From the IMG/VR virus record IMGVR_UViG_3300033153_011579: a stretch of DNA of 64,000 nt; one strand, given 5' to 3'. The position numbers and the translations under genes are program-made. Of the stretch, positions 1-64,000 are shown piece by piece; positions within the stretch are counted from its first letter, which is position 1; each line of letters starts with the position of its first letter. Source of the DNA: a virus (taxonomy: Duplodnaviria > Heunggongvirae > Uroviricota > Caudoviricetes). The notes under the pieces are model-generated. The model did no database searches and was not told the origin of the DNA. It saw only the letters and a list, made by a program, of their open reading frames with translations.

Positions 1-90
1 TCGCGGCGAGGGAGATGGAGCTCGAGCGCATCCGAGATCATTTATACAAGAACAGGGTCGAGGATTTCATCAGGGACGCCAATGGCGACT
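1..90 (+). CDS. 3' end of an upstream gene (partial; ...MELERIRDHLYKNRVEDFIRDANGD*)
   Basis: Frame 3 is open from the window edge to TGA at 88-90 and overlaps the next ATG (ATGgcgacTGA). Confidence 0.3.
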
Positions 91-969
91 GAGCAGCTAG
101 CTGCTTTTGAGCGGTTCCTCGAGCGCGGTGCGGCCAGTGGCCGCGCGCTGAGCGCGTCGTCGATCACGACGTACATGAAGGTCGCCAAGCTGATCGTCAA
201 GGCGAAGAAGCCGGAGAAGATTCTGGTCGCCGGGCTGAGCGTTTCTACCAAGACGAAGTACGTGTCTGTGCTGCGGCACTGGGCGGCGTTCACGAAAGAC
301 GCCGAGCTGGCGGAGATGGTGAGCGGCGGACCGCAGCTACAAAAGCTGCTGAAGAACCGTGAGTCGAAACTCCCGCAGAAGATCGAGGCGTTCACCGACG
401 CCGAGGTCGACCGGTTCCTCGAAATCCTGAAGGTGGTCAAGGGTGGCGAGCCGCCGTGGGTGTGGCCGTGTGTGTCGCTCCAGCTTCATCTCGCGCTGCG
501 GGTGAGCGCGGACCTGGCCGGCGTCCGACGGGACGCCGTGGAGAGCGCGCTCGTCACGAAGAAGCTCGCGCTGATGGGAAAGCGAGAGCGGATCGACTTC
601 ATGCCGGCGGGGTTCGTGGCCGAGGAGCTGCAGATGCTTGCCGAGCTCCCAAGCTGGGAGATCGTCGCGGACCTGATGTCGCCGACGACCAGGAAGCTGG
701 GCGAGTACGCCCACCGGCAGAAGGCGTACGAGATGTACGTCAGGGCGATGCAGGTCTTGGGTCCGAAGGCGGGGATCGTCGCGACGAAGACGCATCGGTT
801 TCGCCACTGGGGGATCACGAATTTTATCAAGAAGGTGGCCAAGGGCGACATCAAGCGAGCCCAGAGGTTCGCGCGCCACGCGAGTATCGAGACGACCCTC
901 CTCTACTACAGGACGGTCGACCTCGAGGAGGACGACGCGGCCCTGGCGGAGCTGAAAGGAAGACAATGA
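82..969 (+). CDS. tyrosine recombinase / phage-integrase family (295 aa; frame is open to the window edge, so the start may lie upstream)
   Basis: C-terminal catalytic signatures: GVRRDA (box I Arg), HRFRHWG (H-x-x-R), ARHASIETTLLYY (His and Tyr nucleophile region). Confidence 0.6.
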   Translation: MATEQLAAFERFLERGAASGRALSASSITTYMKVAKLIVKAKKPEKILVAGLSVSTKTKYVSVLRHWAAFTKDAELAEMVSGGPQLQKLLKNRESKLPQKIEAFTDAEVDRFLEILKVVKGGEPPWVWPCVSLQLHLALRVSADLAGVRRDAVESALVTKKLALMGKRERIDFMPAGFVAEELQMLAELPSWEIVADLMSPTTRKLGEYAHRQKAYEMYVRAMQVLGPKAGIVATKTHRFRHWGITNFIKKVAKGDIKRAQRFARHASIETTLLYYRTVDLEEDDAALAELKGRQ

Positions 970-1139
970 GCGACAACCACATCTACGCCCCGGGGCGCTG
1001 CGTGAGCTGTGCACAGCGACGTTGGGACATCGAAGCCAAGAAGGCGGAGTGCGCGCTGGACCGTCCGGAATTCGATGCCGGTGACGACGGGAAGCGACGC
1101 GAGTGCTGGGAGTCGGGCAACGAGGACGAGGACCGGTAA
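966..1139 (+). CDS. small hypothetical protein (57 aa, Cys-containing, acidic C-terminus)
   Basis: ATGA overlap with the recombinase stop; GC-rich third positions. Confidence 0.4.
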   Translation: MSDNHIYAPGRCVSCAQRRWDIEAKKAECALDRPEFDAGDDGKRRECWESGNEDEDR

Positions 1140-1172
1140 GAGAGTGATGAATTCTCTGACACGGAGGGGACG

Positions 1173-1730
1173 ATGAAGGTCGATATTCCAGACAACGTGA
1201 TCGAAAATCTCGTCGACGAAAAGGTCAAACAGAAAATGCGGGAGGTCGGATTCGATCTCGTAAAGTCTCTGAAAGGCTGGTTAGACCAGATCGACACTGT
1301 TGGTGAACTGTCTGCCTGGTCTACGGTGACTTACTATTTCATAGATACTTATCATCGGTTTTTCGAATTGCGGTGGGGGGAGTTTGAGCTGGATGGGCAA
1401 GCCGTCCCTCCTAAAACAGAAGTTGTCTTCGATGCTGGTTTAGACTCTGACGGTTTCGGCTTGGTCAAGCTATCGTCCGGTGAGTATGGATATTCTCAAT
1501 GTGAAAAACCGTGGATTCGTGTGAAGCCGACCGTTCACCGTTACGGCCCCGAAGAGAACCAGGTCGTCCTTGAGTATGACGAGCCGTGGTGTGATGGCAA
1601 GTGCCGGGTTCGCGTCGAAGACGGTGAACATATAACCCTCTGGCAGGAAGAAGAATTTAAAAAAGACTCAGAGGAGTTTGATGAGCTACGACAGGCCTGG
1701 GAGTCGATCATGAAACCGCCGGAAAAGTGA
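1173..1730 (+). CDS. hypothetical protein (185 aa)
   Basis: Junction element 1141-1169, then ATG; long ORF with GC3 bias. Confidence 0.6.
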   Translation: MKVDIPDNVIENLVDEKVKQKMREVGFDLVKSLKGWLDQIDTVGELSAWSTVTYYFIDTYHRFFELRWGEFELDGQAVPPKTEVVFDAGLDSDGFGLVKLSSGEYGYSQCEKPWIRVKPTVHRYGPEENQVVLEYDEPWCDGKCRVRVEDGEHITLWQEEEFKKDSEEFDELRQAWESIMKPPEK

Positions 1731-1732
1731 CT

Positions 1733-1767
1733 GTAAGGGAATGCGCAATTCTCTGACACGGAGGAGC
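1733..1767 (+). promoter_or_regulatory. junction element copy (GTAAGGGAATgcgcAATTCTCTGACACGGAGGAG)
   Basis: 7-bp inverted repeat flanking a 4-nt loop, then GACACGGAGGAG, then ATG at 1770. Confidence 0.8.
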
Positions 1768-1769
1768 GG

Positions 1770-2021
1770 ATGAGCTACGGAAGAACACCATACTACATCC
1801 TCAACATGATCAATTCGGACTGTGTTCACTTCTGGTGTGAGCTCGGAGAGGTTCTCGTGCCACAGCGCGCTGTCGACCAGTTTTGTGTCGTCCGCGTGCT
1901 GAACCCAGACGAGCTCATCCATGCTTTTCGCTGGTTCGAGGAACAGCGCCCGGACTGGGAGGACCTCCGCGAAGACTTTGTGGCAGCGCTCCGCAAAATA
2001 GCAGACGAGATAGAACGGTAA
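1770..2021 (+). CDS. hypothetical protein (83 aa)
   Basis: Element then ATG; the stop TAA is the TAA of the next element. Confidence 0.55.
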   Translation: MSYGRTPYYILNMINSDCVHFWCELGEVLVPQRAVDQFCVVRVLNPDELIHAFRWFEEQRPDWEDLREDFVAALRKIADEIER

Positions 2022-2050
2022 GGGAATGCGGAATTCTCTGACACGGAGGA
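2018..2050 (+). promoter_or_regulatory. junction element copy
   Basis: GTAAGGGAATgcggAATTCTCTGACACGGAGGAG, with ATG at 2055. Confidence 0.8.
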
Positions 2051-2054
2051 GACG

Positions 2055-2465
2055 ATGAACAAAGCAACCAAGGCACTCAAGACTCTCCGGGCTGTAAGTC
2101 GACCAGGTAGCCCGACGCGCCAGGCTGCCGTTCTAGGGTTGGCTGAAATTGAGAGGCTACGAAAGCAACGTGACGAAGCTCGACGTGACCACGCTGTTCC
2201 GGGGATGTACGCTCTCGGCTACGCGCTGTTCTACTTCCAGTTCAGTAACCGCGATCACGACTATGGAGATCAGGTCGGCCGCGTCCACGCTCTCTGTGAG
2301 CGCTGGGTGGATCTCCGGGCACGAGAGCACGCCGCGATGCTACAGGAGTTCGACCTCAACGAAGATCCAGACGACAAGAAGTGGGAAGCCTTCCTGCAGG
2401 GGTGGGCTCCAGAGTGGGACAAGCTCCTGGAAGACATCGACGACGAGTGCGAGAACCTGTGCTGA
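2055..2465 (+). CDS. hypothetical protein (136 aa)
   Basis: Element then ATG. Confidence 0.55.
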   Translation: MNKATKALKTLRAVSRPGSPTRQAAVLGLAEIERLRKQRDEARRDHAVPGMYALGYALFYFQFSNRDHDYGDQVGRVHALCERWVDLRAREHAAMLQEFDLNEDPDDKKWEAFLQGWAPEWDKLLEDIDDECENLC

Positions 2466-2508
2466 GGGGCTGTAAGAGAATGCGGATTTTTCTGACACGG
2501 AGGAGTTG

Positions 2509-2712
2509 ATGGAGTATTTCTCGACACTGTTTAACATCATGCTCGGCGCGCTCGGTATCTTGGGACTCCTTGTTGGAGGGGGGATCTTTATTGTGGGCAT
2601 CGCGGCGACTATAGTGGAGGAAAAGGCTAGATTCTTGTTGCTGTGCCCGATTGGATTTTTGGCCGGGTGCAGCGGATTAGCCTGGTTCGTCACGGTGGTG
2701 AAGTATCTGTAA
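2509..2712 (+). CDS. small membrane protein (67 aa, two hydrophobic helices)
   Basis: Element 2472-2505; hydrophobic sequence LGALGILGLLVGGGIFIVGIAATIV. Confidence 0.5.
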   Translation: MEYFSTLFNIMLGALGILGLLVGGGIFIVGIAATIVEEKARFLLLCPIGFLAGCSGLAWFVTVVKYL

Positions 2713-2745
2713 GAGAATGTAGAGTTCTCTGACGAGGAGCGGATT

Positions 2746-3075
2746 ATGACTGTCGAAGAAACAAGCGAAGAGCTGGCGCTGGAGGGACGATCGGTGGTCA
2801 TCGAGGTGACCCGCTTTCCCAAGGGCACATCCCGCGGCCGGGTGACATCGCTCGCCGTCGGCATCGACCCCGAGGTGAAGGAGGGGGACGAGGCCGTCGA
2901 TGTGTCTCCCGCCCTCGTGGTCGACGCGCTGATCTACGCCCTGAAGCTGAACTACGACGCTGAGAGCCAGCACGGATCGGACGAGACCGCCGAGGAGTAC
3001 GTCGAGGACGTGGCGCGGATCCTGCTGTCGCAGATCGAGAACGATGAGCCGAGCTCGCTCAGGAGGGTCCACTGA
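2746..3075 (+). CDS. hypothetical protein, duplicated-gene copy A (109 aa)
   Basis: Element 2709-2739; ~90% identical to the ORF at 5952-6282. Confidence 0.6.
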   Translation: MTVEETSEELALEGRSVVIEVTRFPKGTSRGRVTSLAVGIDPEVKEGDEAVDVSPALVVDALIYALKLNYDAESQHGSDETAEEYVEDVARILLSQIENDEPSSLRRVH

Positions 3076-3085
3076 CACGGAGAAG
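2752..3085 (+). repeat. ~335-bp direct repeat, copy A (pairs with 5958-6292, >90% nt identity by eye)
   Basis: Near-identical nucleotide strings that include the trailing CACTGACACGGAG partial element. Confidence 0.8.
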
Positions 3086-3088
3086 AAA

Positions 3089-3280
3089 ATGACTATGCTG
3101 ACCGCCTATATCGTTCTGGGGGTGCTCGTGCTGGGAGCTATCGGTACCGGTATCTGGGCCAAGCTCACTGGTGATCCGGTCCCTGTGATTCTTTGCGCCC
3201 TACTGATCGCGGCGGCGGCGGCGCTGTTGAACATCCCGTCGAGCAGGTTCGCCAAGTCCAAGAAGGAGCTCGACCGATGA
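3089..3280 (+). CDS. small membrane protein (63 aa)
   Basis: Partial element, then ATG; two hydrophobic segments. Confidence 0.45.
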   Translation: MTMLTAYIVLGVLVLGAIGTGIWAKLTGDPVPVILCALLIAAAAALLNIPSSRFAKSKKELDR

Positions 3281-3519
3281 AAAGATTCAAACTTCACCAG
3301 CGAGTCCGCGTGACCGAGGGCGAGCTCGTCGGCCGATTCGGAGCCGTCTGGCGGTGTCGTCGAGCCGATGATGCGGCATGGATCGCGATGGACGAAGACA
3401 TCCCGGAGTCGCTGCGACAGTTTCCAGCAAACGACGCACACGGCCGCGGTAACCACGTGATCCTCTGGCCGGACCAATGCGAGAGGATCACCAAAGCGCC
3501 GAAGCTGAAGGCTGTGTGA
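3277..3519 (+). CDS. hypothetical protein (80 aa)
   Basis: ATGA overlap with the preceding stop. Confidence 0.45.
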   Translation: MKRFKLHQRVRVTEGELVGRFGAVWRCRRADDAAWIAMDEDIPESLRQFPANDAHGRGNHVILWPDQCERITKAPKLKAV

Positions 3520-3851
3520 TGATTCGAAACGGCGACAAACCAGGTGAGCGACGGTTAGCTCTTCCGATCCACTTCCGTGGGCCGACCAGGTGCCTCGGGG
3601 TGGAGGGGACCGTCGATGACGACTACAACGTGGTTCCAGTAGGTCGAGCTCGAGCTTGCGTGCTGAAGGACCTCTGCATCCGCTATCGGGACCGAGAAGA
3701 CTATGGACCGGCGACCCCCTGGTACTCCGAGTGTCCTTACGACTGGCAACGGATGATCTGTACGGAATATCAAACTTCGTGGAGAAATCGAGGGCCGGTG
3801 ATGGACCGTTTGGTAGACATCTACGCCGCGATGCCAGCGAGGGAGAAGTAG
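3519..3851 (+). CDS. hypothetical protein (110 aa, Cys-containing)
   Basis: TGATG overlap; GC3 bias. Confidence 0.45.
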   Translation: MIRNGDKPGERRLALPIHFRGPTRCLGVEGTVDDDYNVVPVGRARACVLKDLCIRYRDREDYGPATPWYSECPYDWQRMICTEYQTSWRNRGPVMDRLVDIYAAMPAREK

Positions 3852-3853
3852 TC

Positions 3854-4339
3854 TTGGTTGAAATCACACACGACCGCCTCGTGAAAGCTGCAGCTATCTG
3901 GCTCGGCCAGAAGCATCGAGTGGTCTCCACCGAGCTCGTCTGCAGTACCGTCTCAGAGAACGCCGATGCTATCGGATGGGACGGTTACGGCAGGTGCATG
4001 GTCATCGAGTGCAAGGTCAGCCGCTCAGATTTTCTCGCCAACAAGCACAAACCACACGAGATCGTCGGTGACTCCATGGGGAACGAGCGCTGGTTCATGA
4101 CACCACCTGGTCTTGTCGAGCCAAAGGAGTTGCCGCGCAGCCACGGGCTCCTCGAGTACACGCCCAGTGGCCACGGGTCCGGCTACTTCATCCGCAAGGT
4201 CAAGAAAGCTCGGCCGCGGAAGAGGACGGTCGACCGGCTTTGGAACGAGAACCGAACACTGGTCGCCATCGCAGGCCGTGCTCTCGAGGCCGCTTCGAGG
4301 CTCAAGCCGCTCTGGCTCGGTGACGGCGAGGACGAGTAA
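3854..4339 (+). CDS. PD-(D/E)XK nuclease-like protein (start uncertain; TTG at 3854 follows a GGGAGAAG RBS; the ORF frame is open from 3656)
   Basis: Motif GWDGYGRCMVIECKVSRSDF has D...(V/I)ExK spacing typical of the PD-(D/E)XK fold; it ends DE* directly into an element. Confidence 0.45.
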   Translation: MVEITHDRLVKAAAIWLGQKHRVVSTELVCSTVSENADAIGWDGYGRCMVIECKVSRSDFLANKHKPHEIVGDSMGNERWFMTPPGLVEPKELPRSHGLLEYTPSGHGSGYFIRKVKKARPRKRTVDRLWNENRTLVAIAGRALEAASRLKPLWLGDGEDE

Positions 4340-4369
4340 GAGAATGCCGGATTCTATGACACGGAGGAG
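4336..4369 (+). promoter_or_regulatory. junction element copy (variant with ATG inside the right arm: ATTCTATGACACGGAGGAG)
   Basis: Sequence at this position. Confidence 0.75.
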
Positions 4370-4374
4370 TGAAG

Positions 4375-4581
4375 ATGGGCGTGCGAACAAAAAAGTTGGC
4401 TGAATGGAAACACGCTGCCATCGAGGCGTTCTACCGACTAGATAGCCTCGTCAATGACAGCGAGTGTGACAACGCAGAGGAACCATACTCCGATTGGCAG
4501 CCGTGCGAGGATGGGTGCAACTACTGTGACGATCGCGAGGCGAGGGACAGGATCGCCCAGCTCATGGCCAAGGACCAATAG
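4375..4581 (+). CDS. hypothetical protein (68 aa, Cys-rich C-terminus)
   Basis: Element, then ATG 7 nt after GGAGGAG. Confidence 0.5.
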   Translation: MGVRTKKLAEWKHAAIEAFYRLDSLVNDSECDNAEEPYSDWQPCEDGCNYCDDREARDRIAQLMAKDQ

Positions 4582-4588
4582 GCTGTAA

Positions 4589-4744
4589 GAGAGTGATAGA
4601 TTCTCTGACACGGAGGATAAGTGGATCGACGGCAAGTACAAGGAATCCGGCATGGACATCGATGGCAACCTCGACCGCGAAGTTGCGATCTTCCACCTGA
4701 CCGGTAAGGGGCGGGAGGCCGCGAAAAGCGATGAGGAAAAATGA
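4589..4744 (+). CDS. small ORF with unresolved start (coding frame ...KWIDGKYKESGMDIDGNLDREVAIFHLTGKGREAAKSDEEK*)
   Basis: The GC3-rich frame after element 4585-4617 has no ATG/GTG/TTG before the ATG at 4649; the GTG at 4621 sits in an AT3-rich frame. Confidence 0.3.
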   Translation, partial: ESDRFSDTEDKWIDGKYKESGMDIDGNLDREVAIFHLTGKGREAAKSDEEK

Positions 4745-4845
4745 AAGAGACAATTGTCGAAATCATGTTTGGGTATCTGTATTTTGCGTTGGGTGGGGGT
4801 GCCGTCGCCTATGTGTGGTGGATGAGTAGCACTTTTGGAGGATGA
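4741..4845 (+). CDS. membrane peptide (34 aa)
   Basis: ATGA overlap; hydrophobic FGYLYFALGGGAVAYVWW. Confidence 0.35.
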   Translation: MKETIVEIMFGYLYFALGGGAVAYVWWMSSTFGG

Positions 4846-4846
4846 G

Positions 4847-5050
4847 ATGGACAACCCCGACCTGTACTGCGTGAAGTGCTCGATCGGACTTGGCTTCGGT
4901 CCGCGCGCAACCATCGACAAGAAGGATTACTGCAACGGCTGCGCTGTCTACTTGCTACGCGCCCGCGTGGCCGAACTAGAATCTCAACCGGCGCAGACGA
5001 TGCCTGTCAAACGCACCGTGCGCGAGGCGGTGAACGATGATGTTGATTAG
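4847..5050 (+). CDS. Zn-ribbon-like small protein (67 aa; CVKC...CNGC; paralog of 6817-7152)
   Basis: Shares CxxC...C...RARVAELE(S/A)Q with the ORF at 6817. Confidence 0.5.
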   Translation: MDNPDLYCVKCSIGLGFGPRATIDKKDYCNGCAVYLLRARVAELESQPAQTMPVKRTVREAVNDDVD

Positions 5051-5339
5051 AGCAATCGGCAGCTCCCTGCTCGCAGTGGCGAGCATGACTATCCGTTGGA
5101 TTGCGGCCGACCTTCTAAGGAGTAAAGGAAAACACATGAGATCAACAACAATAGAAAAGATGTGTCAGGCAGCATCGGTACTCGACCGGGAGAAGTTTGA
5201 TGCTCTCGCCGAAGACCTTTTCGACGAACTGGCGGCTTCTACGACTCGGATGTCAGCAGCTATTCACAATTCGTACTGTCCGAAGTGCCTCGAAAAACAA
5301 CTCATAATCGACGACCTGCGGATCGTCGATCCTGACTGA
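5037..5339 (+). CDS. hypothetical protein (100 aa; alternative start at ATG 5138)
   Basis: ORF ending at TGA 5337-5339, immediately followed by a family-2 hairpin. Confidence 0.4.
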   Translation: MMLIRAIGSSLLAVASMTIRWIAADLLRSKGKHMRSTTIEKMCQAASVLDREKFDALAEDLFDELAASTTRMSAAIHNSYCPKCLEKQLIIDDLRIVDPD

Positions 5340-5341
5340 TG

Positions 5342-5359
5342 AGGAATGACACGTTCCTT
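5342..5359 (+). promoter_or_regulatory. family-2 hairpin (AGGAATGACACGTTCCTT)
   Basis: Inverted repeat GGAA/TTCC around TGACACG, directly after a stop codon. Confidence 0.6.
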
Positions 5360-5418
5360 ACGAAGAAAACGAATTTTGTAAGAGAACCCCAAGATTCTCT
5401 GACATGGAGGAGATAGTG

Positions 5419-5682
5419 ATGTTCGACGATTGGTCAACTTGGCAACTAGTACTGACCGGTGTCTTCTACTTTTTTCTGTGTATGCTGATCGGATTTCTTG
5501 CCACAGCCGTCCCAGCCTGGGTGCAGCTGTGGAGGGTCAAACAAGAATGTCGGAGTCGGGTAGCTCAAGCCAATCGAAGGTTTGATCTGTCTACTCGTGA
5601 TTTGTGTAAGAGAATGTCGGTTTCTCTGACACGGAGAAGAGAATGGGAACGGAAAAAGATCAAGACAACGTCAGGCACCTGA
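5419..5682 (+). CDS. small membrane protein (87 aa; 3' end reads through the next element and overlaps the next gene)
   Basis: Element 5378-5410; hydrophobic LVLTGVFYFFLCMLIGFLATAV. Confidence 0.4.
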   Translation: MFDDWSTWQLVLTGVFYFFLCMLIGFLATAVPAWVQLWRVKQECRSRVAQANRRFDLSTRDLCKRMSVSLTRRREWERKKIKTTSGT

Positions 5683-5945
5683 ACCAGGGTGAGCAGGCTT
5701 TTGCCGATCTGATCTCTGTCCTCTCCGACGGGAAGGTCTCCCGCGTCGTGGTGGCCTACTACTGCGAGGAGGACGAGGACGAGGAAGCTGGCTGGTCCTA
5801 CGTCCGGGCCTCGAGACCACCGAGCCCCATCGGTAGCGCCATCGTAGAGGATGTTGGAGCCGCGTCCTTGTTATCCTTGTACGTCAGAGACTGGTACGAC
5901 TCCGCCATGGCGACCGAGACAACCCACGAGGTGCCGCGGAAGTGA
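5643..5945 (+). CDS. hypothetical acidic protein (100 aa)
   Basis: Element 5606-5637, then ATG. Confidence 0.5.
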   Translation: MGTEKDQDNVRHLNQGEQAFADLISVLSDGKVSRVVVAYYCEEDEDEEAGWSYVRASRPPSPIGSAIVEDVGAASLLSLYVRDWYDSAMATETTHEVPRK

Positions 5946-5951
5946 GGACAA

Positions 5952-6282
5952 GATGGCTGTTGAGGAAACAACTGAAGAGCTGGCCCTGGAGGGACGCTCG
6001 GTGGTCATCGAGGTGACCCGCTTTCCCAAGGGCACATCCCGCGGCCGGGTGACATCGCTAGCCGTCGGCATCGAGCCCGACGTGAAGAATGGGGGCGACC
6101 CCGTCGATGTGTCTCCGGCCCTCGTGGTCGACGCGCTGATCTACGCCCTGAAGCTGAACTACGACGCCGAGAGCCAGCACGGGTCAAACGAGACGGCCGA
6201 GGACTACGTCGAGGACGTGGCGCGGATCCTGCTGTCGCAGATCGAGAACGACGAGCCGAGCTCGCTCATGCGGGTTCACTGA
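5952..6282 (+). CDS. hypothetical protein, duplicated-gene copy B (109 aa)
   Basis: ~90% aa identity to 2746-3075; own RBS GAGGACAAG; no full element upstream. Confidence 0.6.
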
Positions 6283-6292
6283 CACGGAGGGG
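5958..6292 (+). repeat. ~335-bp direct repeat, copy B
   Basis: See copy A. Confidence 0.8.
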
Positions 6293-6295
6293 AAG

Positions 6296-6493
6296 ATGAG
6301 CCTGTTTTTTACGACGACAATTCGCGAGGATGTTGAGATCGAGGTCGATGTGGAGTGCTCGAGGTGTGGAGCCGCTCTCACGGCAACATCCAGAAGCGAA
6401 CACATCGGCTCCCACGATGAAAACCACCGGCTGGTGATCCACCCGTGCACCACCTGCTACCCGGTTGGCGCGACGGATACCGAGAGCTCGTAA
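6296..6493 (+). CDS. Zn-ribbon-like small protein (65 aa; CSRCG...CTTC)
   Basis: Partial element CACTGACACGGAGGGG, then ATG. Confidence 0.5.
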   Translation: MSLFFTTTIREDVEIEVDVECSRCGAALTATSRSEHIGSHDENHRLVIHPCTTCYPVGATDTESS

Positions 6494-6529
6494 GAGAATG
6501 TGCGTTTCTCTGACACGGAGGAGTGGCAA

Positions 6530-6802
6530 ATGAATAAAGAGAAGAAACTCAAGAAGCTCGGGATCCCAGACAAGACCGTAACCTGGGAAGAGTTCAAGGA
6601 ACTCCCGCAAACGCGTGGTGAAGGGATCTCCTTTAAAGCGCAAGGTGTTGGGGACTGGAAGGGTGAGTGGTTCTGGTTTGAGTCGCTAGGGGTGGTTGAG
6701 GTCGACCGCGCCTTGGCCGATGGCGAGGTTATCAGAGGAATGAAGGTCAACGCTGGGAACTGGCACAGGCTTGTTGTCGTTCCTCATAATTTTCCTCGCT
6801 GA
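6530..6802 (+). CDS. hypothetical protein (90 aa)
   Basis: Element 6490-6523, then ATG. Confidence 0.5.
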   Translation: MNKEKKLKKLGIPDKTVTWEEFKELPQTRGEGISFKAQGVGDWKGEWFWFESLGVVEVDRALADGEVIRGMKVNAGNWHRLVVVPHNFPR

Positions 6803-6816
6803 CGACCTGTAAGAGA

Positions 6817-7152
6817 ATGGAGCGTTCTATGACAGAGAAAGAGATCAAGCCGAAGATGGTGGATGGCGAGGCGGTGTGTTCTAAAAACTGTCCGCGTTAT
6901 GGGATTGAGCCATGCATGGGGCTTGTTGATTTATCCTCATGCGCCCCCTACTACCGCGCCCGTGTCGCCGAGCTCGAGGCACAGATTTCAAGAATCAGCG
7001 ATACGATCTACCGGGGTGCTCCGCTGTCGTGGGCAAAGGCTGAATTTCACGAGGTCGTGAGCGCCTGGGAGCTGGATCTCTGTATCGCTCTGAACTTATG
7101 CGGCTTCCGCGACGCCCTTGAGCATATTAAGGCGAAGAAAGATTCAGAGTAA
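6817..7152 (+). CDS. Zn-ribbon-like protein (111 aa; alternative start at 6829 inside the element)
   Basis: Degenerate element with ATG embedded (TTCTATGACAGAG); paralog of 4847. Confidence 0.5.
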   Translation: MERSMTEKEIKPKMVDGEAVCSKNCPRYGIEPCMGLVDLSSCAPYYRARVAELEAQISRISDTIYRGAPLSWAKAEFHEVVSAWELDLCIALNLCGFRDALEHIKAKKDSE

Positions 7153-7180
7153 GAGAATTTTACGTTCTCTGACACGGAGA
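7149..7180 (+). promoter_or_regulatory. junction element copy
   Basis: GTAAGAGAATtttacgTTCTCTGACACGGAGAA. Confidence 0.8.
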
Positions 7181-7185
7181 AAAAG

Positions 7186-7674
7186 ATGAAGACACAAAAA
7201 GAGATTGCAGACCGAGTGAGCAAGTTAGGCAAATCAGACTTCTTCGGGTTCAGGGCAGAGGTACTGATCGGCTACTTGGGTATGGAACTGCTGGTGCCGT
7301 TCTTGAAGGAGGGTGCCCGCAAGCGGTTTGAAGAAGACAAGGAGAATCCCTGGACTGACCCGGTTTTCACAGAAGATGAGGTCAAGAAGGACATGCTCGA
7401 CTATCTCAAATTCGCTTTTGAGAAGTGTTTAGACCACCGTGGTATCTCCGCGAACCGGAGCATCGAGAAACTCGTTGAGTGGGCGTGGATTCTGGGGAGG
7501 GACGACCTGGTGGAGTTCGCAGGAGAGGCAGGCAACTTCCGAAATTACGGTGCGCCGGTTCTAAAGAAATTCGCTGAGGGGTTCGAGATAGAGCTGCCCG
7601 AGGACGAGCGGTTTCACCGAATGGCTCGTGGAGAGCGCTGCGGAGCGGACTACGCTTGCGGTTGTAACGAGTGA
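7186..7674 (+). CDS. hypothetical protein (162 aa, C-terminal CGADYACGC)
   Basis: Element, then ATG. Confidence 0.6.
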   Translation: MKTQKEIADRVSKLGKSDFFGFRAEVLIGYLGMELLVPFLKEGARKRFEEDKENPWTDPVFTEDEVKKDMLDYLKFAFEKCLDHRGISANRSIEKLVEWAWILGRDDLVEFAGEAGNFRNYGAPVLKKFAEGFEIELPEDERFHRMARGERCGADYACGCNE

Positions 7675-7712
7675 GCTTGTAAGAGAATTTTGCATTCTCT
7701 GACACGGAGAAG

Positions 7713-8054
7713 ATGATGAATCAGGATAGAGTAATCGAAATAGTGAGGGGCTGGCGGTGTCCTCACTGCTTCATGGAGTACGAGAACATTAAGGAAGCCC
7801 AGGAGTGCGATCAGCAGTGCTCCGCCTTCCTCGACGATGCTCCCCCAACTTGTGACTGGTGTGATCAGCCGGGAGAACACGAGAGTCCAGTCGAGGGGCT
7901 ACACTTTCTCATCAACTGTGGGCACTACATGTACGGTATGCATGAGGACGATAGTGGGGACGCTGAGAACGACCGCTACGAGACCGTCCAGCGGTTACGC
8001 GGTGTCGAGGCCCTTCCATGGGAGTACCCAGACGTCGGAGTGAAAGATGAATAA
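7713..8054 (+). CDS. Cys-rich zinc-finger-like protein (113 aa)
   Basis: Element 7679-7709; CPHC...CDQQC...CDWCD...CGH. Confidence 0.55.
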   Translation: MMNQDRVIEIVRGWRCPHCFMEYENIKEAQECDQQCSAFLDDAPPTCDWCDQPGEHESPVEGLHFLINCGHYMYGMHEDDSGDAENDRYETVQRLRGVEALPWEYPDVGVKDE

Positions 8055-8376
8055 GCCAGAAGAAGACTTTGGTCTCGTGGTCGAACTTCACGGCCCGCGC
8101 GTGATTCATCGGTGCCGAGACTGTGATCACAGGTTCGGGTCTCCGCCCAGGCATTGGCAATGTAAGGCGCACCCGCGTCACCTGGAAAACCCAGAATATG
8201 CTCTTCATTTGGTCGGAAGAGAGTTGGATGAAAGCGAGCTCACAGACGGATATGGGTTTTGTGACCTCATCCGTGTGGCGACACAGCCGACGTGTCCTGA
8301 GTTCGAGCCGCGTAGACCGGCGAGTGCTGGATTTGTGTCTTGGTGGAGAAGGCTGTTGGCGAAGTTCGGTCTGTAA
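8047..8376 (+). CDS. hypothetical protein (109 aa; CRDCDH...CKAH)
   Basis: ATGAATAA overlap with the preceding stop. Confidence 0.5.
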   Translation: MNKPEEDFGLVVELHGPRVIHRCRDCDHRFGSPPRHWQCKAHPRHLENPEYALHLVGRELDESELTDGYGFCDLIRVATQPTCPEFEPRRPASAGFVSWWRRLLAKFGL

Positions 8377-8410
8377 GAGAATTTATGATTCTCTGACACG
8401 AGATGGGTAG

Positions 8411-8650
8411 ATGAAGAAGCGAGCAAAACGAGTCGAAAGATTCCATGTGAGGTGTCCCTTTTGTGGCGATCTCGTGGACATCATGACGTCGCTCTCTTGG
8501 TGCTCTGGGTGTTTTGTCGAGTGGTACCGTACACGAGCTTGCAATTACATTTTTGATACCGAGAGGAAGACCGAGAGGTTCGTGTGGGCCAAGGCGGTGC
8601 AGAAGTCCGGAGGCATGCGGATCGCCTCAGCCAACGAGGACGATGAGTAA
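8411..8650 (+). CDS. Zn-ribbon-like protein (79 aa; CPFCG...CSGC)
   Basis: Element 8373-8405 (SD weakened to GACACGAGATGGG). Confidence 0.5.
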   Translation: MKKRAKRVERFHVRCPFCGDLVDIMTSLSWCSGCFVEWYRTRACNYIFDTERKTERFVWAKAVQKSGGMRIASANEDDE

Positions 8651-8679
8651 GAGAATTCAGGATTCTCTGACACGGAGGA
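8647..8679 (+). promoter_or_regulatory. junction element copy
   Basis: GTAAGAGAATtcaggATTCTCTGACACGGAGGATG. Confidence 0.8.
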
Positions 8680-8683
8680 TGAG

Positions 8684-9052
8684 ATGTGGAACAGAGTAAT
8701 ATTCGCGGGCTGGATGGTAGTCGCGTTGCTGATCGGGGTCCTATTCGGCGCAGGCCTCTACCAAACCTGGCCGGCTAATCCCGACGTGATCGAGGACACC
8801 GAACCCTCAAGCGGTCGGCCCCTAGAGATCGAGATCTGCTCAGACGCGGCTGACCACTGCAACGATTCGGAGGACTGCGTAGAGGACGTATTCTCGCGGT
8901 GTCTTTACCACCTCGGGACGCCAACAATGTCCGACTGTCACGAAGAGTGCGCAGGGATCATGAAGGAGCTAAGCGACAAGAACGATGCGTGCTGGGATAG
9001 CTTCATGAACTGCCAAGACGTACTCGACGAGGTGTGGCGAGAAGCGCTGTAA
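8684..9052 (+). CDS. membrane-anchored acidic Cys-rich protein (122 aa; paralog of the minus-strand ORF 32459-32836)
   Basis: N-terminal TM segment then Cys-rich ectodomain; the C-terminus HEECAGIMKELSDKNDACWDSFMNC resembles CREECAEIVRDLSRANDDLWERWLAC. Confidence 0.55.
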   Translation: MWNRVIFAGWMVVALLIGVLFGAGLYQTWPANPDVIEDTEPSSGRPLEIEICSDAADHCNDSEDCVEDVFSRCLYHLGTPTMSDCHEECAGIMKELSDKNDACWDSFMNCQDVLDEVWREAL

Positions 9053-9091
9053 GAGAATTGAGAATTCTCTGACACGGAAAAGAGGAACTCA

Positions 9092-9349
9092 GTGACTGAC
9101 GACATCATCCAGATTCGAACCGCGCCAGGATGCCGCAAGGAAAAGCCGATGCGGTATCTGGTGTTCCGCATCGAGTGCTACTACCCAGCGGGTGGGTGGG
9201 ACGACCTCGAAGCGACGACCAACGACAAGGAAACCGCAATCGAACTGGCCAAGAAAATTGAGGCTGAATTCAGCAGCGGCGAGGTGATTGACCTCGATAC
9301 TGGGACTCGCCTTTACCCGCCGTGGCGCGGTGACGACGAGGACGAGTAA
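9092..9349 (+). CDS. hypothetical protein (85 aa; GTG start)
   Basis: Element 9049-9085; ends DE*TAA into the next element. Confidence 0.5.
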   Translation: MTDDIIQIRTAPGCRKEKPMRYLVFRIECYYPAGGWDDLEATTNDKETAIELAKKIEAEFSSGEVIDLDTGTRLYPPWRGDDEDE

Positions 9350-9378
9350 GAGAATTGGCGATTCTCTGACACGGAGAG
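9346..9378 (+). promoter_or_regulatory. junction element copy
   Basis: GTAAGAGAATtggcgATTCTCTGACACGGAGAGG. Confidence 0.8.
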
Positions 9379-9382
9379 GAAG

Positions 9383-9634
9383 ATGACCAGGCTCGAACAG
9401 TACCAAAAACTCCACGAGATCTTCCTCGTGAACAGGTTTTCGGACGTGTTGACCGAGGCTGAAGAAGACGACCTGCTCTACGCCCTGGACGCCGTTTGGT
9501 GGCAGATGACGAGTGCGGAGCACGCCGAAGCGGAGAAGGACACCTGGATGTGGAATCGGGTGCTGCGGGGATGGTTCGCGCACATCGATCCCGCTGGCGG
9601 AACGAACAACCCAGTGATGAAGTGGAGCTTGTAA
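9383..9634 (+). CDS. hypothetical protein (83 aa)
   Basis: Element, then ATG. Confidence 0.5.
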   Translation: MTRLEQYQKLHEIFLVNRFSDVLTEAEEDDLLYALDAVWWQMTSAEHAEAEKDTWMWNRVLRGWFAHIDPAGGTNNPVMKWSL

Positions 9635-9669
9635 GAGAACTGACAATTCCCTTACACGAGGAGGAGAGG

Positions 9670-9945
9670 ATGAGGCGGAATCGCAGAACAATGGTGGCCA
9701 CAAGCACGATAGGTTCGTGGATGAGCCGAGTGTATAGACTGGAAGCTGAGAACGAAAAGCTTCGTACTGATCTTCTCTTCGCCAAAGCAAAGATTAAGGC
9801 GATCCGGGTACGTATTGAGATGGTCGATGATGGGGAGAGCTGTTACCAGTCACACGACGCGGTACCAGACATTCTCAACATTCTGCGTGGGGGGACGCTT
9901 TGGACAGGAAGTCCACAGTACGCCGCCGTCAAAAAACGCCTGTAA
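9670..9945 (+). CDS. hypothetical protein (91 aa, coiled-coil-like N-terminus)
   Basis: Degenerate element 9631-9666, then ATG. Confidence 0.5.
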   Translation: MRRNRRTMVATSTIGSWMSRVYRLEAENEKLRTDLLFAKAKIKAIRVRIEMVDDGESCYQSHDAVPDILNILRGGTLWTGSPQYAAVKKRL

Positions 9946-9982
9946 GAGAACCGACTGACTCTATTACACGAGGAGATAATAG

Positions 9983-10465
9983 ATGCACGGGCTAGGAAGA
10001 AGAGGAAACCGCCGGAAGAAACGCCTGAAGAAACATCGAGGCCGTACTCCTGCTAGAGTTTCGGCATCCAGCAAGGTCTACAACACTACCTCCAGGACCG
10101 TCGTCAAGACTGCTGCGCCCAGCACCGTCGTCACGTTCGACGACGTAGCTGATCTGGCCGAGGCGACCCTCGACGAGGAGAACGTGACCGCGCTGTTCAT
10201 GCGGTACGACAATAACATCAGGCCAACGCTCTTCTACACTGCCTACGCGGAAACTCCGTCTGGGCGCGTCTTCCTCCAGGCAGTCCATGTACTGTCGAAA
10301 GATGAGATCTACGAGAACCCAAAACACCCGCTGCCCTGTTACAGGGACGGCAAGGACATGAGGTGCCCCTATCCGCAGGAGCACATCATCGACAGGGCCG
10401 TTGAGTACTGGGAGTCCCGAGGGATTGACGTCTACGAGGGCACGGTGGAGATGAAGATTTTGTAA
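9983..10465 (+). CDS. hypothetical protein (160 aa, basic N-terminus)
   Basis: Degenerate element 9942-9974. Confidence 0.55.
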   Translation: MHGLGRRGNRRKKRLKKHRGRTPARVSASSKVYNTTSRTVVKTAAPSTVVTFDDVADLAEATLDEENVTALFMRYDNNIRPTLFYTAYAETPSGRVFLQAVHVLSKDEIYENPKHPLPCYRDGKDMRCPYPQEHIIDRAVEYWESRGIDVYEGTVEMKIL

Positions 10466-10499
10466 GAGAACCTTCTATTCCCTGACATGGAGGATTGAG

Positions 10500-10733
10500 A
10501 TGAAAACGGGAGAACGCGAACTGTTCAAGGTAACCGGACGACCTGGTCGCCGTATCTGGCGCAAACAAGCCGGAGCGCGAGGGTACCGACCCATCTGGAC
10601 CTCCGACTACGTTGAGGAGGTTGACGGGAAGTTCTTCTGCACGATTCGGAGTGAGTCCGAGAACGACCTGCCGATGGAGCAGCACGATAACCTTCAAGAC
10701 GCGCTCGAGTGGTTGATGAGGGATCGGACGTAA
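10500..10733 (+). CDS. hypothetical protein (77 aa)
   Basis: Element 10462-10495. Confidence 0.5.
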   Translation: MKTGERELFKVTGRPGRRIWRKQAGARGYRPIWTSDYVEEVDGKFFCTIRSESENDLPMEQHDNLQDALEWLMRDRT

Positions 10734-10762
10734 GAGAATCAACGATTCTCTGACATGGAGGA
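10730..10762 (+). promoter_or_regulatory. junction element copy
   Basis: GTAAGAGAATcaacgATTCTCTGACATGGAGGAC. Confidence 0.8.
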
Positions 10763-10766
10763 CAGG

Positions 10767-10961
10767 ATGAAACGCACGCTGTTGACCGAGATCGACTTTG
10801 ACCGTCAGAGCTGTCGGGTCATCGAGGCGGAGATCATCAAGTGCAACACCTGTAAGGGTAGCGGTTGGAAAGAGGTTTCGACGCACCGCGGAAACTACAG
10901 ACGCCGCTGTGCTCAGTGCCACGGCACAGGCAAGGTGCTGGTGGGACCGAAGGTTCGATGA
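10767..10961 (+). CDS. DnaJ-type zinc-finger-like mini-protein (64 aa; CNTCKGSG ... CAQCHGTG)
   Basis: Two CxxCxGxG repeats. Confidence 0.45.
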   Translation: MKRTLLTEIDFDRQSCRVIEAEIIKCNTCKGSGWKEVSTHRGNYRRRCAQCHGTGKVLVGPKVR

Positions 10962-11002
10962 CTGTAAGAGAACAGACGATTCTCTGACACGAGGAGAGAA
11001 GG

Positions 11003-11254
11003 ATGAATTTCAGTAACGAGCAAATGACAGAGTGGCTGTCGGAGGTTCCGGAAGCTACCAGCGTACGCTGCGTGGCTATCCCTCCGTACATCAGTAAAGA
11101 GATGAAGGAGCGGCCAGTGATTCCGTGGGATCTGCTTACCCGAGAAGTCAACAACAAGATAGGTGATGGTGACCGCGTACTCGGGATTCGTGCTGCGGGG
11201 GCCAACTCCTACGGCAATTACTGGATCATCATTTGGGTTGGCAACAAAGAGTGA
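11003..11254 (+). CDS. hypothetical protein (83 aa)
   Basis: Element 10964-10996. Confidence 0.5.
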   Translation: MNFSNEQMTEWLSEVPEATSVRCVAIPPYISKEMKERPVIPWDLLTREVNNKIGDGDRVLGIRAAGANSYGNYWIIIWVGNKE

Positions 11255-11293
11255 GCTTGTAAGAGAAACTAATATTCTCTGACGGAGGAGAGC

Positions 11294-11527
11294 ATGGACA
11301 ACGATACCAAAAGACTGTGTGGCAACTGCTTCTGGTTTGATCAAGAGCTCTGTCGACGACTGCCACCGCGCATGATTGACCAGGTAGATCTTTATGAAAA
11401 AGATAGTGAGTTCAACACCTGGAATGCCAGTTACGCAGACGACTACACCTCTTGGCCAGTTGTAGAAGAGAAAGCCTGGTGCGGAGAATGGCGATCGAAG
11501 GAAGACGGCTGGCCCGTCGGTAAGTAA
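11294..11527 (+). CDS. Cys-containing hypothetical protein (77 aa)
   Basis: Element 11259-11290. Confidence 0.5.
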   Translation: MDNDTKRLCGNCFWFDQELCRRLPPRMIDQVDLYEKDSEFNTWNASYADDYTSWPVVEEKAWCGEWRSKEDGWPVGK

Positions 11528-11559
11528 GAGAATCAAACATTCTCTGACACGAGGAGAAG

Positions 11560-11673
11560 ATGATGGAAATTCTAATTTTTTGGCTGTGCTTTTGTGGACT
11601 CGGAGCCGTTGGTATATTGGTAGCGTCCTTGGTGATCCTCAGTGAGGAACGTCAACGAAACGGTCGCCAGTAA
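11560..11673 (+). CDS. membrane peptide (37 aa)
   Basis: Element 11524-11556; hydrophobic ILIFWLCFCGLGAVGILVASLVIL. Confidence 0.35.
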   Translation: MMEILIFWLCFCGLGAVGILVASLVILSEERQRNGRQ

Positions 11674-11714
11674 GAGAATCAGCACGTTCCCTGAAAGGAA
11701 GATTGGAGAACAAA

Positions 11715-11927
11715 ATGTCGAAGAACACGGTCACGCAGCACGTTTTGGTTGATTCCCATGTTGAGTGCTTCCCTGAGGAATTCCTCGAAGCACTTCTCGC
11801 AGTTTGTCCGGCTCCCTTGGCACCGGACAGTCTTAAACAACTCCGTGACATAGGGAGAGTCCAGTTGAGCCTCTGGCTTTCCCCGGAGGACTTGAAGCGC
11901 TGGACAGGTAAAGCGCCAGGGGAATGA
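11715..11927 (+). CDS. hypothetical protein (70 aa)
   Basis: Hybrid element 11670-11700; the stop TGA lies inside a family-2 hairpin. Confidence 0.45.
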   Translation: MSKNTVTQHVLVDSHVECFPEEFLEALLAVCPAPLAPDSLKQLRDIGRVQLSLWLSPEDLKRWTGKAPGE

Positions 11928-11936
11928 CACTTTCCC
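11919..11936 (+). promoter_or_regulatory. family-2 hairpin (GGGAATGACACTTTCCC) containing the stop codon
   Basis: Sequence at this position. Confidence 0.6.
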
Positions 11937-11976
11937 TGTGCCTACACAACAACCGCCTAGTGGGGCAAGGAGTAGG

Positions 11977-12330
11977 ATGATGACAGAGCATACATTGACC
12001 GTTGGTGGAAGCGAGGTCGTGGTTTCGAGTAACCCTGTTTCAAGGGACCTTGTCGGCTCGGACCGCAGCTTCGGAGATGAACGCGCGCACCCATGTCCGA
12101 ACTGTAGCAAAAATAGTCTGCGCTACCATTTCCTCGACTACAGGCCTGCGCTGTCGTGGGCCTGCGTCGAGTGTGGCTATGCTGAGCACCCGCCGATTGA
12201 AAAGTTGGTTGCCGATGGGTACTCCCCGCAGAAGGTAGAGGAGGATTGGTCGACCTGCATTTACCCAAAGGAGTGGATGCTTTACTCCCCGCTTGAGCGG
12301 TTAGCGTCACCACAAACACGAAAGGATTAG
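11977..12330 (+). CDS. Zn-ribbon-like protein (117 aa; CPNC...CVEC)
   Basis: RBS AAGGAG; GC3 bias. Confidence 0.45.
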   Translation: MMTEHTLTVGGSEVVVSSNPVSRDLVGSDRSFGDERAHPCPNCSKNSLRYHFLDYRPALSWACVECGYAEHPPIEKLVADGYSPQKVEEDWSTCIYPKEWMLYSPLERLASPQTRKD

Positions 12331-12334
12331 AACG

Positions 12335-12685
12335 ATGGGTTTGTTTTCACCACCAGGCCAAGCTCCAGATCTCCGAGAGGCGAAAGATGTTAGAGTTATC
12401 GTCACCCTATGCAAGGACGAAGAACCAGGTGATGGATATGTCCGAACACAGATAACCGCTCTCGATGAACTCGAGGAGGGTGAAGAGGGTTTAAATATTA
12501 ACGGAGACAACGTCTTTGAGGCACTGGTTTACGCGCTGTACCACCACTTTGTAAACGAGCACGAGGTTGGGCATTCTTGTTGCCTTACTCATTTTATCGA
12601 AGAGATCACAGACCTACTGGAGCGTGTCAACGAGACTGACGGAAACGAAAAGGTCAGTCGGAGTTCTGAAGAACACACACATTAA
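12335..12685 (+). CDS. hypothetical acidic protein (116 aa)
   Basis: ORF with GC3 bias. Confidence 0.5.
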   Translation: MGLFSPPGQAPDLREAKDVRVIVTLCKDEEPGDGYVRTQITALDELEEGEEGLNINGDNVFEALVYALYHHFVNEHEVGHSCCLTHFIEEITDLLERVNETDGNEKVSRSSEEHTH

Positions 12686-12725
12686 TAAGGGTTATTGCAT
12701 CAGCTGCGGACCGTCGACCCTGTAT

Positions 12726-12746
12726 GAGGAATGACACGTTCCCTGG
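12726..12746 (+). promoter_or_regulatory. family-2 hairpin (GAGGAATGACACGTTCCCTGG) in a ~285-bp gene-poor stretch
   Basis: Sequence at this position. Confidence 0.55.
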
Positions 12747-12971
12747 TGGGAGAACGTCGAACTGGAGTGAGAGGAGTTTGAATGTTTAAAGCACGTCGAG
12801 TTCTCCGAGCGCGCGGTGAGTGTGGACGGGGGCCTGCGTTGGGTTTTTGTGACGAATTCTCCTTAGCAGGCCTTCTACGTGGAGTGCTTCAACCATTCCA
12901 TCGACCTACTCGACCCACTCACCGCGCGCTCGGAGAACTCGACGGCACGCAGTCGGGGGAAGGAGAAAAGA

Positions 12972-13181
12972 ATGCGAAAATATCGATTTCAGCACGATGA
13001 GGATGGTGACGTGCTGTGGGTCTACATCGCCGGTAACTCCGCGTACCCAGGGGAGCACCGCTTCGATCCACCAGAAGTTTTGGAGGCCTACATCGGTTAC
13101 CTTCGAGCATGTAAAGGTGATCAACTTGATTCTGATGTAGTTATCGCCTGGAAGGACAGTGCTTGGGGTCCGGATGTCTGA
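12972..13181 (+). CDS. hypothetical protein (69 aa)
   Basis: RBS GGAAGGAGAAAAG; the overlapping ORF 12782-13000 has weak GC3 bias and is less likely. Confidence 0.45.
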   Translation: MRKYRFQHDEDGDVLWVYIAGNSAYPGEHRFDPPEVLEAYIGYLRACKGDQLDSDVVIAWKDSAWGPDV

Positions 13182-13196
13182 TGACACGTTCCCTGG
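13180..13196 (+). promoter_or_regulatory. family-2 hairpin variant overlapping the stop (TGATGACACGTTCCCTGG)
   Basis: Sequence at this position. Confidence 0.5.
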
Positions 13197-13232
13197 TACC
13201 CCTATGCCCAAACACTAGGCAGGAGGAATGAG

Positions 13233-13412
13233 ATGTCTGAAAAGAAAGCTGTGGTTCAACGTGTTGTCATCCACGAACTCTTGGATGCAGGTGTGGTGGC
13301 GATCGAAGGACGTGATCTTGTGTTCGAGTCCCCCTGGGACAAGGGCTCAGAGGCGATGATTGCTTTGATGAAGAAAGGCCTCGTCAAAGACGTGGTCCGG
13401 GACAGGGAATGA
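13233..13412 (+). CDS. hypothetical protein (59 aa)
   Basis: RBS AGGAGGAA; the stop TGA lies inside family-2 hairpin 13405-13423. Confidence 0.4.
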   Translation: MSEKKAVVQRVVIHELLDAGVVAIEGRDLVFESPWDKGSEAMIALMKKGLVKDVVRDRE

Positions 13413-13437
13413 CACGTCCCCTGAAAGGAGAAGCCCG

Positions 13438-13713
13438 ATGGGTCAAACAACATCCGACAATCCAGGTGGAGTGAAGTCGCTCTTCGAAGATAACAACTCA
13501 CAAAAAGCTACTGCCTCCACGCTCGCCGGATACCTCGTCGAAGATGGTGCTTGGATGGTATTGCCAGATGGGGACCGCGAGATCACTATTGTGCGGCACA
13601 GAGACTATGGCACGATCATGTATCTCATTGATGGTCCAGGCGAGGATATAAGAAGCGGCGTAGTAAAAACGGTGCGAGAACTCGCTGACGCCATCGCCGT
13701 TGGTGGGGAATGA
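13438..13713 (+). CDS. hypothetical protein (91 aa)
   Basis: Hairpin + AAAGGAGAAG RBS; the stop TGA lies inside family-2 hairpin 13706-13723. Confidence 0.5.
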   Translation: MGQTTSDNPGGVKSLFEDNNSQKATASTLAGYLVEDGAWMVLPDGDREITIVRHRDYGTIMYLIDGPGEDIRSGVVKTVRELADAIAVGGE

Positions 13714-13737
13714 CACGTTCCCTAGGAACTTGAGCTT

Positions 13738-13770
13738 GTAAGAGAATCTCGCATTCTCTGACACGGAGGA
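13738..13770 (+). promoter_or_regulatory. junction element copy immediately downstream of a family-2 hairpin
   Basis: GTAAGAGAATctcgcATTCTCTGACACGGAGGAA. Confidence 0.8.
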
Positions 13771-13774
13771 AAAA

Positions 13775-13954
13775 ATGGACGAACACATGAGATATTTAGG
13801 CTGCCTGAAACTACTTGAGGATTGCTCACCTTACGTACCGGAAGAGATTCGTGAGGGTATCGAGATGGCTCACGACGATGCTGTAGAGGCCAGCAACGGG
13901 ACCTTGCGGGCTCGCAGTGTGCTCGATCGACGAGAGATCGAGGTGGTGACGTAA
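13775..13954 (+). CDS. hypothetical protein (59 aa)
   Basis: Element, then ATG; the stop is the TAA of the next element. Confidence 0.4.
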   Translation: MDEHMRYLGCLKLLEDCSPYVPEEIREGIEMAHDDAVEASNGTLRARSVLDRREIEVVT

Positions 13955-13985
13955 GAGAATCCGCACGTTCTCTTACACGGAGGAA

Positions 13986-14189
13986 ATGATGGGTAAAGAT
14001 GTGAGGACCAAGACATTCGCTATGATGTTTCGGGAGCGCTGCGTGATCATGCGGGATGCTTTCGACCGCCGTGACGTAGAGGGCTTTGCTACTGCTCTCA
14101 AGGACGTTGAGCGCCTGATGCGAGAGCACGCCGAGGGGTGCGGCTGCTCACAATGCCGAGAGACGCTGAAGATCATGAATGAGGTGTAA
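13986..14189 (+). CDS. hypothetical protein (67 aa; C-terminal CGCSQC)
   Basis: Element 13951-13983. Confidence 0.5.
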   Translation: MMGKDVRTKTFAMMFRERCVIMRDAFDRRDVEGFATALKDVERLMREHAEGCGCSQCRETLKIMNEV

Positions 14190-14223
14190 GAGAATACACA
14201 CGTCCTTTAACACGGAGGAAACG

Positions 14224-14460
14224 ATGAGTACTGTTCTGGATAATGACCAAAAATTGATGGTAATTCTGGCGGTTGTGGTGGCACTCTTCCTGTTAATTTT
14301 GGCTGGTGGGAAGCTTATTGGTGATGTTTTGTCACCCCCAACACCCCAAGAGGACTGTATGAACCAGGCCCAGCAGCTGGACAGCGAGGAGTCTGAGAAA
14401 GAAGCCTACTACAAGTGTCTTGAGTCTTTAGGGCTGGAAGATCCTAAAAAGGCTTTGTAA
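14224..14460 (+). CDS. small membrane protein (78 aa)
   Basis: Element 14186-14218; TM segment MVILAVVVALFLLILAGG. Confidence 0.5.
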   Translation: MSTVLDNDQKLMVILAVVVALFLLILAGGKLIGDVLSPPTPQEDCMNQAQQLDSEESEKEAYYKCLESLGLEDPKKAL

Positions 14461-14492
14461 GAGAATCTTCCGTTCTCTGACACGGAGAAGAA

Positions 14493-15164
14493 GTGAAGCT
14501 GAGAAAACCACCAATCCTCTGCTCGATCTGCGGAGACCCAATCGTCACGAAGTGGCGAGACAAGCGAAGGCAGACCTGCGGGTCTCCCGAGTGCCGGGTG
14601 GCGATCCTGCTCGAGCCGCACCTGGGCGACCGGACTCGACCGTACGCCGGCGGAGCTCGCGGGAAGTGGAAAAAAAGCACCAAGCGCGGGTCGGTGGTGC
14701 GCGACCTCGCGAAGTGGGGTATTGGGCTTTCCGAGGAGATCTCCACGAACCTCGCCGACGCGGCCGACCAGGTCTTTAAGAGAACCAAAACCGCGAAGGC
14801 GGTCGGGACGAAGAAGGACGAGCGCGGTGCGGACCACCCGGAGGCCCAGGCTCAGATCTGGGGCTTCCTCGCTCGTAGGAGCGCGCTCATAAAAGTCGTC
14901 AGCAAGGACGACGGCGAGCCCGGGTTGCTCATTCTCAAAACCAAAAGCGAGAGTGTCCCGCACGCCATCCGCCGTCTCCTGAGCATCACCCCGGTCTCCG
15001 AGAACCTGTGCGATGTCTTCATGGCGTGGAGCTGTCCTTGCCCTCAGGACTCTCGAGTGATTTACGAAACGATCGACGACCTGCCCAAGACGGTAGGCTA
15101 TCACGACCCGTGCCCGCGTTGCGGTGCGGCACCACTGGAGGTGAAAAATGTTCCTAAAAAATAG
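14493..15164 (+). CDS. hypothetical protein with N- and C-terminal Zn-ribbon-like Cys pairs (223 aa; GTG start)
   Basis: Last element copy 14457-14487; strong GC3 bias; CSICG...CGSPEC ... CPRCG. Confidence 0.55.
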   Translation: MKLRKPPILCSICGDPIVTKWRDKRRQTCGSPECRVAILLEPHLGDRTRPYAGGARGKWKKSTKRGSVVRDLAKWGIGLSEEISTNLADAADQVFKRTKTAKAVGTKKDERGADHPEAQAQIWGFLARRSALIKVVSKDDGEPGLLILKTKSESVPHAIRRLLSITPVSENLCDVFMAWSCPCPQDSRVIYETIDDLPKTVGYHDPCPRCGAAPLEVKNVPKK

Positions 15165-15528
15165 CGTGTTCCTTCCCGGGCGAGGCTGGCTACTCGTGAA
15201 GCCACCGGAGTCGGAAGCCGACACAGGAGAGGTCTACACTGTCGACGTGATCGAGCTCGCCGCCGAGGAGAAGTCCGCGTGCCCGCAGTTCCAGGAGGAG
15301 ACAGCGATACGCGGTGCTGGCGGCGCTCCGATGATGACCGTGGACATCGTGCTCCCGAAGCGCTGCTACGTCGGTGACCGGTGGAGCGTACTAAAGGACA
15401 GAGACGCAGTGCGCGAGGTACCCGACCTGGACGGTGCCCTGCTCAAGACCGAGGAGGTGATCGGCTGGGAGTGGGAGGACGACCGTCTCAAGCCGCCTCC
15501 TGGCGTCGTAGAGGACCTGGACTCCTGA
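15148..15528 (+). CDS. hypothetical protein (126 aa); weak GroES/gp31-like pattern
   Basis: RBS GGAGGTGA then ATG; GRGWLLVKP...GEVYTV...VGDRWSV loosely recalls the Cpn10 fold. Confidence 0.4.
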   Translation: MFLKNSVFLPGRGWLLVKPPESEADTGEVYTVDVIELAAEEKSACPQFQEETAIRGAGGAPMMTVDIVLPKRCYVGDRWSVLKDRDAVREVPDLDGALLKTEEVIGWEWEDDRLKPPPGVVEDLDS

Positions 15529-16487
15529 TGCCGACCAGAGCACACATCCAGGCGTTGGCCAACGCGAGAGAGGCTCTCGAGCCGTTCAGCCGGTGGCTCG
15601 TCCGCGGGTGCGGGAAGACCGATGGAGAGGCCGACTTCATCATCAGCTTCGTGTGTCGCGCGCTGTGGACTTCCACCGCCGACGACGACGAGGATCCCGA
15701 CCCGCTCGATTGCCTCTCCGAGCCGATGATCACCCGGCCGACATTCAACAAGCTGAAATCGGCCATCCGGCAGTATTACACCTGGCACCTCGTCCGGCAG
15801 TCGTCGCCACCGAGTGAGAAAGAGCGGGCGAGGCGGCAGCTCAGGCGGCTCGAATCCATCTTGCCGTACGGCGGCGTCGGGAGACGAGCCAAACGGGTCG
15901 CGATCGATGCGCTGTCGCAGGCGGATTTAAAAAAGCTCATGGACGGACTGAAAAAATGGCACGCGGAACAAGGACGGCGATGGCCCTGGAGCTACCCGGT
16001 GATCAGCATGTGCCTGAAGATCTCGCCGGCGATCAGAAACTGTCTGGTCTACCTCTCTCGTGAGGAGCTCGTCCTCGCTCTCGCCGACGGGGTGAACAGC
16101 GGGTCGTTCAACCTGTGGGTCCGCCAGAAGAACGTGCCGGTCATGAGGTCGATCCCCATCGGGCTCGTCTGGAAAGAGGCGGACATGCTCGTCGGCTGGC
16201 CCTGGCAATGGGAGACGCTCCAGGACATTATCTCGTCGTCCAACGCGAGCACCCAGAACTCGGTGAACAAGATCAAAGAGATCTCTTTCAAGTACTATCG
16301 CCACGTCCTGGGAGACATCGGCGACCCGAAGACGTTCTTAGCTCGACTTCGGTATGCCACCTGGGTCTGGCTCTTGAAAAAGACGAAAGGCGACTGGCTC
16401 TCCGTCGCGCAGATCGTCGGGAAGTCGGTAAAGATCCTCAGAAGACGGCCGGAGCTGCTCGAGGTCGTGTCGAGGAGGCTGAACTAG
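15526..16487 (+). CDS. hypothetical protein (320 aa)
   Basis: ATGA overlap; the long ORF table entry begins upstream at 15381, but the in-frame ATG at 15526 matches the preceding stop. Confidence 0.5.
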
Positions 16488-17191
16488 TCCGATACGCAGC
16501 GAGTGTACTGAGACTCGGTCTTGAGAGACCCCCACACATAGGCCTCGGAGAACAGGACGCCCCAGGCGTACGCCGGGTTGTTCCCGGGCGAGCTCGACCA
16601 GTGGTACGACCAGCACGGACCGACAAGGTCATCCCCCCAGTAGCACCCGTCCGACCCGGGGCCTTCCAATTCGGCGCACGGATCGCAGTCGGGACCCTCC
16701 GCGCACGGATTCGTCAGGCAGTCGGGGTCGGTCACCCCGCAGTCTACCGACGCGCAGCCGACGATGATTCCCGACAGCTCCTGGATCAGCGGGAGTCGCC
16801 AGTCGTCGCCGAGGGCCTCGCAGTAGTCGACCGCGTCGACCCAGAGCATGAGCTCGGTGCTCGGCGGGTTCTCCCAGCAGAGGTCGCCGTCTAGCCAGCA
16901 GGTGGCCGTGTCGGTATCGGTGTCGGTATCGGTGTCGGTGTCGGTATCGATCACTGTTTCCGTATTGGTTTCGGTATCTTGCGTGTCTGTGTCGATCACG
17001 GTGTCCGTGTCGGTGTCCGTATCGGTCTCGGTGTCGGTGTCACCGTCGGTGTCCGTGTCCGTGTCGGTGTCCGAATCGACGTCCGTGTCGGTGTCGCCGG
17101 CGTCCGGCTCCATGAACGGAGCCTCGGTATCGCCGCAGGCCATCACAATTGCGAATATCCAAATATATCTCATCCTACATCTCCTCCCCAT
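16484..17191 (-). CDS. lipoprotein with a long Thr-Asp (TD) dipeptide repeat and a C-terminal DUF1566-like domain
   Basis: Signal peptide + lipobox (AIVMAC); (TD)n; C-terminal WRLPLIQEL...YWSSS...AWGVLFSEAYVWG...TRCV resembles the DUF1566 signature. Confidence 0.5.
   Translation of the reverse strand: MGRRCRMRYIWIFAIVMACGDTEAPFMEPDAGDTDTDVDSDTDTDTDTDGDTDTETDTDTDTDTVIDTDTQDTETNTETVIDTDTDTDTDTDTDTATCWLDGDLCWENPPSTELMLWVDAVDYCEALGDDWRLPLIQELSGIIVGCASVDCGVTDPDCLTNPCAEGPDCDPCAELEGPGSDGCYWGDDLVGPCWSYHWSSSPGNNPAYAWGVLFSEAYVWGSLKTESQYTRCVSD
16905..17100 (-). repeat. tandem 6/12-bp nucleotide repeat (GTGTCGGTATCG-like) encoding the TD repeat
   Basis: Visible periodicity. Confidence 0.8.
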
Positions 17192-17420
17192 GCTGCAGAG
17201 CTCTCAGGGCCTCCCCGAGGTCCATGAACTCCTCGACCAGGCTGACGTCACCGTCCTCGCCGCCGGGTGCCCAAAGGTCGTACGTCCGGCTCGTCTTGTC
17301 GAATATCACGAAGTCGTCCGGCTCGACCGCCTCGAACACGCCGTCCTTGACGACCCCGGTCACCCGGTACTTCCGGCCTCTCTCGTGAGGATCGCTACTG
17401 AACCAAAATCCAATTTTCAT
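17175..17420 (-). CDS. hypothetical protein (81 aa)
   Basis: ORF with GC3 bias, overlapping the lipoprotein start. Confidence 0.4.
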   Translation of the reverse strand: MKIGFWFSSDPHERGRKYRVTGVVKDGVFEAVEPDDFVIFDKTSRTYDLWAPGGEDGDVSLVEEFMDLGEALRALQHGEEM

Positions 17421-17596
17421 CTCAAACTCCTATGCTCACGGGCTCGAGGGAGAGACAGGCCCCCCGGAGAACGACGACCGAGGCGAAGGCAGAAAGCCGC
17501 TGGTCAGACGGCAACCCCGACCGCTTTACAGGCGACCCGTCACTCCATCCAACCCGTGAGGTACTTCGTACATGTGTGATTTTGCGCTTCGGCATC

Positions 17597-18598
17597 CTAA
17601 AAAGGCGTCTTCCGCTCTGCTGCAGCCCTGATCATACCGTCTATCTCGCTCTTCAGCCACTCTCGCTCTCGCTCGGTCGGCTCCCGCCCCTTCACGCGGC
17701 CCGTGAACCACCCCAAATCGGCCTCCCAGTCGTACTCGTCGGCGAACACCCGGACCACCTGCAGCATCCGGTCTTTTACGTGCGCTCGAGTCAACCTCCC
17801 GCGGGAGATCGGCGCAGGCTTCTCCAGCGTCGCCATCAGCCCGCTAGCGGGTATGTATTCCTCGGACTCGTCCGGCTCGTCCTCTGAGGCCTCGTCGGGC
17901 TCGAGAGGCTCAGAATCGCCCTGAGGGGCGCTAGCGCCCTCTTTACATTGTTCACTAACACTGGAATCGGCGTTGACCGCGTTGATCAGGACAACGTGAT
18001 CGTCCAGCTTGTGCCAGAACGCTTGGACGAGTCCAGAGCACATCGCCTCGTCGAGCTTCTCGTCGTCCTCTTGCAGGCCGGACATCATGACCCGCCGAGT
18101 GTCAGGGTAGGTCGCCTCGATCTCACTCAGCAGACCGAGACCAGACATCCCAGGCATCTCGAAGTCGGTGATGACCACGTCGAACGTCCCGAGCTTGTTG
18201 ATGAGCATGATCGCCTGACTCGCCGAGCTCGCCTGGGTCGTCTCCCAGTCTTTGGGGAGAAGCCGGCAGACCGTCCGCCGCATGATGTCCTCGTCGTCGA
18301 CCACGAGGATGCGCAGGCGTCTCTTCGACGTCCTGGCTTCCGGAGGGTTGGTCCAGGCCCGGCACTCGCGAGCGAGGTTGACGTTCCCAACGCGCTCGGA
18401 GGTCGCGTAGACCGTCTCGATCACGGACTGCCAGAGGCCGCTGCAGGACTCGGGAGGTCCCCAGATCTCCTTCGGCCCAGCTCCCTCGATGGAGCTCAGC
18501 AGCCGGCCCTTGATCGTCGGGTCGAACAGCCCCTCTTTGAGAAACTGCATCGCGACCTCGCGAAGCTCGGGGTCCAGTGGTCGTCTAGATTTTGTCAT
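17597..18598 (-). CDS. CheY-like receiver (REC) domain protein (333 aa; REC in the middle, unknown N- and C-terminal domains, acidic linker)
   Basis: RILVVDDEDIMRR...FDVVITDFEMPGMSGLGLL...RRVMMSG shows acidic pocket + phosphoacceptor Asp + conserved Lys-region pattern. Confidence 0.6.
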   Translation of the reverse strand: MTKSRRPLDPELREVAMQFLKEGLFDPTIKGRLLSSIEGAGPKEIWGPPESCSGLWQSVIETVYATSERVGNVNLARECRAWTNPPEARTSKRRLRILVVDDEDIMRRTVCRLLPKDWETTQASSASQAIMLINKLGTFDVVITDFEMPGMSGLGLLSEIEATYPDTRRVMMSGLQEDDEKLDEAMCSGLVQAFWHKLDDHVVLINAVNADSSVSEQCKEGASAPQGDSEPLEPDEASEDEPDESEEYIPASGLMATLEKPAPISRGRLTRAHVKDRMLQVVRVFADEYDWEADLGWFTGRVKGREPTEREREWLKSEIDGMIRAAAERKTPF

Positions 18599-18631
18599 TT
18601 CCGCTCTCTTTCTGCCGGAACCACCCGGCTG
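18597..18631 (-). promoter_or_regulatory. leftward hairpin-SD element copy 1 (mRNA sense AGCCGGGTGGTTCCGGCAGAAAGAGAGCGGAAATG)
   Basis: One of four near-identical copies, each ending at a start codon. Confidence 0.75.
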
Positions 18632-18633
18632 AT

Positions 18634-18861
18634 TTAGTCGCGCTCGACCGTGACGTCTTCCGCGTCGTAGGTGTGACCGAGGTCTTCCATCTCCATCCCG
18701 ACCTGCTTCTTGAGCTCCTCGTCGCTATCGCTTTGGGTCTGCGACAGGTTCTCGAACGACTCGAGGGCGAGCTGGCCGTCGTCGAGATCGTAACGGACTA
18801 CCCAGCCGCTGTAGTCGTCGGCTTCACCGTCCCAAAGTACTCTGATGTTGCTTGCGATCAT
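18634..18861 (-). CDS. hypothetical acidic protein (75 aa)
   Basis: Preceded by element copy 2. Confidence 0.45.
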   Translation of the reverse strand: MIASNIRVLWDGEADDYSGWVVRYDLDDGQLALESFENLSQTQSDSDEELKKQVGMEMEDLGHTYDAEDVTVERD

Positions 18862-18896
18862 CTTCCGCTCTCTCTCTGCCGGCGACCAGCCGGCGG
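18859..18896 (-). promoter_or_regulatory. leftward hairpin-SD element copy 2 (stem GCCGGC/GCCGGC)
   Basis: Sequence at this position. Confidence 0.7.
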
Positions 18897-18903
18897 TTAT
18901 TCG

Positions 18904-19215
18904 TCAGCTTAAAACCGGCCAGAGCTGGACGTCGAAGATCTCCTCTTGCGTCCTCTGGATGTCTGTGAGGATCTGGTCCTGCTTCGCGAGCGCGGCGTAT
19001 GACTCCTCGTCGCCCTCGGCCTTGTCGGCATCTTCGAACCACGCGCGCCAGTTCTGGTTCGGGGCATCGCCCCACTCGCAGTCGATCGTGATGTCAGGAT
19101 ACAGTCGCGCGATCTCTTCGCCGACTGCCTTGCAGAACCTGTGCATCGACTTCTGGACGTCCATCCCGTCCATGTCGCCCATCGCGTGCTCGTCGATTCT
19201 GATGTGTGCGATCAT
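18904..19215 (-). CDS. hypothetical acidic protein (103 aa)
   Basis: Preceded by element copy 3. Confidence 0.45.
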   Translation of the reverse strand: MIAHIRIDEHAMGDMDGMDVQKSMHRFCKAVGEEIARLYPDITIDCEWGDAPNQNWRAWFEDADKAEGDEESYAALAKQDQILTDIQRTQEEIFDVQLWPVLS

Positions 19216-19248
19216 TTTCCGCTCTCTTTCTGCCGGAACCACCCGGCT
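19213..19248 (-). promoter_or_regulatory. leftward hairpin-SD element copy 3
   Basis: Sequence at this position. Confidence 0.75.
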
Positions 19249-19418
19249 AGTTGTCTTTAGATGCCTTGTTTATATGCGGGTACCACTTCTGCTGCCGAGT
19301 CCACATCTCTAAAACCTCGTCGGATGGTTCCCCGTATATGTCCAAGGAACAATCATTGCACTCGCCTTGCGGACCATATGGCTCTGTCAAACACCCACAC
19401 TCTGGACAACAGTTTTTC
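19248..19418 (-). CDS. small Cys-rich protein (~56 aa; MKNCCPECGCLTEPYGPQGECNDCS...)
   Basis: Preceded by element copy 4; below the 60-aa ORF-track cutoff. Confidence 0.35.
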
Positions 19419-19455
19419 ATTTTTCCGCTCTCTTTCTGGCCGGAACCACCCGGCT
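19418..19455 (-). promoter_or_regulatory. leftward hairpin-SD element copy 4
   Basis: Sequence at this position. Confidence 0.75.
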
Positions 19456-19524
19456 CACCAATTTAGACCCTGCACCCTGCTACATATTCACCACATTCGT
19501 AAGTGGTTGATTTTTCTCACCTTA

Positions 19525-19854
19525 TTAGCTCTTGGCCCGAGGATTCCGGACCTTGGGTTTCCGACCCTGCCGGACGGCTGTCATCCAGGCCTCGAGCTCG
19601 GCGACGAGGGCCTTGCTCTCGCGCAAGGTGTCTCGCTTCATCGGGTTCCCGCGGCTATCCTCTTCCGGGATCCACCGGCCGTACTTGTCCCTGCTGAACA
19701 CGAACCAGAGAGGCCCCCAGTTGAGCGACCTGGACTTCTTCTCGTCGGTCGCCGGCACGTACCCCGATTTTTCGATCTTCCAGTCTGCCGACGGGCAGCC
19801 GATGGACGTGTACTGACCGGCCGCCTTCCTCTTCCATTTGCATGAGTTTTCCAT
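19525..19854 (-). CDS. hypothetical basic protein (109 aa)
   Basis: ORF with GC3 bias. Confidence 0.45.
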   Translation of the reverse strand: MENSCKWKRKAAGQYTSIGCPSADWKIEKSGYVPATDEKKSRSLNWGPLWFVFSRDKYGRWIPEEDSRGNPMKRDTLRESKALVAELEAWMTAVRQGRKPKVRNPRAKS

Positions 19855-19860
19855 GTCTCT

Positions 19861-20076
19861 TTATACCCTCACTGTGGGGTTGGGTTCCAGTCCAATCATC
19901 GACCGGACGTTCGCCGAAGACCCGAGACGGTCGGCCCAGATCTCCGCAGCGTGGTAGTCGCCGCTCGCGTAGGCAATCTGAAACTGTTTGACCGCTTCCT
20001 CGACCAGGGTGTTGGCCAGCTCGACCGCTTCCTCGTCGTTCTTGGGCTCTATCATCATCGCTTCTTCAAAGGTCAT
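19861..20076 (-). CDS. hypothetical protein (71 aa)
   Basis: ORF. Confidence 0.4.
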   Translation of the reverse strand: MTFEEAMMIEPKNDEEAVELANTLVEEAVKQFQIAYASGDYHAAEIWADRLGSSANVRSMIGLEPNPTVRV

Positions 20077-20124
20077 CGTTTTCTCCTGGTTGCCGTGCCT
20101 ACCCTGCTGATGCTCTCGACCGCC

Positions 20125-20526
20125 CTAATGTGACAGCCACTCCAACATTTCATCGAATTTTTTTGCCTCGCCGACCCTTGCGACGCCGTCCATATCGTCG
20201 GTGAACAGCCCGTATTTTCCGGTCTTCGGCGACCACATCGCATACCTGTATCCCCCACCGCGGCTGTCGTAGGTCTCGGTCACCACGGACCAGTGGAACC
20301 GTCGGATGCTGTACTCGATCCGACCGTCATCGAAGTGCTTGGCCAAGATGGCTCTGCCGTGCGGGAGATCGACATCTGGTTTCGACTCTCGAGCCTGAAG
20401 GCGGGTCCTGGACGACCCGTCCTTCTTCTTCTTCCACGAGCTGATGCATCCGGCCATCCTCTCTCTATGGGTCTTTCTGGTCTTCCTGCGCTTCATGCCC
20501 CAGAGGCAATGCAAGCCCGGTGCCAA
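20125..20526 (-). CDS. hypothetical basic protein (133 aa)
   Basis: ORF. Confidence 0.4.
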   Translation of the reverse strand: MAPGLHCLWGMKRRKTRKTHRERMAGCISSWKKKKDGSSRTRLQARESKPDVDLPHGRAILAKHFDDGRIEYSIRRFHWSVVTETYDSRGGGYRYAMWSPKTGKYGLFTDDMDGVARVGEAKKFDEMLEWLSH

Positions 20527-20608
20527 CCAGAAAACTCAATGAAATTACGGGGCGGTCGGCCGGAGAGAGGGGCTGAGGTAAGATCTGTTACCGGGGAGGT
20601 GCGATCGG

Positions 20609-21295
20609 TTACATTCCGGCGATAAAAGCTGGCGGGCCAGCCCGCGCCACCAGGATCGGGCCGATCTTCGATCTCTCCCGCTTCACCTTCCGGGTCCTGA
20701 CCTTGGGGCCGAAGGCCGACGTCTTGCAATTCCCGGCCTGGTAGCAGGAGAGGGTCCCGACCAGGCTCCCGTCGCACTCTTCCTCCTGGCACCTCTTGAG
20801 CTCGTCGGTACCGGCCGAGAGCTGGCCCTCGGACGTCTTCATGTCGTAGCCCTTGGACAGAGCCTTTTTCAGAACCTGCCCGTGGACTTGCATCAGGCCT
20901 TGCTCTCCGTCTTTCCCATCTCGGATCTTTTCGTAAAAGCTCGATTCGTGGTCGACGACGACGGCCACCACGAGCGGGTCGACCCCGCGCTCGTCGGCAA
21001 TCCTGTCGATCATCGCCGCGAGCTTCGGAGCTCGCCGAGCTCTCTTCTGGTTGAGGGTGACCTCGATGCAGGCGTCTCGCCCTGGGCCTTCCTTCCGCTT
21101 CTTGCACGACGCGCTCAGAAAGCGCTTGATATAGTCCTCGACGTGGTCGGCTGTGACGAGTTTTTGGCCTCCCCAGACCGACGGCTCGTCACCAAGACCC
21201 TTCGACTCGGTCGGCCACGGGATCATCCAGATGACGATCACCACGAGGATGGCGATCAGTAAAAATAAAAAGAATCTGCCTCGCTTGTTCAGCAT
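20609..21295 (-). CDS. lytic transglycosylase (SLT domain) with N-terminal membrane anchor
   Basis: VVDHESSFYEK...GEQGLMQV (catalytic Glu-Ser ... GLMQ signature); TM helix FFLFLLIAILVVIVIW. Confidence 0.6.
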   Translation of the reverse strand: MLNKRGRFFLFLLIAILVVIVIWMIPWPTESKGLGDEPSVWGGQKLVTADHVEDYIKRFLSASCKKRKEGPGRDACIEVTLNQKRARRAPKLAAMIDRIADERGVDPLVVAVVVDHESSFYEKIRDGKDGEQGLMQVHGQVLKKALSKGYDMKTSEGQLSAGTDELKRCQEEECDGSLVGTLSCYQAGNCKTSAFGPKVRTRKVKRERSKIGPILVARAGPPAFIAGM

Positions 21296-21319
21296 CCGGT
21301 CCTCCTGGGTTTGGGTTTA

Positions 21320-21333
21320 GGCCCCGCGGGGCC
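21320..21333 (-). promoter_or_regulatory. GC palindrome GGCCCCGCGGGGCC between the stop of 21367-22041 and the SD of the transglycosylase gene
   Basis: Perfect 14-bp palindrome; no U-tract, so not a canonical terminator. Confidence 0.4.
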
Positions 21334-21366
21334 CCGCTACAGATTGGATATTGGTAAGCTCGAGCA

Positions 21367-22041
21367 TCACTTTTTCTTCGGCTTGATCATGTTGGAATAA
21401 ACCCACTCGCCGACCTTGTATAGCACGTAGCCGAGGCTCAGGCCGAGAAGCAGATCGACCGGAGTGAGATCTCCGTCGAGGTCGACGTCCTTCAGACTCG
21501 GGTCGATGTCGACGACCACCTTCTTGTTAGTCCACCTGATCCCAGAATCCTGTTTGTCGGTCAGGAAGTAGTGCGTCTTGAAAAAATAGCCGGACTCCCT
21601 CGCGGTCTTGTTGGTGGCGAAGTTGACAAACTGCTGGCCGAGCTCCTGCTTGAGGCCGCCCTCGGCGAACATCGTCGCGTACATCCTCGCCGACATCGGT
21701 ATCTGGTCCCAGGTCCAGCCCTGGATCTCCTTGCGTCTCGCGATCCGGGCGGGGGTGCAGTGGTCCGGGTTGGCCTTGCACTTCGCTCCGTTCGGATTGA
21801 GCCAGGCCGGGTTCGTCGGCTGTGAGAATTTCCTGATCAGGCTCTTGAACGACCGCCACTTGTTGCCCCACCGGAAGAACCGCAGGAACATCGTCCACGC
21901 GAGCGCAGAGGCCTCAGCACGACCGAGGTGCTTGCCGTACCCGCCCTCGCCGGCCAGCGCCTTCGCAAGCCACAGGACGTCGTCGTCGGTCAGCGTGTAC
22001 GACTTCGAATTATCCTCGTACCGGTAGACTGCTCGAGCCAT
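21367..22041 (-). CDS. hypothetical protein (224 aa)
   Basis: ORF with GC3 bias. Confidence 0.5.
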   Translation of the reverse strand: MARAVYRYEDNSKSYTLTDDDVLWLAKALAGEGGYGKHLGRAEASALAWTMFLRFFRWGNKWRSFKSLIRKFSQPTNPAWLNPNGAKCKANPDHCTPARIARRKEIQGWTWDQIPMSARMYATMFAEGGLKQELGQQFVNFATNKTARESGYFFKTHYFLTDKQDSGIRWTNKKVVVDIDPSLKDVDLDGDLTPVDLLLGLSLGYVLYKVGEWVYSNMIKPKKK

Positions 22042-22192
22042 TTGCTACCTCAAATAGCGGACTGGTCCGCCCACCATGGTCTGAACCCTGGACATTCCAG
22101 GGACGGGTGCTCGTCTCGATGGAGCGCGCAGTTGCCACAAAGGTCTTTCACGATGAAGCTGAGGATCCGCGTGAGGTGGTGGTCGTCCACGA

Positions 22193-22555
22193 CTACTTCC
22201 CCCCGAGGATCCGCTCGATGAACTTCGAGTACGTGGCGGTCTCCTCGCCACCGACCTTCTTGCCGACCATCTTGCCGCCTTTGAAGGCCGCGACGAACGG
22301 AATCGACGTGACCTTGAGCTCGTCCGCCAGGGCGGAGTCCTGCTCGACGTCGACCTCGAGGAACTCCGCGTCATCACGATGCGGACACGCCGCCTTCTGC
22401 AGCTTCGGCCCGGCCTCGATGCAGCTCCCGCAGTTCGGACTGTGGAACTTCACGACCACGGGCTTCTTCGAAGATCGGATCTGCTCCCTTGCCGAGGCCG
22501 AGTTCGACCTCTTCAGAGGCATACAAAATCCCTGGAACTCTTGGTTTAGAGCCAT
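22193..22555 (-). CDS. thioredoxin-fold protein (120 aa)
   Basis: VVVKFHSPNCGSC (CxxC active-site variant) ... SIPFVAAFKGGKMVGKKVG matches thioredoxin topology. Confidence 0.55.
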   Translation of the reverse strand: MALNQEFQGFCMPLKRSNSASAREQIRSSKKPVVVKFHSPNCGSCIEAGPKLQKAACPHRDDAEFLEVDVEQDSALADELKVTSIPFVAAFKGGKMVGKKVGGEETATYSKFIERILGGK

Positions 22556-22577
22556 GTATACTCCGCGTGCGACAAGG

Positions 22578-22826
22578 CTATCCTATTGATCTGAACTTGT
22601 CGAGGGCTTCGGTGAGGAGCTCGTCGTACCGATTCATCGCCTTGGCTCGCGCGTTGAACTCGAGCGACGTGAGCTCTGATAGGTCGACGTCTTGCTGCAG
22701 ACCGAGCTCGACCAGGATTCTGACCGCGCCACCGAAGCTCTCGCCGTTTGCCCCGGCGAACTCCATCACCTTGTTGTAGAGATCGCGCGATAGTCGGATG
22801 CCTGTTGGTGCCGTGTCGCTAGCCAT
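22578..22826 (-). CDS. small hypothetical protein (82 aa)
   Basis: ORF. Confidence 0.4.
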   Translation of the reverse strand: MASDTAPTGIRLSRDLYNKVMEFAGANGESFGGAVRILVELGLQQDVDLSELTSLEFNARAKAMNRYDELLTEALDKFRSIG

Positions 22827-23472
22827 CTTCGTCCACCTTCGTGAAGGTTGTTGCCCAGACCCACGGGTTGACGGCCCAACCGAGCCCGCGGGAGAAGTTG
22901 ATCTGGTCCCACAGTATCGCAAACCAGGCGCGCGGGCTATCGTAACTCTTCTCCCAGTCTGGTGGACAGCCCTCGGCGAGGGCGTCCTCGTCGGTGATGA
23001 CGTCGACCCGCTCGAGCCGGATCTTCTTTATGTCGAGGTCGAGTCTCGAATAGATCCGCTTCATGAACAGCGAGGTGGTCCATGGCCCATCGAATTCCGG
23101 GTCGGTCGCGCGCCAGTAGACGCCAGCTCCACCACCGATACTCCAGTGATAAAAGCATTCTTTGACCCAGTAGTGGTCGCCCGAATCCATCCTCGAATAG
23201 ATCCGGTGGCTGGTCCCTTCGAGACCCCACTCATCGTCGGGGCCGATATACGGGAGGTGCAGGTACGGGCCGCCGTTCCCGGCTGGCGAAGGTCCGCCGT
23301 CGGCGTGTGCGTTGTCCCAATCCCAGAGCTCTCGAGGCTTGAGGTGTTTGTACCACGGGCCGCCATCGAAGTAGGAGTTGATGTTCGTGACGACTCGGCG
23401 CGTCTGCGTCTTCCTGCCGGCGATGATCTGCCTGACCATCTCGTCCTTGAAGAGTATCGGTCGCTCGATCAT
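22819..23472 (-). CDS. conserved phage protein (217 aa) with N-terminal ASCH-like motif (tentative)
   Basis: MIERPILFKDEMVRQIIAGRKTQTRRVV resembles a widespread phage N-terminal beta-barrel motif. Confidence 0.45.
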   Translation of the reverse strand: MIERPILFKDEMVRQIIAGRKTQTRRVVTNINSYFDGGPWYKHLKPRELWDWDNAHADGGPSPAGNGGPYLHLPYIGPDDEWGLEGTSHRIYSRMDSGDHYWVKECFYHWSIGGGAGVYWRATDPEFDGPWTTSLFMKRIYSRLDLDIKKIRLERVDVITDEDALAEGCPPDWEKSYDSPRAWFAILWDQINFSRGLGWAVNPWVWATTFTKVDEDG

Positions 23473-24215
23473 TTTGGAAAATCCTGAGGCCACGGATACT
23501 GCGGGGCCTGCTTGATGAGATTGTCCTTGACAAACACCGGAATATGATGGTCGAGGCACCAGAGACGGATATTCCAGGCCGTCTCTGCCGGGCATTCGAA
23601 CGCGTGCGGCCCAGTCATAGCACCGATTACTACCCAGCCGAGTCCGTCGAGGATCTTCGGGTTGAAGTTCTTCTCGACGAGCGGCTCGAGGCTGATCCAG
23701 TGGATGCCGGCCCTGGTCTCGGCGAGGTCATAGAGGCGATCGTCGGCCTCCCTGTCGTTCGTGGCGCTGACTCCCAGGTGGAGGTTATCGGGCCAGTCGC
23801 CGACGGCGAAGTTCAGCGGCCGCTTCGTCAGCATCAAAAACGTGTGCTGCGGCAGGGCGGTGATGGATTCGAGTATCTTTCGCTGGAGACCGGTCGTGTT
23901 GATCGCCACTTCCTTGGGATCGCCGGTCACTACCCAGCTCTGTGGAGACTCGACGCAGCAGAGGTCGGACATCGACCCGAGGAAGACGCGCTTCGTTTTT
24001 TTAGAACGCGAGAGTTTTGCGAATTCCCTCTCCCAGACGTCCAGGTGGACGGCGGGTGTGAAGGGGGCTAACCCCCTTTGTTTTAATCTCCAGTAAGCTG
24101 TTCCCTTCTTTCCTCCCAGTCTCGCCGCGAAGCGTCGCGCGTAGCAGTATTTACAACCGTTCGTGCAGCCGGTGAACGGGTTTATCGAAATATCGCACCA
24201 TTCGATCTTCGACAT
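23469..24215 (-). CDS. phage Gp37/Gp68-family (DUF5131-like) protein with a CxxxCxxC motif
   Basis: MSKIEWCDISINPFTGCTNGCKYCYA matches the family N-terminus. Confidence 0.55.
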   Translation of the reverse strand: MSKIEWCDISINPFTGCTNGCKYCYARRFAARLGGKKGTAYWRLKQRGLAPFTPAVHLDVWEREFAKLSRSKKTKRVFLGSMSDLCCVESPQSWVVTGDPKEVAINTTGLQRKILESITALPQHTFLMLTKRPLNFAVGDWPDNLHLGVSATNDREADDRLYDLAETRAGIHWISLEPLVEKNFNPKILDGLGWVVIGAMTGPHAFECPAETAWNIRLWCLDHHIPVFVKDNLIKQAPQYPWPQDFPK

Positions 24216-24217
24216 CG

Positions 24218-24652
24218 CTACAGCCTTTCCACGACGGCCGCCATGAGGTCGATGACGGTGTCTCCGAGGTCGTCGATCTGAGTTTTGATCTTTTTGAATT
24301 TCTTTTTGAACGTGTTCGCCGAATCTTCGATGTAGCCGACCCGCGACTTGAGCCGATCGATTTTCTTCTCGATATTGCGGTCTCGCCTCTTGGAAGTCTC
24401 GTCGGCCCGCATGACCTGCTCTCGAAAATTCTGGTAGGCCGGACAGTCCGCCCAGCACTCCGGGCTCATTTTTTGCGATTGGGCCCGAGCTCTCGCTATG
24501 TCTTCGCCCGTCTTCTGTAGCGCCAGCTCGAGAGCGTGGTACCTCCCGAGCAGTACCGACTGCCACTGGAAGAGGAAGAACGACCGGTTCAGAGGCGGCA
24601 TTTTCTTCCACTCGTCGAGTTGGATCTCGGTCAGGTTGAGTTTGAAATCCAT
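24218..24652 (-). CDS. hypothetical coiled-coil protein (144 aa)
   Basis: ORF. Confidence 0.45.
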   Translation of the reverse strand: MDFKLNLTEIQLDEWKKMPPLNRSFFLFQWQSVLLGRYHALELALQKTGEDIARARAQSQKMSPECWADCPAYQNFREQVMRADETSKRRDRNIEKKIDRLKSRVGYIEDSANTFKKKFKKIKTQIDDLGDTVIDLMAAVVERL

Positions 24653-25119
24653 TACAACAACCTCCCTTGACCGTTCCGCTCTTCGTACTTCGCTATGGCC
24701 GCGGTCAGCCGCTGGTTCTCCTCCTCGAGCAGCTCGTTCCGCTCCTCGAGCTCGGCGACGTACGCGAGTAGTTTCTTGCGAGCCATCCTCGCCGGTTTTT
24801 CTGGAACCCTGATCGGTGGCCCGACGACCCAGACGACGGCCGTCCGCTTGGTGGTCGTTTTTCTGGTATTTCCGCTGTCCTTGATCTTCCCAAGGAGTTG
24901 GAGCTCGCGCCGGCGGGGGACCTCGGTGCTCACCGTGATGTCGAGCGCCAGCTGGATCTGCTCGTCGGTGGCCCCGACGTCGCCCATGTAGAGCAGGTGG
25001 CGAAATACCCGGTCGCGGATCGTCGGGGCCTTTTCCGACATCGACTCCGCGGCGTCCAGAGACGTCTCGCTATGAGCCTGGTGCGGGGGCGTCCCGCCGT
25101 ACGGCTGCTCGTGGGTCAT
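24652..25119 (-). CDS. hypothetical protein, possible winged-helix N-terminus + coiled coil (155 aa)
   Basis: RBS AGGAGGG; ATGA overlap with the upstream stop. Confidence 0.4.
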   Translation of the reverse strand: MTHEQPYGGTPPHQAHSETSLDAAESMSEKAPTIRDRVFRHLLYMGDVGATDEQIQLALDITVSTEVPRRRELQLLGKIKDSGNTRKTTTKRTAVVWVVGPPIRVPEKPARMARKKLLAYVAELEERNELLEEENQRLTAAIAKYEERNGQGRLL

Positions 25120-25433
25120 GAGGGCTCGCCCTCCTTTTTCTTGAGCACGTCGATCGCCTGGGAGACGTGGCGGAGCCCCTGGTTGCCGCCCTGGGTCAGC
25201 ATGTCGTAGTCGATGTCGCCGTAGTCTTCGAGGCACTTGTAGGCCTGCTCGAGCTCGGCCTTCACCGCGTCGAGCTGCTTGCGGAGAGCTGCTTGTTTGT
25301 CGAGCAACTCTTCGTGGTCATCGATCAGCTTGACGACTCTCTGTTTTGCGATCGGGTGCAGTAGCGCCGTACCGAAGTTGATACCCTTGAACGTGCTCCT
25401 GAGCATGGCGGCGGTGGCTTTGAAGTCAGACAT
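25116..25433 (-). CDS. hypothetical protein (105 aa)
   Basis: ORF. Confidence 0.45.
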   Translation of the reverse strand: MSDFKATAAMLRSTFKGINFGTALLHPIAKQRVVKLIDDHEELLDKQAALRKQLDAVKAELEQAYKCLEDYGDIDYDMLTQGGNQGLRHVSQAIDVLKKKEGEPS

Positions 25434-26061
25434 CGCGCTTCCCCCACCTCTTCGGCCAGGTCTCGGGATCGTCGGTGCACTTCGGGCAGAGCGCGTAGCC
25501 GTTGTCGTGCAACTCGTCGACTTTGATCACCATGCTGTTGCACCGCGGGCAGACCATGCAGACGACCGTCTGCCCGCTCAACTCGGACGCTGCCTTGCCG
25601 ATGTAGTCGACATGAATAGGGCTCGCTACTTTCTCGGAGAGTTGGCCGAGACCGATGAGTACTTTCTCGTAGGCGTGGTTGTCCCTCTGGTGCTGGCTGG
25701 ACATCACCTGGAGCGTCTGAGCCCGATGCTTCCAGAGGGCGAGCTCGGCCTTGAGCTCTCTGGCTTCCTTTATTTTCACCTGGGACAGCCGGATCATCTC
25801 CTCGAGATCTGTCGCGTGGCTTTTTTCCTCATTGAGGATTCTGACGAGCTTCTTGATCGCTTCGGCCCGAGTCGACCCGGGCGGCCAGAGGGATTCGTCG
25901 GCACCGTTCCCGAGTGCGTCGTCGATCTCGGCGATGGCGGTCTTCTGGGTCTTGTGCTCATCGAAGATGCTCATCAGGTCGGCCTGTAGTTCCTCAAGAG
26001 TCTCCTTCCTGAGATTCTCGTCCTGTAGCCGCTTGATGATGTCTTCCTTGGCCATTACCAT
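25426..26061 (-). CDS. coiled-coil protein with C-terminal Zn ribbon (211 aa; CMVCPRC...CPKC)
   Basis: ORF with Cys motif. Confidence 0.5.
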   Translation of the reverse strand: MVMAKEDIIKRLQDENLRKETLEELQADLMSIFDEHKTQKTAIAEIDDALGNGADESLWPPGSTRAEAIKKLVRILNEEKSHATDLEEMIRLSQVKIKEARELKAELALWKHRAQTLQVMSSQHQRDNHAYEKVLIGLGQLSEKVASPIHVDYIGKAASELSGQTVVCMVCPRCNSMVIKVDELHDNGYALCPKCTDDPETWPKRWGKRDV

Positions 26062-26062
26062 C

Positions 26063-26266
26063 TCAATCCTCCCTCGTATATTTGTCTAAGAGCGCCTGCT
26101 GCTCCTTGGTGAGTTCTTCTCCGATCTGGGTCAGCATGACGACGTGCCAGAACTCGCACATCTCCCGCTGGGCGTCGTCGCACATTATTTGGAACTCGTC
26201 GGTGATCGTCTCGCCTTCTTCGAGCGGCGGCGCTTTGATCTCGACGGTCCAGGTGATCTCAGTCAC
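26063..26266 (-). CDS. hypothetical acidic protein (67 aa)
   Basis: ORF. Confidence 0.4.
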   Translation of the reverse strand: MTEITWTVEIKAPPLEEGETITDEFQIMCDDAQREMCEFWHVVMLTQIGEELTKEQQALLDKYTRED

Positions 26267-27368
26267 GGATCACCTCGACGATCCCTTTGGCAGTTGGTGA
26301 CAAGCTCGCGAGGACCGCATCGGCTCCGGTGACCTCCCTGATGTGCGCCAGGAACTTTGCGTCGTCGTCCATCTTCAAGATCTCGCCGCCGTCGAAGAAC
26401 CGAAAGTCGTCGTTGATGAGGTCGAGGCACGTGACGGCCAGCTCCGGGGTTTTCGTCATGATGTAGTCGTCTTTGTAGATGGCGTAGCTGAGCAGGTCGA
26501 GATCCAGGAGGGTCTTCCTAAATGTTCCCTGGGGGCCGTCGTCCGGGTTCTGCTCGTGTGGATTGTCCTTGATGTTGCAGGGGACGATGTCGCTCATCGG
26601 ACCTTTCCCATGCCGCGTCTGGTAAGCGCGGGTGACGAGCACGATCTCCGGCTCGTATCCCATCTCGCAAATATTTTTCGACCCGGTGTTCGTCGGAGTG
26701 ACGTATGGAAAAAAACCAAAATTCTGGTCGAGCAGCAGGCCTTGCGACCCTTCCCAGATAACCGTTTCGAACGAATCGATGACCTGCTCGTTCGACATCC
26801 CGATGGCCGCGTTGTGTGTCACCTCGTCGCACGCGACGAAGAAATTTTGGATGATGTAGTCGTCCGGTCTGAAGCCGTAGTATTGATAAAACTGCTCCAT
26901 CTTCATCCGCATTATTCTCGGGTGGAACAGGTCTTCGAACAGCAGGTGATGACCCTCCCGCTCTCTTTTGACGGTCGCGAAGATTCCGACCTCACAGCTG
27001 CCGCCGAAATCGGAATTCCGCTTATTCCACTCGATTTCAAACGGCGTGGTGACCGGGCACCTGTGGTCGACGAGGAGTCGTGGGAAGACTTTTTTCACCA
27101 GCAAGACGTCGAGCTCGTTCATGAGGGCGACGGGGTTGACCGAGCAGTATTTCGACCAGAAGGTCGGGACGCCTCGGAACGACCCGCTACCGAAATGAGA
27201 AAATACGTGAGACCTACCGTCCTCGAGCACCACCTGATGCGCGGCCTGGTGGCCGCCCGAGAACCGCACCACGAGCTCGGCCTTGTTGACGTCACAGAGG
27301 TAGTCGACCAGATGTCCTTTCCCCTCGTCCCCAAAGCCGAGCCCGATGACAGCGATGTGCTTGGTCAC
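26259..27368 (-). CDS. purZ?: adenylosuccinate synthetase homolog, PurA/PurZ family (369 aa; GTG start)
   Basis: The motifs [14 protein letters not shown] and [11 protein letters not shown] correspond to the PurA P-loop (GDEGKGK) and GGHNAGH motifs. [24 protein letters not shown] corresponds to PurA [34 protein letters not shown] corresponds to AYSTRVGAGP, and [14 protein letters not shown] to GATTGRRRRTGWLD. Confidence 0.65.
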   Translation of the reverse strand: [369 protein letters not shown]

Positions 27369-28220
27369 AGGATCTCCTCGCCGTCGGAGGGATCCGTCGC
27401 GCTGGACCGCCGCGTCGTTTTTCCGTAGTTGGCCAAGATCGTCGAGGCGATCGTCCCGGCGACATCCGTGTGGCGCTGGGCCGGCAGGAGGTCGTCACCG
27501 ATGAGCGCCTTCCACGAGTCGACCGTCTCGGGCTGGCTACCGCGGGCGGTCTCCGAGATGTTGATGTGAAAGACGTGGTACTTCTCACGCGCCGACTCGA
27601 GCAGCTCTCGGGACGTGACGTCCTGGTACTGGCCGGGGCCCATGATCTCCTGCAGGTCGCGGCTTGCTAAGCCGTTGAGGACCGGCTCGTCGCCGATGGT
27701 GAACAGGAAGCCGGGCTTGTTCCTATTTTTAAGGCAGTCGATCGCCGTGTGTCTCGCGGCGAAATACCAGGCGAGCATGTAGCTCTCGCCCTCGTTCCCC
27801 CCGCCGTGGCCTTCGAGGTAGACGTCGGTCAGCCAGCGGTCGAGCAGGTCGTCGCTCGATTCGAACTGCCCGACCTGGAGCGGGGCCTCGTCGCACGTGT
27901 GGTCGCCGATGGCCAGGAACAGGACTTGCGGGTCCTCGACGCCCTTGGCGATTATGGTCTCCATGATCTGCGGCAGCCCCTTCTTCACGAGCTCGTGCGG
28001 GACCGACCCCATCGACCCGGTGACGTCGAGCGCGATGATGATCGCGAGCGAGTTCGGGTGCTCTTCGGAATCGCACGACTCGCGTAGCGTGATCCCGTGG
28101 GGGCTCATGGCGTTGTGGATCGTCCGCTGCTTGAAGATCTGCTCGCGAGGGGCGTGTACGTAATTTAGCGACTCCGACCTCACAGCGCGGGCTGTGCTGT
28201 TGTATGTTCCGCCGCCCATC
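27365..28220 (-). CDS. von Willebrand factor A (vWA)-like domain protein
   Basis: IIIALDVTGSMGS (MIDAS-like DxTxS) with alternating hydrophobic strands; GTGA overlap with the purZ-like start. Confidence 0.5.
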
Positions 28221-28562
28221 TCACTCACCTCCAAACAGGTAGTCGTATCGCTTCTGGGCGATGTCCAGCTTGATCTCGGTGTTCCGGATCTTCACGCCGA
28301 GCTCGACGTCCTTGGCGACGTACTCGTCCGAGTTGAAGTCGCTGGCGAGCACCAGGCTGTCGGCCGAGGTGGGGGACAGGTCGAGCATGTTCTCCTGCTC
28401 CCTCGCCATCTTCCTTATCTGTAATTGCAGGTCTTCGATCCGCCGCTTGTAGATCAGCTCCGTGTCCTCGCCGATAGCCTCGGCTCGGTCGTTGCGGATC
28501 TTCTTGTTGTTGCGCTTCAGTGAAGACAGAAACGCGCCTTCTGTTTTCTCTTCTTCAGTCAT
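28221..28562 (-). CDS. hypothetical protein (113 aa)
   Basis: ORF. Confidence 0.45.
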   Translation of the reverse strand: MTEEEKTEGAFLSSLKRNNKKIRNDRAEAIGEDTELIYKRRIEDLQLQIRKMAREQENMLDLSPTSADSLVLASDFNSDEYVAKDVELGVKIRNTEIKLDIAQKRYDYLFGGE

Positions 28563-28620
28563 CTTTTCTCTCCCTTACTCGTGTGCCGTTGGCACCTTGG
28601 GGTTTGTTGACTTCTATCGC

Positions 28621-28977
28621 TCATAGCTCGAGCCCTCTCCACCAGTCCGACCTGGTCAGAGCAGGGATGCCTATTTCTTTCATCTTCTTGGTGAGCTGCT
28701 TGTTCATCTGGCCGTTGTTGAGGGGTCTGGAGGTCGAATATCGCTCGGCCGAATCGGCGTGGAAACCGAGAGACGACCGGCCTCTGCCGAGCCGCTCGAT
28801 CATCTTGACGGCGTCCATGTCCCAGCTCTTGTTGTGAACATCCTGGCACTCGAGCACCGCGCGCTGGGCGAGCTCGACGATGCATTTCTTACAAAAATCT
28901 CCCTCGTCGCGCCAGGGGATCATGTGCGAGGGGCGGATGTCGACACCGCAACGCGGGCAGTTTGCCTGCTCAGCCAT
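28621..28977 (-). CDS. Zn-ribbon protein (118 aa; CPRCG...CKKC)
   Basis: ORF. Confidence 0.45.
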   Translation of the reverse strand: MAEQANCPRCGVDIRPSHMIPWRDEGDFCKKCIVELAQRAVLECQDVHNKSWDMDAVKMIERLGRGRSSLGFHADSAERYSTSRPLNNGQMNKQLTKKMKEIGIPALTRSDWWRGLEL

Positions 28978-29164
28978 TTTTTTGTAACTCCTCGTGAGCA
29001 ATCTTCACTCCGCAGCAGACTTCGTAGTATCCGTCGTCGGTAGCGATCTCGGTCAGGCGGTATCCTAACTCTTCCTCTTCCTCGTGGCACGACCCGCAGC
29101 ATCTGGTCTCGAGACCGAATTTTTGTGCCGCTGCCGCACAGCCGCCGAGGTACTTATCAGCCAT
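28970..29164 (-). CDS. Cys-rich small protein (64 aa)
   Basis: ORF. Confidence 0.4.
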   Translation of the reverse strand: MADKYLGGCAAAAQKFGLETRCCGSCHEEEEELGYRLTEIATDDGYYEVCCGVKIAHEELQKNG

Positions 29165-29477
29165 CGGACTTCTCGGCGTCCGGCTCTGGGAAGTCGTGCT
29201 GAGTACCAACCATGGTGATGGCCACGAACTCGGCGGCTGGACGGTTGTGGAGGGCGCGTGAGGCTTGCACGAACTCCGGCACGATGCGGCCTTTGAAGTT
29301 GTTCAAAACGGTGGTGCAGAGCCCGTTGCCTTTTTCCTCTTGGTTTTCGAAGTTGAACGACGCGACCATGGGGAGCTGGTGCTCATTGCAGATCGCAATG
29401 ATCTTCGTCATCAGCGGGCTGATCTGCTCGTCGTGCACGGCTTCGAGGTCGAAGTGTTCTTGCTCTTCTTTACTCAT
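29157..29477 (-). CDS. hypothetical protein (106 aa)
   Basis: ORF. Confidence 0.45.
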   Translation of the reverse strand: MSKEEQEHFDLEAVHDEQISPLMTKIIAICNEHQLPMVASFNFENQEEKGNGLCTTVLNNFKGRIVPEFVQASRALHNRPAAEFVAITMVGTQHDFPEPDAEKSDG

Positions 29478-29478
29478 C

Positions 29479-30102
29479 TCAAAAGCTCTTCCTACCGGTC
29501 AGCTTCGTGACCAGTTTTCCAATTTCGTCTGGCGTGGGCGCGTCGGGATCCGCCTCGGTCGACCCGGGCAAGAGGTGGGCGTCCTGCGCCGGCCGCAGAC
29601 TCGGGCACAGCACCTGTGCTGCTCCTGCCGTGAGCCGCCCCTTGTCGACCGCGGCCTTGATGGTTGACTCGCGCGAGCTGACGTCGTGCCCCAGGCTGAC
29701 CAGCCACGCGGGCTTCTCGCTCGAGTCTCGCCGGCTCGCGATCTTCTTCCTGTAGATTTCCAAAAACGCAACGCGGGCCGCCACGCGGTCGGTCATCTGG
29801 CGCACCGCCTCGAACGCCTCGGCGATCTCCTGCGTCCAGACGGTCGTGTCGTGCTCGGAGTGCGGGCAGAGGGCCCAGGCCTCTTGTGGGTCCGGCCAGC
29901 CGGTGTCCACCCGCTCGAGGATCGCAGCGAGGGTGAGACGACGGCTCAACTCCCGCCGGCACCGACGAAGCGCGTGCAGCACGACGTCGTCCGGATACAA
30001 GGACAATTCCTCGACCATCTCGGCTGTCGCCGCCTCGGAGAGCTCGGTCGCGCAGATCTCGGCGGTGACCGCCAAGGCGATCACGAGATTACTCTTCTTC
30101 AT
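29479..30102 (-). CDS. hypothetical protein (207 aa) downstream of the replication initiator-like gene
   Basis: ORF; its position suggests a replication accessory or loader role (inference only). Confidence 0.4.
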   Translation of the reverse strand: MKKSNLVIALAVTAEICATELSEAATAEMVEELSLYPDDVVLHALRRCRRELSRRLTLAAILERVDTGWPDPQEAWALCPHSEHDTTVWTQEIAEAFEAVRQMTDRVAARVAFLEIYRKKIASRRDSSEKPAWLVSLGHDVSSRESTIKAAVDKGRLTAGAAQVLCPSLRPAQDAHLLPGSTEADPDAPTPDEIGKLVTKLTGRKSF

Positions 30103-31111
30103 CTTCTTCAGCTTTGTATTTGTCGCGGAGTTTTCTCGCGACGTCCCCCGTGGTCGCCCGGCGGTCCGACGCACGCGCCGCGCCGTCGGTTATCTGTGAC
30201 CCGGTGGCCCACTCGGTCCTCACGGTCTCGGCGTCGACGAGCAGGGTGGGGAGGGCGTGGCCCTTCTTCACGTACCAGCCCTTGTTCATCGAGACGTAGT
30301 GCGCAACGACCTGCTCGGCGTCGGCGGCACCCAGGCGCTCGATGATGCGCCTTATGGCCGTGTTGGCCAGCGCGTTGCGCACAGGCGGAGTGCCGTACCG
30401 GAGCTTATAGGCGGCCGAATAGGCCTCCCAAACTCTCCCTGCTATCACCAGCCTCTCCTCCTTCGGCTTCGCCTTCGGTTTTTTCCTAGCTTCAGGTTTT
30501 TTCTCAACCGGGGTCACGGGCGCTTGCGCGCGTGAAGGATCCGGATCTCTCCCGTCGGGTTCCCCTCCGGGATCCCTTTCTGGATCTGGATCTGCCTCTG
30601 ATCTCTGCCTCTGCTTCTGCCTCTGCCTCTGCATGGCGTTACTATCGTTACTGGGCGTTACAGGGGGGTTACTAGGTGTTACATCAGCGTTACCAAGCGT
30701 TACATCAGCGTTACCATTACCTTTTTCATCCTCTTTTTTCCTCTCCCTGTACCTCCTTACCCTCTCAGCGGTTTTTTCTCGCCTATCGTCCGCCGAGCAC
30801 AGCTGCCGGTACTTCTCGCTGTTCAGCACCTTCCAGCCGCCGTCCACCGGGGCGATCCGCCGGCCCTCGTAATCCGGGGTCCTCGAGTGCTCGTCTGGAC
30901 TCATCAGCCGCTCGAGAGCTTCTTTGCAAAGGTCGAGGTCCACCCGCGCCTCGTGGGAGAGGCCGGGGACGCTCGCGCTCACGATCCCGTCTCTGTCCAT
31001 CAGCGCGAGCATCGTGATCCACACCAACCGGACGTGGTCCTCTTCGCAAACCCAGATCGACGACTGGAGAATCGAACTGTGCAACTTCGTAAAACCTCTG
31101 GTCATGGACAC
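30089..31111 (-). CDS. replication initiator-like protein (340 aa; phage replisome-organizer/O-like N-terminal wHTH, low-complexity linker, C-terminal domain)
   Basis: The N-terminus MTRGFTKLHSSILQSSIW...VRLVWITMLALMDRDGIVSASVPGL resembles phage replication-initiator DNA-binding domains; the gene contains the iteron array. Confidence 0.45.
   Translation of the reverse strand: MSMTRGFTKLHSSILQSSIWVCEEDHVRLVWITMLALMDRDGIVSASVPGLSHEARVDLDLCKEALERLMSPDEHSRTPDYEGRRIAPVDGGWKVLNSEKYRQLCSADDRREKTAERVRRYRERKKEDEKGNGNADVTLGNADVTPSNPPVTPSNDSNAMQRQRQKQRQRSEADPDPERDPGGEPDGRDPDPSRAQAPVTPVEKKPEARKKPKAKPKEERLVIAGRVWEAYSAAYKLRYGTPPVRNALANTAIRRIIERLGAADAEQVVAHYVSMNKGWYVKKGHALPTLLVDAETVRTEWATGSQITDGAARASDRRATTGDVARKLRDKYKAEEDEEE
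30589..30633 (-). repeat. CTGCCTCTG-type tandem repeats (coding the QRQRQKQRQR linker)
   Basis: Sequence at this position. Confidence 0.8.
30635..30716 (-). repeat. eight (C/G/T)GTTAC iterons at 9-11-bp (helical) spacing inside the initiator gene, followed by a T/C-rich tract (30721-30780); candidate origin of replication
   Basis: Copies at 30637, 30646, 30656, 30667, 30677, 30688, 30698 and 30709. Confidence 0.55.
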
Positions 31112-31130
31112 CAGTGTCCTTTCTTGAACT

Positions 31131-31382
31131 TCAGCTTTCAGATCCGTAGGTGTCTTTCATGTATTGACGAAGCAACGTCTCGAGCTTCCCGAGCTCCCGC
31201 TTCGACGTCGTTACCGCCGCCGGCCAGTTTGACCAGAACTCCTTTAGCTCCTCGAAGAGCAGCACACTCGCCGGCGACCCCCGGTTCACGATGCGCAGCA
31301 GCACGGTCAAAATTCGCAGGTTTGTTTTCGTCAGCATGGCCTTGAACGCCATCGCCGTATCGATCTTGTCCATGAACCCCAT
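31131..31382 (-). CDS. hypothetical protein (83 aa)
   Basis: ORF. Confidence 0.45.
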   Translation of the reverse strand: MGFMDKIDTAMAFKAMLTKTNLRILTVLLRIVNRGSPASVLLFEELKEFWSNWPAAVTTSKRELGKLETLLRQYMKDTYGSES

Positions 31383-31390
31383 GCGTCACC

Positions 31391-31651
31391 TCACCCTACC
31401 GGCCGCTTGGATCCGGTATCTCCGTAAATACTGATCGACGGCATGATGATCACCGACCAGTTCTGCCGGTAGTCGATCCCACCATCGCGCCACTTGTACT
31501 GAAAACCCCACGCCACATTCGGGCTGTTGAGCATCTCGGCCTGCATCGACTCGTTGTCGATCAGCGCGGCCATCGTCTGATGCGGCCCGAACCTCCCGAC
31601 CAGCTCGTCGACCAGCGGCTGGAGCTCAGCGTCCTTCGTTGCCAACCCCAT
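31391..31651 (-). CDS. hypothetical protein (86 aa)
   Basis: ORF. Confidence 0.45.
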   Translation of the reverse strand: MGLATKDAELQPLVDELVGRFGPHQTMAALIDNESMQAEMLNSPNVAWGFQYKWRDGGIDYRQNWSVIIMPSISIYGDTGSKRPVG

Positions 31652-31833
31652 CAGGAGACCTCCCCACCGAGGGTTTTGACCTTGCCCTCGATCAGGATGA
31701 TCCTCTTCGCCTGCTTCTCGTTGACCTTCTTGTACTCGCGGATCGCGGTGTCCCGCTGGTCGACCTGCTCCTTGAGGTTGGCGATCTTCTCGCGCTGGTT
31801 TTTTGCAAGCTTCTCTCTCGTGTTCATCGACAT
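31651..31833 (-). CDS. small basic coiled-coil protein (60 aa)
   Basis: ORF. Confidence 0.4.
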   Translation of the reverse strand: MSMNTREKLAKNQREKIANLKEQVDQRDTAIREYKKVNEKQAKRIILIEGKVKTLGGEVS

Positions 31834-31834
31834 C

Positions 31835-32173
31835 TCAGTCCTCCTCTGCGATCCGCTTGGCCACGCACAACTCCTCGGCCTGGCGCAGGGCCTTGGTCAT
31901 CGCCACGGAGTGGTCCAACTTGCCCATCTCCTTTAACGCCTGGATTAGTCCGTACTTCGATTGGGACACGCACACCGCCGCGTGCTTGCACGCCGACAAC
32001 TGGACGTCGAGGTCGTGCATCCCGGCTACCAGGGCCGCCACGTCGTCCTCGAGCGCGTCCACGTCGGCCTTGGCATTTTTTAAAACGTTCATGGTGACAC
32101 CAGCGTAGGTGGCCGAGGCAACCGCCAGCAAGACCATCACCGACAGCGCAACCTGTAAACTCGATCTCGACAT
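31835..32173 (-). CDS. secreted/periplasmic small protein (112 aa, signal peptide)
   Basis: MSRSSLQVALSVMVLLAVASATYA. Confidence 0.45.
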   Translation of the reverse strand: MSRSSLQVALSVMVLLAVASATYAGVTMNVLKNAKADVDALEDDVAALVAGMHDLDVQLSACKHAAVCVSQSKYGLIQALKEMGKLDHSVAMTKALRQAEELCVAKRIAEED

Positions 32174-32174
32174 C

Positions 32175-32462
32175 TCAGTCCTCCTCGTTTCCTTTGCTGA
32201 CCGACGGACACCCAATCATGATGAGCTCCGCCCTGATCTCGGCCTTCAACTTGATCTTTCGGAGTAGCTCGCTGAGAGGATCACAGGCTAACCCAATCAA
32301 AAAGCTTTTTTCCGGGTGGTCGACGAGAATTATGGCGAGACCAGAGATCGACTTCAGCGCATGGTCGGCCAGCGGGCCCACCATCGGGTCGTCGGCGATC
32401 ATCGCTAACGCCTCCTCGGTCAACTCCGGTAGGTCCCGTCCCTTGATGTCGTCCAGACTCAT
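32175..32462 (-). CDS. hypothetical protein (95 aa)
   Basis: ORF. Confidence 0.45.
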   Translation of the reverse strand: MSLDDIKGRDLPELTEEALAMIADDPMVGPLADHALKSISGLAIILVDHPEKSFLIGLACDPLSELLRKIKLKAEIRAELIMIGCPSVSKGNEED

Positions 32463-32836
32463 AGTGAGGCCTCCTCACTTTCTGCGCAGGCCAGCCAGCG
32501 CTCCCACAGGTCGTCGTTCGCTCTCGACAGGTCGCGCACTATCTCCGCGCACTCCTCCCGACACGTCTCGATGGTCGGGGCGGCTGCCGCCTCGATGCAC
32601 AGCCGGAACTCTCGCGAGCGACACTCTTCGGACTGAGTCCTCGAGTAGTCGTGGGCCGAGCCGGGGCAGATCTCGTCGACCACCTCACCACACGTCTTCT
32701 CGATCGGCTCCGGGCAGTCGGTCTCGCACCGAGGAACGAAGAACGTTGCGATGACACAGCCGACCGCGATGCCGATGATCATGAACACGATGGCCAGCGC
32801 GATCATGCCGCCCTCTGTCAGTTTTCCGTCAGCCAT
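32459..32836 (-). CDS. membrane-anchored acidic Cys-rich protein (125 aa; paralog of 8684-9052)
   Basis: TM helix then Cys-rich domain with a shared C-terminal motif. Confidence 0.5.
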   Translation of the reverse strand: MADGKLTEGGMIALAIVFMIIGIAVGCVIATFFVPRCETDCPEPIEKTCGEVVDEICPGSAHDYSRTQSEECRSREFRLCIEAAAAPTIETCREECAEIVRDLSRANDDLWERWLACAESEEASL

Positions 32837-32839
32837 GAC

Positions 32840-33718
32840 CTACCTCTTGGCCGGCGACACTACAGGAATCGAGCTCCCCTCGCCCGTGGCGATGACCTTG
32901 TCGCCGGGCCCGACGCGTTTATAAAGCGTCTTCTTGGCTTCGATCTCTCGCAGCGCAAGGTACTTGTCGGTGAGCGCGCCCCCCATGATCTTCACGTAGA
33001 CCGCCTCGGACTCCGCCTCGGCCGTCCTGACCGCCTTCATCTTCTCGGCGACCTTCAGCCGGTTGTCGGCCTGGAGCAGCTCCATCGCCTGCTTCGCCTT
33101 CTCCTCGTCGATCTCGATCTCTCGCCGGCGCTTCTTTTCGACGGCCTTGGTGATGACCTCCGGGTAGTCGAAGTTCGAGGTGACGACGCTCACGAGCTGC
33201 ATCGGCGTCCCCTTCAGCGAGGCGTGCAGCTGCTTGTGAATCTCTTTCTGGATCGCGTCCCGGTTTTCTCTGATCTGCGTCGTCGAGTATTTGCTCACGA
33301 TGCCACGCGCGATCGACCGAGCCTCGGGCTTCACGTACACGTTGTACAAGCTCTCGAACCCGAGTGCCGCCGCGTCGTACTCATCCCATCGCTCCATCTT
33401 CGACCCCTGGCGATTCAGGAGCTCCTTGATCGCAGATCCGTCTGCCGAGACCAGCCGCGTCCTCGTCACCAAATTGAACCTGAAGTTCAGGTCGTCCGAG
33501 CACAGGACGCTCATCTTCTCCTCGATGGCGTCCTCCTTCGTGTCGACCAGCTGCATCGAGTCGCGACCCCAGCACCCGTGGTGACCGGGTTGTAACACCT
33601 CGCCCGTCAGCCCTCCCGGGGTCTGTACCATCCCCACCCAGCCCGCAGGAACTACCTCGTTGCAACCGATGACCAAAAACGCCGCCAGGAACATTCCCAA
33701 AACACATGCTGATTTCAT
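32840..33718 (-). CDS. SPFH/band-7 (prohibitin/HflK-like) domain lipoprotein
   Basis: Lipobox LVIGC; VVTSNFDYPEVITKAVEKKRRREIEIDEEKAKQAMELLQADNRLKVAEK... fits the SPFH core + coiled coil. Confidence 0.55.
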   Translation of the reverse strand: MKSACVLGMFLAAFLVIGCNEVVPAGWVGMVQTPGGLTGEVLQPGHHGCWGRDSMQLVDTKEDAIEEKMSVLCSDDLNFRFNLVTRTRLVSADGSAIKELLNRQGSKMERWDEYDAAALGFESLYNVYVKPEARSIARGIVSKYSTTQIRENRDAIQKEIHKQLHASLKGTPMQLVSVVTSNFDYPEVITKAVEKKRRREIEIDEEKAKQAMELLQADNRLKVAEKMKAVRTAEAESEAVYVKIMGGALTDKYLALREIEAKKTLYKRVGPGDKVIATGEGSSIPVVSPAKR

Positions 33719-34077
33719 TGCCGAGCCTCTCTTTCTTCGGTGGTGAAGTCCACCTTGGAGCCACCGCGAACGCACGCGATGACTTGTTTGAGTTCTGCGA
33801 TCACAAACCGACCGAGACCGATCCTGTCGAGGTCGATGATGAGGGGCGGTGTCGTGTAGCCACGATCGTTGATCCTCACACGGAAGTTAACCCAGTCGCC
33901 GACCTTCACCCTGGTAAACCACCCGCGCACGGCGACCACCTCCCCGCGGAGGGTGTTTGTTTTCTCCGAGAATTTATCTCCGCAGTCGTCGGCGTGGATC
34001 CGCACGATCATCGACTTTCTCGGCATCGACGTGACGATGCCCTTGATGTCCTCCCTCTGAATTTCTCTATCGGCCAT
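33715..34077 (-). CDS. hypothetical protein (120 aa, possibly OB-fold-like)
   Basis: ORF; ATGA overlap. Confidence 0.45.
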   Translation of the reverse strand: MADREIQREDIKGIVTSMPRKSMIVRIHADDCGDKFSEKTNTLRGEVVAVRGWFTRVKVGDWVNFRVRINDRGYTTPPLIIDLDRIGLGRFVIAELKQVIACVRGGSKVDFTTEEREARQ

Positions 34078-34510
34078 CGTCCCGCTCCTTCGCCCGCTCG
34101 AGCGCGGCTTCGATGTACTCGTTCGCCTGCTGGCGCGCCTCGTCCGGTGGCTCGTCCTGCTGACGAAGATGCTCCGGTTTCTTCGCCTCGCGGTCGGCGG
34201 CGAGCTCCTCGGCCGTTGGCTCGTCTGGTTTTTCGAGGTTGAGCTCGGTGCGCCCCTCCTCGGAGGGAGGCGTGATGTCTGGCGCTATCCCCGCTCCGTG
34301 ACCGAACAGAAGGCCGTGCACGAACAAGCCCTCGATGGTCAGCAACAACGATGCTACGAACAACCACCGGAGCGTCTTCGCGTTCAACACCGGGTAGCCA
34401 GCCTTGATGCGACCCCTGATCCCGAGCGCCAGGAAGAAAGCCGTGATTCCAAACAGGATCGCCACGATGACGATCACCAGCACCTGCATCAGATAGTTCA
34501 GCGAAAGCAT
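34067..34510 (-). CDS. membrane protein (147 aa, 3 TM segments + acidic tail)
   Basis: Hydrophobic helices. Confidence 0.5.
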   Translation of the reverse strand: MLSLNYLMQVLVIVIVAILFGITAFFLALGIRGRIKAGYPVLNAKTLRWLFVASLLLTIEGLFVHGLLFGHGAGIAPDITPPSEEGRTELNLEKPDEPTAEELAADREAKKPEHLRQQDEPPDEARQQANEYIEAALERAKERDDGR

Positions 34511-34520
34511 CAGTTACCTC

Positions 34521-34922
34521 CTATGCCTTGATGATTTTCGAGGTCGGTGCCGAGCCGGCCATCATCACCTGCTCGGCTGCAACCCGGAAGCCGATCTGGA
34601 ACATCTTGGCCGCCTCCACCGGGAAGACGTTGTCGTACGTCGCACCGGTGGCCAGGACGTGCCTCGCAAACTGGTCTCCGCAGATCCGACCGACCAGACC
34701 GATCATGACGTTCTGCTCGAGGCCGCCGCGACACTGGATCCGCATGGTGTCGAAGATCGCATCCTCGATCGCCGGCAGGACGTCTTTCTTGGTGCGGTCG
34801 ATCAGGTTGGGAGTGTCCTTGCCGAGGTAGGAGTTTCCCAGATGCAGGAGGAACACACCCCAGATTTTGGTGAACTCCGTCACCTGCTTTTTGAGGTCTG
34901 CCGGAAAGGTATTAAAAGTCAT
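34521..34922 (-). CDS. hypothetical protein (133 aa)
   Basis: ORF. Confidence 0.45.
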   Translation of the reverse strand: MTFNTFPADLKKQVTEFTKIWGVFLLHLGNSYLGKDTPNLIDRTKKDVLPAIEDAIFDTMRIQCRGGLEQNVMIGLVGRICGDQFARHVLATGATYDNVFPVEAAKMFQIGFRVAAEQVMMAGSAPTSKIIKA

Positions 34923-35146
34923 CGGGCGTCTCCTTGCCGTCGCGACCTGTCGCGACCCAGCTCCTGGCTGAAGGCGATCGTCCCAGGAATCCACTCCATA
35001 TTTTTGGCGTTCGTTTTTACGATGTTGAAGCAGTCCTGCACGATGCGCGACAGCGACACCTCGTACTTGTCGGCCTGCGCTCGCATCTCATCGAGCAACC
35101 CCTCTGGCAGATAGATCGACTGTTTTCTTTTGTCTAATACGGCCAT
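34919..35146 (-). CDS. ribbon-helix-helix (Arc/CopG-like) DNA-binding protein (75 aa)
   Basis: MAVLDKRKQSIYLPEGLLDEMRAQADKYEVSLSRIVQDC shows the beta-strand + 2-helix RHH pattern. Confidence 0.45.
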   Translation of the reverse strand: MAVLDKRKQSIYLPEGLLDEMRAQADKYEVSLSRIVQDCFNIVKTNAKNMEWIPGTIAFSQELGRDRSRRQGDAR

Positions 35147-35147
35147 G

Positions 35148-35513
35148 TCAGTCACCTCCAAGCTTGAAGAGTGCGTCCATGAACCGCACGCCGGTCGAGA
35201 CGCACTTGAGCACGACCTTCGCTCCGTCCGACGGCAGCGTGTCGACCAGCTCGTCGAGAGCCTTGTAGTTGACACGGCCGGTCGCTGGGTCGAACGCAAT
35301 CTTTACCAGGCGCTCCTGATCCGGGGTCATCCCGGTATGGGTGTTCTTCTCGATGAGCTCGTCGTCTCTGATCGAAAACTCTCGACGAATCTCGGCGAGC
35401 TTCTGGGCCATGCTCGCCACCTCGTTCTCGGCACCCGGAGTCTGACTGTCGACGTGAGCCTTCAGCTTCTGGCAGAGGGCGACCGCCTGCTCTCTATTCA
35501 TCTTCGTCGGCAT
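35148..35513 (-). CDS. hypothetical protein (121 aa)
   Basis: ORF. Confidence 0.45.
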   Translation of the reverse strand: MPTKMNREQAVALCQKLKAHVDSQTPGAENEVASMAQKLAEIRREFSIRDDELIEKNTHTGMTPDQERLVKIAFDPATGRVNYKALDELVDTLPSDGAKVVLKCVSTGVRFMDALFKLGGD

Positions 35514-35751
35514 CGGCCTCTTCTTCCTCGTCCTCCTCGTCCTTCTCGTCGTCGTCGGCCGGAGCGGAGTCCGAGCTCTCCTCGACGAGGAAGATCAGAG
35601 TCAGCGTGTCCGCCTCGGCGTCCATATGCGGACGCACCGAGCAGTTCTCAGGGATGTCCGAAAATTCTTTCTTCGCCGCGACGATCAGGATGTTGACCAT
35701 CTCTTCGGTGCTGAACTCGACCTCGTTTTGAGATGTTTTTCTACGAATCAT
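35494..35751 (-). CDS. hypothetical protein with poly-acidic C-terminal tail (85 aa)
   Basis: ORF. Confidence 0.4.
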   Translation of the reverse strand: MIRRKTSQNEVEFSTEEMVNILIVAAKKEFSDIPENCSVRPHMDAEADTLTLIFLVEESSDSAPADDDEKDEEDEEEEADADEDE

Positions 35752-35953
35752 TTTCTGTCTCCTCGGTGATGTCCTCACAGTTTTTCTCGGCCATCTGGCA
35801 GAGAGCACATCTTCTCGCCAACCCGTTTTCCTCGTTCAAGTGAAGCTCGAATAAAAAGCACGACCAGAAGGGAGCGTCGCCACCGCGCCACGGACATTTG
35901 GGGTCGCAGTGCTGCGCTGTCAAGGGGACGATCGGTAGAAGGATCCGCCCCAT
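35741..35953 (-). CDS. Cys-rich small protein (70 aa)
   Basis: ORF; CDPKC...CALC. Confidence 0.4.
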   Translation of the reverse strand: MGRILLPIVPLTAQHCDPKCPWRGGDAPFWSCFLFELHLNEENGLARRCALCQMAEKNCEDITEETENDS

Positions 35954-35955
35954 CA

Positions 35956-36153
35956 TCAATTGCCCTTGTCCCAGGCGTCCCAGATTTTCTGTGTTTTCTG
36001 AATCACCTCGCCGAGCTCGTCGATGGATTCGATCTCGTCGGGCTCGAGCTGGGACGGCCCGCTGATGAGTTGGAGTTGTGCCAAATGTGCAGCCATCAGG
36101 TTCACGCAGCCGTCGCGAATGAATTTGTTGATCATCGACCGCTTGCTGATCAT
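35956..36153 (-). CDS. first gene of the leftward block (65 aa)
   Basis: RBS AGAGGA then ATG. Confidence 0.4.
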   Translation of the reverse strand: MISKRSMINKFIRDGCVNLMAAHLAQLQLISGPSQLEPDEIESIDELGEVIQKTQKIWDAWDKGN

Positions 36154-36465
36154 GGTGTTTCCTCTCGCCGCGGAGCCATCTAGCCACACCGTTACCTACA
36201 TGTCAACACAGTGGCAAAAAAACTTAGCACTTGACAGGGTGGGAGAGATGGATACAGTGTGTGCAATGTATTCAGAGGTATCACACTGCACTCGCCACCA
36301 CCACGCAGTTGCTAATAGGTGCTCATATAAAGGATCACCTATTGTTGTAGCACAGGTGTGTGTAGTACGGCATGCTACATGTCCCTACCCACCCCCCCCT
36401 AAAAAACGAAAAAAAACGAGTAGTTTAAAAAAAACGATCACCTCCGGTCACGTTCAAAGGATTTT
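36154..36465. promoter_or_regulatory. divergent intergenic control region (~310 bp, GC-poorer): TTGACA-like hexamers, 8-bp-stem palindrome AATAGGTG-N14-CACCTATT, GTAGCA-N20-TGCTAC, phased A-tracts (AAAAAACG x3)
   Basis: Only sizeable non-coding stretch in the window; lies between opposite-facing gene blocks. Confidence 0.6.
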
Positions 36466-37026
36466 ATGAAAATGCATGAGCACAATTTCACAGTCCAGTT
36501 GCGCGATAAAGAAGGCGGGGTCCTCGCCGAGGTCATCACCACAGCGACCGCCATGCGCGCTGGTGAGAAAAAACGCCTGCTCGAAGGCGTTCCCGAGCTC
36601 GAGATGAAGCCCCCCGGCAGCCTTTTCGTCGGCGACACCCTCCTGCGAGATCAGGAAGTAGTCGACCACGAGGAAAAATTCGACATCTGGCTCGATGTGA
36701 AAGAGGTGTTCGACAAGGTCGAGGACGACCCCGACCGGCTACCCGGGAAAGTCTGCCACAACTGCTACATCTGGGACCACGCCGAGGGCAAGCGTATTTT
36801 CACGATGCCGACCCACCGGTACGACAACGGGTCCTTTGCGATGTACGAGGAGATCACCAAGGCCGTTTCTGCGAAAAACCACGCGCGGACCTTGACCCCC
36901 GACAACGTCGGCTACTGCTCGAGCCACCTGAAGCTCTGCGCCGAGTCGGGGGTCGCCTGCAAGAACTACGACCCGAAGCCGTGGATCGCTCGATTTCGTA
37001 ACTGGTGGATCAGGGCGTTCAGATAA
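36466..37026 (+). CDS. hypothetical protein (186 aa)
   Basis: First gene of the rightward late block. Confidence 0.5.
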   Translation: MKMHEHNFTVQLRDKEGGVLAEVITTATAMRAGEKKRLLEGVPELEMKPPGSLFVGDTLLRDQEVVDHEEKFDIWLDVKEVFDKVEDDPDRLPGKVCHNCYIWDHAEGKRIFTMPTHRYDNGSFAMYEEITKAVSAKNHARTLTPDNVGYCSSHLKLCAESGVACKNYDPKPWIARFRNWWIRAFR

Positions 37027-37586
37027 TGACGGACTTCAAAACACGCCGGGGCGACATCCCCGTACGCACCGAGCAGGAGCTGCTCGATGAACACTGGGTC
37101 TGCGCCTTCTGCCACGAAAAAACCCACGGGCCCGACTGCACCCACTGCGGGTCGCCTCGTCAGGACGCCCTGATCGTCGTGCCCGACGGCGAGGTCGGCG
37201 AGGAGCTGATCGAACGTCTTCGCACCAACCGCCGCTGTGGACACTGCGTCTATTTTTCGCACCGCAAAGGCCAGGAAGAGATGAACTCCCCCAGGGAGCA
37301 ACTCTTCCTCAAGCTCATCAAAGAGATGGAGATGCGGGAGGTCGCCGCCAACATGGACTGGAAGCTCGCCGGACTCTGCGAGCAGTGGTCCGGTGGTCAG
37401 GAAGACCTCTTCATCACCTGCGCCAACTCCCCGGCGCGCTGTGCCAAGAAACACCTCGGCGATGTGCCGTACGCCGAGAAAGATCAGAACGTCGAGTGCC
37501 CCGCGTACAAACCCCGCGGTGGCGACGGCAAGGAGATCCGGTCGTATCGCATGGTCAAGAACTCCAGAACGGTGGGGACCGACTGA
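37026..37586 (+). CDS. Cys-rich protein (186 aa; CAFCHEKTHGPDCTHCG ... CGHC)
   Basis: TAATG overlap. Confidence 0.5.
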   Translation: MTDFKTRRGDIPVRTEQELLDEHWVCAFCHEKTHGPDCTHCGSPRQDALIVVPDGEVGEELIERLRTNRRCGHCVYFSHRKGQEEMNSPREQLFLKLIKEMEMREVAANMDWKLAGLCEQWSGGQEDLFITCANSPARCAKKHLGDVPYAEKDQNVECPAYKPRGGDGKEIRSYRMVKNSRTVGTD

Positions 37587-37780
37587 TGCCACCCAAATCA
37601 AAGGTCGTGACGTATCCCTGGACGCCGCAAGACGAAGAGCGAATCTCGCGGATCACCCAGGGCCTCGAGAACCACCAGATGAACTTCTTCCCACCTGGAA
37701 AGCTCCCGAGGACGAAGCTCATCTACCTGCTGATCCATCGCGGTATGGAGGCGATCGAAAAGGAGCTCGGTCTTGATTAA
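37586..37780 (+). CDS. small hypothetical protein (64 aa)
   Basis: TGATG overlap. Confidence 0.4.
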   Translation: MPPKSKVVTYPWTPQDEERISRITQGLENHQMNFFPPGKLPRTKLIYLLIHRGMEAIEKELGLD

Positions 37781-38246
37781 TTTGGCATCGCCGCGTCAGG
37801 GTGCTCTGGCCGATCTTCTCTCCACTGGAGAGTTACTCCCGATGGTCCTGGTCGCCCTCGGCCTGGCGATCGTCATCACGTGCACCAGGGCCGGCTACCC
37901 GCTCCGCTTCCTGTGGTGCATGCTCTTCAACTTCCGCTTCACCAGGTGGCTCTGGAACCTCGTGCTCTGCCCTCACTGCTGCTCGTTCTGGACCGGCTTC
38001 GCCGTTGGGTATGCGGTCACGGGTGACTGGATAAAAACCATACAGATCGCCGTCACGGCGTGCGGCGTCATGTACGTGCTCCAGAAGACTTTCTCACGAG
38101 ACCGCATTGTCGCCGCCGACCGTGTCCACGGCGACAGGTGGGTCTTGGATGTTCGCGGCGTAGCGTTTGAACCCCCTGAGGATTTCGAAGAGATCCTCGG
38201 TATAAAAAACGGTTTGAAGGAGACTCCAGATGACGAAGATGGGTAA
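37773..38246 (+). CDS. integral membrane protein (157 aa)
   Basis: Multiple hydrophobic helices. Confidence 0.5.
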   Translation: MINLASPRQGALADLLSTGELLPMVLVALGLAIVITCTRAGYPLRFLWCMLFNFRFTRWLWNLVLCPHCCSFWTGFAVGYAVTGDWIKTIQIAVTACGVMYVLQKTFSRDRIVAADRVHGDRWVLDVRGVAFEPPEDFEEILGIKNGLKETPDDEDG

Positions 38247-40275
38247 ACAACTCGGGGAAGCACTCGAAAAGAGCTTCGACAGAACCATCAGGGATTTCAG
38301 AACCGAGAGCCGGTCCACCGGCACCACGGGCCTCGATGCGCTCGAGCAGCTCGGGAGGGAGTTCGAAACCGTCAGCGTCAACATACATAGGAAAAACGAG
38401 CACGGTAAGTACACCCTGTTCTCTCCACTCGAGGGCGTGGCCGTCGCCGACCTCCTGCAGCAGGGGTACGACGTCTTTTGCAAGAACGAGGGCGGCGAGG
38501 GCGACTACAAGGTGGAGGTTGTCATCCCGGCGAAGGAGCCGGGGAAGCCACCCGTCCGTCGCTGGGAGGGGCCGTTCATCGTGAGCGGCACGCCGCGGCT
38601 CGAGGTCTCCAAGACCGAGATGTCCAAGCAACAGAACAGTTTCGGATTTCCGTTCAACATGATGAGCGGCCTCCCCGCGAACACCGCCGCCGCCGGCAAC
38701 CAGGGAGGAGCTCCCTACGTCCGCGACCTGCTCCAGCAGATGAACAAGTCCTCCGAGAGCCAGAACAACATGGTGCAGCAGATGATGGGCCTCATGATGA
38801 TGAAGGACATGATGCCCGGCGCGGACCAGAAGAAGAACGGCGAGACCGACGCCAATAACCCGGCCGTGCTCGCGCTCCAGACCCAGGTCAGCGAGGTGAC
38901 CCGACGGCTCGACGACGAGCGCCGACGGTCGGAGGACGACCGCCGATCTCGAGATCAGGAAAAGCGTATCGAGGCCGCCGAGCGACGCGCCGAGGAGAAC
39001 CACCGAGAGGTACTCCGCCTGCTCGACAACAACAAGACCACCGAGACCATCGAGCTCATGAAGCTCCAGCGCGACGGCCAGGGCTCCAAGGACGACTCGT
39101 TCCTCAAGCTGATGGCCATGAACCGTGAGGATTCCAACCAGTCCCAGGCGCGGTTCGACGGGCTCATGATGAAGCTGTTCGACAAGCCAGACGGCGTCGA
39201 CCAGAGCTCGAAGGTCATGGGCATGATGATGGAGTCGTCCGTCGCCCAGCTCAACATGATGACCCAGATCGCCGCGAGCGGTCTCGCCGGAGGTTCCGAA
39301 AACCCGTGGATCGACCTCGTCCGCGAAGGGGTCGGCACGGTCAAGGAAGGTTTCAAGGGCGTCCTCGCCATGAAGTACGGCATCGACATGGACGGCGACG
39401 ACGAGGACGGCGAAGATGGCGAAGAGGCCCCGGCCCCCCTCACCCAGCACGTCCCGCCGGCGAAGATCGAAGCGCGGACCGACCCGGAGACCGGAGAGGC
39501 GGTACCGGAAGAAGCACAGACCACCGTCGACCAGCCGGCTCCAGAAGAAGACACCGAGGACGAAATCCCGCAGAGCGCGCTCGACGACGCCGACGAGCTC
39601 AAAAAATACATCCTCACCGACGACGAGCTCACGGGGCTCGCGCAAAACCGGCAGACGCAAAAAATCCTCAAGGCCGTCGAGGAGAAGGACTATCCGCAGG
39701 CCACCGCCCGGATCTTCGAGCGCGTCCGTGGCAAGTCGCCCGTCCACAAGCGCTGGCTCAAAGCCCCCGGCCCGCTCACCGCGCAGATCCTCACGCACTT
39801 CGGGCTCACGCACCACATGTTCGCGATGACCCAGAACCTGATCGACTTCATCGGCCATATGAACGGCGGTGGAAATCCGAACGACTGGTCCGAGAACTAC
39901 AAGCCGGTCAAGGAAAAGAAGGAGAGCAAGATGAAACCCGACAACCCCGCAGCCACCGAGCTGGGCGTGACCATGGGCGAGCGCAAGGAAGGCGAGGACT
40001 ACGACGCGTCGAAGGTTCCCGACGATCCCAAGCTGGCCGAGCTGGCCGAGCAGCAGCGAGCTCTGCGCGAAGAGAAGAACGTGCTCGACCAGATGGAGCA
40101 GATCGAAGAGAACATCGGGTTGCTCAAGGAAGGGAAGATCGACCCGCAGCGCGCGGCGTTCCTGCGCACGGAGAAGAAGCTCCCGGCGTCCGGAGAAGAG
40201 GACGAGGCGCTCAAGGAGATCGCAAAGCTGCGGCACGACATAAAGAAGCAGCAGGCCGAGGAGGGGAGGGCTTAA
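38230..40275 (+). CDS. large low-complexity coiled-coil protein (681 aa; Q/M/E/K-rich) - candidate scaffolding or assembly protein
   Basis: Strong GC3 bias. Overlapping alternative-frame and antisense ORFs (39306-40511 +, 38068-40236 -) were rejected as artefacts. Confidence 0.5.
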   Translation: MTKMGKQLGEALEKSFDRTIRDFRTESRSTGTTGLDALEQLGREFETVSVNIHRKNEHGKYTLFSPLEGVAVADLLQQGYDVFCKNEGGEGDYKVEVVIPAKEPGKPPVRRWEGPFIVSGTPRLEVSKTEMSKQQNSFGFPFNMMSGLPANTAAAGNQGGAPYVRDLLQQMNKSSESQNNMVQQMMGLMMMKDMMPGADQKKNGETDANNPAVLALQTQVSEVTRRLDDERRRSEDDRRSRDQEKRIEAAERRAEENHREVLRLLDNNKTTETIELMKLQRDGQGSKDDSFLKLMAMNREDSNQSQARFDGLMMKLFDKPDGVDQSSKVMGMMMESSVAQLNMMTQIAASGLAGGSENPWIDLVREGVGTVKEGFKGVLAMKYGIDMDGDDEDGEDGEEAPAPLTQHVPPAKIEARTDPETGEAVPEEAQTTVDQPAPEEDTEDEIPQSALDDADELKKYILTDDELTGLAQNRQTQKILKAVEEKDYPQATARIFERVRGKSPVHKRWLKAPGPLTAQILTHFGLTHHMFAMTQNLIDFIGHMNGGGNPNDWSENYKPVKEKKESKMKPDNPAATELGVTMGERKEGEDYDASKVPDDPKLAELAEQQRALREEKNVLDQMEQIEENIGLLKEGKIDPQRAAFLRTEKKLPASGEEDEALKEIAKLRHDIKKQQAEEGRA

Positions 40276-40511
40276 TGGTCAACCACCAGGACCTGATGAA
40301 GCAGGCCGAGGCCATCTTCATCTTCTTCGAGCGAGAGGTGGAAAAATACGAGCGCGACCAGGGCGCACAGATGCTGACCGACAAGCCCACCAGAGAGGTG
40401 TGTCGGAAGACGCTGGTCGCCGCCGGGAACTACATCGCGAGAGCTATCGACGACCTCACCAAGATCGACGAGCACGAAGAGCTGCAGAAGAAGCAGCATC
40501 AGGAAGGGTAA
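40275..40511 (+). CDS. hypothetical protein (78 aa)
   Basis: TAATG overlap. Confidence 0.45.
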   Translation: MVNHQDLMKQAEAIFIFFEREVEKYERDQGAQMLTDKPTREVCRKTLVAAGNYIARAIDDLTKIDEHEELQKKQHQEG

Positions 40512-40512
40512 A

Positions 40513-40872
40513 ATGAAAGTCATCATCCACCCGCTTGGCGAGCGCGTACTCGTCGAGCCGTTCGACCTCGAAGGGGCGACCGCCGCCGGCGTCATCATCC
40601 CGCTCTCCAAGGGCTCCCACAAGCTCGGGAAGATAGTCGCCGTCGGCGACGACCTCGAGCCGTTGTGTGAAGAGACCGAAGCGGAGAGCGAGCTCGACGA
40701 CGACGAGGAGCTCGACCCCGTGAGCTCTTGGGGCCCCCCCCCTGTCGCGGTCGGCGACAGCATCATCTACAACCGCTTCCTCCCGCTCATCCTCCCCACC
40801 GATGATTCGAAAATCGAGAAGCACATGGTTGCGCTCGAGGACATCCAGGGCCGGGTCGAGATCGAAAAGTGA
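40513..40872 (+). CDS. GroES/Cpn10-like co-chaperonin (119 aa, with insertion)
   Basis: MKVIIHPLGERVLVEP...TAAGVIIPLS...GKIVAVGDD...VGDSIIYNRF...HMVALEDIQGRVE follows the Cpn10 beta-barrel pattern and mobile loop. Confidence 0.6.
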   Translation: MKVIIHPLGERVLVEPFDLEGATAAGVIIPLSKGSHKLGKIVAVGDDLEPLCEETEAESELDDDEELDPVSSWGPPPVAVGDSIIYNRFLPLILPTDDSKIEKHMVALEDIQGRVEIEK

Positions 40873-40874
40873 AC

Positions 40875-41207
40875 ATGTTCGAAAAACCGGTGGTCGTCGG
40901 GCCGCTGAGAGAGGAAGAGAAAATGTCAGCAGATAGAACCATCGACGCGGGGAAGGCGCGAGAGGCTGCCAAGGAGATCGGGGGACTCTTCTACGAGACC
41001 AAGGTGCAGACCAAGAAGCAGGCACGTGAGGTCGCACTCAGGATGGCCGATATGCCGATCGACTGGCACGGTATCATCGAGATCGTCGAGGACGGCCTCT
41101 TCGTGCACCACGGCTCACTCGAGACGGTAAAGTTGCTCCAGATTGCCGAGGGTGCCTGGACCGACCAGACGCTGGCCCTCACGTTTGTCGGCAAGCTGTT
41201 CGACTGA
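40875..41207 (+). CDS. hypothetical protein (110 aa)
   Basis: ORF. Confidence 0.5.
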   Translation: MFEKPVVVGPLREEEKMSADRTIDAGKAREAAKEIGGLFYETKVQTKKQAREVALRMADMPIDWHGIIEIVEDGLFVHHGSLETVKLLQIAEGAWTDQTLALTFVGKLFD

Positions 41208-41348
41208 TCCTCAGCGAAAAACACCAATTCACGAAAAAAAAGAAGTCGTCCCAACACCCTGATAATCATGGGCAAACTCCTTAACAAGCCCATGTGTGCA
41301 AAAAAACACACTTGACTACAATGTGAGATATAGATTACACCAACACAC
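41208..41348 (+). promoter_or_regulatory. A/T-rich intergenic region with TTGACT...TATAGAT promoter-like hexamers and palindrome GTGTGCAAAAAAACACAC
   Basis: Shares TGTGTGCAA with the 36.2-kb control region. Confidence 0.4.
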
Positions 41349-41951
41349 ATGAACCCAGAGGTGCATCGTGGGGTCACGAGCATCAAGCAACGACTCGACC
41401 TGATAGCACAAAGGATCGATGTCAGCGTTCGTAGACCCCAGAAATCCTTAGACGGACGGCAGTTCATGCTCAAGGATTTCACTCACTTCATCGTTCGCGG
41501 TACCCCACAACACGGCCCAGCATCAGAAGAAGAGCCCATCAACGCGGTGTTCAGCTACGTGAAAAACAACATCGAGTACCGCCAGGATCCGACGGGCTAC
41601 GACTACTACATGGGTGCCGGGCGCATCATCAACTCCAAGGCCGGCGACTGCGACGACCTCACCATCATCATCTGCGCGATGCTCGACAGCATCGGCTACC
41701 GCACTGGAGCTCGGGTGATCTCTCCCGACGGGCACCAGTGGCACATCTACTCGCTCGCCGGGGTCGACCCTGCGTTCAACGGGGAGCCCTCGAGAGTCGT
41801 ACCGCTCGACGCTGCCTACGGTGACGAGCCCGGCTGGGAGCCGTCGAACAGATTTCGAAAGTACGAGCAGCAATGCACCTTCTTTAAGGGCAAGGTCGTT
41901 GGCTACAAGGTCGTCCGGGACGGCGGGTCCTGGTTCAATTTTTTCAGGTAG
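41349..41951 (+). CDS. transglutaminase-like (papain-fold Cys protease) domain protein
   Basis: AGDCDDLTIIICAMLDSIGYRTGARVIS...GHQWHIYS...D shows a Cys-His-Asp arrangement typical of transglutaminase-like domains. Confidence 0.5.
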   Translation: MNPEVHRGVTSIKQRLDLIAQRIDVSVRRPQKSLDGRQFMLKDFTHFIVRGTPQHGPASEEEPINAVFSYVKNNIEYRQDPTGYDYYMGAGRIINSKAGDCDDLTIIICAMLDSIGYRTGARVISPDGHQWHIYSLAGVDPAFNGEPSRVVPLDAAYGDEPGWEPSNRFRKYEQQCTFFKGKVVGYKVVRDGGSWFNFFR

Positions 41952-41961
41952 GAGGGTACCA

Positions 41962-42927
41962 ATGGCCGTCAGGAATCCCAGTCTCGCCGCGCAGAACATG
42001 CCGCCCGAGTTTCGTTTCAAACCGACCAAAATCTATTACGACAAGCCGCCACGGAACACCGTCTACGAGGACGCCCTGGGGTCCGGTGGGAAAGCCCCGA
42101 TCGACCCGCGCCTCCAGCGGCTGCTCGACCCGATCACCTGGAAGTCCGACCGCTCGCCGGTCGCCAACATGCAGCAGAGCGCGCACGGCGTGATCTCGAA
42201 ACTCATCCACGAACACAAGCACTCGCAGACCCCCCGCACCATCATCCGCAAGAACGTCCCGAAGATAACGATCAACACGAGGCACGAAGAGCAGCCCGGA
42301 GCTCGCCAGCCGCTCATGCGCGGCAACCGCACCCCGCAGCAGGTGGCGCGCGGTGTGAAGACCACGCACAGGCCCGTCAGGCCGGGTCCGGACATCAACA
42401 AGATCAACGCCATCCTCGACCCACGGCGTGGCTTCAAGCCCGGGTCGGCCGAGGCGTACCGCAACCTCCTGATGCAGGCCACCCCGGAGTCGGTCGAGCA
42501 GATCGCCGCGAAGGCGGAGCGCGCTGCAGAAAAGCGCGAGGAGCCCACGACGTCCATCGGCAGTCACCAGTTCACCGACGCGGAGCTCCAGGCGGCCCCC
42601 CCCGGTCTGATCAAGGTGATGGTCGACCGCGAACTTCAACGACGCACCAAGAAGAACAAGCCGCGCGTGATGTTCGACCCGAGAGAATCTCGCGGTCTGT
42701 CGACACACGGGCAGTACACCACCATCCCGCGACCTGGTCTCGTCGAGTTCGAGCCCGGGAAGTTCATGCGGCCCGAGCAGCTCGGCATGACGGCAAACGA
42801 AGCGGTGGTCGCGATGGATTCCAACGGTCAGCCGAAGCCGAAGGTCGGCGGCGGGTCGATCCTCCTCGGCCTCGGTGCCGCGGCTCTCGCGATCCTCGGC
42901 CTCTCGATGGTAGTGGGTGGGAGATAG
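41962..42927 (+). CDS. hypothetical protein with C-terminal TM anchor (321 aa)
   Basis: ORF; C-terminal GGGSILLGLGAAALAILGLSMVVGG. Confidence 0.5.
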   Translation: MAVRNPSLAAQNMPPEFRFKPTKIYYDKPPRNTVYEDALGSGGKAPIDPRLQRLLDPITWKSDRSPVANMQQSAHGVISKLIHEHKHSQTPRTIIRKNVPKITINTRHEEQPGARQPLMRGNRTPQQVARGVKTTHRPVRPGPDINKINAILDPRRGFKPGSAEAYRNLLMQATPESVEQIAAKAERAAEKREEPTTSIGSHQFTDAELQAAPPGLIKVMVDRELQRRTKKNKPRVMFDPRESRGLSTHGQYTTIPRPGLVEFEPGKFMRPEQLGMTANEAVVAMDSNGQPKPKVGGGSILLGLGAAALAILGLSMVVGGR

Positions 42928-42928
42928 C

Positions 42929-43279
42929 GTGGGCGACGTCATCACACTGGACGGCCTCGACTCCACGACACTCTCCGGCACGAAGTGCGGGAAGCTCGTG
43001 TCGATCAACGCTCCGATGCTCGGGCAGAGCGTCCAGGTGTGCGAAACTGACGTCAGCCGCATGGCAGGCCTCGCGGGCGTCAAGCGCCGTCCTGGCCGCC
43101 CCAAGAACACCACCGTCAAGAACGGAGCGCGCAAGCCCCGGTTCAAGGGCTGCGGCTCTACCAAGGTAGTGAAGACCAAAAAAGGGAAGAAGATCTGTAA
43201 GTGTGCAGATCGTGGAAACGGGCAGATCCTGCCCCATAAATCCTGTGGGTTGGGAAAGCCCACGAAAAGGAGTCGATGA
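42929..43279 (+). CDS. basic AT-hook-containing protein (117 aa; GTG start)
   Basis: KRRPGRPKN AT-hook core plus Lys/Arg-rich, Cys-containing tail. Confidence 0.45.
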   Translation: MGDVITLDGLDSTTLSGTKCGKLVSINAPMLGQSVQVCETDVSRMAGLAGVKRRPGRPKNTTVKNGARKPRFKGCGSTKVVKTKKGKKICKCADRGNGQILPHKSCGLGKPTKRSR

Positions 43280-43398
43280 TGGCCAGACGGAAGAAGAAGA
43301 AGGGTATCCGCACTGCTTCGGGTCGCTGCCGGTTCGGCAAGGTCAAGAAGGGCCGCCGGAAGGGCGCTTGCCTCAAGTCCAAGCGCGCCCGCAAGTAG
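43276..43398 (+). CDS. ultrabasic mini-protein (40 aa; MMARRKKKKGIRTASGRCRFGKVKKGRRKGACLKSKRARK)
   Basis: ATGA overlap; >50% K/R. Confidence 0.35.
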   Translation: MMARRKKKKGIRTASGRCRFGKVKKGRRKGACLKSKRARK

Positions 43399-43471
43399 CC
43401 TTCGCCTGCTCTTTTAGCGGGCGGAACACACCGCAGCAGGCGAGTGATCCGCCCTGCGGAAGGAGGAGAAC

Positions 43472-43582
43472 ATGAAGAAGGGTACGTGCAAGCAGAACAA
43501 GAACAAACGCGGAGCCAAATGGGTCTGCCGGTCGAAGAAAACCGGCAGGGTCAAATTCTCCAAAACAAAGCTCTACAAGTGA
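43472..43582 (+). CDS. ultrabasic mini-protein (36 aa; MKKGTCKQNKNKRGAKWVCRSKKTGRVKFSKTKLYK)
   Basis: RBS GGAGGAG then ATG. Confidence 0.35.
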   Translation: MKKGTCKQNKNKRGAKWVCRSKKTGRVKFSKTKLYK

Positions 43583-43590
43583 GCTCAACG

Positions 43591-44154
43591 ATGACGGGGT
43601 TTCCCGTCGAGGAGGACCAGAAGATGCGAAAGCGCAGCGATGACGCGGTCTCCGGCAGGGGACCACAGGACGACCAGTTCGTGGAAAAAAACGACGACAC
43701 CGACGTTGGTGCCTACACCATCGAGCCTCTGGCGGGAGTAATGGGCCTCGGGGCCAAAGACTTCCTTCCGCCCGCGGCCGGTGGCCTCGGCTACTTCGTC
43801 GCAACGTGGCTGGTGAACCGCTTCGGCGGGAACATCTCCGGCTACCTGACCCGGTTCGCTCCTCTCGTGGGCGGAGTGCTCGGGGCCTTGCTCAACGGCG
43901 TGGCCTTGCCCTTCGTCGCCAAGGGAAACGGGAAGAAGATGGTGGCGCAAGCCGCCGCCACTTCGCTGACCATGGGGATCATGTCCCAGATCCTCCGCGA
44001 GACCTCTGGCCTCGGAGCAGTCGTCATCGACCGGATCGCAGGAGCCGGTCCGATGGGTGCGCTCCCCGGCCCGACAGTCCACGGCGCAGGGACGATGCCC
44101 AGGCAGATCCGACAGACACTCGACAAGAGCGTCTATGGAAACTCGTGGGGCTAG
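43591..44154 (+). CDS. hydrophobic Gly-rich protein (187 aa)
   Basis: ORF. Confidence 0.45.
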   Translation: MTGFPVEEDQKMRKRSDDAVSGRGPQDDQFVEKNDDTDVGAYTIEPLAGVMGLGAKDFLPPAAGGLGYFVATWLVNRFGGNISGYLTRFAPLVGGVLGALLNGVALPFVAKGNGKKMVAQAAATSLTMGIMSQILRETSGLGAVVIDRIAGAGPMGALPGPTVHGAGTMPRQIRQTLDKSVYGNSWG

Positions 44155-44218
44155 GCCCCGCAAAACCCGTTAGGTCGATCGCTGAAAAGCACGCCTGACA
44201 CAGAGGAGAAAACAAGCC

Positions 44219-44929
44219 ATGGCCGTCAACACAATCGAATTGCCTTCGGGCGAGATCTTCACCATCGCCGATTGGGGCGATTTCCCGCTGTACTCGCGCG
44301 CCCAGATCGCTCCCGGCAACGCGCAGGACGTGATTGTTTTCAATTACGTCGAAGCCCAGCCGATCCCGGGCGGCGGTGTCGCCGCGGCGCTGTCAACGCT
44401 GATTGACAGCAATCTCGAGCAGGACTCCGCACTGCCCATCGACGAGCAGATGATCGTCTTCTCCGTCCAGATCCGTTTCGACGAAGCGGACTCGGATGCA
44501 GCCGGCCTGGTGACGCAGGCGGACAGCGGTGCAGAGGGCATGATCAAGTGGCTCAACATCACGCACAACACGTATTTCGAGCTGACGGTGACGAGCCAGA
44601 AGCCTCGGGTACAGGGCGTGATCACCGAGTTCCCGATCGGTGGTGGGTTGTACTGGCAGCAGTCCCGTGACACCGGCGCGACCGTGGCCGGCTACACGCC
44701 GACGCCGATGCCGTACGACAACAACGTGGCCTACGAGGTCATCAACGGGTTCCCGACCGCCGAAGCGGCTCGCCGCCTCGCGCTGCCGGTCCACATCCCG
44801 ACGATGCAGACCTTCAAGGGCCGCTTCCGGTGGCCGCGTGGTGCGCTGCCCGCCGGCGGTATCAGCCCGGTGACGGACTTCGGTCTGACCGTGTTCCTCT
44901 ACGGACCGCGTCAGCGCCAGGTCGACTAG
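44219..44929 (+). CDS. putative virion structural protein (236 aa)
   Basis: Position in the morphogenesis block; strong GC3 bias. Confidence 0.5.
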   Translation: MAVNTIELPSGEIFTIADWGDFPLYSRAQIAPGNAQDVIVFNYVEAQPIPGGGVAAALSTLIDSNLEQDSALPIDEQMIVFSVQIRFDEADSDAAGLVTQADSGAEGMIKWLNITHNTYFELTVTSQKPRVQGVITEFPIGGGLYWQQSRDTGATVAGYTPTPMPYDNNVAYEVINGFPTAEAARRLALPVHIPTMQTFKGRFRWPRGALPAGGISPVTDFGLTVFLYGPRQRQVD

Positions 44930-45008
44930 CCGAGCGATCCTACCTATTCACCACTCCCCGAGCCGACCGGCTCGGGGAGTTCCGAGGTGGTAGGATCAGG
45001 AGGCTGGT

Positions 45009-45911
45009 ATGACGGAAAAATTCTTCTCCCCGCGCTGGTTGCACCAGTCCGTAGAGATCGGTGCCACCAGCCACCGGCCAGTTCCCTCGGCGTTCTTCGC
45101 GAACAACGAGGTTTGGAATTGGCATCTGGTGTATCTCGCGATCGTCGGCACTGCCGCGCTCGACGAGGCGGGGAACTACTCGCACGCGCTGGGCGGCGTG
45201 GCCAGGCGCTTGCGCCTGAATATCGGCATGTCGCAGATGGGCGACATCAACGTCGTGCCGTCCAACGGTCACGCGATGTTCGGTCCTAACGAGTCGTACC
45301 TCGTGCACTCGAACGACTTGAACATCGGCGCGGCCCTGCGGTTCGACCCGAAGTATCCTTACCAGCTTCCTCCCGACACGGGCATCGCCGCGCGCGTCAG
45401 GAACGACAACCTGACCTACAACATCGACAACCTCGGCTGTTTGTTCATGGGGTTCGACGAGCCGGCAGGGTTCGGCGAAGGCCCGCGCAACCCGGTCCAC
45501 ATCGGAGCTCGCGCGATCGAGGAGCTGCAGCCCGGCGGCGACTTCACGTTCGACGACGCCGATTTGTTCAACGACGGAGAGCACCCGGCGACCTTGACCG
45601 ACATGGTTTTACAAGGGTTCGCTCTCAATGAGCAGAATGTTTCGAACAACACATGGGACCAGGTCTCCTGGCTCCTGAACCCGAGCACCGGGCCCGAGTG
45701 GATGCCGAACGACCAGCCGATCCCGGTCGGCTGCCTCTGCCCGTTCAACCGCGGCATCCTCGACGCTAACGACGTCGGACCTCGAGCGTACGTCTTCCCG
45801 GAAGAGACGATCATGAAGCCGCGCCAGCGGATCTCGATCGAAGCGTTCAACTACTCGGCGTCGGAGCAGATCTTCGAAGTCTGCCTGTTCGGATATTTGG
45901 AGGTGGCATGA
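45009..45911 (+). CDS. putative virion structural protein (300 aa)
   Basis: Position in the morphogenesis block; strong GC3 bias. Confidence 0.5.
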   Translation: MTEKFFSPRWLHQSVEIGATSHRPVPSAFFANNEVWNWHLVYLAIVGTAALDEAGNYSHALGGVARRLRLNIGMSQMGDINVVPSNGHAMFGPNESYLVHSNDLNIGAALRFDPKYPYQLPPDTGIAARVRNDNLTYNIDNLGCLFMGFDEPAGFGEGPRNPVHIGARAIEELQPGGDFTFDDADLFNDGEHPATLTDMVLQGFALNEQNVSNNTWDQVSWLLNPSTGPEWMPNDQPIPVGCLCPFNRGILDANDVGPRAYVFPEETIMKPRQRISIEAFNYSASEQIFEVCLFGYLEVA

Positions 45912-46738
45912 TGAAGAACTACCTCCCGTTCGCAGTGCGCGAAATCCGGACGTCCGCAGGGGTCAACTGGGCCGGCGGCATCCCGCCGACGCAGAGCGCG
46001 GTCCAGGTCGTCTCGCTCGACGTGGGTTTTGGCGAGAAGGTGATCTTGCAAGACCTGAACGTCTACGCCTACACCGGCGGCGAGGCCGAGCCGTCGACCC
46101 AGCTGCTGATGCGCGTCGGCTACCTCGGCAAGGGATACCTCACCGAGCGCCGGCTGCCCGCCGGACTGTTCATCAACAAGTCCCGCCCGGCGGTACCGGT
46201 CTGGGAGTTCATCAGGCCGTACATCCTCTACCCGAACCAGCAGCTGCGAGCTCGGGTGGCGACGGCCCGGAACGTCTTCGGGAGCCAGGGCCTGATGTTC
46301 AGCGGCGTGAGGCTCAAGGACAACCGTCCTTGCATGCTGTACGACACGACGGAGAACGTGATCGCCGCCGGCGGTGGCGCGGGGTTCGTCGATACCAGCT
46401 TGCGCTGCCCGGGAGACTCCCCGGTCGCGTTGCACTCGGTGTCGATCGCCGACTGGGACTTCACGAAGACCGCCAACACCTCGGTGGTGCAGATCTGGAG
46501 CCCGCACGGTAGGGAGTGGTTCCAGGTGTCGCCGTTCGCCGGGCCGCCCCCGGCAGCCGACCAGAAGTGGATCGACCCCCCCGTCGACATGCTGTCGCTC
46601 GAGGAGTTCCGCGGCTGGAGCATCGGATCAGGCCAGACGTTCCTGGTCGAGTTCGAAAACACCGGACCCGACAACTTCAACGTCATGGTGACCTTACGGG
46701 GCTCCGTGGAGGTCGATGAGGAGGACCGTCATGGTTGA
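45908..46738 (+). CDS. putative virion structural protein (276 aa)
   Basis: ATGA overlap. Confidence 0.5.
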   Translation: MMKNYLPFAVREIRTSAGVNWAGGIPPTQSAVQVVSLDVGFGEKVILQDLNVYAYTGGEAEPSTQLLMRVGYLGKGYLTERRLPAGLFINKSRPAVPVWEFIRPYILYPNQQLRARVATARNVFGSQGLMFSGVRLKDNRPCMLYDTTENVIAAGGGAGFVDTSLRCPGDSPVALHSVSIADWDFTKTANTSVVQIWSPHGREWFQVSPFAGPPPAADQKWIDPPVDMLSLEEFRGWSIGSGQTFLVEFENTGPDNFNVMVTLRGSVEVDEEDRHG

Positions 46739-47660
46739 TCTCGCACAGAGTGAGATGTACAAGACCATCCCCCTCGGCGACGACGTCGCGCGGGAGTTCC
46801 CCTGGTGGCGCGAGGGTCAGACCACCTTCGCGACCGGCGTCGCGTACCGCGAGCAGCGGTTTGTGTTCGGGCCGAACAGCGCGCCCTTGCGCTCCGACCG
46901 CGAGATCCCGATCGACATCACCGAGATCCGGATGATCCTCGATACGACCACCGAGCGCGAGCAGGCGGGAGAGCAGAACACGACGGTTCAGATTTTTCAC
47001 TCGAAGTACGACATCATCAACAGATGGCAGCCGGTGCTGAGCGTCAACACCCTGTGTAACCGGGGGTTCGGTGGCGATACCGCGTCCGCCATGTTCAAGC
47101 TGCCCGCTCCGTACTTCCTGCAGCGCGGCCAGGCGTTCAAGATGGAGCTCGTCCCGCTGACGGCGACCATGGCGAACAGGACGATCGACGTCTGCCTACG
47201 AGGCTGGGACCCGTTCAACAAGTTCCCATGCGTCATGTCCAAGCAGATCGCCCTGGGCGCGGCCAACGCCAAGGTCGACCTCGTGTTCGACGAGAACCGT
47301 GACGCCGCCATGCGCAGCATGTGGATCCGGGACATCACGTTCGGGTTCAGCGAGGTGAACGCCGCGGCAGCGCCGAGGTCGATCACCGACCATATCCGCG
47401 TGCGGTTCCATCCGGGGATGGGCCCGAAGTGGACCGACGATATGACGATTGGCACGAGGTTGTCAGGCCTCGTGCACGACGACAGCTACGTCTCGGCGGT
47501 CGGAGCATATCGGCCGACCACGAGGTTCGTTCCCAAAGCTCCAATCGTCCTGCGGCCCCGAGAGGTGTTGACGATCAAGGTGAGGAACGAGGTGGCCATC
47601 GCCTCCGGGCCTCACACCTGGTACTGCTGGGTGATCGGTACGCAGAAGGGAAGGTACTAG
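46716..47660 (+). CDS. putative virion structural protein (314 aa)
   Basis: Overlaps the previous gene. Confidence 0.5.
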   Translation: MRRTVMVDLAQSEMYKTIPLGDDVAREFPWWREGQTTFATGVAYREQRFVFGPNSAPLRSDREIPIDITEIRMILDTTTEREQAGEQNTTVQIFHSKYDIINRWQPVLSVNTLCNRGFGGDTASAMFKLPAPYFLQRGQAFKMELVPLTATMANRTIDVCLRGWDPFNKFPCVMSKQIALGAANAKVDLVFDENRDAAMRSMWIRDITFGFSEVNAAAAPRSITDHIRVRFHPGMGPKWTDDMTIGTRLSGLVHDDSYVSAVGAYRPTTRFVPKAPIVLRPREVLTIKVRNEVAIASGPHTWYCWVIGTQKGRY

Positions 47661-47945
47661 ATGCTGAAGGGCATTCCGCTGCGCGCCATCGCCACCGTCA
47701 TCGCCGGGCCGTTCCCCTCCGCGACCACAGTCGAGGTGGTGTCGACCACGATGTACGACGACCACCGGGAGGGGTCGATGTGCTGGGTCAGCGACGAGGG
47801 GGCAGCCAACTGCCGTGTTGGGCACGGCTTCCCGCTCGAGCCGGGCACCAAGGTCGAGGTCGAGCTCGCCTCCGGCCAGGAGTTGTACGCGATCACGCAG
47901 TCGATCGCTCGGCTCGGAGTTTCGGTAAAGGGAACGCGATGGTGA
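47661..47945 (+). CDS. hypothetical protein (94 aa)
   Basis: ORF. Confidence 0.45.
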   Translation: MLKGIPLRAIATVIAGPFPSATTVEVVSTTMYDDHREGSMCWVSDEGAANCRVGHGFPLEPGTKVEVELASGQELYAITQSIARLGVSVKGTRW

Positions 47946-48112
47946 GAAAAAAGAAACTGTCGGCCGCGCAGAAGATGAAGCTCGCCATGCTCAACAAGGT
48001 GTTCGACATGGCGGACGCGTTCGTCAAGGGCGCGGGAGCTCCGCGCAAGAAGGCCACTAGTGGCCACCTCGCCGGCGGCGTGGCCCCAGCCCCGTGCGGG
48101 AAGTGCGACTGA
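47939..48112 (+). CDS. small basic protein (57 aa) containing palindrome GGCCACTAGTGGCC
   Basis: ORF. Confidence 0.35.
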   Translation: MVRKKKLSAAQKMKLAMLNKVFDMADAFVKGAGAPRKKATSGHLAGGVAPAPCGKCD

Positions 48113-49047
48113 TGGAAGAAACGCCACAATTCCTCGACTGGAACAAGCCGATCCCGGTGGGGGTCTGGCGCGTGGCGATGTTCGTGTTCAACGACCGGGT
48201 GATGCAGGGCTATGGCGACGAGTATGTCGCCAACTACATCACGTACTGGGGGGCGAGGGTCGGTCTCGACGTCTCGAAAAACCATATCGTCAAGGGCGCG
48301 TACAAGGTTCAACTCGGCGCGGACCCAGCAACCCCGTGGTTCGTGTACGTGAGGAACACCGTGAAGGGCCTCACGTCGGTGGAAGTCTTCAAGACGACGA
48401 AGATGCTGGTGTGGTTCTTCGAGCAAGCCACCGAGGGCTGGATGGCCAACTACCTCGAGACGGCCCAGGGGCATCTCGGTGCGGGCATCAGGCAAGCCAA
48501 CCCACCGCAGTGGGCGACCTCCGATTCGTTTCTGCTCGCCGAGCGCTGGTACGGCGTGGCCACCATCTGGAAAGACGTCGCGCCCAACCCGAACTTGATA
48601 GAGGACAAGCTCCAAAAAATGGGGCTCGACATCTGGAGCGGTCCGGGGGGCGTCGTCTACAAGGACGACAATCCACGGGTCATGATCCTGTCGCTCTACA
48701 CGGGCGATAAGCCCCGGCGGGTGGGGGACATCCAAAAGGCGATTGGTGCCAAGGCTCTCGTCGTCGACCTCAACCATTTTGAAAAGAACTACACGAAGGA
48801 CAAGTCGGACAAGATCTACGAGGCGTCCGGGGCGATGCTCGAGACGATTGGCGATATGGCGGTTGGGATCTCCGAAGGTCTCGAGAACGCCACCGACCTC
48901 GTACCCACGGTGTTCGACATCCTCGGCTGGATCGCGAAGTGGGGACCGTTCATCGCGGTCGGCGCGGTCGCGCTCTACTTCGGCCCTCGGGTGCTGACGG
49001 CAGCCAAGAAGAGCCGAGGCGAGTGGAAGAAGGCGAGGGCGGCATGA
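48112..49047 (+). CDS. hypothetical protein (311 aa; C-terminal TM)
   Basis: TGATG overlap; the ORF-table alternative start is 48094. Confidence 0.5.
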   Translation: MEETPQFLDWNKPIPVGVWRVAMFVFNDRVMQGYGDEYVANYITYWGARVGLDVSKNHIVKGAYKVQLGADPATPWFVYVRNTVKGLTSVEVFKTTKMLVWFFEQATEGWMANYLETAQGHLGAGIRQANPPQWATSDSFLLAERWYGVATIWKDVAPNPNLIEDKLQKMGLDIWSGPGGVVYKDDNPRVMILSLYTGDKPRRVGDIQKAIGAKALVVDLNHFEKNYTKDKSDKIYEASGAMLETIGDMAVGISEGLENATDLVPTVFDILGWIAKWGPFIAVGAVALYFGPRVLTAAKKSRGEWKKARAA

Positions 49048-49364
49048 CGAGCAAGCAAAAGATCATCGCGGGAGTCGCCGCGGGAGCCGCCGCCGCCCTG
49101 ATCACCGGTCTCGTCATCTGGCGCTCCCGGAAGAGGCTCGCGCTCGCCGCTCTTAAATACGAAGTCGATCCTTTATATAAGGCCCCCGCCGGCCTCAAGA
49201 CGCTGAAGCTCAGGAGCGTGCCGAAAGCCGCGGTGGTGGCCGTTAGAAAAATACACGGCAAGTTCAAGCTGCACCAGGCGTTCAGGGACACCGACGCCAT
49301 GTACTTGGTAGAAATCCACGAGGGGTTCGACCCGCTCGTGTTTCGAGTGAGGAGAAAGACATGA
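49044..49364 (+). CDS. membrane-anchored small protein (106 aa)
   Basis: N-terminal TM segment IIAGVAAGAAAALITGLVIW. Confidence 0.45.
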   Translation: MTSKQKIIAGVAAGAAAALITGLVIWRSRKRLALAALKYEVDPLYKAPAGLKTLKLRSVPKAAVVAVRKIHGKFKLHQAFRDTDAMYLVEIHEGFDPLVFRVRRKT

Positions 49365-50419
49365 GAGGCAATCCCTACGATTGGATCAACCAGACTCGCG
49401 AGCACAAGGTGTTCGGAACTCGGCACTACCCGCTGATCGCCGGGCTCGCTGGGAAGTCCAACGGCTACCCGGCGTTCGCCATGCAGGTCCAGAGCCTGCC
49501 TGGTCTGCAGCGCAACCAGTACATCCGCGAGTGGCGGCAGTGGTTCGGGCGGCACGGCAAGAGCTGGGAGAAGATGGGCTGCCTCAAGGAAAACCGTCTC
49601 GGCCAGTACACCGACCGCTACAGGTGGACCGAGTGGAAGCCGGGCCTCGGTGCCTTCGGGTCGTTCGATACGAGCGTCGGGATGGGCTGGACCGCGATGG
49701 GGAACCCCGGCGCGAACTTCATCCCCAAGACGAACGTCATCCCGATCCCGGGGTACCCCGGCTGGGTACGCCAGATCGGCATGCTGAAGTACGACAAGGT
49801 CGGCGACGCGTGGCCCTGGTGTCTCGTGTACGCCAAGACCGACGGCTCGCAGTACGTCTGGTACTACAAGTACTCGGCGTCTCAGCCTCCGTTCCCCGGA
49901 GTCCCGCAGCCGACCGGCGGTGGCGACGACATCGGCACCGCGATCCCGAGCTCGACGAAGGCCGCGGTCACCGCGCTCCAGAAGGCGCTCAACCTCGCCG
50001 ACGCCAGGGACTCGCACAACAGGAAGCTGAACGAGGACGGCAACATCGGGCCCGACACGTGCTACGCGGCGTACCAGTTCAAGTCGGAGATGGGGCTCGG
50101 TACCGGAGCTGGGCTGCCCGCGGAGTTCTGGCTCTACCTCGGCCTGCCCGAGTCGTACGTCAAGTACAAGAACATCTGCTCGGCCTACTCGAGTGGAACG
50201 GAACCGAAAAAAACGACCAAACAACCGGGGCCGCTACCGGAGGAAGAGACTCCCGACCCGACGGTCAAGGCGGGCGACGCACCGCTCTCGATCTCGAAGG
50301 CGGGCCTCGGTGGCAAGAAGATGCTCCTGCTCGGCGGGGCCCTCCTGTTCGGGGGGCTCGTCGTGCTCGGTCGTAAGAAGAAGAAGCGCGGAAAACGCTC
50401 CAAGAAGAGGAGAAAATAA
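49361..50419 (+). CDS. peptidoglycan-binding-domain protein with C-terminal TM anchor and poly-basic tail (352 aa)
   Basis: VTALQKALN...DGNIGPDTCYAAYQFKSEMGL fits the PG_binding_1 pattern; C-terminal LLLGGALLFGGLVVLGRKKKKRGKRSKKRRK. Confidence 0.5.
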   Translation: MRGNPYDWINQTREHKVFGTRHYPLIAGLAGKSNGYPAFAMQVQSLPGLQRNQYIREWRQWFGRHGKSWEKMGCLKENRLGQYTDRYRWTEWKPGLGAFGSFDTSVGMGWTAMGNPGANFIPKTNVIPIPGYPGWVRQIGMLKYDKVGDAWPWCLVYAKTDGSQYVWYYKYSASQPPFPGVPQPTGGGDDIGTAIPSSTKAAVTALQKALNLADARDSHNRKLNEDGNIGPDTCYAAYQFKSEMGLGTGAGLPAEFWLYLGLPESYVKYKNICSAYSSGTEPKKTTKQPGPLPEEETPDPTVKAGDAPLSISKAGLGGKKMLLLGGALLFGGLVVLGRKKKKRGKRSKKRRK

Positions 50420-50988
50420 TGCCGTCCAAGAAGAGCAAGAAGAAGCGCGGGAAGAAAAAAGGGAGTCCGCTCCCACTCGTGATCGCCGCGGCGGCCATCG
50501 GTCTCGCCCTCTTCTTCGTGAGCAAGAAGGGGTCCGCCGGAGTGCCCAAGGACATCCCCAAGGGGAAGGGTCCCGGGAAGGCACCTCCCGCAGGAGCGCC
50601 GGCCAGCGCGCGCCCAGCTCCCGAGCTCACCGCGGCTCCGGACCCCGTGCCGACGGGAGAAGCGATCGACGACGCGCCGGCACCGACCAGTTCCGGCGAC
50701 ACCGGGCCGAGCGACCCGCTGAAGGCGGCCGGCTGGAAATGGGGCTTCATGGGATCTGTCGACCCCGACGAGGCATGGTCCGTCGGCGAGGTCATCAGCC
50801 CTTCACAGCTGCCGTTTGGTGCGGACAACCTGATCCAGGTGAGCCCGCTCGACACGGTCGAGGTGGCCTACTACCTCGCGTCGCAGGAGATGCTGACGCC
50901 TGGCTACTACGTGGTCGGGCAGATCAACTCGGAGGGCTTCTCCTTCGAGCCGCCCTTCTGGGGCATCATCCACGTCTGGCAGGAGTAG
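50419..50988 (+). CDS. membrane-anchored protein (189 aa; basic N-terminus + TM)
   Basis: MPSKKSKKKRGKKKGSPLPLVIAAAAIGLALFFV. Confidence 0.5.
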   Translation: MPSKKSKKKRGKKKGSPLPLVIAAAAIGLALFFVSKKGSAGVPKDIPKGKGPGKAPPAGAPASARPAPELTAAPDPVPTGEAIDDAPAPTSSGDTGPSDPLKAAGWKWGFMGSVDPDEAWSVGEVISPSQLPFGADNLIQVSPLDTVEVAYYLASQEMLTPGYYVVGQINSEGFSFEPPFWGIIHVWQE

Positions 50989-50994
50989 GGAAAG

Positions 50995-51648
50995 ATGCCG
51001 TCGCCGCACAGCTATTACAGCTACCTGAAGATCTACAACGGGTCTGTGGGAGAATCGCCGCGCAAGGGGGCTTTTTACATCCCCAAGCATGGCGAGGCAC
51101 TCACGAGGATCGCCAAGCAGGCGTACGGGTTCGTGACCAGTACGCTCGCCGGCGTCCAGATGATCAACAGATCAGCATGGAATCGCAATGCGGCGAAGCA
51201 GGGTGCGTTCAAGTATCGCGTGACGTCGACTTCTTGCAAGTCGAAGATGGCCAACCCGGACAACGCGCTCACTACCCAGGGCTACAACAAGGGGGCCTGG
51301 CTCGCGCTGTGCCCGCCTTACCCGCTGTTCTGGATCCCGGCGAAGGCGGGCCAGATGCCGGAAGACCTCGCGCCTCCGGACGCCCCCCCCGGTCCCCCCG
51401 GAGCGACCTTCAAGGCACCGCCGAAGTCGCGTGGTGGAAGAGTGACGACGAAGAAGAGAGCCGGGGTCAAGACCACCAGGCAATCGCCCGGTCCGGGGAC
51501 GCAGTCGCCCTACTACCAGGGCCAGGGGACGTCGGGCTCGAGGAAGACGGCTCTCGCCGGCGTCGGGTCGCCGTGGATGCTGCTCGCCCTCGCGTTGCTC
51601 GCAGCCGGAGGATACGTATGGTACAGGCGGCGGAACAAGAAGAAGTAG
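50995..51648 (+). CDS. protein with C-terminal TM anchor (217 aa)
   Basis: C-terminal WMLLALALLAAGGYVWYRRRNKKK. Confidence 0.5.
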   Translation: MPSPHSYYSYLKIYNGSVGESPRKGAFYIPKHGEALTRIAKQAYGFVTSTLAGVQMINRSAWNRNAAKQGAFKYRVTSTSCKSKMANPDNALTTQGYNKGAWLALCPPYPLFWIPAKAGQMPEDLAPPDAPPGPPGATFKAPPKSRGGRVTTKKRAGVKTTRQSPGPGTQSPYYQGQGTSGSRKTALAGVGSPWMLLALALLAAGGYVWYRRRNKKK

Positions 51649-51753
51649 AGACCAAGCGGTGCTCGATCTTCAAACCCTTCTCTGACCCTGTTTTTTCAAA
51701 GACAGTAACAGTCGTCCTTTGCCCTCGATGCGGGGCGACACCAGAGGTGATGC

Positions 51754-53571
51754 ATGGGTAACGAAAAGGGGCAGGAGCCCAAAACCCCTTCGAAGAGGAA
51801 GATGAACGACCGGAGGGTGACGCAGGCCCAGGTCGGCGTCGAGCAGCCGACCGACCGCGACGAGGGTTGGGACGTCTCGAAATTCCGGCAGATCATCTTT
51901 TCGATGCACCCGGTCGACCCGGACATCGACGACGTGGGTGCCGTCGGCTGGATCGCGTACGTCAAGGTCTGGCGCTTCAAGCTCGCCAACCGCTGGGGTA
52001 CCGGCAGCTCGGGAGGACAGTGGTACGCCGAGGACGAGCTCATCATCTCGATGGACGGCGATGTCGCGAACGGCGGCCCGATGGAGTACCAGCTGCCGAC
52101 GTGGAACGCCGAGAAGATGTTCTTCCAAGTGGTGCTCTCCGAGGGCGGTCCCGATACGTGGCAAGCCGCGCAGACCATCTCCGGGCTCGTCCCGCAGTCG
52201 TGCGAGTGCGAAGCGGACGTCGGCAGTATCGGTGGCGGCGGTGGGTCCGGTGGAATCGTCGTCTCGAACCTGTTCGATCTGATGGCCCACAACGACTACA
52301 CGTACAGCTCGCTTCGTGGCGATTTCGTCGCCACCAGGATTGCCGCGAACTCCATCCTGGTCAGCGGGCTCGACTTCGCGGTCGAAGAGCGGCAGATCCT
52401 GGCGATCGGCCTCAAGCGCTCGGGGACAACGTCCAGAACGCGCATGTGGTATCGCGACGACACCCTGCGTGTCGACTACACGCCAGGAACCTCGCTCATC
52501 GTGCACGCTGGCTTCACCAGCGACGCCCTGGACGAGGTGATCGTCTTCCTCGAGGGACCGTCCAAGGTGGACGACCCCACGAACCGAGCTCGACGCAACA
52601 AGACCGTCAACCCCGACCCGAAGCATGTCGCGACCGACGGGATTTTTCTCGACATCACGAAAGCCGAGCAGGCCGACGACGATTATTTCCCGTTCATGAT
52701 GAACCAGGACGGCTACCACTGGCTGTCGACGATGATCACCCTGACCGAGGACACCGTCGTGACGCTCGAGGCGACAAACGACCTCGCAGCGGACGGTGCC
52801 GAGGAATGGTACGACGTCACCGAGGAGGTGCTCGGCGTCGCCTCGGTCACCACGGCGAACGACGACCAGGCCTTCCCACCGCAGTGCTGGGTCGGCTGGC
52901 GACGGATGCGCTGGGTGGTCGGTGAGACCGGCTCTGGCGGTACCTGCAAGCTCTACATGCTGAGATCGGCCTATGGCAACCACTGGGTGCCCGTCGCCCG
53001 TGAGGGCCTCCCAGCGCTCCATGGCGGCCTCCCGGTGATGGGCGAAGCTCGAGCTGTCCAGGCCCCGGCCATCGCCGCGCTGTCCGCTGGGAAGTTCGTC
53101 ACGAACCTCTTCAAGGAGCTCGTCGGAGCAGCCTTCGACTGGGCCGTCGGAGCAGACCGCGGAGAAGAGGTCGACCCCGTCGACACGCGGGACTACACGA
53201 ACGTCATGGCCGAAGTCACCGGCCAAGGGGATGGTGATTTTTACTACTACCTCGACATGGCCCACTTCACAAAAGTGGGCATCCAGATCGAGAACGTCGA
53301 TGGAATAGCCGGCGACAACACCTACACGATCCATGGCTCGGAGCAGGACGACGGTACTGCACCGAACGCCGTTATCTACCAGGACATCACGCAGTTCGGG
53401 TGTGACAACATGAGAGCAGCCAACGCCGCGAACTACACGGCGGACGTCCTGTTGCAACTGAACGCCGCCGGGCTCTCGTACAAGTGGATCATGGTTCATG
53501 TCGAGCGCGCCAATGATGGCGCAAACACCGACGGCGAGTGGACCATCCTCGCCCGTCCGCTCTACCACTAG
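51754..53571 (+). CDS. large virion protein (605 aa), candidate major structural protein
   Basis: Largest ORF of the block; the antisense ORF 51670-53568 was rejected. Confidence 0.5.
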   Translation: MGNEKGQEPKTPSKRKMNDRRVTQAQVGVEQPTDRDEGWDVSKFRQIIFSMHPVDPDIDDVGAVGWIAYVKVWRFKLANRWGTGSSGGQWYAEDELIISMDGDVANGGPMEYQLPTWNAEKMFFQVVLSEGGPDTWQAAQTISGLVPQSCECEADVGSIGGGGGSGGIVVSNLFDLMAHNDYTYSSLRGDFVATRIAANSILVSGLDFAVEERQILAIGLKRSGTTSRTRMWYRDDTLRVDYTPGTSLIVHAGFTSDALDEVIVFLEGPSKVDDPTNRARRNKTVNPDPKHVATDGIFLDITKAEQADDDYFPFMMNQDGYHWLSTMITLTEDTVVTLEATNDLAADGAEEWYDVTEEVLGVASVTTANDDQAFPPQCWVGWRRMRWVVGETGSGGTCKLYMLRSAYGNHWVPVAREGLPALHGGLPVMGEARAVQAPAIAALSAGKFVTNLFKELVGAAFDWAVGADRGEEVDPVDTRDYTNVMAEVTGQGDGDFYYYLDMAHFTKVGIQIENVDGIAGDNTYTIHGSEQDDGTAPNAVIYQDITQFGCDNMRAANAANYTADVLLQLNAAGLSYKWIMVHVERANDGANTDGEWTILARPLYH

Positions 53572-53582
53572 GAGATTTTCAC

Positions 53583-53858
53583 GTGGGAATAGACATCAAA
53601 GCAGAACTCAGCAAGCTGGCGCTCGCCAACCTGGTCGATATTCCGCAATCTTCCGGAAAACCCCCAGGGGTGCCGGACATCACCAAAGCCAAGGCGCTCG
53701 CCGTTCTCAACAAGCTCCGCGAGATCGCCAAGCACAACGGCTACCGTGGGATCGCCAAGGCCGAAAAAATCCCCGAAAAATGGGTCAGGAAGCTCGACCT
53801 GCTGCGCAAGGAAGTCATCGCCGAGAAGCAACCCAAAGAGATCGAGGATCTCGAATAG
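53583..53858 (+). CDS. hypothetical protein (91 aa; GTG start)
   Basis: ORF. Confidence 0.45.
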   Translation: MGIDIKAELSKLALANLVDIPQSSGKPPGVPDITKAKALAVLNKLREIAKHNGYRGIAKAEKIPEKWVRKLDLLRKEVIAEKQPKEIEDLE

Positions 53859-54467
53859 ATGCCCGCGTACTTCCACATCATCGACCCTAACGGCCACATC
53901 GTACGGATCGATGCGTCGACCCACGCCCAAACCACGATCGAGTACGAGCACCACGAAATCCATGGCTCCAGCTCGTTCACCTGCTGGTACGAGCAAGAGG
54001 TCTCGGACGATGGCGACCAATCGATCATCGCCTTCAAGACTCCCGCTGGAGCCAAGTGGGGCCACCTCACGTTTGCCGCCTCAGCCTCGCAGCCGGCGGA
54101 GGCCTGGATCCTCGAAGCCCCCGACGTCGTCGACAACACAGGAGCGCCGCTCGCAATCTGGAACAGAAACCGGGCCATCATCCTACCCAGCATAATGATC
54201 GACACCTCCCAGAACCCGGACGTCGTCGACCAGGCCACCTTCTTCACCGAGGTGACGATGGGTAACGTCACGGCTGGCGACGAGATCGACCACCAGCACC
54301 TCGAAGCGGGTCGGGGACCCCGTGCGATCGGCGGAGTATCCCGAGGCTCTCAGGAGTGGATACTCAAGCCCGAGGTCCACTATGCATTCATCGTCGAGTC
54401 CCTGAACGACGACACCAACGTCCACAACCTCCAGGTCAACTGGTACGAGCATACGGATAGAAACTGA
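53859..54467 (+). CDS. hypothetical structural protein (202 aa)
   Basis: ORF. Confidence 0.5.
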   Translation: MPAYFHIIDPNGHIVRIDASTHAQTTIEYEHHEIHGSSSFTCWYEQEVSDDGDQSIIAFKTPAGAKWGHLTFAASASQPAEAWILEAPDVVDNTGAPLAIWNRNRAIILPSIMIDTSQNPDVVDQATFFTEVTMGNVTAGDEIDHQHLEAGRGPRAIGGVSRGSQEWILKPEVHYAFIVESLNDDTNVHNLQVNWYEHTDRN

Positions 54468-55105
54468 TGAGCCGCCTTCTCCCACACGACGTTACCGCCG
54501 AAGACAGAATGCGCCGCTGTTTTTTTGGTACGCGGTTCCGTCGGCCGGGAGATGAAGTCGAGAAACAGGGTGTGATCAGCGGTGCGCCTGTTATCAATCG
54601 AGGTGCGACGTTCGATGGCGTGAACGACTACATCACCTACGGGTTGTGGGGGCAGTTCACCGATAAGGACCCCGTCTCGTTTCACTGCTTGTTCTACCCC
54701 AATATAGTCCCATCCGGCGCAATGACTGAGTTTCCGTTTTTTGATACGCCCGATGCTTCGTTGAACTACGCTTGCAGGTTGACAACGACTGGCACATTCC
54801 AGTTTCGTGTCGGCAACGTATCACTCATCAACATAGCTGTCGGGGTGTACTCCGCGCTGTGGAATAATGGCGGCCGAAACTTGGTGACACTGTCCTCAAC
54901 TAGCGGGGCGAGTGACATCATGTTCAACGGAACCGTGCTCGCTGCGGCTGTTGATACAGCTTGGACCCCGACGGTTGTCACTTCATTGGCCATTGGTCGG
55001 AGATCGGGTGCGCGATTCAACGGACGTATGGAGTCTCTCCACCTCTTCAACAGTCTCCTCAGCGAAGAAGACCACCAGGCGATCTGGGCTGGGGGAGGTG
55101 CCTGA
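54467..55105 (+). CDS. LamG/concanavalin-A-like jelly-roll domain protein 1 (212 aa)
   Basis: GATFDGVNDYITYG ... FNGTVLAAAV ... GRMESLHLFNSLLSEEDHQAIW fits the LamG_3 signature. Confidence 0.55.
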   Translation: MSRLLPHDVTAEDRMRRCFFGTRFRRPGDEVEKQGVISGAPVINRGATFDGVNDYITYGLWGQFTDKDPVSFHCLFYPNIVPSGAMTEFPFFDTPDASLNYACRLTTTGTFQFRVGNVSLINIAVGVYSALWNNGGRNLVTLSSTSGASDIMFNGTVLAAAVDTAWTPTVVTSLAIGRRSGARFNGRMESLHLFNSLLSEEDHQAIWAGGGA

Positions 55106-55794
55106 TGGGCCTCTATAACTGGCGCAACAAGCTCCTCCTGGACCTGCCGATGTTGATGCGGGACCACGACCCCGGCAACACCCTGTCGGTCAACAGAGGG
55201 CGTGCGGGAGCGGCCCTCGATGCAACATGGACCGCTGGAGTCACTGCACCGACGAAGCTCGGATACCGGAGGGGGTACTCGTTCGATGGTGCCGACATTA
55301 TGTTGGTTGCGGATGATGCGTCAATCCGATTCGGTACTGGTGATTTCACTGTATTATCAACTTTTGGCACTACGCAGAGTGCGAATCCTGCCAGGACTAT
55401 CGTAGCGAAAGGCACTGTCGGCGTTGATGAGTGGTTGTTTTATCGCTTTGCCGCTGGAGGTATTCAAAGTATTAGATTTTACGGTGACGGTGGTGCACTC
55501 AACGTAACAGCTGTTTGGACTGGGCGGCATCAGGGCGTCAACACAGGCGTGTTTGTGCGTAGCGGTGATGACGGGTTTCTCTACATCGGAGGGCAGCAAG
55601 TAGCGACACAAGCAGGCATCGCAGCGGTTGATCTGAGCACGACAAAAGATGCTTCAATTGGATCTGCTAATGAGGGTGGTGAACGTTACTGGGTCGACGA
55701 CATCTACCACGTCGGCATGGCCAACTTCGCGCTGAGCCCCCATCAGGTCGCCCAGTACCACAGCACGATGATGCGGAGGCTCCATGCGCTTTGA
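55105..55794 (+). CDS. LamG-like domain protein 2 (229 aa)
   Basis: YSFDGADIMLVADD...GDFTV...FLYIGGQQV...DDIYHVGMANFALSPHQVAQY. Confidence 0.5.
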   Translation: MGLYNWRNKLLLDLPMLMRDHDPGNTLSVNRGRAGAALDATWTAGVTAPTKLGYRRGYSFDGADIMLVADDASIRFGTGDFTVLSTFGTTQSANPARTIVAKGTVGVDEWLFYRFAAGGIQSIRFYGDGGALNVTAVWTGRHQGVNTGVFVRSGDDGFLYIGGQQVATQAGIAAVDLSTTKDASIGSANEGGERYWVDDIYHVGMANFALSPHQVAQYHSTMMRRLHAL

Positions 55795-55875
55795 CTTGCA
55801 AAGTAGTAGCGACATGAGGAGCTACCGGTCAGTCCCCGCAGGGGACAAGACTATCGGAACACCCGAGGTGTTACG

Positions 55876-56532
55876 ATGAGCTTCCTCCAGCAGTCGATCC
55901 GGGACCAGTCACTCGTCGAGTGGGTCGACCTGCGTCGTTGGAACGCCAACTTCAACGACCTCTCCGGTCAAGGGGCCGTCGGGACGCCCTCCGACGTCTG
56001 GTACGGTGGTGGTGGAGTGCAGTTCGCCAACGACGACGGCTACATCAGCGTGCCTGACGTCGCCGCACACCGAAACGACGCCCTGTCGATCGTAGTCGTC
56101 GGTGAGTTCGACAGGCTCGAGCGTCCCGCCGCCAACCCAGGATTCCTGCTCACCAGGATGGACGGCGGTGGAAACATCGAGTGGCAGTTCGGGATCGACG
56201 ACACTCCGCAACTGTTCTTCGTCGATACCAACGCGTCGGCGACAGTCACAAGAGCAGTCGACTACCGCGGCATGCGCTCGCTTGGGCTGACCACCACGAA
56301 TGGCGGTACGCCGATTGGTTACGGTCAAGGGCTCTCGCTCGGTAATTTCTCCGGTGCGGCAGACGTCGATGCAAACGTCGATATGCTGCTGTACCTCGGG
56401 AACAACGACGACTTCGACCGGTCGATGCTCAACCCCATGCACGCCGCCCTGCTCTTCAATCGACCTCTCGACGAAGAAGAGATGGCCGTCCTCCACGGCG
56501 AGCTCATGGCGCTCCCCGGAGGTGAGCACTGA
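55876..56532 (+). CDS. LamG-like domain protein 3 (218 aa)
   Basis: DDGYISVPDVAAHRNDALSIVVVGEF...LYLGNND...NRPLDEEEMAVL. Confidence 0.55.
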   Translation: MSFLQQSIRDQSLVEWVDLRRWNANFNDLSGQGAVGTPSDVWYGGGGVQFANDDGYISVPDVAAHRNDALSIVVVGEFDRLERPAANPGFLLTRMDGGGNIEWQFGIDDTPQLFFVDTNASATVTRAVDYRGMRSLGLTTTNGGTPIGYGQGLSLGNFSGAADVDANVDMLLYLGNNDDFDRSMLNPMHAALLFNRPLDEEEMAVLHGELMALPGGEH

Positions 56533-57872
56533 TGCCGCGTGCATACGCCACACGACGAGTTCTCCTCGTGCCCGACCTCGCCGACCCCGCCCTCTACGGA
56601 GCGTGGACCATGGTGCCACGAGGTGGCCTCCTTGTTGACCACACTCCCCAAGGGAACGACGGCGTCCCAGGCGCGTCTTCCGGAGTCGAGCACACAATCC
56701 TCGGCCCGATGCGGAGGTATTGGCCGAATAGCGGAGCTGGCGGGTCCGTGATCGGTGCTCCTGGAGACTTCGCTCTGGGCGATCTGACATGCTGCTTTTG
56801 GACGCGGATGGATATTGGAGCTGCGCCTGATGCCTATGGGTTTGGCTACCGATTGAACAACAACGATCAGTGGTGGCTTCGCGTTCGTGCTGGGTTGGTC
56901 TCTATTTTCGACGACATCGATAATGCTGGAGCAAATCTGTACCAGACACTGGTTCAGGCGGGCAGGCTGGTTCACGTTGTTGGTGTGATGGATAATCTTG
57001 AAAATCTTCTGTACCTTGACAACGTCTTGGTGGGCTCGGGCACCTTTGCCTCTGACAACTGGGCGAGTTTTGCTGGGCAGTTGTATCACGGTGCGAGGAC
57101 CACTGGCGCTGATCCAGTTCAAGGCATCGTCTCACCCGCTCTCGTCCACAACGCAGCCAAGGACCAGGCCTGGGTCACCAAGGACTACATGAAGGGCGCT
57201 TCGGCCGTCCAGTTCAAAACCGACTGGGGCGTCAAACAGAGCGTCGGGAACGAAGTCGCCAACGCTCGCGTCGGCCACAATAGCTCGCCCTTCGAGATCG
57301 TCAGCGGTACCTGGCAGATGACCATGGACACCATCGACGGTGTCGACGTCAAGGTGATGGAGTGTATCGCTGCTGGAGTGGTCGGGATGCCGACCTCGCT
57401 GTTCGAGGCGACCCCAACCGAGGCGGCATTTGGGACGTGGGAGTGGTGGTTGACCAAGGTCGACGGCAGTTCACCTTATGTGATGTTCGCTGGATCTGAC
57501 CTTGCTGCTATAGCCGGTGGGACACAGAGCGGATACGACATTATTATCAACTCTGCCGAGCGTGTCTTTTTTCAAGAGTGTGCTGCTGGTGCTCCGGTAA
57601 GCTCTTGGTGGACTGACATCGATTATGTGACACCCGGATCATGGAACAAGTTCAGAGTCACTAGGAGATATGACGGCCAGTTCACCGTATACATGGATGA
57701 CGTTTTAATCAACGCGACTGGCGGTGTGGAGTCTAACCCCTTCACCGATCTGACCACCACGACAGCCAACTACGTCGTGCTCGAATTCGACGCCGGAGAT
57801 AAATTTGGGTATGCCGACCGTCGCGGCTCACACAGTTTCGTAAAATACCTCGGGGTCATCCCCCCAGGGTAG
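56532..57872 (+). CDS. LamG-like domain protein 4 with C-terminal extension (446 aa)
   Basis: DLTCCFWTRMD...NLLYLDNVLVGSG N-terminal domain; ATGA overlap. Confidence 0.5.
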   Translation: MPRAYATRRVLLVPDLADPALYGAWTMVPRGGLLVDHTPQGNDGVPGASSGVEHTILGPMRRYWPNSGAGGSVIGAPGDFALGDLTCCFWTRMDIGAAPDAYGFGYRLNNNDQWWLRVRAGLVSIFDDIDNAGANLYQTLVQAGRLVHVVGVMDNLENLLYLDNVLVGSGTFASDNWASFAGQLYHGARTTGADPVQGIVSPALVHNAAKDQAWVTKDYMKGASAVQFKTDWGVKQSVGNEVANARVGHNSSPFEIVSGTWQMTMDTIDGVDVKVMECIAAGVVGMPTSLFEATPTEAAFGTWEWWLTKVDGSSPYVMFAGSDLAAIAGGTQSGYDIIINSAERVFFQECAAGAPVSSWWTDIDYVTPGSWNKFRVTRRYDGQFTVYMDDVLINATGGVESNPFTDLTTTTANYVVLEFDAGDKFGYADRRGSHSFVKYLGVIPPG

Positions 57873-57884
57873 GAGGATAGAAGG

Positions 57885-58640
57885 ATGGGCAACCAGTATT
57901 ACGGACGATCGTGGAACGAGCTGATGGAGCTCTGCACGGCCGAGTATCGGTTCTACCGAAACTCGCAGCGGAACTTCCGCCCGGCGAACATCGGTGCGGG
58001 AACCGGTGTCGCCGACATGGGCGAGTACCTGATCGACGCCGACAACGTGCCCAAGCAGTCGGTGTGTCTCGGGATGCCGGCCTTCTGTGTCGACTACCCC
58101 ACGGCCCACTTCAACTTCCCCCAGAACTTCGACGATACGATGGGGGCCGAGGACGCCTTTACCCTGGAGTACCTCGGTGTCGTCCAGGACCGCCTGATAC
58201 CAGATAGGTACATGGCCCTGGTCGGCGAAGATGGCGCGGCGACTCCCTACGTCGGGATCCGCGATGACAACCTGGTCGAGATGGATTTCGGCACGCAGCA
58301 GGTCTCGAACGGTCTCTGCGAGTGGTGGAAAGACGGTCTGATCCACTTCGTCGTCTCTCGGGCGGCTGGTGCAGCGCCCGAAACGGAAATTTACATCAAC
58401 GGAGTGCGGATCGACTTCGTCAGTCGTCTGGCTGGCGCGGGGGCCTTCACCGACGCCGCCGGCCAGATCTTCAACCACGCCGACAACAACGGAGACCAGC
58501 ACCCGTGGTGGGGTCACCACTTCATGCTCCGGCAATATTCGGCGGCGTTGAGGAAGTCCGAGGTCATCGAGATGTTCCAGGACGCGCAGCGCCTGATCCC
58601 GCATCACCTGATGCACATCCCGGTCGACTCGGCGGAGTAA
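57885..58640 (+). CDS. LamG-like domain protein 5 (251 aa)
   Basis: EWWKDGLIHFVVSRAAG...EIYINGVRIDF...LRKSEVIEMF. Confidence 0.45.
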   Translation: MGNQYYGRSWNELMELCTAEYRFYRNSQRNFRPANIGAGTGVADMGEYLIDADNVPKQSVCLGMPAFCVDYPTAHFNFPQNFDDTMGAEDAFTLEYLGVVQDRLIPDRYMALVGEDGAATPYVGIRDDNLVEMDFGTQQVSNGLCEWWKDGLIHFVVSRAAGAAPETEIYINGVRIDFVSRLAGAGAFTDAAGQIFNHADNNGDQHPWWGHHFMLRQYSAALRKSEVIEMFQDAQRLIPHHLMHIPVDSAE

Positions 58641-58663
58641 GAACGAAGCGGTAGGAGGATAAC

Positions 58664-59158
58664 GTGGGAGACAGCGACACACTGATCGAGATCGCCAAGA
58701 GCCTGGGAGAGGTCAATGGCTCGATGGCCGGCGTCCATCGCGAGATGAAAGGTGTTCGTGGAGAGGTTCGAGAGCTGCGGGACGAGGTCAAGGAGATGCC
58801 CGACCAGTGGAGGGCGGAAGCTGCGGACATCGTCGAAAACTGCAGAGAGCGACGGGACGAGCTCGCCGAGGCGAAAGAGCGTGGGGAGTCCACCGCGGTC
58901 ACAAACCTCGCCAAGGAACAGGCAAGATCTCGGAGGCCGTCCACGCCTCCCCGGAAGCGCGACAGTTGGATCGACAGCGTCGTCAAGACGGCGATGAAGC
59001 CGGTCATCACTACGCTGGTGGTGGTCTGCATGGCCGCCGGCGCGGGGTTCGCCGTGTCCCACTGTAGCAACGGCAAAACGGTCGAGCCGGCTGATCTGAA
59101 GGCGCTCGAGGATAATTTGCTCGAGCGGTTCAAGAAGGTGAACGGAGGCGAGCGATGA
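58664..59158 (+). CDS. coiled-coil protein with internal TM segment (164 aa; GTG start)
   Basis: VITTLVVVCMAAGAGFAVS. Confidence 0.45.
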   Translation: MGDSDTLIEIAKSLGEVNGSMAGVHREMKGVRGEVRELRDEVKEMPDQWRAEAADIVENCRERRDELAEAKERGESTAVTNLAKEQARSRRPSTPPRKRDSWIDSVVKTAMKPVITTLVVVCMAAGAGFAVSHCSNGKTVEPADLKALEDNLLERFKKVNGGER

Positions 59159-59682
59159 GTAACCTCGACCCAGCTCTGTGCAAGTGGGAGCTGGTCAAGA
59201 AGTGGGACTATCAAGACGTCACCATGGAGCGGGCCTTTGCAGAAGGCGGCGGCCTGGTGGTCGGTGGCAAGCTCCGGGGCCACGCTGCTTCGGGATTCGT
59301 CCTGAGCGACCTCGGCGTCCCCTCTGAGCTGATCGACGAGATGGCCGATAAGTTCGGGAAGACGTGGGAGGTCCTCCTGTTCGTGACGTCTCCCCATCCG
59401 GTGGGTGCCGGGAACTTCACGCTTGCCGAAGAGGTGTATGCCCTGTGGGCCTACAAGGCGACCTGGCCGCCGCCGATGCACTCGTCGCTGGACTACGTCC
59501 CCGACGCGGTGCTGAGGAACGCGCGGCTGTTCAAGCTGCAGTGCCCGACGGAGGCCGCGCCCTGGCTCCAGAAGAAGAAAGAGCATTCGATGAAGCCCCG
59601 GAGCTCTATCTGGGTTCCCGTAATTGGCGGTTTTTGCCTGGTGGGAACCTGGTTGCTCGCGCGAAAAAGGAAGAAGCGGTGA
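59155..59682 (+). CDS. protein with C-terminal TM anchor (175 aa)
   Basis: C-terminal IWVPVIGGFCLVGTWLLARKRKKR. Confidence 0.45.
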   Translation: MSNLDPALCKWELVKKWDYQDVTMERAFAEGGGLVVGGKLRGHAASGFVLSDLGVPSELIDEMADKFGKTWEVLLFVTSPHPVGAGNFTLAEEVYALWAYKATWPPPMHSSLDYVPDAVLRNARLFKLQCPTEAAPWLQKKKEHSMKPRSSIWVPVIGGFCLVGTWLLARKRKKR

Positions 59683-59712
59683 GCCACCGCTGGCAATATA
59701 GGAGGCCCACTG

Positions 59713-61014
59713 GTGGGTGACTGGGACAAAAAGTGCCGCGATCCTAAAACTGCAAAACTGGCTAGCCAGTGTGCGCGGCGTGGGTACCTGTCCGATAACA
59801 TAGGCGGCCTAGGCCGCTTCGGGACGGTGAAGACGTACGCCGCGCCAGAGCGAGGGCCTCTGGAGCGCGTGAAGTCCGCTGAGAACATGGGGCCGACCCG
59901 GTCTCAGCTGTTCACATGGACGACGAAGGTCCACGCGCCGAGCTGGAGCTTGCCCGCGGTTGGCACCTGTCCGGGGGCGTGTGGAGTCGACAAGAAGTCC
60001 ATCAGAGACACGAAGAAAATACCGAAAAAATGCCTCGGGTGCTACGCGTACAACGCGGGGAAGTACGGGACCGAAGAGGTGAAGAACGCTCAGCACCGGC
60101 GGTGGGCGTGGTTCGATTCTCAGCCCAAGAAGGAAGTCGTCAAGGGGTTGGTCGAGGCGATCAAGGTCTCCGGGCGAGACGATTGCACGACCAGCCGCGC
60201 GAAGAAGTCCGACCCGTGGACGTGCAAGAAGGACGAGGGCGGCCGGAAGGTATGCGCTCGCGAGGATCCGGTGACGTGCAAGACGACGGTGAGCGGGCTG
60301 CCGACACACTTCCGACTATTCGACTCGGGAGATTTCCACGACGCGAGAGCGGTATGGATCTGGCGGAGCGTCGCGAGAAAACTCCCGGACATCAAGTTCT
60401 GGGCTCCGACGACCGCGTGGATCGACCACAAGTACGAGCATCCCGAGGACAAGCAGAAGGAGGTCGACCTCCACCTCGAGCTCGGCCGGCTCGCGAAGAT
60501 GAAGAACGTTACTCTGCGGCCGAGCGCGTTGAGTCTCGACCGCGCAGCTCCCGACGTCGAGATCGGCGGCCGGAAGGTCGCGGGGAGCGGGATCGTCTCG
60601 TGGGAGGCGATGAAGACGACGGCCAAATGTCCGTGGGAGGACAAGCCGACGAAAAACAAGTGCAAGCGCACGTACCGGCACCTGCCGCAGGCGAAGACGC
60701 TGTCGGGCAAACCGGTCATTTACGACCCGGACGACGATTCGACCAGGCCGGAGAAGGTAAAGGTCAACGGGAAGGTCCACCGGCTCTGTCCGGGTGACTG
60801 TGCGAAGTGCATGGCGTGCTGGAACAAGCGAGAGCGGGTGGTGTACGTGCAGCACGGTCCTGACGCGAAGGCGAAGGAAAGGATGCTCGAGCGGGGCGAG
60901 GACATGCTCGAGTACATGGAATTGCTGTTCCCGCAATACGCGGACCTCGGGCCGGACAGTGCGGACCACCCGGCGCAACGGTTTTTGGCGGCACAGCGAA
61001 AGAAGGCCCACTAG
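59713..61014 (+). CDS. Cys-rich hypothetical protein (433 aa; GTG start inside the CCACTGGTGG palindrome)
   Basis: Many CxxC pairs (CPGACG, CLGCYAYN, CPGDCAKCMAC). Confidence 0.5.
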   Translation: MGDWDKKCRDPKTAKLASQCARRGYLSDNIGGLGRFGTVKTYAAPERGPLERVKSAENMGPTRSQLFTWTTKVHAPSWSLPAVGTCPGACGVDKKSIRDTKKIPKKCLGCYAYNAGKYGTEEVKNAQHRRWAWFDSQPKKEVVKGLVEAIKVSGRDDCTTSRAKKSDPWTCKKDEGGRKVCAREDPVTCKTTVSGLPTHFRLFDSGDFHDARAVWIWRSVARKLPDIKFWAPTTAWIDHKYEHPEDKQKEVDLHLELGRLAKMKNVTLRPSALSLDRAAPDVEIGGRKVAGSGIVSWEAMKTTAKCPWEDKPTKNKCKRTYRHLPQAKTLSGKPVIYDPDDDSTRPEKVKVNGKVHRLCPGDCAKCMACWNKRERVVYVQHGPDAKAKERMLERGEDMLEYMELLFPQYADLGPDSADHPAQRFLAAQRKKAH

Positions 61015-61019
61015 TGGGC
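61006..61019. promoter_or_regulatory. palindrome GCCCACTAGTGGGC (one of 3 exact and 2 near copies of CCACTAGTGG: 48052-48065, 59705-59718, 61006-61019, 61033-61046, 61404-61417)
   Basis: An exact 10-bp palindrome recurring in the late block, far above chance expectation. Confidence 0.6.
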
Positions 61020-61039
61020 TATTTTAAAGGAGGGCACTA

Positions 61040-61303
61040 GTGGCCAAACGAAGACCATGCAAAGGAGTAAGCGTCCGGCACGAGTTCAGCGGGCCGGTCG
61101 TCAGCAAAGGATATTCCACGGCGGAGGTAAGGTTCAAGAATGTAGGAAGGGACTTCCGAAACGAATTCGAGATCAAGTGCAAATATACCGACCCCAAGTC
61201 AAAAGTGAAAAAGTTAGTTGAGCGCATCAAGGTAGATGCGCAGCAAGAGGCAACCGACCGCGCCTGTGCACTGGTCAAGAGTCGTTGTAAGCGGAAGAAA
61301 TAA
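61040..61303 (+). CDS. small basic protein (87 aa; GTG start inside the palindrome)
   Basis: ORF. Confidence 0.45.
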   Translation: MAKRRPCKGVSVRHEFSGPVVSKGYSTAEVRFKNVGRDFRNEFEIKCKYTDPKSKVKKLVERIKVDAQQEATDRACALVKSRCKRKK

Positions 61304-61305
61304 GA

Positions 61306-61946
61306 TGCCCAAGAGTCCAGGACCAGCGACGTTGTTCATGCTGCTGACGGGTGGAGCTTTGCTCCTGGCCGGCGCGGTCCGCGCATTCTCCGGTGAGCAA
61401 AAAAGCCCACTAGTGGGCCCGAGGTATGTGGTGGCGGTGGGCGACTCTCTGACGGCGAACGGGTCGTATTGTCGGACGCTCGAGCGGATGCTTCCTGTCG
61501 GGTCGAGGGTGGACTGCGTCGGGTACGTTGGCGAGGGGGCGCAGGCGATCTCCACGAAGGTAGGGAAGGCGATCCTCGCCGGAGCAGACGACGTGATCGT
61601 GTTGGCCGGCGTGAACGACCTGGCGTCGGGTCGCGGGGTGCAGGGGACGGTCTCCGGGCTCGACAAGATTTACCAGAAGGGGAGGGCATCGGGCGCGCGG
61701 GTGATCGCAGTCCACCTGACTCCGTGGGCGGGGCATTCGAAAGGGTCGCAGCTACAGACCGAGACGTGGAAGGTGAACGCGTGGATGGCGAAATACCCAT
61801 CGGTCGAGATGGTGGTCGAGACGCAGGAGCTCGGTGATGCCGGCGTCCTCTACCCGGAGTACGGAGCTGGCGACGGGTTACATCTGAGCGAGGCGGGCCA
61901 GGACAAGCTGGCGGAGATCATCTTTAGCCAGGTGTACGGAGGATAG
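61306..61946 (+). CDS. secreted SGNH/GDSL-family hydrolase (213 aa)
   Basis: Signal peptide; YVVAVGDSLTANG (GDSL block I Ser) ... DGLHLSEAG (block V Asp-x-x-His). Confidence 0.6.
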
Positions 61947-61948
61947 GG

Positions 61949-62260
61949 ATGAAGAAGGGCACGAAGAAGGTTCTCATCGGCGGCGCGATCCTCGGCGGCC
62001 TCGTGCTGGCGGCGTTGTTCATCCGAGATCGGTTGCTCACGGCCGGGCCGGGGAAGTCATTTAAGGAAGAGCTCAAGCTGGCCTGGATCAAGGGATACAA
62101 CAAGGGTTGGAAGGAATACGGCAAGGGGGTGGAAAGCTACCCTCCTTACGATTACGGCGAGGATGATTTGCACACCGCGTGGTCGCTTGGTTACAGTCTC
62201 GGTCGTATGGACAAGGGAACAGATAAGGATCACAGTTATAAGAAAAACCCGTATGCGTGA
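61949..62260 (+). CDS. membrane-anchored small protein (103 aa; MKKGTKKVLIGGAILGGLVLAALF)
   Basis: N-terminus is paralogous to 63446-63802. Confidence 0.45.
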   Translation: MKKGTKKVLIGGAILGGLVLAALFIRDRLLTAGPGKSFKEELKLAWIKGYNKGWKEYGKGVESYPPYDYGEDDLHTAWSLGYSLGRMDKGTDKDHSYKKNPYA

Positions 62261-62380
62261 CAGAAAAAGCTCTTAAATTACAGGGGCAGCACTTTGCTGC
62301 TCTTGACAAGACAAAGGATCGTCTAATAAGCTCGCCCTCAGGGCGAGTTCTAGAGTGGGATAGCTCACAAGGAGGAGACG

Positions 62381-62725
62381 GTGTTCAACCCAGGTGTTTA
62401 CGGAAGTTCTTCGGTACCCGGTCTCGGCGTTCTCGGGATGTCTGGGTTCGACTACGAAAAGTTGATCGGCGAGGGCAAGAAGGCGCTCGACAACATCAAC
62501 AAGGGGAACGTGAAGATTCCGACCGAGAAAGAGCTCCAGGAGATGGTGTCGAAGCCGACGAAAGACCTCGCCGAGGAGATCGGCGGCCAGCTGGCGAAGG
62601 AGCATGGCACGGCGACGGGAAAAGCCGCCGCCGGCGAGCTCTGGACCAAGGCGAAACCGTTTGCGATCGGGGCACTTGTTCTCGTCGGCGGCATCCTGGT
62701 CGTGATGGCCGCGAGGAAAAAGTAG
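62381..62725 (+). CDS. protein with C-terminal TM anchor (114 aa; GTG start)
   Basis: C-terminal AIGALVLVGGILVVMAARKK. Confidence 0.45.
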   Translation: MFNPGVYGSSSVPGLGVLGMSGFDYEKLIGEGKKALDNINKGNVKIPTEKELQEMVSKPTKDLAEEIGGQLAKEHGTATGKAAAGELWTKAKPFAIGALVLVGGILVVMAARKK

Positions 62726-62726
62726 C

Positions 62727-62999
62727 ATGGCCCGCAAGCCCAAATACGGTCTACGGAAATCGCTCGAGTCGAAGCGCAGCACGTACGACCACGAGTTTCG
62801 AGCTCGGCAGTCGTGCGAGAATCCATGCCGCACGTATTTCAACAAGCTCGAGGCGGCGGTCGACCGCGGGAACACCAAAGTGGCCGAGTTTCACGCGAGC
62901 CGGTACTGGAGCTGCGTGTGGAGTTGCATGGATACGAGAGTCCCCAAGAAACTGAAGCGAACGCGTATCGCCGCGAAGATCAAGAAGCGGAGGAGATAG
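62727..62999 (+). CDS. small basic protein (90 aa)
   Basis: ORF. Confidence 0.45.
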   Translation: MARKPKYGLRKSLESKRSTYDHEFRARQSCENPCRTYFNKLEAAVDRGNTKVAEFHASRYWSCVWSCMDTRVPKKLKRTRIAAKIKKRRR

Positions 63000-63446
63000 A
63001 TGGGCTACACGCACTACTGGGAGATCAAACAAAATCTCACAGCCTCGGAGTGGATGAAGATCCAGCAGAAGGCGCGCGCGTTGATCAAAAAAGCGCGAGC
63101 CAAGGGGATCTGTGTGGCCGGTGGCGCGGGGGAAGGTTCTCCTGAGGTGAGCTCCAAGGAGATCTGGCTCAACGGCTGCGCGAAGAAGAAGTGGAAGCAC
63201 AAGTACGCGTACCCGGGAGCTGACCAGGCCCACGAGACGTTCAGCTTCAAGCCGAAAAAGCGGGAGTTCGATTTCTGCAAGACGGCGGAAAAACCCTACG
63301 ATGCGCTCGTGGTGTCCATCCTGAACGAGGCGAGGAAGATCGCCCCAAAGAAGATCCGAGTCAGCTCCGACGGTGGCGACGAGGCTATCAAAACCGTGCT
63401 CAAGGGACTCGGACTTCTACCGGCCAAGAAGCGGAGGAGAAGGTAA
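63000..63446 (+). CDS. hypothetical protein (148 aa)
   Basis: ORF. Confidence 0.45.
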   Translation: MGYTHYWEIKQNLTASEWMKIQQKARALIKKARAKGICVAGGAGEGSPEVSSKEIWLNGCAKKKWKHKYAYPGADQAHETFSFKPKKREFDFCKTAEKPYDALVVSILNEARKIAPKKIRVSSDGGDEAIKTVLKGLGLLPAKKRRRR

Positions 63447-63802
63447 TGAAGAAGGGTACCAAGAAGACACTCGGAGCCGGCCTCCTGCTCACCTCGGTCA
63501 TCCTGGGCGTCGTCCTCTACAAGAGGTCGAAGCAGCCGAGCACGTCTGGTCTCGCGGCGCTCTCGCCGAACCAGGCGAAGCAAGCGCGGCTCGTCCGCCA
63601 GTTCGCAAAGCGGATGGGACGCGACCTGACGCCGAAGCCGGTGGTCGTCGAGAAAGTTCTGCCAAACGGCATGACGCAGTCGTTCGCCAGAAAATACGTC
63701 GGCTGGTTGAACGACCGGAGCGCGCAACGCGGGACGAAGTATACCCACAAACACATCAGCCCGAGCAGCCTGGCGCTGCCCGTCGACCAGGCAGTGAGGT
63801 AA
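63446..63802 (+). CDS. membrane-anchored small protein (118 aa; MKKGTKKTLGAGLLLTSVILGVVLY)
   Basis: ATGA overlap; paralogous N-terminus. Confidence 0.45.
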   Translation: MKKGTKKTLGAGLLLTSVILGVVLYKRSKQPSTSGLAALSPNQAKQARLVRQFAKRMGRDLTPKPVVVEKVLPNGMTQSFARKYVGWLNDRSAQRGTKYTHKHISPSSLALPVDQAVR

Positions 63803-63805
63803 ACA

Positions 63806-64000
63806 GATGCTCAACTTTTCACTCGGCGCAGGGTTCTCTCCTCGAGGTGCGGTAGCGGTGATCGACAAGTGGATCCAGGGAGTCGGAGTTCAGGCGAACG
63901 CGCGGATCGACGGGACGCCGGTACCGCACATCCTCATCCGGAGGCTGTCGCATCGGTTCGGTGCCGGCGCGTTCCGGATCCACCAGGGCCACCTCTGGGT
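63806..64000 (+). CDS. hypothetical protein, 5' part (runs off the window)
   Basis: ATG after RBS; open to the window end. Confidence 0.35.

Follow-up and report, generated by a model that had tools for sequence, protein, structure and literature searches.

Does the receiver (REC) domain gene of a virus of the class Caudoviricetes (IMG/VR record IMGVR_UViG_3300033153_011579) connect the virus to host two-component signaling, and why do this gene and three small open reading frames (ORFs) upstream of it each start behind a copy of the same short element? We addressed these questions in a 64-kb stretch of DNA (the window) from the 82-kb genome. We show that the protein encoded here is an orphan of the response-regulator type and belongs to a small family that is restricted to phages and so far undescribed; the repeated element is peculiar to one phage. 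The features of the locus are listed in Table 1.

Table 1. Coordinates and properties of the features of the receiver-domain locus (positions in the window).
Feature	Position	Strand	Properties
Element copy 1	19421-19455	(-)	One extra C after stem; precedes 57-aa ORF
57-aa Cys-rich ORF (CxxC...CxxC)	19247-19420	(-)	GC 47.7% vs ~60% in the genome
Element copy 2	19216-19248	(-)	Identical to copy 4; first bases overlap TAG stop of 57-aa ORF
103-aa acidic ORFan	18904-19215	(-)	pI 4.27, GC3 0.81
Element copy 3	18862-18895	(-)	Diverged; 6-bp stem GCCGGC/GCCGGC, loop UGGUC, leader AGAGAGAGAGCGGAAG
75-aa acidic ORFan	18634-18861	(-)	pI 4.05, GC3 0.80
Element copy 4	18599-18630	(-)	Hairpin GCCGGG/UCCGGC, loop UGGU, then AGAAAGAGAGCGGAA and the ATG of the REC gene
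REC gene (333-aa receiver-domain protein)	17597-18598, including stop codon	(-)	Element-anchored ATG at 18598
N-terminal extension (aa 1-95)	18314-18598	(-)	pI 9.2 (basic), coding-type GC3 of 0.81
REC domain (aa 96-212)	17963-18313	(-)	D101, D102, D145, S173, K197
Acidic Pro/Glu-rich linker (aa 213-255)	17834-17962	(-)	pI 4.05; composition kept in homologues
C-terminal domain (aa 256-333)	17600-17833	(-)	pI 9.3; motifs GRLTRAHV, DW, K.R.PT[DE]RER.W
176-nt spacer closing the module on its 3' side	17421-17596	(-)	Long imperfect hairpin, z -1.4, not significant

The receiver-domain protein

As a preliminary description of this DNA had proposed, the protein contains a REC domain. The profile search suggested there (Pfam Response_reg, PF00072) gave 56.6 bits for residues 97-191, compared to a gathering cut-off of 30.2, and the best PDB sequence matches were CheY-type receivers, down to an E-value of 8e-10. 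The Asp and Lys residues of the phospho-acceptor site, together with S173, are all in place on alignment, at positions corresponding to D12, D13, D57, T87, and K109 of CheY; the spacings between D101/D102, the acceptor D145, S173, and K197 are 43/28/24 residues, compared to 44/30/22 in CheY. The start codon of the gene is annotated differently in the JGI gene call, which begins at Met17 and yields a protein of 317 aa (P0001); the element-anchored ATG is the preferred start.

The acidic linker and the unrecognized nature of the flanking domains, also noted in that description, were confirmed: neither the N-terminal (residues 1-95) nor the C-terminal (residues 256-333) part matched a Pfam or NCBIfam family. 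The proposed search for an output domain, covering DNA-binding and AAA+ domains of the OmpR, NarL, NtrC, and LytTR types, likewise found no Pfam or NCBIfam match outside REC. Structure prediction was productive for one part of the protein: the C-terminal domain was modeled as a three-helix bundle (pLDDT 87.5), whereas the single-sequence AlphaFold model of the full-length protein was unusable (pLDDT 37). A fold search with the C-terminal model returned generic helical-bundle matches only, none of them informative, and a search of the C-terminal profile against the PDB gave only noise. The N-terminal extension had no match in the PDB.

Long BLAST and NCBIfam alignments prompted the idea that the N-terminal 95 residues are what is left of a degenerate HATPase_c domain from a hybrid kinase. 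We rejected this reading: the hhalign probability was 0.7%, no better than with shuffled sequences, and the tblastn alignment extends beyond the start codon into the element. Derivation of the extension from the upstream genes of related phages was also rejected, with no similarity found between them. A tblastn search of the window with seven REC-domain proteins, five of them histidine kinases, matched the REC gene only and thus revealed no kinase gene, and defense-system profiles found nothing relevant.

A phage-restricted protein family

A phmmer search of 1.84 billion cluster representatives with the C-terminal 84 aa as query identified four homologues (P0050-P0053; E-values 2.8e-9 to 8e-5) of 216-250 aa, each composed of REC, an acidic linker, and a ~70-aa C-terminal domain (GRLTRAHV...PTxRERxW). 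Residues 96-333 of the window protein can be aligned with these proteins end to end at 28-39% identity. Across the family, the D-D pair, the acceptor D, and the K do not vary, S/T is retained, and 13 of the 72 columns of the C-terminal domain alignment are invariant, forming the most strongly conserved motifs, with statistics that are thin for a family of five known members. The C-terminal domain defines the family. The 95-aa N-terminal extension is absent from all four homologues, and we show it to be a lineage-unique domain fused ahead of the family architecture, in which the acidic linker is disordered and the basic C-terminal domain is new.

The homologues were recovered by exhaustive HMMER search only. 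A word-indexed protein search with the full REC protein produced matches at the level of REC alone, and the C-terminal profile produced none. In the cultured-phage collection, the window had no DNA relatives and three protein matches, all at the REC level and none for the C-terminal domain, and alignment A4 found no relative among the genome contigs.

All four homologues are located on phage-like contigs, among them L020 with a tape-measure homologue, L021 with a phage sliding clamp, and L022 with a denV-like gene. Two of these contigs have gene order in common with the window. In L022, a homologue of the 224-aa gene is followed by the SLT gene (51% identity), six unrelated small genes, and REC, and in L021, a homologue of the 81-aa gene of the window (44% identity) lies downstream of REC. 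A DNA pattern with a gap of 54 was present in the window and in L020-L022 and absent from IMG/VR. The REC gene is a conserved gene of a phage lineage, a point missed in the preliminary description. The statement made there that REC proteins are rare in phages is correct insofar as they are uncommon, but six PHROG families and 13 IMG/VR contigs with REC relatives exist. The proposed myxobacteria-like host found no support: the likeness to Myxococcus EspA/EspC is generic to REC (56 bits compared to cut-offs of 1400), and the Lcl_C/DUF1566 domain, invoked for the same host, is widespread.

Gene setting

We show that a conserved SLT transglycosylase gene is followed downstream by a hypervariable series of small ORFans and that the REC gene, itself conserved, anchors the end of this series. 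The three small ORFans preceding REC are absent from the relatives and were found in this phage alone; the two acidic ones matched nothing in the cultured-phage collection. These two ORFs have their first ~7 codons in common (ATGATCGCA...ATCAGA) and were rejected as paralogues because the remainder of the proteins is unrelated. The 57-aa ORF was not called by the JGI pipeline on the identical contig and, given also its GC content, is less certain to be coding. Upstream of element copy 1 lie 69 nt of AT-richer intergenic DNA, and no terminator-like site was found in the spacer that closes the module. The 681-aa protein of the window had no relative in IMG/VR.

A repeated element at four start codons

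The four copies of the ~33-nt element are all on the (-) strand and end 0-2 nt ahead of an ATG, one in front of the REC gene and three in front of the ORFs upstream; copy 4 begins 3 nt past the stop codon of the 75-aa ORF. Copies 2 and 4 are 100% identical over 32 nt, with a chance expectation of zero for such copies. The element had been described as near-identical before all four genes, which holds for its presence at each ATG but not for copy 3, with 67% ungapped identity. The GCCGG/CCGGC hairpin reported for it similarly stands as a short GC stem, but the stem of copy 3 is a different one (Table 1), in which the closing G.U pair has become C-G, so that pairing is kept. In copies 2 and 3, the similarity continues for ~20 nt into ORFs that are otherwise unrelated, as expected for recombination junctions.

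The genome-wide scan that had been recommended brought no fifth copy within the 64-kb window. No match to the element was detected in IMG/VR or on related contigs, and the REC genes of the relatives have GGAGG-type sites without a hairpin. We also considered the element as a terminator, a sigma-70 promoter, or a member of an Rfam family, and none of these readings was supported. On the (-) coding strand, the stem lacks a subsequent U-tract, a search of 14000-22500 gave no sigma-70-like promoter, and the whole window had no match to Rfam 15 at the gathering score; with E-values up to 5, positions 17350-19600 gave one chance-level snoRNA match, on the opposite strand.

The element hairpins (-10.5 to -13 kcal/mol) lie upstream of the initiation region and are followed by a purine-only leader of 15-17 nt before the ATG. 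In minimum free energy (MFE) folds of the element contexts, the Shine-Dalgarno (SD) region and the AUG are unpaired, and the probability of the leader being unpaired is 0.53-0.63, compared to 0.45 in other genes of the block. Initiation at these genes is thus not "hairpin-locked", as had been proposed, and the element differs from ribosome-binding-site-sequestering hairpins, in which the SD and/or AUG are paired. Nor is the purine-rich SD attributed to the leader supported: pairing with a generic anti-SD, which may not be that of the host, amounts to -4.5 to -5.3 kcal/mol, compared to -8.6 +/- 2.5 kcal/mol in 22 other (-) genes and -3.0 +/- 2.7 kcal/mol for random 20-mers, and the leaders fall short of a canonical strong SD. 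Fold z-scores of the 60-nt element contexts (-0.4 to -1.7) are not significant, and covariation across the four young copies is essentially nil, the G.U to C-G change being the one instance.

The parallel drawn earlier with an unrelated early-gene element of the same window is well founded. The latter was counted at least 24 times, exclusively on the + strand and within positions 1152-14487, and has the form GTAAGAGAAT-loop-ATTCTCTGACACGGAGGAG..ATG with variable loops. Both elements consist of an upstream stop codon, a short hairpin, a leader of ~15 nt (~16 nt and purine-rich in the REC module), and the ATG, whereas their sequences are unrelated and their strand blocks opposite. Furthermore, the early-gene element has a strong GGAGG SD (-8.1 kcal/mol), in contrast to the weak SD of the REC-module element, and is conserved in a related contig (L005), whereas the four near-identical copies of the REC-module element have no known relatives. 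Scanning a metagenome collection that lacks the source contig for the early-gene element gave two matches only, the true relative L005 and L006, which is probably due to chance; the pattern of this element had no match in IMG/VR.

Proposed mechanism and alternatives

The best joint explanation, which we consider to have about an even chance of being correct, combines a phage receiver switch phosphorylated by the host with a duplicated ~33-nt initiation cassette that includes an intercistronic clamp. Because no kinase was detected in the window and all phospho-site residues are conserved among homologues of only 28-39% identity, the most likely phosphate donor to D145 of REC is acetyl phosphate, a histidine kinase of the host, or a host phosphorelay. 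Once phosphorylated, the protein would change the binding target of its C-terminal helical domain and thereby link some phage or host process to the signaling state of the host. Alternatively, the protein might serve only as a phosphate sink or decoy that withdraws phosphoryl groups from the kinase or phosphorelay of the host and so shuts off one of the host's responses (stress, motility, development, or defense), with the C-terminal domain contributing stability or oligomerization. The intact acceptor site would suit such a role, as would the failure of the searches to find a kinase or a recognizable output domain and the existence of single-domain CheY-like genes in other phages and of orphan receivers such as EpsW. 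However, it is the C-terminal domain that holds the most conserved motifs of the family, and this conservation favors a specific interaction over a passive tail; we regard the sink as rather unlikely.

For the element, the explanation that we prefer, the initiation cassette, posits local duplication or recombination, concurrent with the insertion of ORFans, as the most likely way in which the copies spread. Shared by the three final ORFans and the REC gene, the cassette opens with a stable 6-bp GC hairpin that begins directly at, or right behind, the preceding stop codon. This hairpin is most likely an intercistronic clamp: it would hold the purine leader and AUG single-stranded and so provide all four cistrons with the same SD-poor context for initiation. 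The near-identity of the copies could, however, reflect recent duplication without function, that is, a scar in which the start region was copied along with insertions and persists because the copies are young. The 100% identity of two copies, the similarity that continues into two ORFs of otherwise unrelated coding sequence, the absence of the element from every related contig and from IMG/VR, and the deviant GC of the 57-aa ORF, which suggests recent acquisition, are all consistent with a scar. What makes it improbable in our assessment is that the diverged copy 3 retains a stable stem via a two-sided change, along with leader and spacing, and that the analogous layout, with variable loops, recurs at least 24 times in the genome and also in a relative, so that the hairpin-leader-ATG layout is under selection in this lineage. 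The element could also be an operator, whereby an RNA- or DNA-binding protein of phage or host reads the GCCGG-N6-CCGGC hairpin or palindrome with its UGGU loop and jointly represses or activates the four genes. Sequence as well as structure is conserved, with UGGU in all four loops, the position relative to the ATG is fixed, palindromic half-sites would suit a dimer, and weak SDs leave room for regulated initiation. Yet conservation among four recently duplicated copies is uninformative, no candidate binding protein was identified, and relatives carrying the REC family lack the element, which is therefore not a conserved target of the REC protein; an operator appears quite unlikely. A promoter for a phage-specific or hairpin-recognizing RNA polymerase, producing a short-leader transcript for each gene, would match the size of the block, which resembles that of phage-polymerase promoters, its location upstream of genes, and the absence of sigma-70-like sites in the region. 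We consider this highly improbable: the longest ORF in the window encodes 722 aa and the longest judged coding 681 aa, so that no gene for a single-subunit RNA polymerase is seen in the window. In addition, the 64 kb contain just four copies of the element, which run into or adjoin preceding stop codons within an extended run of co-directional genes.

Implications

Tentatively, and with the chances rather against it, the locus may represent an undescribed phage-restricted class of response regulators that reads host kinase activity through a new output domain and is expressed from a private, SD-independent cassette. If so, these phages would adjust their own development or the physiology of the host to host kinase activity, and in this phage the extra N-terminal domain and the private hairpin-leader cassette would subject the regulator and three ORFan partners to a single, dedicated mode of translation that does not depend on an SD. 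Eavesdropping by phages on the quorum-sensing signals of their hosts is known; to our knowledge, a phage protein that directly enters host two-component phosphotransfer is hardly documented. A family with an intact phospho-site and a new, well-modeled C-terminal domain provides a concrete handle for testing. The hairpin-leader cassette and the abundant early-gene element further suggest operons built from standard initiation modules, which may double as recombination points for gene shuffling and, if functional, would be useful for gene calling and synthetic operon design. We regard the find as interesting rather than revolutionary.

Comparison with known systems

The REC protein resembles CheY-like receivers (PF00072) in its above-threshold profile match, five active-site residues, and CheY-like spacing. 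It differs in that it is phage-encoded, its REC domain is central rather than N-terminal, and the conserved Lys is followed by Leu, where receivers commonly have Pro. It also comes without a known output domain and without a cognate kinase in the window. An orphan receiver acting in a host pathway, EpsW, is reported in Myxococcus (PMC4671073). Among phages, CheY-like genes have been described in Alteromonas phages V22 (gp30) and A5 (gp11) as class II auxiliary genes encoding single-domain proteins of ~147-149 aa in the host-recognition module (PMC10579305). Both these and the REC protein are phage-encoded receivers with putative functions, a likeness at the level of the REC domain, whereas the family identified here adds an acidic linker and a conserved helical C-terminal domain and is encoded near the SLT gene.

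For the element, a close parallel is provided by the promoter-early stem-loop (PeSL) cassettes of T4-type phages, each made up of a strong sigma-70 promoter and a terminator stem-loop (Arbiol et al. 2010, PMC2839356). Copies of these short regulatory cassettes separate the small, non-essential ORFans of a hypervariable region, and recombination between copies shuffles genes (PMC2839356). The REC-module element lacks a promoter-like site and a U-tract and, unlike a PeSL, ends at the start codon; like PeSLs, its four copies lie between ORFans absent from relatives and carry signs of recombination at the repeats.

Receiver-domain protein and its homologues

The CheY-like receiver domain recognised in the preliminary description is confirmed by a score of 56.6 bits against Pfam Response_reg (threshold 30.2) and by matches to PDB receivers such as CheY (down to 8e-10). 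In the alignments, the five canonical receiver positions are D101/D102, D145, S173 and K197, with CheY-like spacing and a complete phospho-site. With a pI of 4.05, the linker (aa 213-255) is highly acidic, and the flanking parts are basic; the N- and C-terminal flanks of the REC protein had no match in Pfam, NCBIfam or PDB sequences, so that the earlier claims of an acidic linker and of flanks without a recognised family also hold. A word-indexed search with the REC protein returned only itself and, at the receiver level, cellular hybrid kinases and NtrC-type regulators with 35-43% identity. Kinase alignments seemed to spread into the N-terminal region, which raised the possibility that this region is kinase-like, but the idea failed testing and was rejected. 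No kinase-like sequence was found anywhere in the 64-kb window.

Judging from sequence relatives, the REC protein is not an orphan. An exhaustive phmmer search of 1.84 billion cluster representatives, with its C-terminal 84 aa as query, brought up four proteins, P0050-P0053, that are 216-250 aa long; two additional matches, both low-complexity repeat proteins, were discarded. All four homologues combine a REC domain with an acidic linker rich in Pro and Glu and with the C-terminal domain of the window's REC protein, marked by the common motifs GRLTRAHV, DW and K.R.PT[DE]RER.W, and all keep the phospho-site residues; the 95-aa N-terminal extension is present in none. The homologue contigs are phage-like, with a tape-measure homologue on L020, a phage sliding clamp gene on L021 and a denV-like gene on L022. 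Furthermore, L022 has the gene order of the window, with homologues of the 224-aa gene (30%) and of the SLT transglycosylase gene (51%), six small unrelated genes and REC, and the window's 81-aa gene has a homologue (44%) downstream of REC in L021. Thus, REC is conserved within a phage lineage, where it closes a hypervariable array of ORFans, and the extra domain is conserved throughout this phage-restricted family. The REC-linker-C-terminal family looks rare, and searches with its back-translated motif pattern in IMG/VR, with its protein patterns among genomes sampled at one per species, and in a cultured-phage collection found no relative. Separately, two adjacent stand-alone receiver-domain ORFs of 149 and 133 aa on an unrelated viral contig (L007, IMG/VR contig 3300048897_000057, 9911-10728) are another instance of REC genes on viral contigs.

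Repeated element at the REC module

As previously described, REC and the three small genes upstream each follow a near-identical element: all four ATGs are preceded by AGCCGGGTGGTTCCGGCAGAAAGAGAGCGGAA(A). Copies 2 and 4 match perfectly over 32 nt (zero matches in shuffles), copy 1 has one additional C, and copy 3 is diverged, with a 6-bp stem GCCGGC/GCCGGC; a scan of the 64-kb window yielded no further copies.

Two functional readings of the element have to be revised. Initiation had been regarded as hairpin-locked. The isolated hairpins are stable (-10.5 to -13.0 kcal/mol) and present in all minimum-energy folds, but they are placed 5' of the initiation region, no pairing involves the ATG or the 15-17 nt that separate it from the stem, and leader accessibility is 0.53-0.63, compared with 0.45 in 19 other genes of the - strand block; all four copies thus leave the start site open. 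The purine tract, taken for a Shine-Dalgarno (SD) sequence, is a poor one, with pairing energies of -4.5 to -5.3 kcal/mol versus -8.6 +/- 2.5 in other - strand genes, -8.1 in early genes and -3.0 +/- 2.7 for random 20-mers. The other genes of the - strand block have plain GGAGG or GAGG sites without a hairpin.

The REC genes of the four relatives lack the element (0/4) and start at ordinary sites, where stop and start codons frequently overlap. Neither the three small ORFs nor the N-terminal extension has a counterpart in these relatives, and the 75- and 103-aa ORFs have none in cultured phages. The absence of the element and small ORFs from relatives, the similarity between copies 2 and 3, which runs on for ~20 nt into two ORFs without other resemblance, and the deviant GC content (47.7%) of the upstream 57-aa ORF, left uncalled by the JGI pipeline, together point to a young start-region cassette, amplified locally and tied to gene insertion. 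Against ~60% GC for the genome, a marked AT enrichment covers both this ORF and the 69 nt of intergenic DNA that precede it; within those 69 nt, a small hairpin (ACCAC-N8-GTGGT) looks like a terminator on the opposite strand only.

The second hairpin-SD family reported for the opposite strand, the early element, is also real. It reads GTAAGAGAAT-loop-ATTCTCTGACACGGAGGAG..ATG, forms an extended imperfect palindrome (TGTAAGAGAA/TTCTCTGACA), and precedes nearly every small early gene in at least 24 copies, all on the + strand, with variable loops of 5-6 nt and a strong SD. Within the lineage the early element has been conserved, since several copies lie on L005 (2709-4620), a related metagenome contig of 5.1 kb with 58% identity in its first gene. 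The two elements are unrelated in sequence but share the order stop, hairpin, ~15-nt leader and ATG. A 300-nt direct duplication (92% identity) in the early region leaves one early gene present twice.

Genomic context and host

The window holds three gene blocks: small + strand genes from 1 to ~16.5 kb, - strand genes from 36.2 down to 16.5 kb, with the REC gene and element module at the 3' end of the block, and + strand genes from 36.4 kb. Indirect evidence is consistent with phage DNA, namely a PurZ-type adenylosuccinate synthetase (phrog_1211 at 1.2e-51; Pfam Adenylsucc_synt at 1e-39), DUF5131, SLT transglycosylase, GP88-family and replication-initiation-like proteins, and ORFans densely packed in one-directional arrays. 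The PurZ-like gene suggests that 2-aminoadenine may replace adenine in the phage DNA. No tRNA or Rfam family was found in the window. In the presumed virion block (36466-64000), only one of the 20 proteins scanned (up to 681 aa) matched a PHROG, so the structural module is extremely divergent. Identical DNA is present in three other JGI samples (L001-L003), and cultured phages include no relative at the DNA level. L002 is 100% identical over 4.5 kb save one indel in the SLT transglycosylase gene (37 nt in the window, 11 nt at 2686-2698 in L002), with products of 228 and 258 aa, respectively.

Coordinates of features in the window
Feature	Position	Strand	Remarks
Early element, range	1152-14487	+	
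Early element, examples	1730-1782, 7676-7728, 13735-13787	+	
Direct duplication	2746-3045, 5953-6252	+	
Last + strand ORF	15381-16487	+	
Lipoprotein-like protein	16484-17191	-	
Spacer after REC gene	17421-17596	-	176 nt
REC gene	17597-18598	-	ORF, 333 aa
Element copy 4	18599-18630	-	
75-aa ORF	18634-18861	-	directly upstream of REC gene
Element copy 3	18862-18895	-	
103-aa ORF	18904-19215	-	upstream of 75-aa ORF
Element copy 2	19216-19248	-	
57-aa ORF	19247-19420	-	Cys-rich; upstream of 103-aa ORF
Element copy 1	19421-19455	-	
AT-rich stretch	19247-19524	-	57-aa ORF and 69 nt before it
SLT transglycosylase indel	20750-20788	-	
PurZ-like gene	26259-27368	-	
Laminin_G_3 domain	56532-57872	+	Pfam
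GP88-family protein	59713-61014	+	phrog_1392, sole PHROG match among 20 scanned

The spacer after the REC gene is apparently non-coding; a 57-aa ORF within it is without coding-type GC3, and it folds as a single long, imperfect hairpin of -72 kcal/mol, though not significantly better than shuffled sequences do (z -1.4). The lipoprotein-like protein carries a VMAC that resembles a lipobox and long (Thr-Asp)n repeats, with an Lcl_C/DUF1566 domain (46 bits) at the C-terminus. The 3' ends of its gene and of the last + strand ORF share 4 nt, where the gene blocks converge.

The proposed myxobacteria-like host was not borne out, because the REC protein resembles the Myxococcus EspA and EspC profiles only generically (56 and 43 bits; cut-offs 1400 and 1200) and Lcl_C/DUF1566 is widespread across phyla. 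Nothing in the analysed data identifies the host; the strong GGAGG sites argue solely against hosts without SD usage.

Possible functions

The REC protein most likely receives its phosphoryl group from a kinase of the host or from a small phosphodonor, and phosphorylation would then switch an interaction of the C-terminal domain; less likely, the protein could be a pure phosphate sink. The cassette, probably derived by recombination or duplication, probably combines an intercistronic clamp with an open leader and would provide one SD-poor initiation context for four cistrons. Less likely rival explanations are that the element is an operator for a binding protein, a phage-polymerase promoter, or a neutral scar. 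Against a scar, copy 3 has kept its stem, leader and spacing despite divergence: the closing pair is altered on both sides, from G.U to C-G, the sole structural hint of selection on the element. Moreover, the early element has the same layout and is conserved in a relative, so that the phage lineage apparently uses the stop-hairpin-leader-ATG arrangement, and this is the main ground on which we favour a function for the four-copy element rather than a mere scar.

The module is thus real, although partly reinterpreted. Its significance would grow if a host kinase were shown to phosphorylate the protein, or if the C-terminal domain were shown to have a specific target. Phage-encoded receiver proteins are already known, whereas the architecture of REC, linker and C-terminal domain, together with its private leader cassette, has not been described previously.

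Follow-up and report, generated by a model that had tools for sequence, protein, structure and literature searches.

A gene for an initiator-like protein of 340 residues lies at positions 30089..31111 on the minus strand of the window, by which we mean the whole 64-kb stretch of viral DNA (64,000 nucleotides) that was analysed. The list of open reading frames places its start at a GTG at 31111, and the ATG at 31105 is also possible. Followed along the coding strand, the gene comprises an N-terminal winged-helix domain (aa 1-97; 30821..31111), a long basic helix (aa 98-131; 30719..30820) whose coding sequence holds a T/C-rich tract and a local GC minimum, an array of eight short repeats or iterons of the form GTAAC(GC), 9-11 bp apart (30636..30714), a hexamer run with nine copies of CAGA (TCTG on the plus strand) at a period of 6 with one 7-nt step (30579..30631), and a C-terminal helical domain presumed to be a partner-binding module (aa 216-339; 30092..30466). 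All these features are on the minus strand, as is the next gene downstream (29479..30174), which overlaps the initiator gene and encodes a protein of 231 aa that belongs to phrog_6028, a group whose function is not annotated.

The initiator-like protein, its family and its neighbours

An AlphaFold model of the 340-aa protein, built on an alignment of 120 sequences and reaching a mean pLDDT of 80.7, contains two folded parts, an N-domain at aa 12-131 and a C-domain at aa 217-339 (pLDDT 90-95). The N-domain is made of a single winged helix within aa 12-97, with the topology H1-S1-H2-H3-wing, and of the long basic helix at 98-131 that follows it. Residues 132-215 are modelled with low confidence except for one helix at 156-172, and the eight phased repeats encode aa 133-158, which confirms the placement of the array, in the preliminary description, in the part of the gene that codes for the linker between the folded domains. 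That description had also likened the N-terminal domain to those of replisome organizers and O-type initiators. A generic winged-helix fold is indeed predicted, but a resemblance in sequence is not borne out: the Pfam scan of the window protein at E<=1 returned only a spurious match to SRP-alpha_N, and profile searches of NCBIfam and of PDB sequences gave no relative. Among the PHROGs, phrog_11527 (function not annotated) matches the C-domain at 5e-18, and the window protein as such has weak matches to a 'replication initiation protein' (1.2e-5) and to a DnaD-like loader (0.024). Other members of the family give stronger matches, to PHROGs whose names include replication initiation protein, DnaD-like loader, O-like and primosomal protein; the C-terminal modules, which vary among members, are the most plausible source of these matches.

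Judged by these searches, the protein family is very large and uncharacterised, being without a Pfam or NCBIfam model. An indexed search gave 915 homologs. In an exhaustive phmmer search the N-domain matched 7,249 cluster representatives (E<=1e-10), and the best 150 of these matches have the domain at the N-terminus with few exceptions. A tblastn search with the N-domain found no match in 50,697 records of cultured phages. When the full-length relative P0072, N-domain included, was used as the query, tblastn gave matches to the C-terminal module only in the same phage records and nothing in 72,556 plasmids; the C-terminal module of P0072 is common to annotated replication initiation proteins of cultured phages. 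Further, blastn of positions 29000-33000 against phages gave only short matches, in the C-domain region, to two Ralstonia phages. The host labels in the family records include Acidobacteria, Verrucomicrobia, Planctomycetes and Xanthomonadales, and a few members come from prophages of isolates, namely Solimonas terrae, Lysobacter koreensis and a Thermomonas sp. Full-text searching of the literature gave no account of either the family or phage iterons of the GTAAC type, and returned lambda and plasmid precedents only.

In 120 relatives, the gene directly downstream encodes a DnaB_C helicase in 37 cases, an IstB/DnaC-like loader in 9 and a DnaG zinc ribbon (primase) in 4. The locus of P0072 (L159) provides an example, in which a DnaB_C gene follows the homolog directly and genes for RecT and a DUF3799 protein lie some 7 kb upstream. 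The overlapping 231-aa protein of the window occupies the position that the DnaB, DnaC-like or primase gene takes in relatives, and it is a candidate helicase-recruiting partner. The C-domain of the window protein and this 231-aa protein recur together only in three loci (L001-L003), and such co-inheritance fits an O/P-like pair. In the window, the neighbours of the initiator gene include no recognisable helicase, loader or primase, and among the 122 window ORFs of at least 150 aa Pfam finds no helicase, primase or DNA polymerase; probably the phage depends on host replication proteins, or else the window represents an incomplete genome.

Several further genes were recorded in the window and in related loci. 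An adenylosuccinate-synthetase-like gene lies at 26259-27368 on the minus strand (PF00709, 1e-39; phrog_1211, 1e-51). The NCBIfam scores, 110 bits for PurA and 39 bits for PurZ, are both far under the cut-offs and do not assign it to either; if it were PurZ, the phage DNA may contain 2-aminoadenine, in which case the AT content would say little about melting. In the same early-gene block, a minus-strand gene at 23469-24611 encodes a DUF5131 protein whose radical-SAM signal is weak, and another locus (L158) has a DUF5131 gene at 13146-13910, about 4 kb from the initiator homolog on its downstream side. At 32840-33775 the minus strand encodes an SPFH/Band 7 protein (phrog_200, 'lipoprotein'), 1.7 kb upstream of the initiator gene and in the same transcriptional direction; the window has one Band_7 Pfam match, its member not identified. 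Moreover, two initiator homologs (L136 and L137) are located on a single 60-kb MAG contig, JAOTVV010000018.1, and could represent two prophages or a duplicated replication module.

Repeats conserved at the level of DNA

On the plus strand of the window, a motif search places GTTAC at 30638, 30647, 30657, 30668, 30678, 30689, 30699 and 30710, in agreement with the eight repeats reported earlier and with their spacings of 9, 10, 11, 10, 11, 10 and 11 bp (30638-30714), and over 30635-30714 Tandem Repeats Finder detects a period of 21 bp. The total of GTTAC motifs in the 64-kb window is ordinary and shows no overall over-representation (47 on both strands, against 47.8 in shuffles). The density within the array is 8 in 77 bp, against about 0.03 expected on the plus strand; no second cluster of the motif exists elsewhere in the 64-kb window, and all five of the window's copies of the extended motif GCGTTAC fall inside the array. 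A 12-mer had been said to be repeated exactly; the repetition holds, but the repeated sequence, ACATCAGCGTTACC, is 14 nt long, and it forms part of an exact 18-nt repeat, GTTACATCAGCGTTACCA, with copies at 30678-30695 and 30699-30716. The motif reads GTAAC on the coding strand, where it is translated in two frames within one and the same protein, alternating between NGT-AAC (Gly-Asn or Ser-Asn) and GTA-ACN (Val-Thr), and the encoded peptide reads GNGNADVTLGNADVTPSNPPVTPSNDSN.

A scan for tRNAs and an Rfam scan of 29000-32500 gave no match, which rules out a known RNA element as the explanation of the repeats, and a promoter and terminator scan of 29000-33000 gave nothing relevant. An exact 11-nt sequence, GGTTTTTTCTC, is present at 30495-30505 and again at 30770-30780, 275 bp apart, and these copies bracket the iteron and hexamer core; the pair may be due to chance.

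The comparison with relatives covered 80 IMG/VR loci and 77 genome or MAG loci, which yielded about 145 non-identical linkers. Right after the basic helix, the majority of relatives have 3-10 copies of GTAACG(C), at distances that alternate between 11 and 10 bp. Phased chains were defined as at least three copies of one 5-mer at 9-12 bp, within 150 nt after the N-domain, and were sought in 129 non-identical loci; 102 of the 129 (79%) have such a chain and 72 have one of at least four copies. The controls, for at least three copies, gave chains in 7/258 N-domain windows, 5/129 C-terminal windows and 29/640 random windows (3-5%). Loci that lack GTAAC have a different short motif in its place, phased alike, namely GTCAC(G), GTCAAC(A), GTGGA(C/A), GTAGA(C), GTCAGC, (T)CCGAC, TCGAAG, TAAGCC, GTCCC or GTTAA, which makes 11 iteron classes with GTAAC included.

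The loci of the GTAAC type (n=41) hold 215 units, with a spacing of 10 bp in 64 cases and of 11 bp in 78. The units are divided between two frames, 104 against 111, and in both frames a G follows the GTAAC core in 95% of them. The core, GTAACG(C), is 6-7 bp long and asymmetric, and is read either as Val-Thr or as Gly/Ser/Cys/Arg-Asn, the residue that precedes Asn being coded by an NGT codon (AGT, CGT, GGT or TGT). The linker encodes Val-Thr as GTAACG in 106 of 139 cases, compared with 8 of 76 in the remainder of these ORFs. In arrays anchored solely on their two outer copies, the four inner cores hardly vary at any of the three codon positions, and the 3-5-nt spacers between them are variable. 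The orientation of the array is mixed, or reverse only, in some loci (L001, L002, L005/6 and L010). Because the core is kept in two frames and its synonymous positions are fixed, the repeats are, on the evidence of these alignments, conserved as DNA and not as peptide.

The second element, the hexamer run, had been described as CTGCCTCTG tandem repeats at 30589-30633. Repeats are present there, but their actual form and extent are those of a run of nine TCTG hexamers at 30579-30631, with spacings of 6, 6, 6, 7, 6, 6, 6 and 6; owing to the one 7-nt step, the run is translated in two frames (QRQRQKQRQ, then ADPDPE). A period-6 run is found in 99 of 136 loci and starts at a median of 12.5 bp past the last iteron. 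Of CAGANN type on the coding strand in 73 of these loci, it is inverted in 8 and of another kind in 18, some of the last group still being based on CAGA or TCTG. In the CCGAC and TCGAAG iteron classes, which belong to the most distant of the relatives compared, runs of the CCAACA, CCAGCT or TCAACA type stand in place of CAGANN, and the orientation of the run is independent of the iteron class. Across the family, (CAGANN)n is translated in three frames and from either strand, and the resulting peptides are AE/AD/TD repeats, QK/QR/QI repeats or, from the other strand, SA/SV/PL repeats.

Near-identical loci differ in their number of hexamer units (L005/L006; L011/L012/L020/L008; L032/L042/L044/L050), a length variation of the microsatellite kind within a replication gene. 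Some of these loci also differ in the bases between iterons, with the iteron cores constant.

It could be argued that the repeats constitute slippage-prone, low-complexity linker coding, under selection for the peptide at most and devoid of function as DNA. The 21-bp period, a multiple of three, the predicted disorder of the region and a hexamer copy number that varies between near-identical loci (L005/L006, L011/L020) would all fit such a linker. However, the same 6-7-nt core yields different peptides in two frames, synonymous third positions are fixed (GTA for Val, ACG for Thr), orientation is mixed in L001, L002 and L005, the hexamers occur in three frames and on both strands, and the alternation of 10 and 11 bp has no rationale at the level of the peptide. 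The frame and codon statistics largely refute a purely coding explanation, to which we attach almost no credence.

Co-variation with the protein and the candidate origin

The iteron class co-varies with residues of the protein. Association with the iteron class is highest at residues 114, 117, 118, 113 and 121 of the basic helix, and lower at 43 and 45 in the first strand and at 94 in the wing. In a stratified test, pairs of sequences were binned by their identity across residues 8-104. Pairs of one class then showed an excess identity of 0.53 at residue 117, 0.33 at 106, 0.29 at 120, 0.23 at 114 and 0.20 at 43; residue 109 was also among the top positions, and the median over positions was 0.01. 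The class-tracking residues on the basic helix (106, 109, 113/114, 117, 118 and 120/121) lie on roughly one face of it, which suggests that this helix probably reads the iteron, and T114 and R117 of the window protein fit the GTAAC class. The co-variation of class and residue is correlative, and shared ancestry is a confounder for which the stratification corrects in part.

Phased short repeats inside genes form some pac sites, as in SPP1 and P22, and the array might likewise be the target of some other DNA-binding protein (a terminase small subunit at a pac site, a partition protein or a repressor) that happens to be located here by chance. In the loci examined, however, the array is always found with this N-domain, irrespective of which C-domain and neighbours are present, its sequence varies in step with residues of this very protein, and the neighbours are replication genes and not packaging genes; a foreign binding protein is very improbable in this light.

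On the side of the array opposite to the hexamer run lies the T/C-rich tract at 30721-30780, which the preliminary description had taken for an easily melted element. The tract is real, with 87% pyrimidine on the plus strand and a GC content of 45% against 59.5% for the whole window, but the role given to it has to be downgraded. It encodes aa 111-130 of the Arg/Lys/Glu-rich basic helix, REKTAERVRRYRERKKEDEK, and its purine/pyrimidine bias thus has a coding explanation. The reading of the tract as a dedicated unwinding element loses weight, since it codes for a conserved helix and is not the flank conserved family-wide; that flank is the hexamer run. Measured over 40 bp, the GC fraction reaches a local minimum of 0.33-0.35 at ~30700-30740, a value among the lowest 0.5% for the window, and the hexamer run of the window has 57% GC. 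Family-wide, the 60 bp past the array are purine-rich on the coding strand and have a GC content 7-11 points under the locus mean. The GC lows are therefore on opposite sides, the window minimum in the sequence that codes for the basic helix and the family dip over the hexamer run.

The GC skew of the window is positive to ~16 kb, negative to ~37 kb and near zero to ~57 kb; the AT skew changes sign along with it, and both match the blocks of gene orientation. As skew follows gene orientation, it is weak evidence either way. The cumulative GC skew, which had been put forward as a check on the origin and was run on the window, has its extremes at ~16 kb and ~44 kb and no sign change at 30.6 kb, and it speaks neither for nor against the site.

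The reading we favour, and consider probable, is that 30579-30740 is a phage replication origin embedded in its own initiator gene, in the manner of lambda; binding, unwinding, helicase recruitment and initiation at the site are what we infer from the sequence comparisons. The lambdoid-like layout proposed at the outset, with iterons inside the initiator gene, is supported by the conservation at the DNA level, by the phased arrays of 79% of relatives, by the co-variation and by helicase synteny.

Iteron arrays serve control roles in iteron plasmids, and the iterons might be binding sites of the encoded protein for control alone, be it autorepression or roadblock of the replication operon, initiator titration, or handcuffing and incompatibility, with initiation taking place elsewhere. 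A skew without inflection at the site would agree with this, as would the lack of a clearly AT-rich unwinding element common to the family, in which the GC dip amounts to just 7-11 points. On the other hand, the motif forms no other cluster in the 64-kb window, which leaves the window without a further candidate set; the lambda ori has the same layout, with iterons and then a conserved flank inside the linker (PMC7466680); and roles in control and as an origin can coexist. An array that serves control only is in our view unlikely.

If the site is an origin, as we favour, monomers with a winged helix and a long basic helix would bind the eight GTAAC(GC) iterons. Since the spacing of 10-11 bp puts all sites on one side of the DNA helix, a cooperative array is possible, and the bound monomers may form one nucleoprotein array resembling the lambda O-some. 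This array would then distort and open its neighbour, either the hexamer run (30579-30631) or the low-GC, strand-asymmetric stretch at ~30700-30740. The C-domain, probably together with the co-inherited 231-aa protein, would bring in a DnaB-type helicase, and because none is detectable in the window, this helicase would be that of the host.

A bolder proposal, which we regard as possible but rather doubtful, is that the basic helix on its winged helix acts as a reading head for iterons of 5-7 bp and that the hexamer run acts as a sequence-specific register. If the former is true, the code at residues ~106-121, chiefly 114 and 117, would be simple enough for the iteron to be predicted from the protein. 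If the latter is true, the initiator array or the helicase would engage one strand on (RCAGAN)n, and this repeat would be a six-nucleotide counterpart of the DnaA-trios or of the RK2 13-mers and not a passive AT-rich melting tract.

That an origin can lie within the gene of its initiator is a principle familiar since lambda. What is new here, as far as the libraries and the literature searched are concerned, is the protein family, the very short phased iterons, the apparent specificity of the basic helix and the hexamer element. The very large family, made up of uncultured phages and prophages, has neither a curated protein model nor an origin annotation, and the locus offers it a concrete candidate for both origin and initiator. 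It would also be a clear natural case of dual coding, in which one stretch of DNA is constrained as a protein-binding array and is translated in whatever frame results. Moreover, the iteron classes, paired with a few helix residues, could provide a ready-made specificity table, and such a table could be leveraged for compatible or orthogonal replicons and for the prediction of origins in metagenomic phage genomes.

Comparison with known origins and initiators

The initiators of iteron plasmids (RepE, RepA, pi and TrfA, and the staphylococcal RepA_N proteins) differ from the window protein, which has no Rep_3 or RepA_N sequence signal in Pfam. Membership of these families was rejected on that ground, on the single winged helix of the model against two in Rep_3, and on the failure of P0072 to match plasmids. 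Plasmid iterons are 17-22 bp long and lie outside the rep gene.

With SPP1 G38P, the replisome organizers and the DnaD-like initiators, the family shares a modular build and a gene order in which a helicase or its loader takes part; gene 38 of SPP1 contains oriL. A minority of family members match PHROGs of the replisome-organizer or DnaD-like kind, most likely within their variable C-terminal modules. Unlike replisome organizers, the window protein has no Phage_rep_org_N match in Pfam, and its match to a DnaD-like PHROG reaches only E=0.024.

The DnaA-trio, which Richardson et al. reportedly described in 2016, is said to consist of short repeats of fixed period right beside the sites where the initiator binds double-stranded DNA. 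The window resembles such origins in that a short element of fixed period adjoins what are predicted to be double-stranded initiator sites. It differs from them in the period, which is 6 and not 3, and in the orientation of the hexamers relative to the iterons, which is not fixed; moreover, the initiator of the window is without the AAA+ domain of DnaA.

Lambda has several features in common with the window and differs in others. Its iterons are about 19 bp long and have dyad symmetry, whereas those of the window are 5-7 bp long, asymmetric and one helical turn apart. Specificity here apparently resides on the basic helix after the winged helix, and the flank is a conserved hexamer microsatellite in place of a plain AT-rich tract. 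Membership of the lambda O family (Pfam Phage_rep_O) was rejected, as Pfam, NCBIfam and PDB-sequence searches gave no profile match, and the window protein is kept out of that family because of this failed sequence test. In the lambdoid phages, the ori lies inside the initiator gene, in the part that codes for the linker, where the addition of iterons adds residues to the protein, and lambda has 4-6 iterons (PMC7466680). As in these origins (ori-lambda in gene O, P22 gene 18 and the Stx phages), the initiator gene of the window would hold its origin in the part coding for the inter-domain linker, with several direct repeats as putative initiator-binding sites; a strand-asymmetric stretch of lower GC adjoins them and may correspond to the easily unwound tract of lambda. 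The likeness extends to the predicted division of the protein into a DNA-binding N-domain and a helicase-recruiting C-domain, and perhaps to the gene directly downstream, a candidate partner.

Follow-up and report, generated by a model that had tools for sequence, protein, structure and literature searches.

The anatomy of GroES includes a mobile loop (residues 17–34) carrying I25-V26-L27, a roof hairpin (residues 44–58), and a hole of ~5 Å at the centre of the dome (PMC5653362), and its GroEL-contacting motif consists of a glycine and three hydrophobic residues (PMC5649160, PMC5653362). T4 gp31 departs from this plan: its mobile loop is longer (22 vs 16 residues), and with no roof loops the cage is enlarged (PMC6318259). 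In viromes, 1479 full-length viral GroES sequences and 976 GroES-only contigs have been described (Marine et al. 2017, PMC5649160); viral genomes encoding GroES only are common and are thought to use the host GroEL (PMC5649160). On 53.6% of the GroES-only contigs, a 'kinesin-like' protein without the motor region adjoins GroES and is followed by a head protein, and the roof hairpin is deleted in several viral GroES clusters, deletions being the only changes of this hairpin reported (PMC5649160).

Here, we analyzed a stretch of 64,000 nucleotides (hereafter, the window) from a virus of the class Caudoviricetes (IMG/VR record IMGVR_UViG_3300033153_011579), in which a gene for a GroES-like protein is placed among the following features:

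38230–40275, + strand: 681-aa gene, function unassigned, conserved upstream (homologues lie upstream of the anchor gene in contigs L009–L015 of relatives)
40275–40511, + strand: 78-aa ORF between the 681-aa gene and the Cpn10 gene (JGI gene call and sequence)
40501–40508, + strand: Shine-Dalgarno-like ribosome-binding site AGGAAGGG, 4 nt upstream of the Cpn10 ATG (read from sequence)
40513–40872, + strand: Cpn10/GroES-family gene, 119 aa (ORF and translation, Pfam, PHROG, clade profile, and AF2 model)
40875–41207, + strand: downstream gene of 110–112 aa
41208–41348, no strand assigned: AT-rich intergenic region closing the unit of the 681-aa, 78-aa, Cpn10, and 112-aa genes (read from sequence)
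41349–41951, + strand: transglutaminase-like gene, the conserved anchor and downstream edge of the variable slot (Pfam Transglut_core; synteny in L003 and L009–L015)

The ORF at 40513–40872 starts with ATG, stops with TGA, and encodes 119 amino acid residues, and its translation includes IHPLGERVLVEP, TAAGVIIP, GKIVAVGD, GDSIIYNRF, and a long acidic stretch, all as given in a preliminary description of this DNA. The GC contents at the three codon positions were 0.68, 0.35, and 0.87, respectively, which is coding-like and the same as in the neighbouring genes. The whole protein has a net charge of −16 and a pI of 4.3. Two contigs, L001 and L002, which originated from two JGI metagenome samples, encode the identical protein, and the acidic insertion is therefore not an assembly artefact. 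The sibling sequences described below originated from other studies.

Among 72 other ORFs, 30 PHROG families were matched, several of them at E < 1e-40. The matches included a phage sigma factor and phrog_1211 (PurZ-type adenylosuccinate synthetase family), and further matches were obtained for DUF5131 (Gp37/Gp68), an SLT lysozyme, and, weakly, an integrase. By this gene content, the element is identified as a phage. No tRNA genes were found in it, and comparison of the DNA of positions 38000–45900 with phages gave no match; as judged from these sequence comparisons, the phage is very remote from cultured phages. The GC content of the element is 59.5%, and the only taxonomic hint is that the contig of one relative was binned with a Planctomycetota MAG. 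The phage family is uncultured, has genomes of ~70–82 kb, and carries structural genes that were not recognised by the searches used.

Family membership, motifs, and predicted fold

The preliminary description had proposed a phage-encoded GroES-like co-chaperonin and had named a Cpn10 HMM search and a structure prediction as checks. The Pfam Cpn10 model (PF00166) matched residues 5–46 with 31.6 bits, above the gathering score of 21.1 (E = 1.7e-7), and the database entry for the protein carries the precomputed Pfam tag PF00166. PHROG 3188, 'co-chaperonin GroES', was matched at E = 2e-6. All 12 of the 12 NCBIfam matches were GroES models, with scores of 18–31 bits against equivalog cut-offs of 96–215; the best, 31.4 bits against a cut-off of 136, places the protein outside the equivalog. 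Because these scores are far under the cut-offs, the protein belongs to the family without being an orthologue of cellular GroES, to which it is 24–28% identical. The single-sequence matches in Pfam, PHROG, and NCBIfam spanned residues ~2–52 only.

An exhaustive phmmer search against 1.84 billion representative proteins yielded only 11 matches at E < 1e-3. Three of these, P0002, P0003, and P0004, consisting of 103, 96, and 94 amino acid residues, respectively, grouped with the query as a small clade; P0003 is available as a protein sequence only. P0002 is ~56% identical to the query over the full length and has a similar acidic insertion. With the additional member L013:2411–2719, about six clade sequences are known among ~1.8 billion representative proteins. 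The clade members are mutually about 34–54% identical, the core motifs are invariant, and the ORF is intact in every copy. A clade profile built from four proteins (A1) aligned at positions 1–98 with residues 1–96 of E. coli GroES (E = 3.8e-5) and also matched other solved chains, namely 8wuc_a (residues 1–93, E = 1.7e-8) and Cpn20 (E = 1.3e-9). Since this profile aligns end to end, a homology limited to the N-terminal half is no longer a concern. A word-indexed homologue search with the single protein as the query returned nothing beyond itself, no sequence-level match to the protein was obtained in IMG/VR contigs or, by tblastn, in deposited phages, and a clade-pattern search of metagenome contigs and GTDB genomes gave no relatives. 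On this profile evidence, the 119-aa protein is assigned to the Cpn10/GroES family as a very divergent member.

The ORF at 15148–15528, for which a weaker Cpn10-like pattern had been claimed, exists but carried no Cpn10 signal: Pfam and PHROGs gave no Cpn10 match even at E ≤ 10, two Cpn10 HMMs gave none with all filters off, and the hhalign probability was 0.6%. This candidate was rejected.

For the assignment of motifs, an E. coli GroES sequence identical to 1aon_O was aligned with the clade (alignment A8). The following segments of the Cpn10 gene were located:

40567–40617, + strand: mobile-loop equivalent, residues 19–35 (E. coli GroES 17–34; alignment A8)
40588–40599, + strand: G26-V27-I28-I29, the equivalent of GroES G24-I25-V26-L27 (alignment A8)
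40645–40743, + strand: expanded roof-hairpin segment, residues 45–77, 33 residues vs 15 in GroES 44–58 (alignment A8 and residue counts)

The N-terminal strand I-H-P-L-G-E-R-V pairs with I-R-P-L-H-D-R-V of GroES. All A-type clade members keep the Gly plus three hydrophobic motif as G-V-I-I, G-V-I-V, or G-L-V-L, and conservation within the clade is concentrated in the N-terminal strand, this motif, and the VGD and Y motifs. In A8, the mobile loop lacks one residue compared with that of E. coli GroES, and the pLDDT was 55 at residues 21–30.

AlphaFold prediction from the single sequence was uninformative (pLDDT 41). AF2 with an 18-sequence alignment (A3) gave a model with a pLDDT of 73.6 and a pTM of 0.63, in which the beta-core was confident (block mean pLDDT 84–92) and low values were confined to residues 21–30 and 51–73; A3 contained canonical GroES sequences, and the model corroborates the homology and is not independent of it. 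A beta-barrel of the E. coli GroES type was predicted, with a TM-score of ~0.6 normalised to the target. In the Foldseek search against the PDB, ranks 1–31 were all Cpn10, GroES, Cpn11, or gp31 chains, with probabilities of 0.99–1.00, and every match with a name among the top 50 in BFVD was a viral co-chaperonin GroES/Cpn10. T4 gp31 (1g31_A) appeared at rank 29 (E = 7.7e-3, 14% identity), behind 28 GroES/Cpn10 chains at 17–27%. The structure prediction thus gives the GroES-like fold anticipated in the preliminary description, and HMM, profile, and fold evidence agree on a GroES-like co-chaperonin, its phage nature being supported by the 30 PHROG families.

The 'GroES-like' domain of the ADH type was considered separately and rejected: such structures ranked no higher than 32nd and scored weakly, and the 119 residues make up one stand-alone domain.

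Operon layout and a variable genome slot

The stop codon of the 681-aa gene overlaps the start codon of the 78-aa gene (TAATG), and the 78-aa ORF, confined to the window, L001, and L002 according to blastp, ends one base ahead of the Cpn10 ATG. The downstream gene starts 0–2 nt past the Cpn10 stop and has homologues in L003, L013, and L014; because L014 carries this homologue without Cpn10, the two genes are not strictly linked. This tightly coupled layout indicates that the Cpn10 gene shares a transcript with the conserved 681-aa gene and is coupled to it in translation. The intergenic region at 41208–41348 holds a promoter-like TTGACT and a GTGTG-A7-CACAC palindrome, the promoter-like element having been missed by a consensus scan. 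Further downstream, two strongly basic ORFs are located at 42917–43279 and 43279–43398. Neither the 78-aa nor the 112-aa gene is a second, degenerate Cpn10 of the kind found in L003, as neither matched Cpn10 HMMs with the filters off.

The gene had been described as lying just after the 681-aa ORF, that ORF being a candidate scaffold, and at the head of a morphogenesis block. It does follow 38230–40275, but the 78-aa ORF (40275–40511) intervenes. The morphogenesis block and the scaffold were unsupported, as no neighbour matches any structural family: about 40 ORFs were searched against Pfam, PHROGs, and NCBIfam, and the neighbours gave no match to capsid, portal, scaffold, terminase, or tail families. 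In tblastn against phages, the 352-, 605-, and 681-aa proteins matched nothing, the family profiles A5, A6, A7, and A9 yielded no structural-protein identification among PDB sequences, and no family or PDB match was obtained for the 681-aa protein. The 352-aa family looks, from its sequence features, peptidoglycan-binding-like, with a putative transmembrane segment and a basic tail, and does not look like a capsid protein. The profile of this 352-aa family gave a weak match only against PDB sequences.

The window ORFs of at least 400 aa gave no Cpn60_TCP1 match, and the precomputed Pfam annotations of the contigs and their flanks listed no Cpn60 either. Because the window and the fetched flanks hold no GroEL gene, the partner of the Cpn10 protein would be the GroEL of the host.

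To compare relatives, the slot was defined as the region between the conserved ~650-aa gene and the transglutaminase-like anchor and was examined by gene calls, blastp, and filter-free HMMs, covering ±10 kb or less around the anchor in the relatives and about 80 kb of this genome. The anchor had 91 homologues at E < 1e-10, many on contigs of 60–82 kb and one in a Planctomycetota MAG; an IMG/VR search with the anchor gave no relatives. The slots contained the following genes, with the identity of the anchor to that of the window in brackets:

Window, L001, and L002: 78-aa gene, Cpn10, 112-aa gene
L013 (78%): Cpn10, 105-aa gene
L003 (72%): Cpn10-A, a second and more canonical Cpn10-B, 117-aa gene, 127-aa Cys-rich gene
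L004 (fragment encoding P0002): end of the ~650-aa gene, then Cpn10
L009 (67%): ~5 kb of other cargo including an IS240-type transposase, without Cpn10
L014 (63%): 82-aa gene, 124-aa gene, without Cpn10
L015 (60%): a single 66-aa gene
L010 (56%), L011 (47%), and L012 (43%): empty

Intact Cpn10 ORFs were found in the window lineage (L001 and L002), L013, L004 (P0002), and L003 (P0004). Cpn10 occurs in this slot only among the closest relatives and is absent there in most of the relatives examined. Within the ±10 kb or less that was covered, Cpn10 is a lineage-restricted accessory gene at the slot and not part of a conserved core, and its absence from the slot in some relatives shows that the lineage can do without it. 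In this phage family, the Cpn10 lid gene thus comes and goes at a single defined slot of variable content, and it is useful as a marker of the phage sub-lineage.

Expanded acidic roof segment and possible roles of the protein

The one unusual feature of the protein is a long acidic loop in the place where a lid has its top. Of the 32 residues that follow G45 and separate AVG from VAVGD, 14 are Asp or Glu and none is Lys or Arg, and pLDDT values below 50 at residues 51–59 and 66–73 predict disorder in the roof position. The corresponding segment consists of 13, 17, 23–24, and 32 residues in P0004, P0003, L013 and P0002, and the window, respectively, and the shortest one, that of P0004, resembles an ordinary GroES roof. 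In a DNA comparison, the window carried a 24-nt block that L013 and L004 do not have, and a perfect 9-bp direct repeat, GAGCTCGAC, occurs twice in the roof region, 18 nt apart. The 24-nt block and the repeat indicate that the roof loop grows via small in-frame indels.

We consider it likely that the protein is a functional, virus-adapted GroES co-chaperonin that acts on the host GroEL and aids the folding of phage proteins. The small beta-barrel subunits would assemble into a heptameric lid, and a flexible mobile loop would offer G26-V27-I28-I29 to the apical domains of the ATP-bound GroEL ring of the host. The lid would close the folding chamber, the phage co-chaperonin supplementing or displacing the host GroES during infection, and the folding aid would go to one or more phage proteins. 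The 33-residue acidic roof would contribute about −14 per subunit, or about −98 per heptamer if one is formed, and, being acidic and largely disordered, would alter the dome apex in both charge and geometry. The presence of the gene suggests a GroEL-dependent, infection-limiting step in the host.

The protein might instead dock on GroEL through the mobile-loop motif and, with the bulky acidic roof, plug or alter the cage, thereby inhibiting or re-routing the host chaperonin as part of host takeover or diverting GroEL from host clients. The GroEL-docking motif is conserved, the roof offers 32 acidic residues that are predicted to be disordered and are very variable in length among the siblings (13, 17, 23–24, and 32), and the gene is accessory, as are many host-takeover genes. 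The ordinary roof of P0004, however, implies that the ancestral state of the clade was a normal lid, a block of GroEL would probably hurt the folding of phage proteins too, and the literature searched held no precedent. We regard this modulator as unlikely.

To a bolder form of the co-chaperonin reading, namely that the expanded roof adaptively remodels the GroEL cage in a direction opposite to that of T4 gp31, we likewise give only a small chance. The roof would have lengthened from 13 through 17 and 23–24 to 32 residues while becoming increasingly acidic, and a heptameric crown with ~98 negative charges at the dome apex would tune the chamber for particular phage clients. Candidate clients would be the unusually basic products of ORFs located a few genes further on, or capsid-like proteins of a virus lineage with unrecognisable structural genes, and the tandem A/B pair of one relative could build mixed lids. 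If true, this remodelling would represent a previously undescribed structural means by which a virus specialises the chaperonin.

A Cpn10 fold with a chaperonin-independent role, as an assembly factor, a virion-associated protein, or an acidic partner of the basic downstream proteins, appears more improbable still. Such a role would fit the operon shared with the conserved 681-aa protein of unassigned function, as well as the opposite characters of the Cpn10 protein (−16, pI 4.3) and the highly basic ORFs at 42917–43279 and 43279–43398. Against it, all structural neighbours are co-chaperonins, and the GroES-defining elements are conserved, which one would not expect unless selection acts on GroEL docking and on the heptamer fold. 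The retention of these elements at only 34–54% identity disfavours this explanation and equally the one that follows.

The least probable explanation, to which we attach hardly any weight, is a recently captured or decaying host groES carried as a passenger without an adaptive role, which would suit an accessory gene in a hypervariable slot (with an IS-type transposase in one relative) that is absent there in most relatives examined, but the 24–28% identity to cellular GroES and the sub-cut-off NCBIfam scores speak against recent capture, and the ORF is intact in all copies, with invariant core motifs at 34–54% identity and a phage-like codon composition.

Comparison with known co-chaperonins

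Viral co-chaperonins are already well known, with a PHROG family of their own and dozens of entries in BFVD, and they show how viruses tailor a universal folding machine of the host to their own proteins. The functional co-chaperonin favoured here was compared with four groups of described proteins.

Bacterial GroES (1AON chain O) shares with the window protein the I-x-P-L-x-x-R-V strand, the G-[VIL]3 mobile loop, and the VGD...Y motif. The window protein differs from it in the mobile loop, which is one residue shorter, the segment at the roof position (33 vs 15 residues), and a small extra insertion near the C-terminus. Unlike cellular groES, the gene is not part of a groES-groEL operon, and no adjacent Cpn60 gene was found.

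The uncultured marine phages with GroES only are similar in having a single Cpn10 domain, no nearby GroEL gene, and the Gly plus three hydrophobic motif. As in marine viral GroES, identity to cellular GroES is low and the gene lies beside a gene for a large non-enzymatic protein, here of 681 aa. The best structural matches in BFVD were viral GroES proteins, many of them named 'Co-chaperonin GroES [uncultured virus]'. The difference lies in the roof, which is expanded and acidic here, whereas the changes in marine viral GroES are roof deletions (PMC5649160).

Among cultured phages, 100 of 50,697 records matched E. coli GroES, mostly jumbo phages. The GroES proteins of jumbo and other large phages, such as Yersinia phage fHe-Yen9-04, Serratia phage BF, Vibrio phage D82, and Burkholderia phage BcepSaruman, have in common with the window protein the structural matches in BFVD and are encoded by annotated co-chaperonin GroES genes. 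They are 30–47% identical to E. coli GroES and were found by tblastn, whereas the window protein is undetectable in that way, and no DNA or structural-protein similarity was detectable between the window genome and these phages. The statement in the preliminary description that such genes are uncommon holds for cultured phages in view of the count above, but not for viromes, where GroES-only contigs are common (PMC5649160).

With T4 gp31 (1G31) and RB49 CocO, the window protein shares the overall fold class and, as proposed here, the role of a phage-encoded lid for host GroEL. No similarity to gp31 was detected at the sequence level, and gp31 was missing from the sequence-level PDB matches. 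The mobile loop is slightly shorter and the roof enlarged, the opposite of gp31, and the aligned identity is 14%. Because these loop and roof changes run opposite to those of gp31, and with gp31 at structural rank 29, the earlier term 'GroES-like' is right and 'gp31-type' is wrong.

If the acidic roof is functional, it broadens the known ways to tune the GroEL cage, and if it is not, the protein is simply another viral GroES. In comparison with the systems described so far, the present data add a very divergent clade of co-chaperonins in an uncharacterised phage family, the gain and loss of its gene at one slot, and an enlarged acidic roof segment, all of them new.

The Cpn10 slot and its flanks

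The Cpn10 slot, the variable region between the conserved ~650-aa gene and the transglutaminase-like anchor gene, and its flanks contained the following features.

L003:116-738 (locus of a relative), tandem pair of A-type and B-type Cpn10 genes
L009:3900-9000 (relative on a Planctomycetota-binned contig), other cargo of ~5 kb in the slot
window 41208-41348, AT-rich intergenic region just upstream of the transglutaminase-like gene

In L003, the A-type Cpn10, belonging to the clade of the window protein, consists of 94 aa with a roof of normal length, and the B-type Cpn10, distinct from the A-type, consists of 113 aa with a 24-residue roof and a G-V-Q-Y mobile loop whose second position is polar. 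This tandem arrangement suggests two specialised lids or mixed heptamers. Among the genes carried in L009 are a transposase of the DDE_Tnp_IS240 type and one for a protein with an Lcl_C domain. Because different cargo, transposase included, occupies the L009 slot, the slot is regarded as an insertion hotspot.

The 112-aa gene directly downstream of the Cpn10 gene was spread over two reading frames in L002 (6646-7037), unlike in the window and L001, the other contig of the same lineage, reflecting a frameshift or else an error in the assembly. The AT-rich region, in a genome of 59.5% GC, contains a TTGACT...ATTACA promoter-like element, which was not reported by the consensus promoter scan, and a GTGTG-A7-CACAC palindrome.

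Phage family and its conserved block

The phage is a member of a family of uncultured elements (window 36466-64000 and L005, L006, and L009-L015), whose contigs cluster at ~70-82 kb (81271, 82351, 79612, 74630, 72509, 71840, and 70722 nt). One relative, GCA_054869085.1, was binned as Planctomycetota. Pfam, PHROGs, NCBIfam, and PDB-profile searches yielded no recognisable terminase, portal, capsid, or tail proteins in this family. Downstream of Cpn10, the conserved block includes the following genes.

42917-43279 and 43279-43398 (+), two small, extremely basic ORFs
45009-45911 and 46716-47660 (+), conserved pair of ~300-aa proteins
49361-50419 (+), 352-aa family protein

The paired proteins share an 'RxxP..GP.W' motif and were aligned by hhalign over 238 columns (probability 55%, E=1e-4); judging from their sequences, they look like distant paralogues and might be capsid-type proteins. 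Proteins of the 352-aa family carry a motif like those that bind peptidoglycan, together with a hydrophobic C-terminal segment and a poly-Lys tail, and the two small ORFs nearby encode extremely basic sequences such as MMARRKKKKGIRTASGRCRFGKVKKGRRKGACLKSKRARK. Membrane-anchored and very basic proteins are unusual in a tailed-phage structural module, yet they are present in this conserved block.

Metabolic, regulatory, and modification genes

Genes of other functions were found in the window and in the DNA just upstream (L006) and just downstream (L005) of it.

17597-18598 (-), response-regulator receiver-domain protein
23469-24611 (-), DUF5131 protein with a weak radical-SAM match
26259-27368 (-), PurA-like adenylosuccinate synthetase, 369 aa
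32840-33775 (-), SPFH/Band 7 protein
L006:3433-4107, sigma-70 family factor
L005:8172-11409, two sulfotransferases and a methyltransferase

The PurA-like protein retains the GDEGKG motif and matched Pfam Adenylsucc_synt (E=1e-39, profile positions 1-274 of 416) and phrog_1211 ('2-aminooxy adenylosuccinate synthetase'; E=1e-51), which we read from its description as a PurZ-type family. Its NCBIfam scores, 110 bits for purA and 38.7 bits for PurZ, were both below the cut-offs, and no DatZ or MazZ was recognised among the neighbours of the gene. The gene may point to a genome containing 2-aminoadenine (Z-base), or it may simply encode a phage PurA. The other genes listed, with regulatory and modification functions, are unusual at this phage size.
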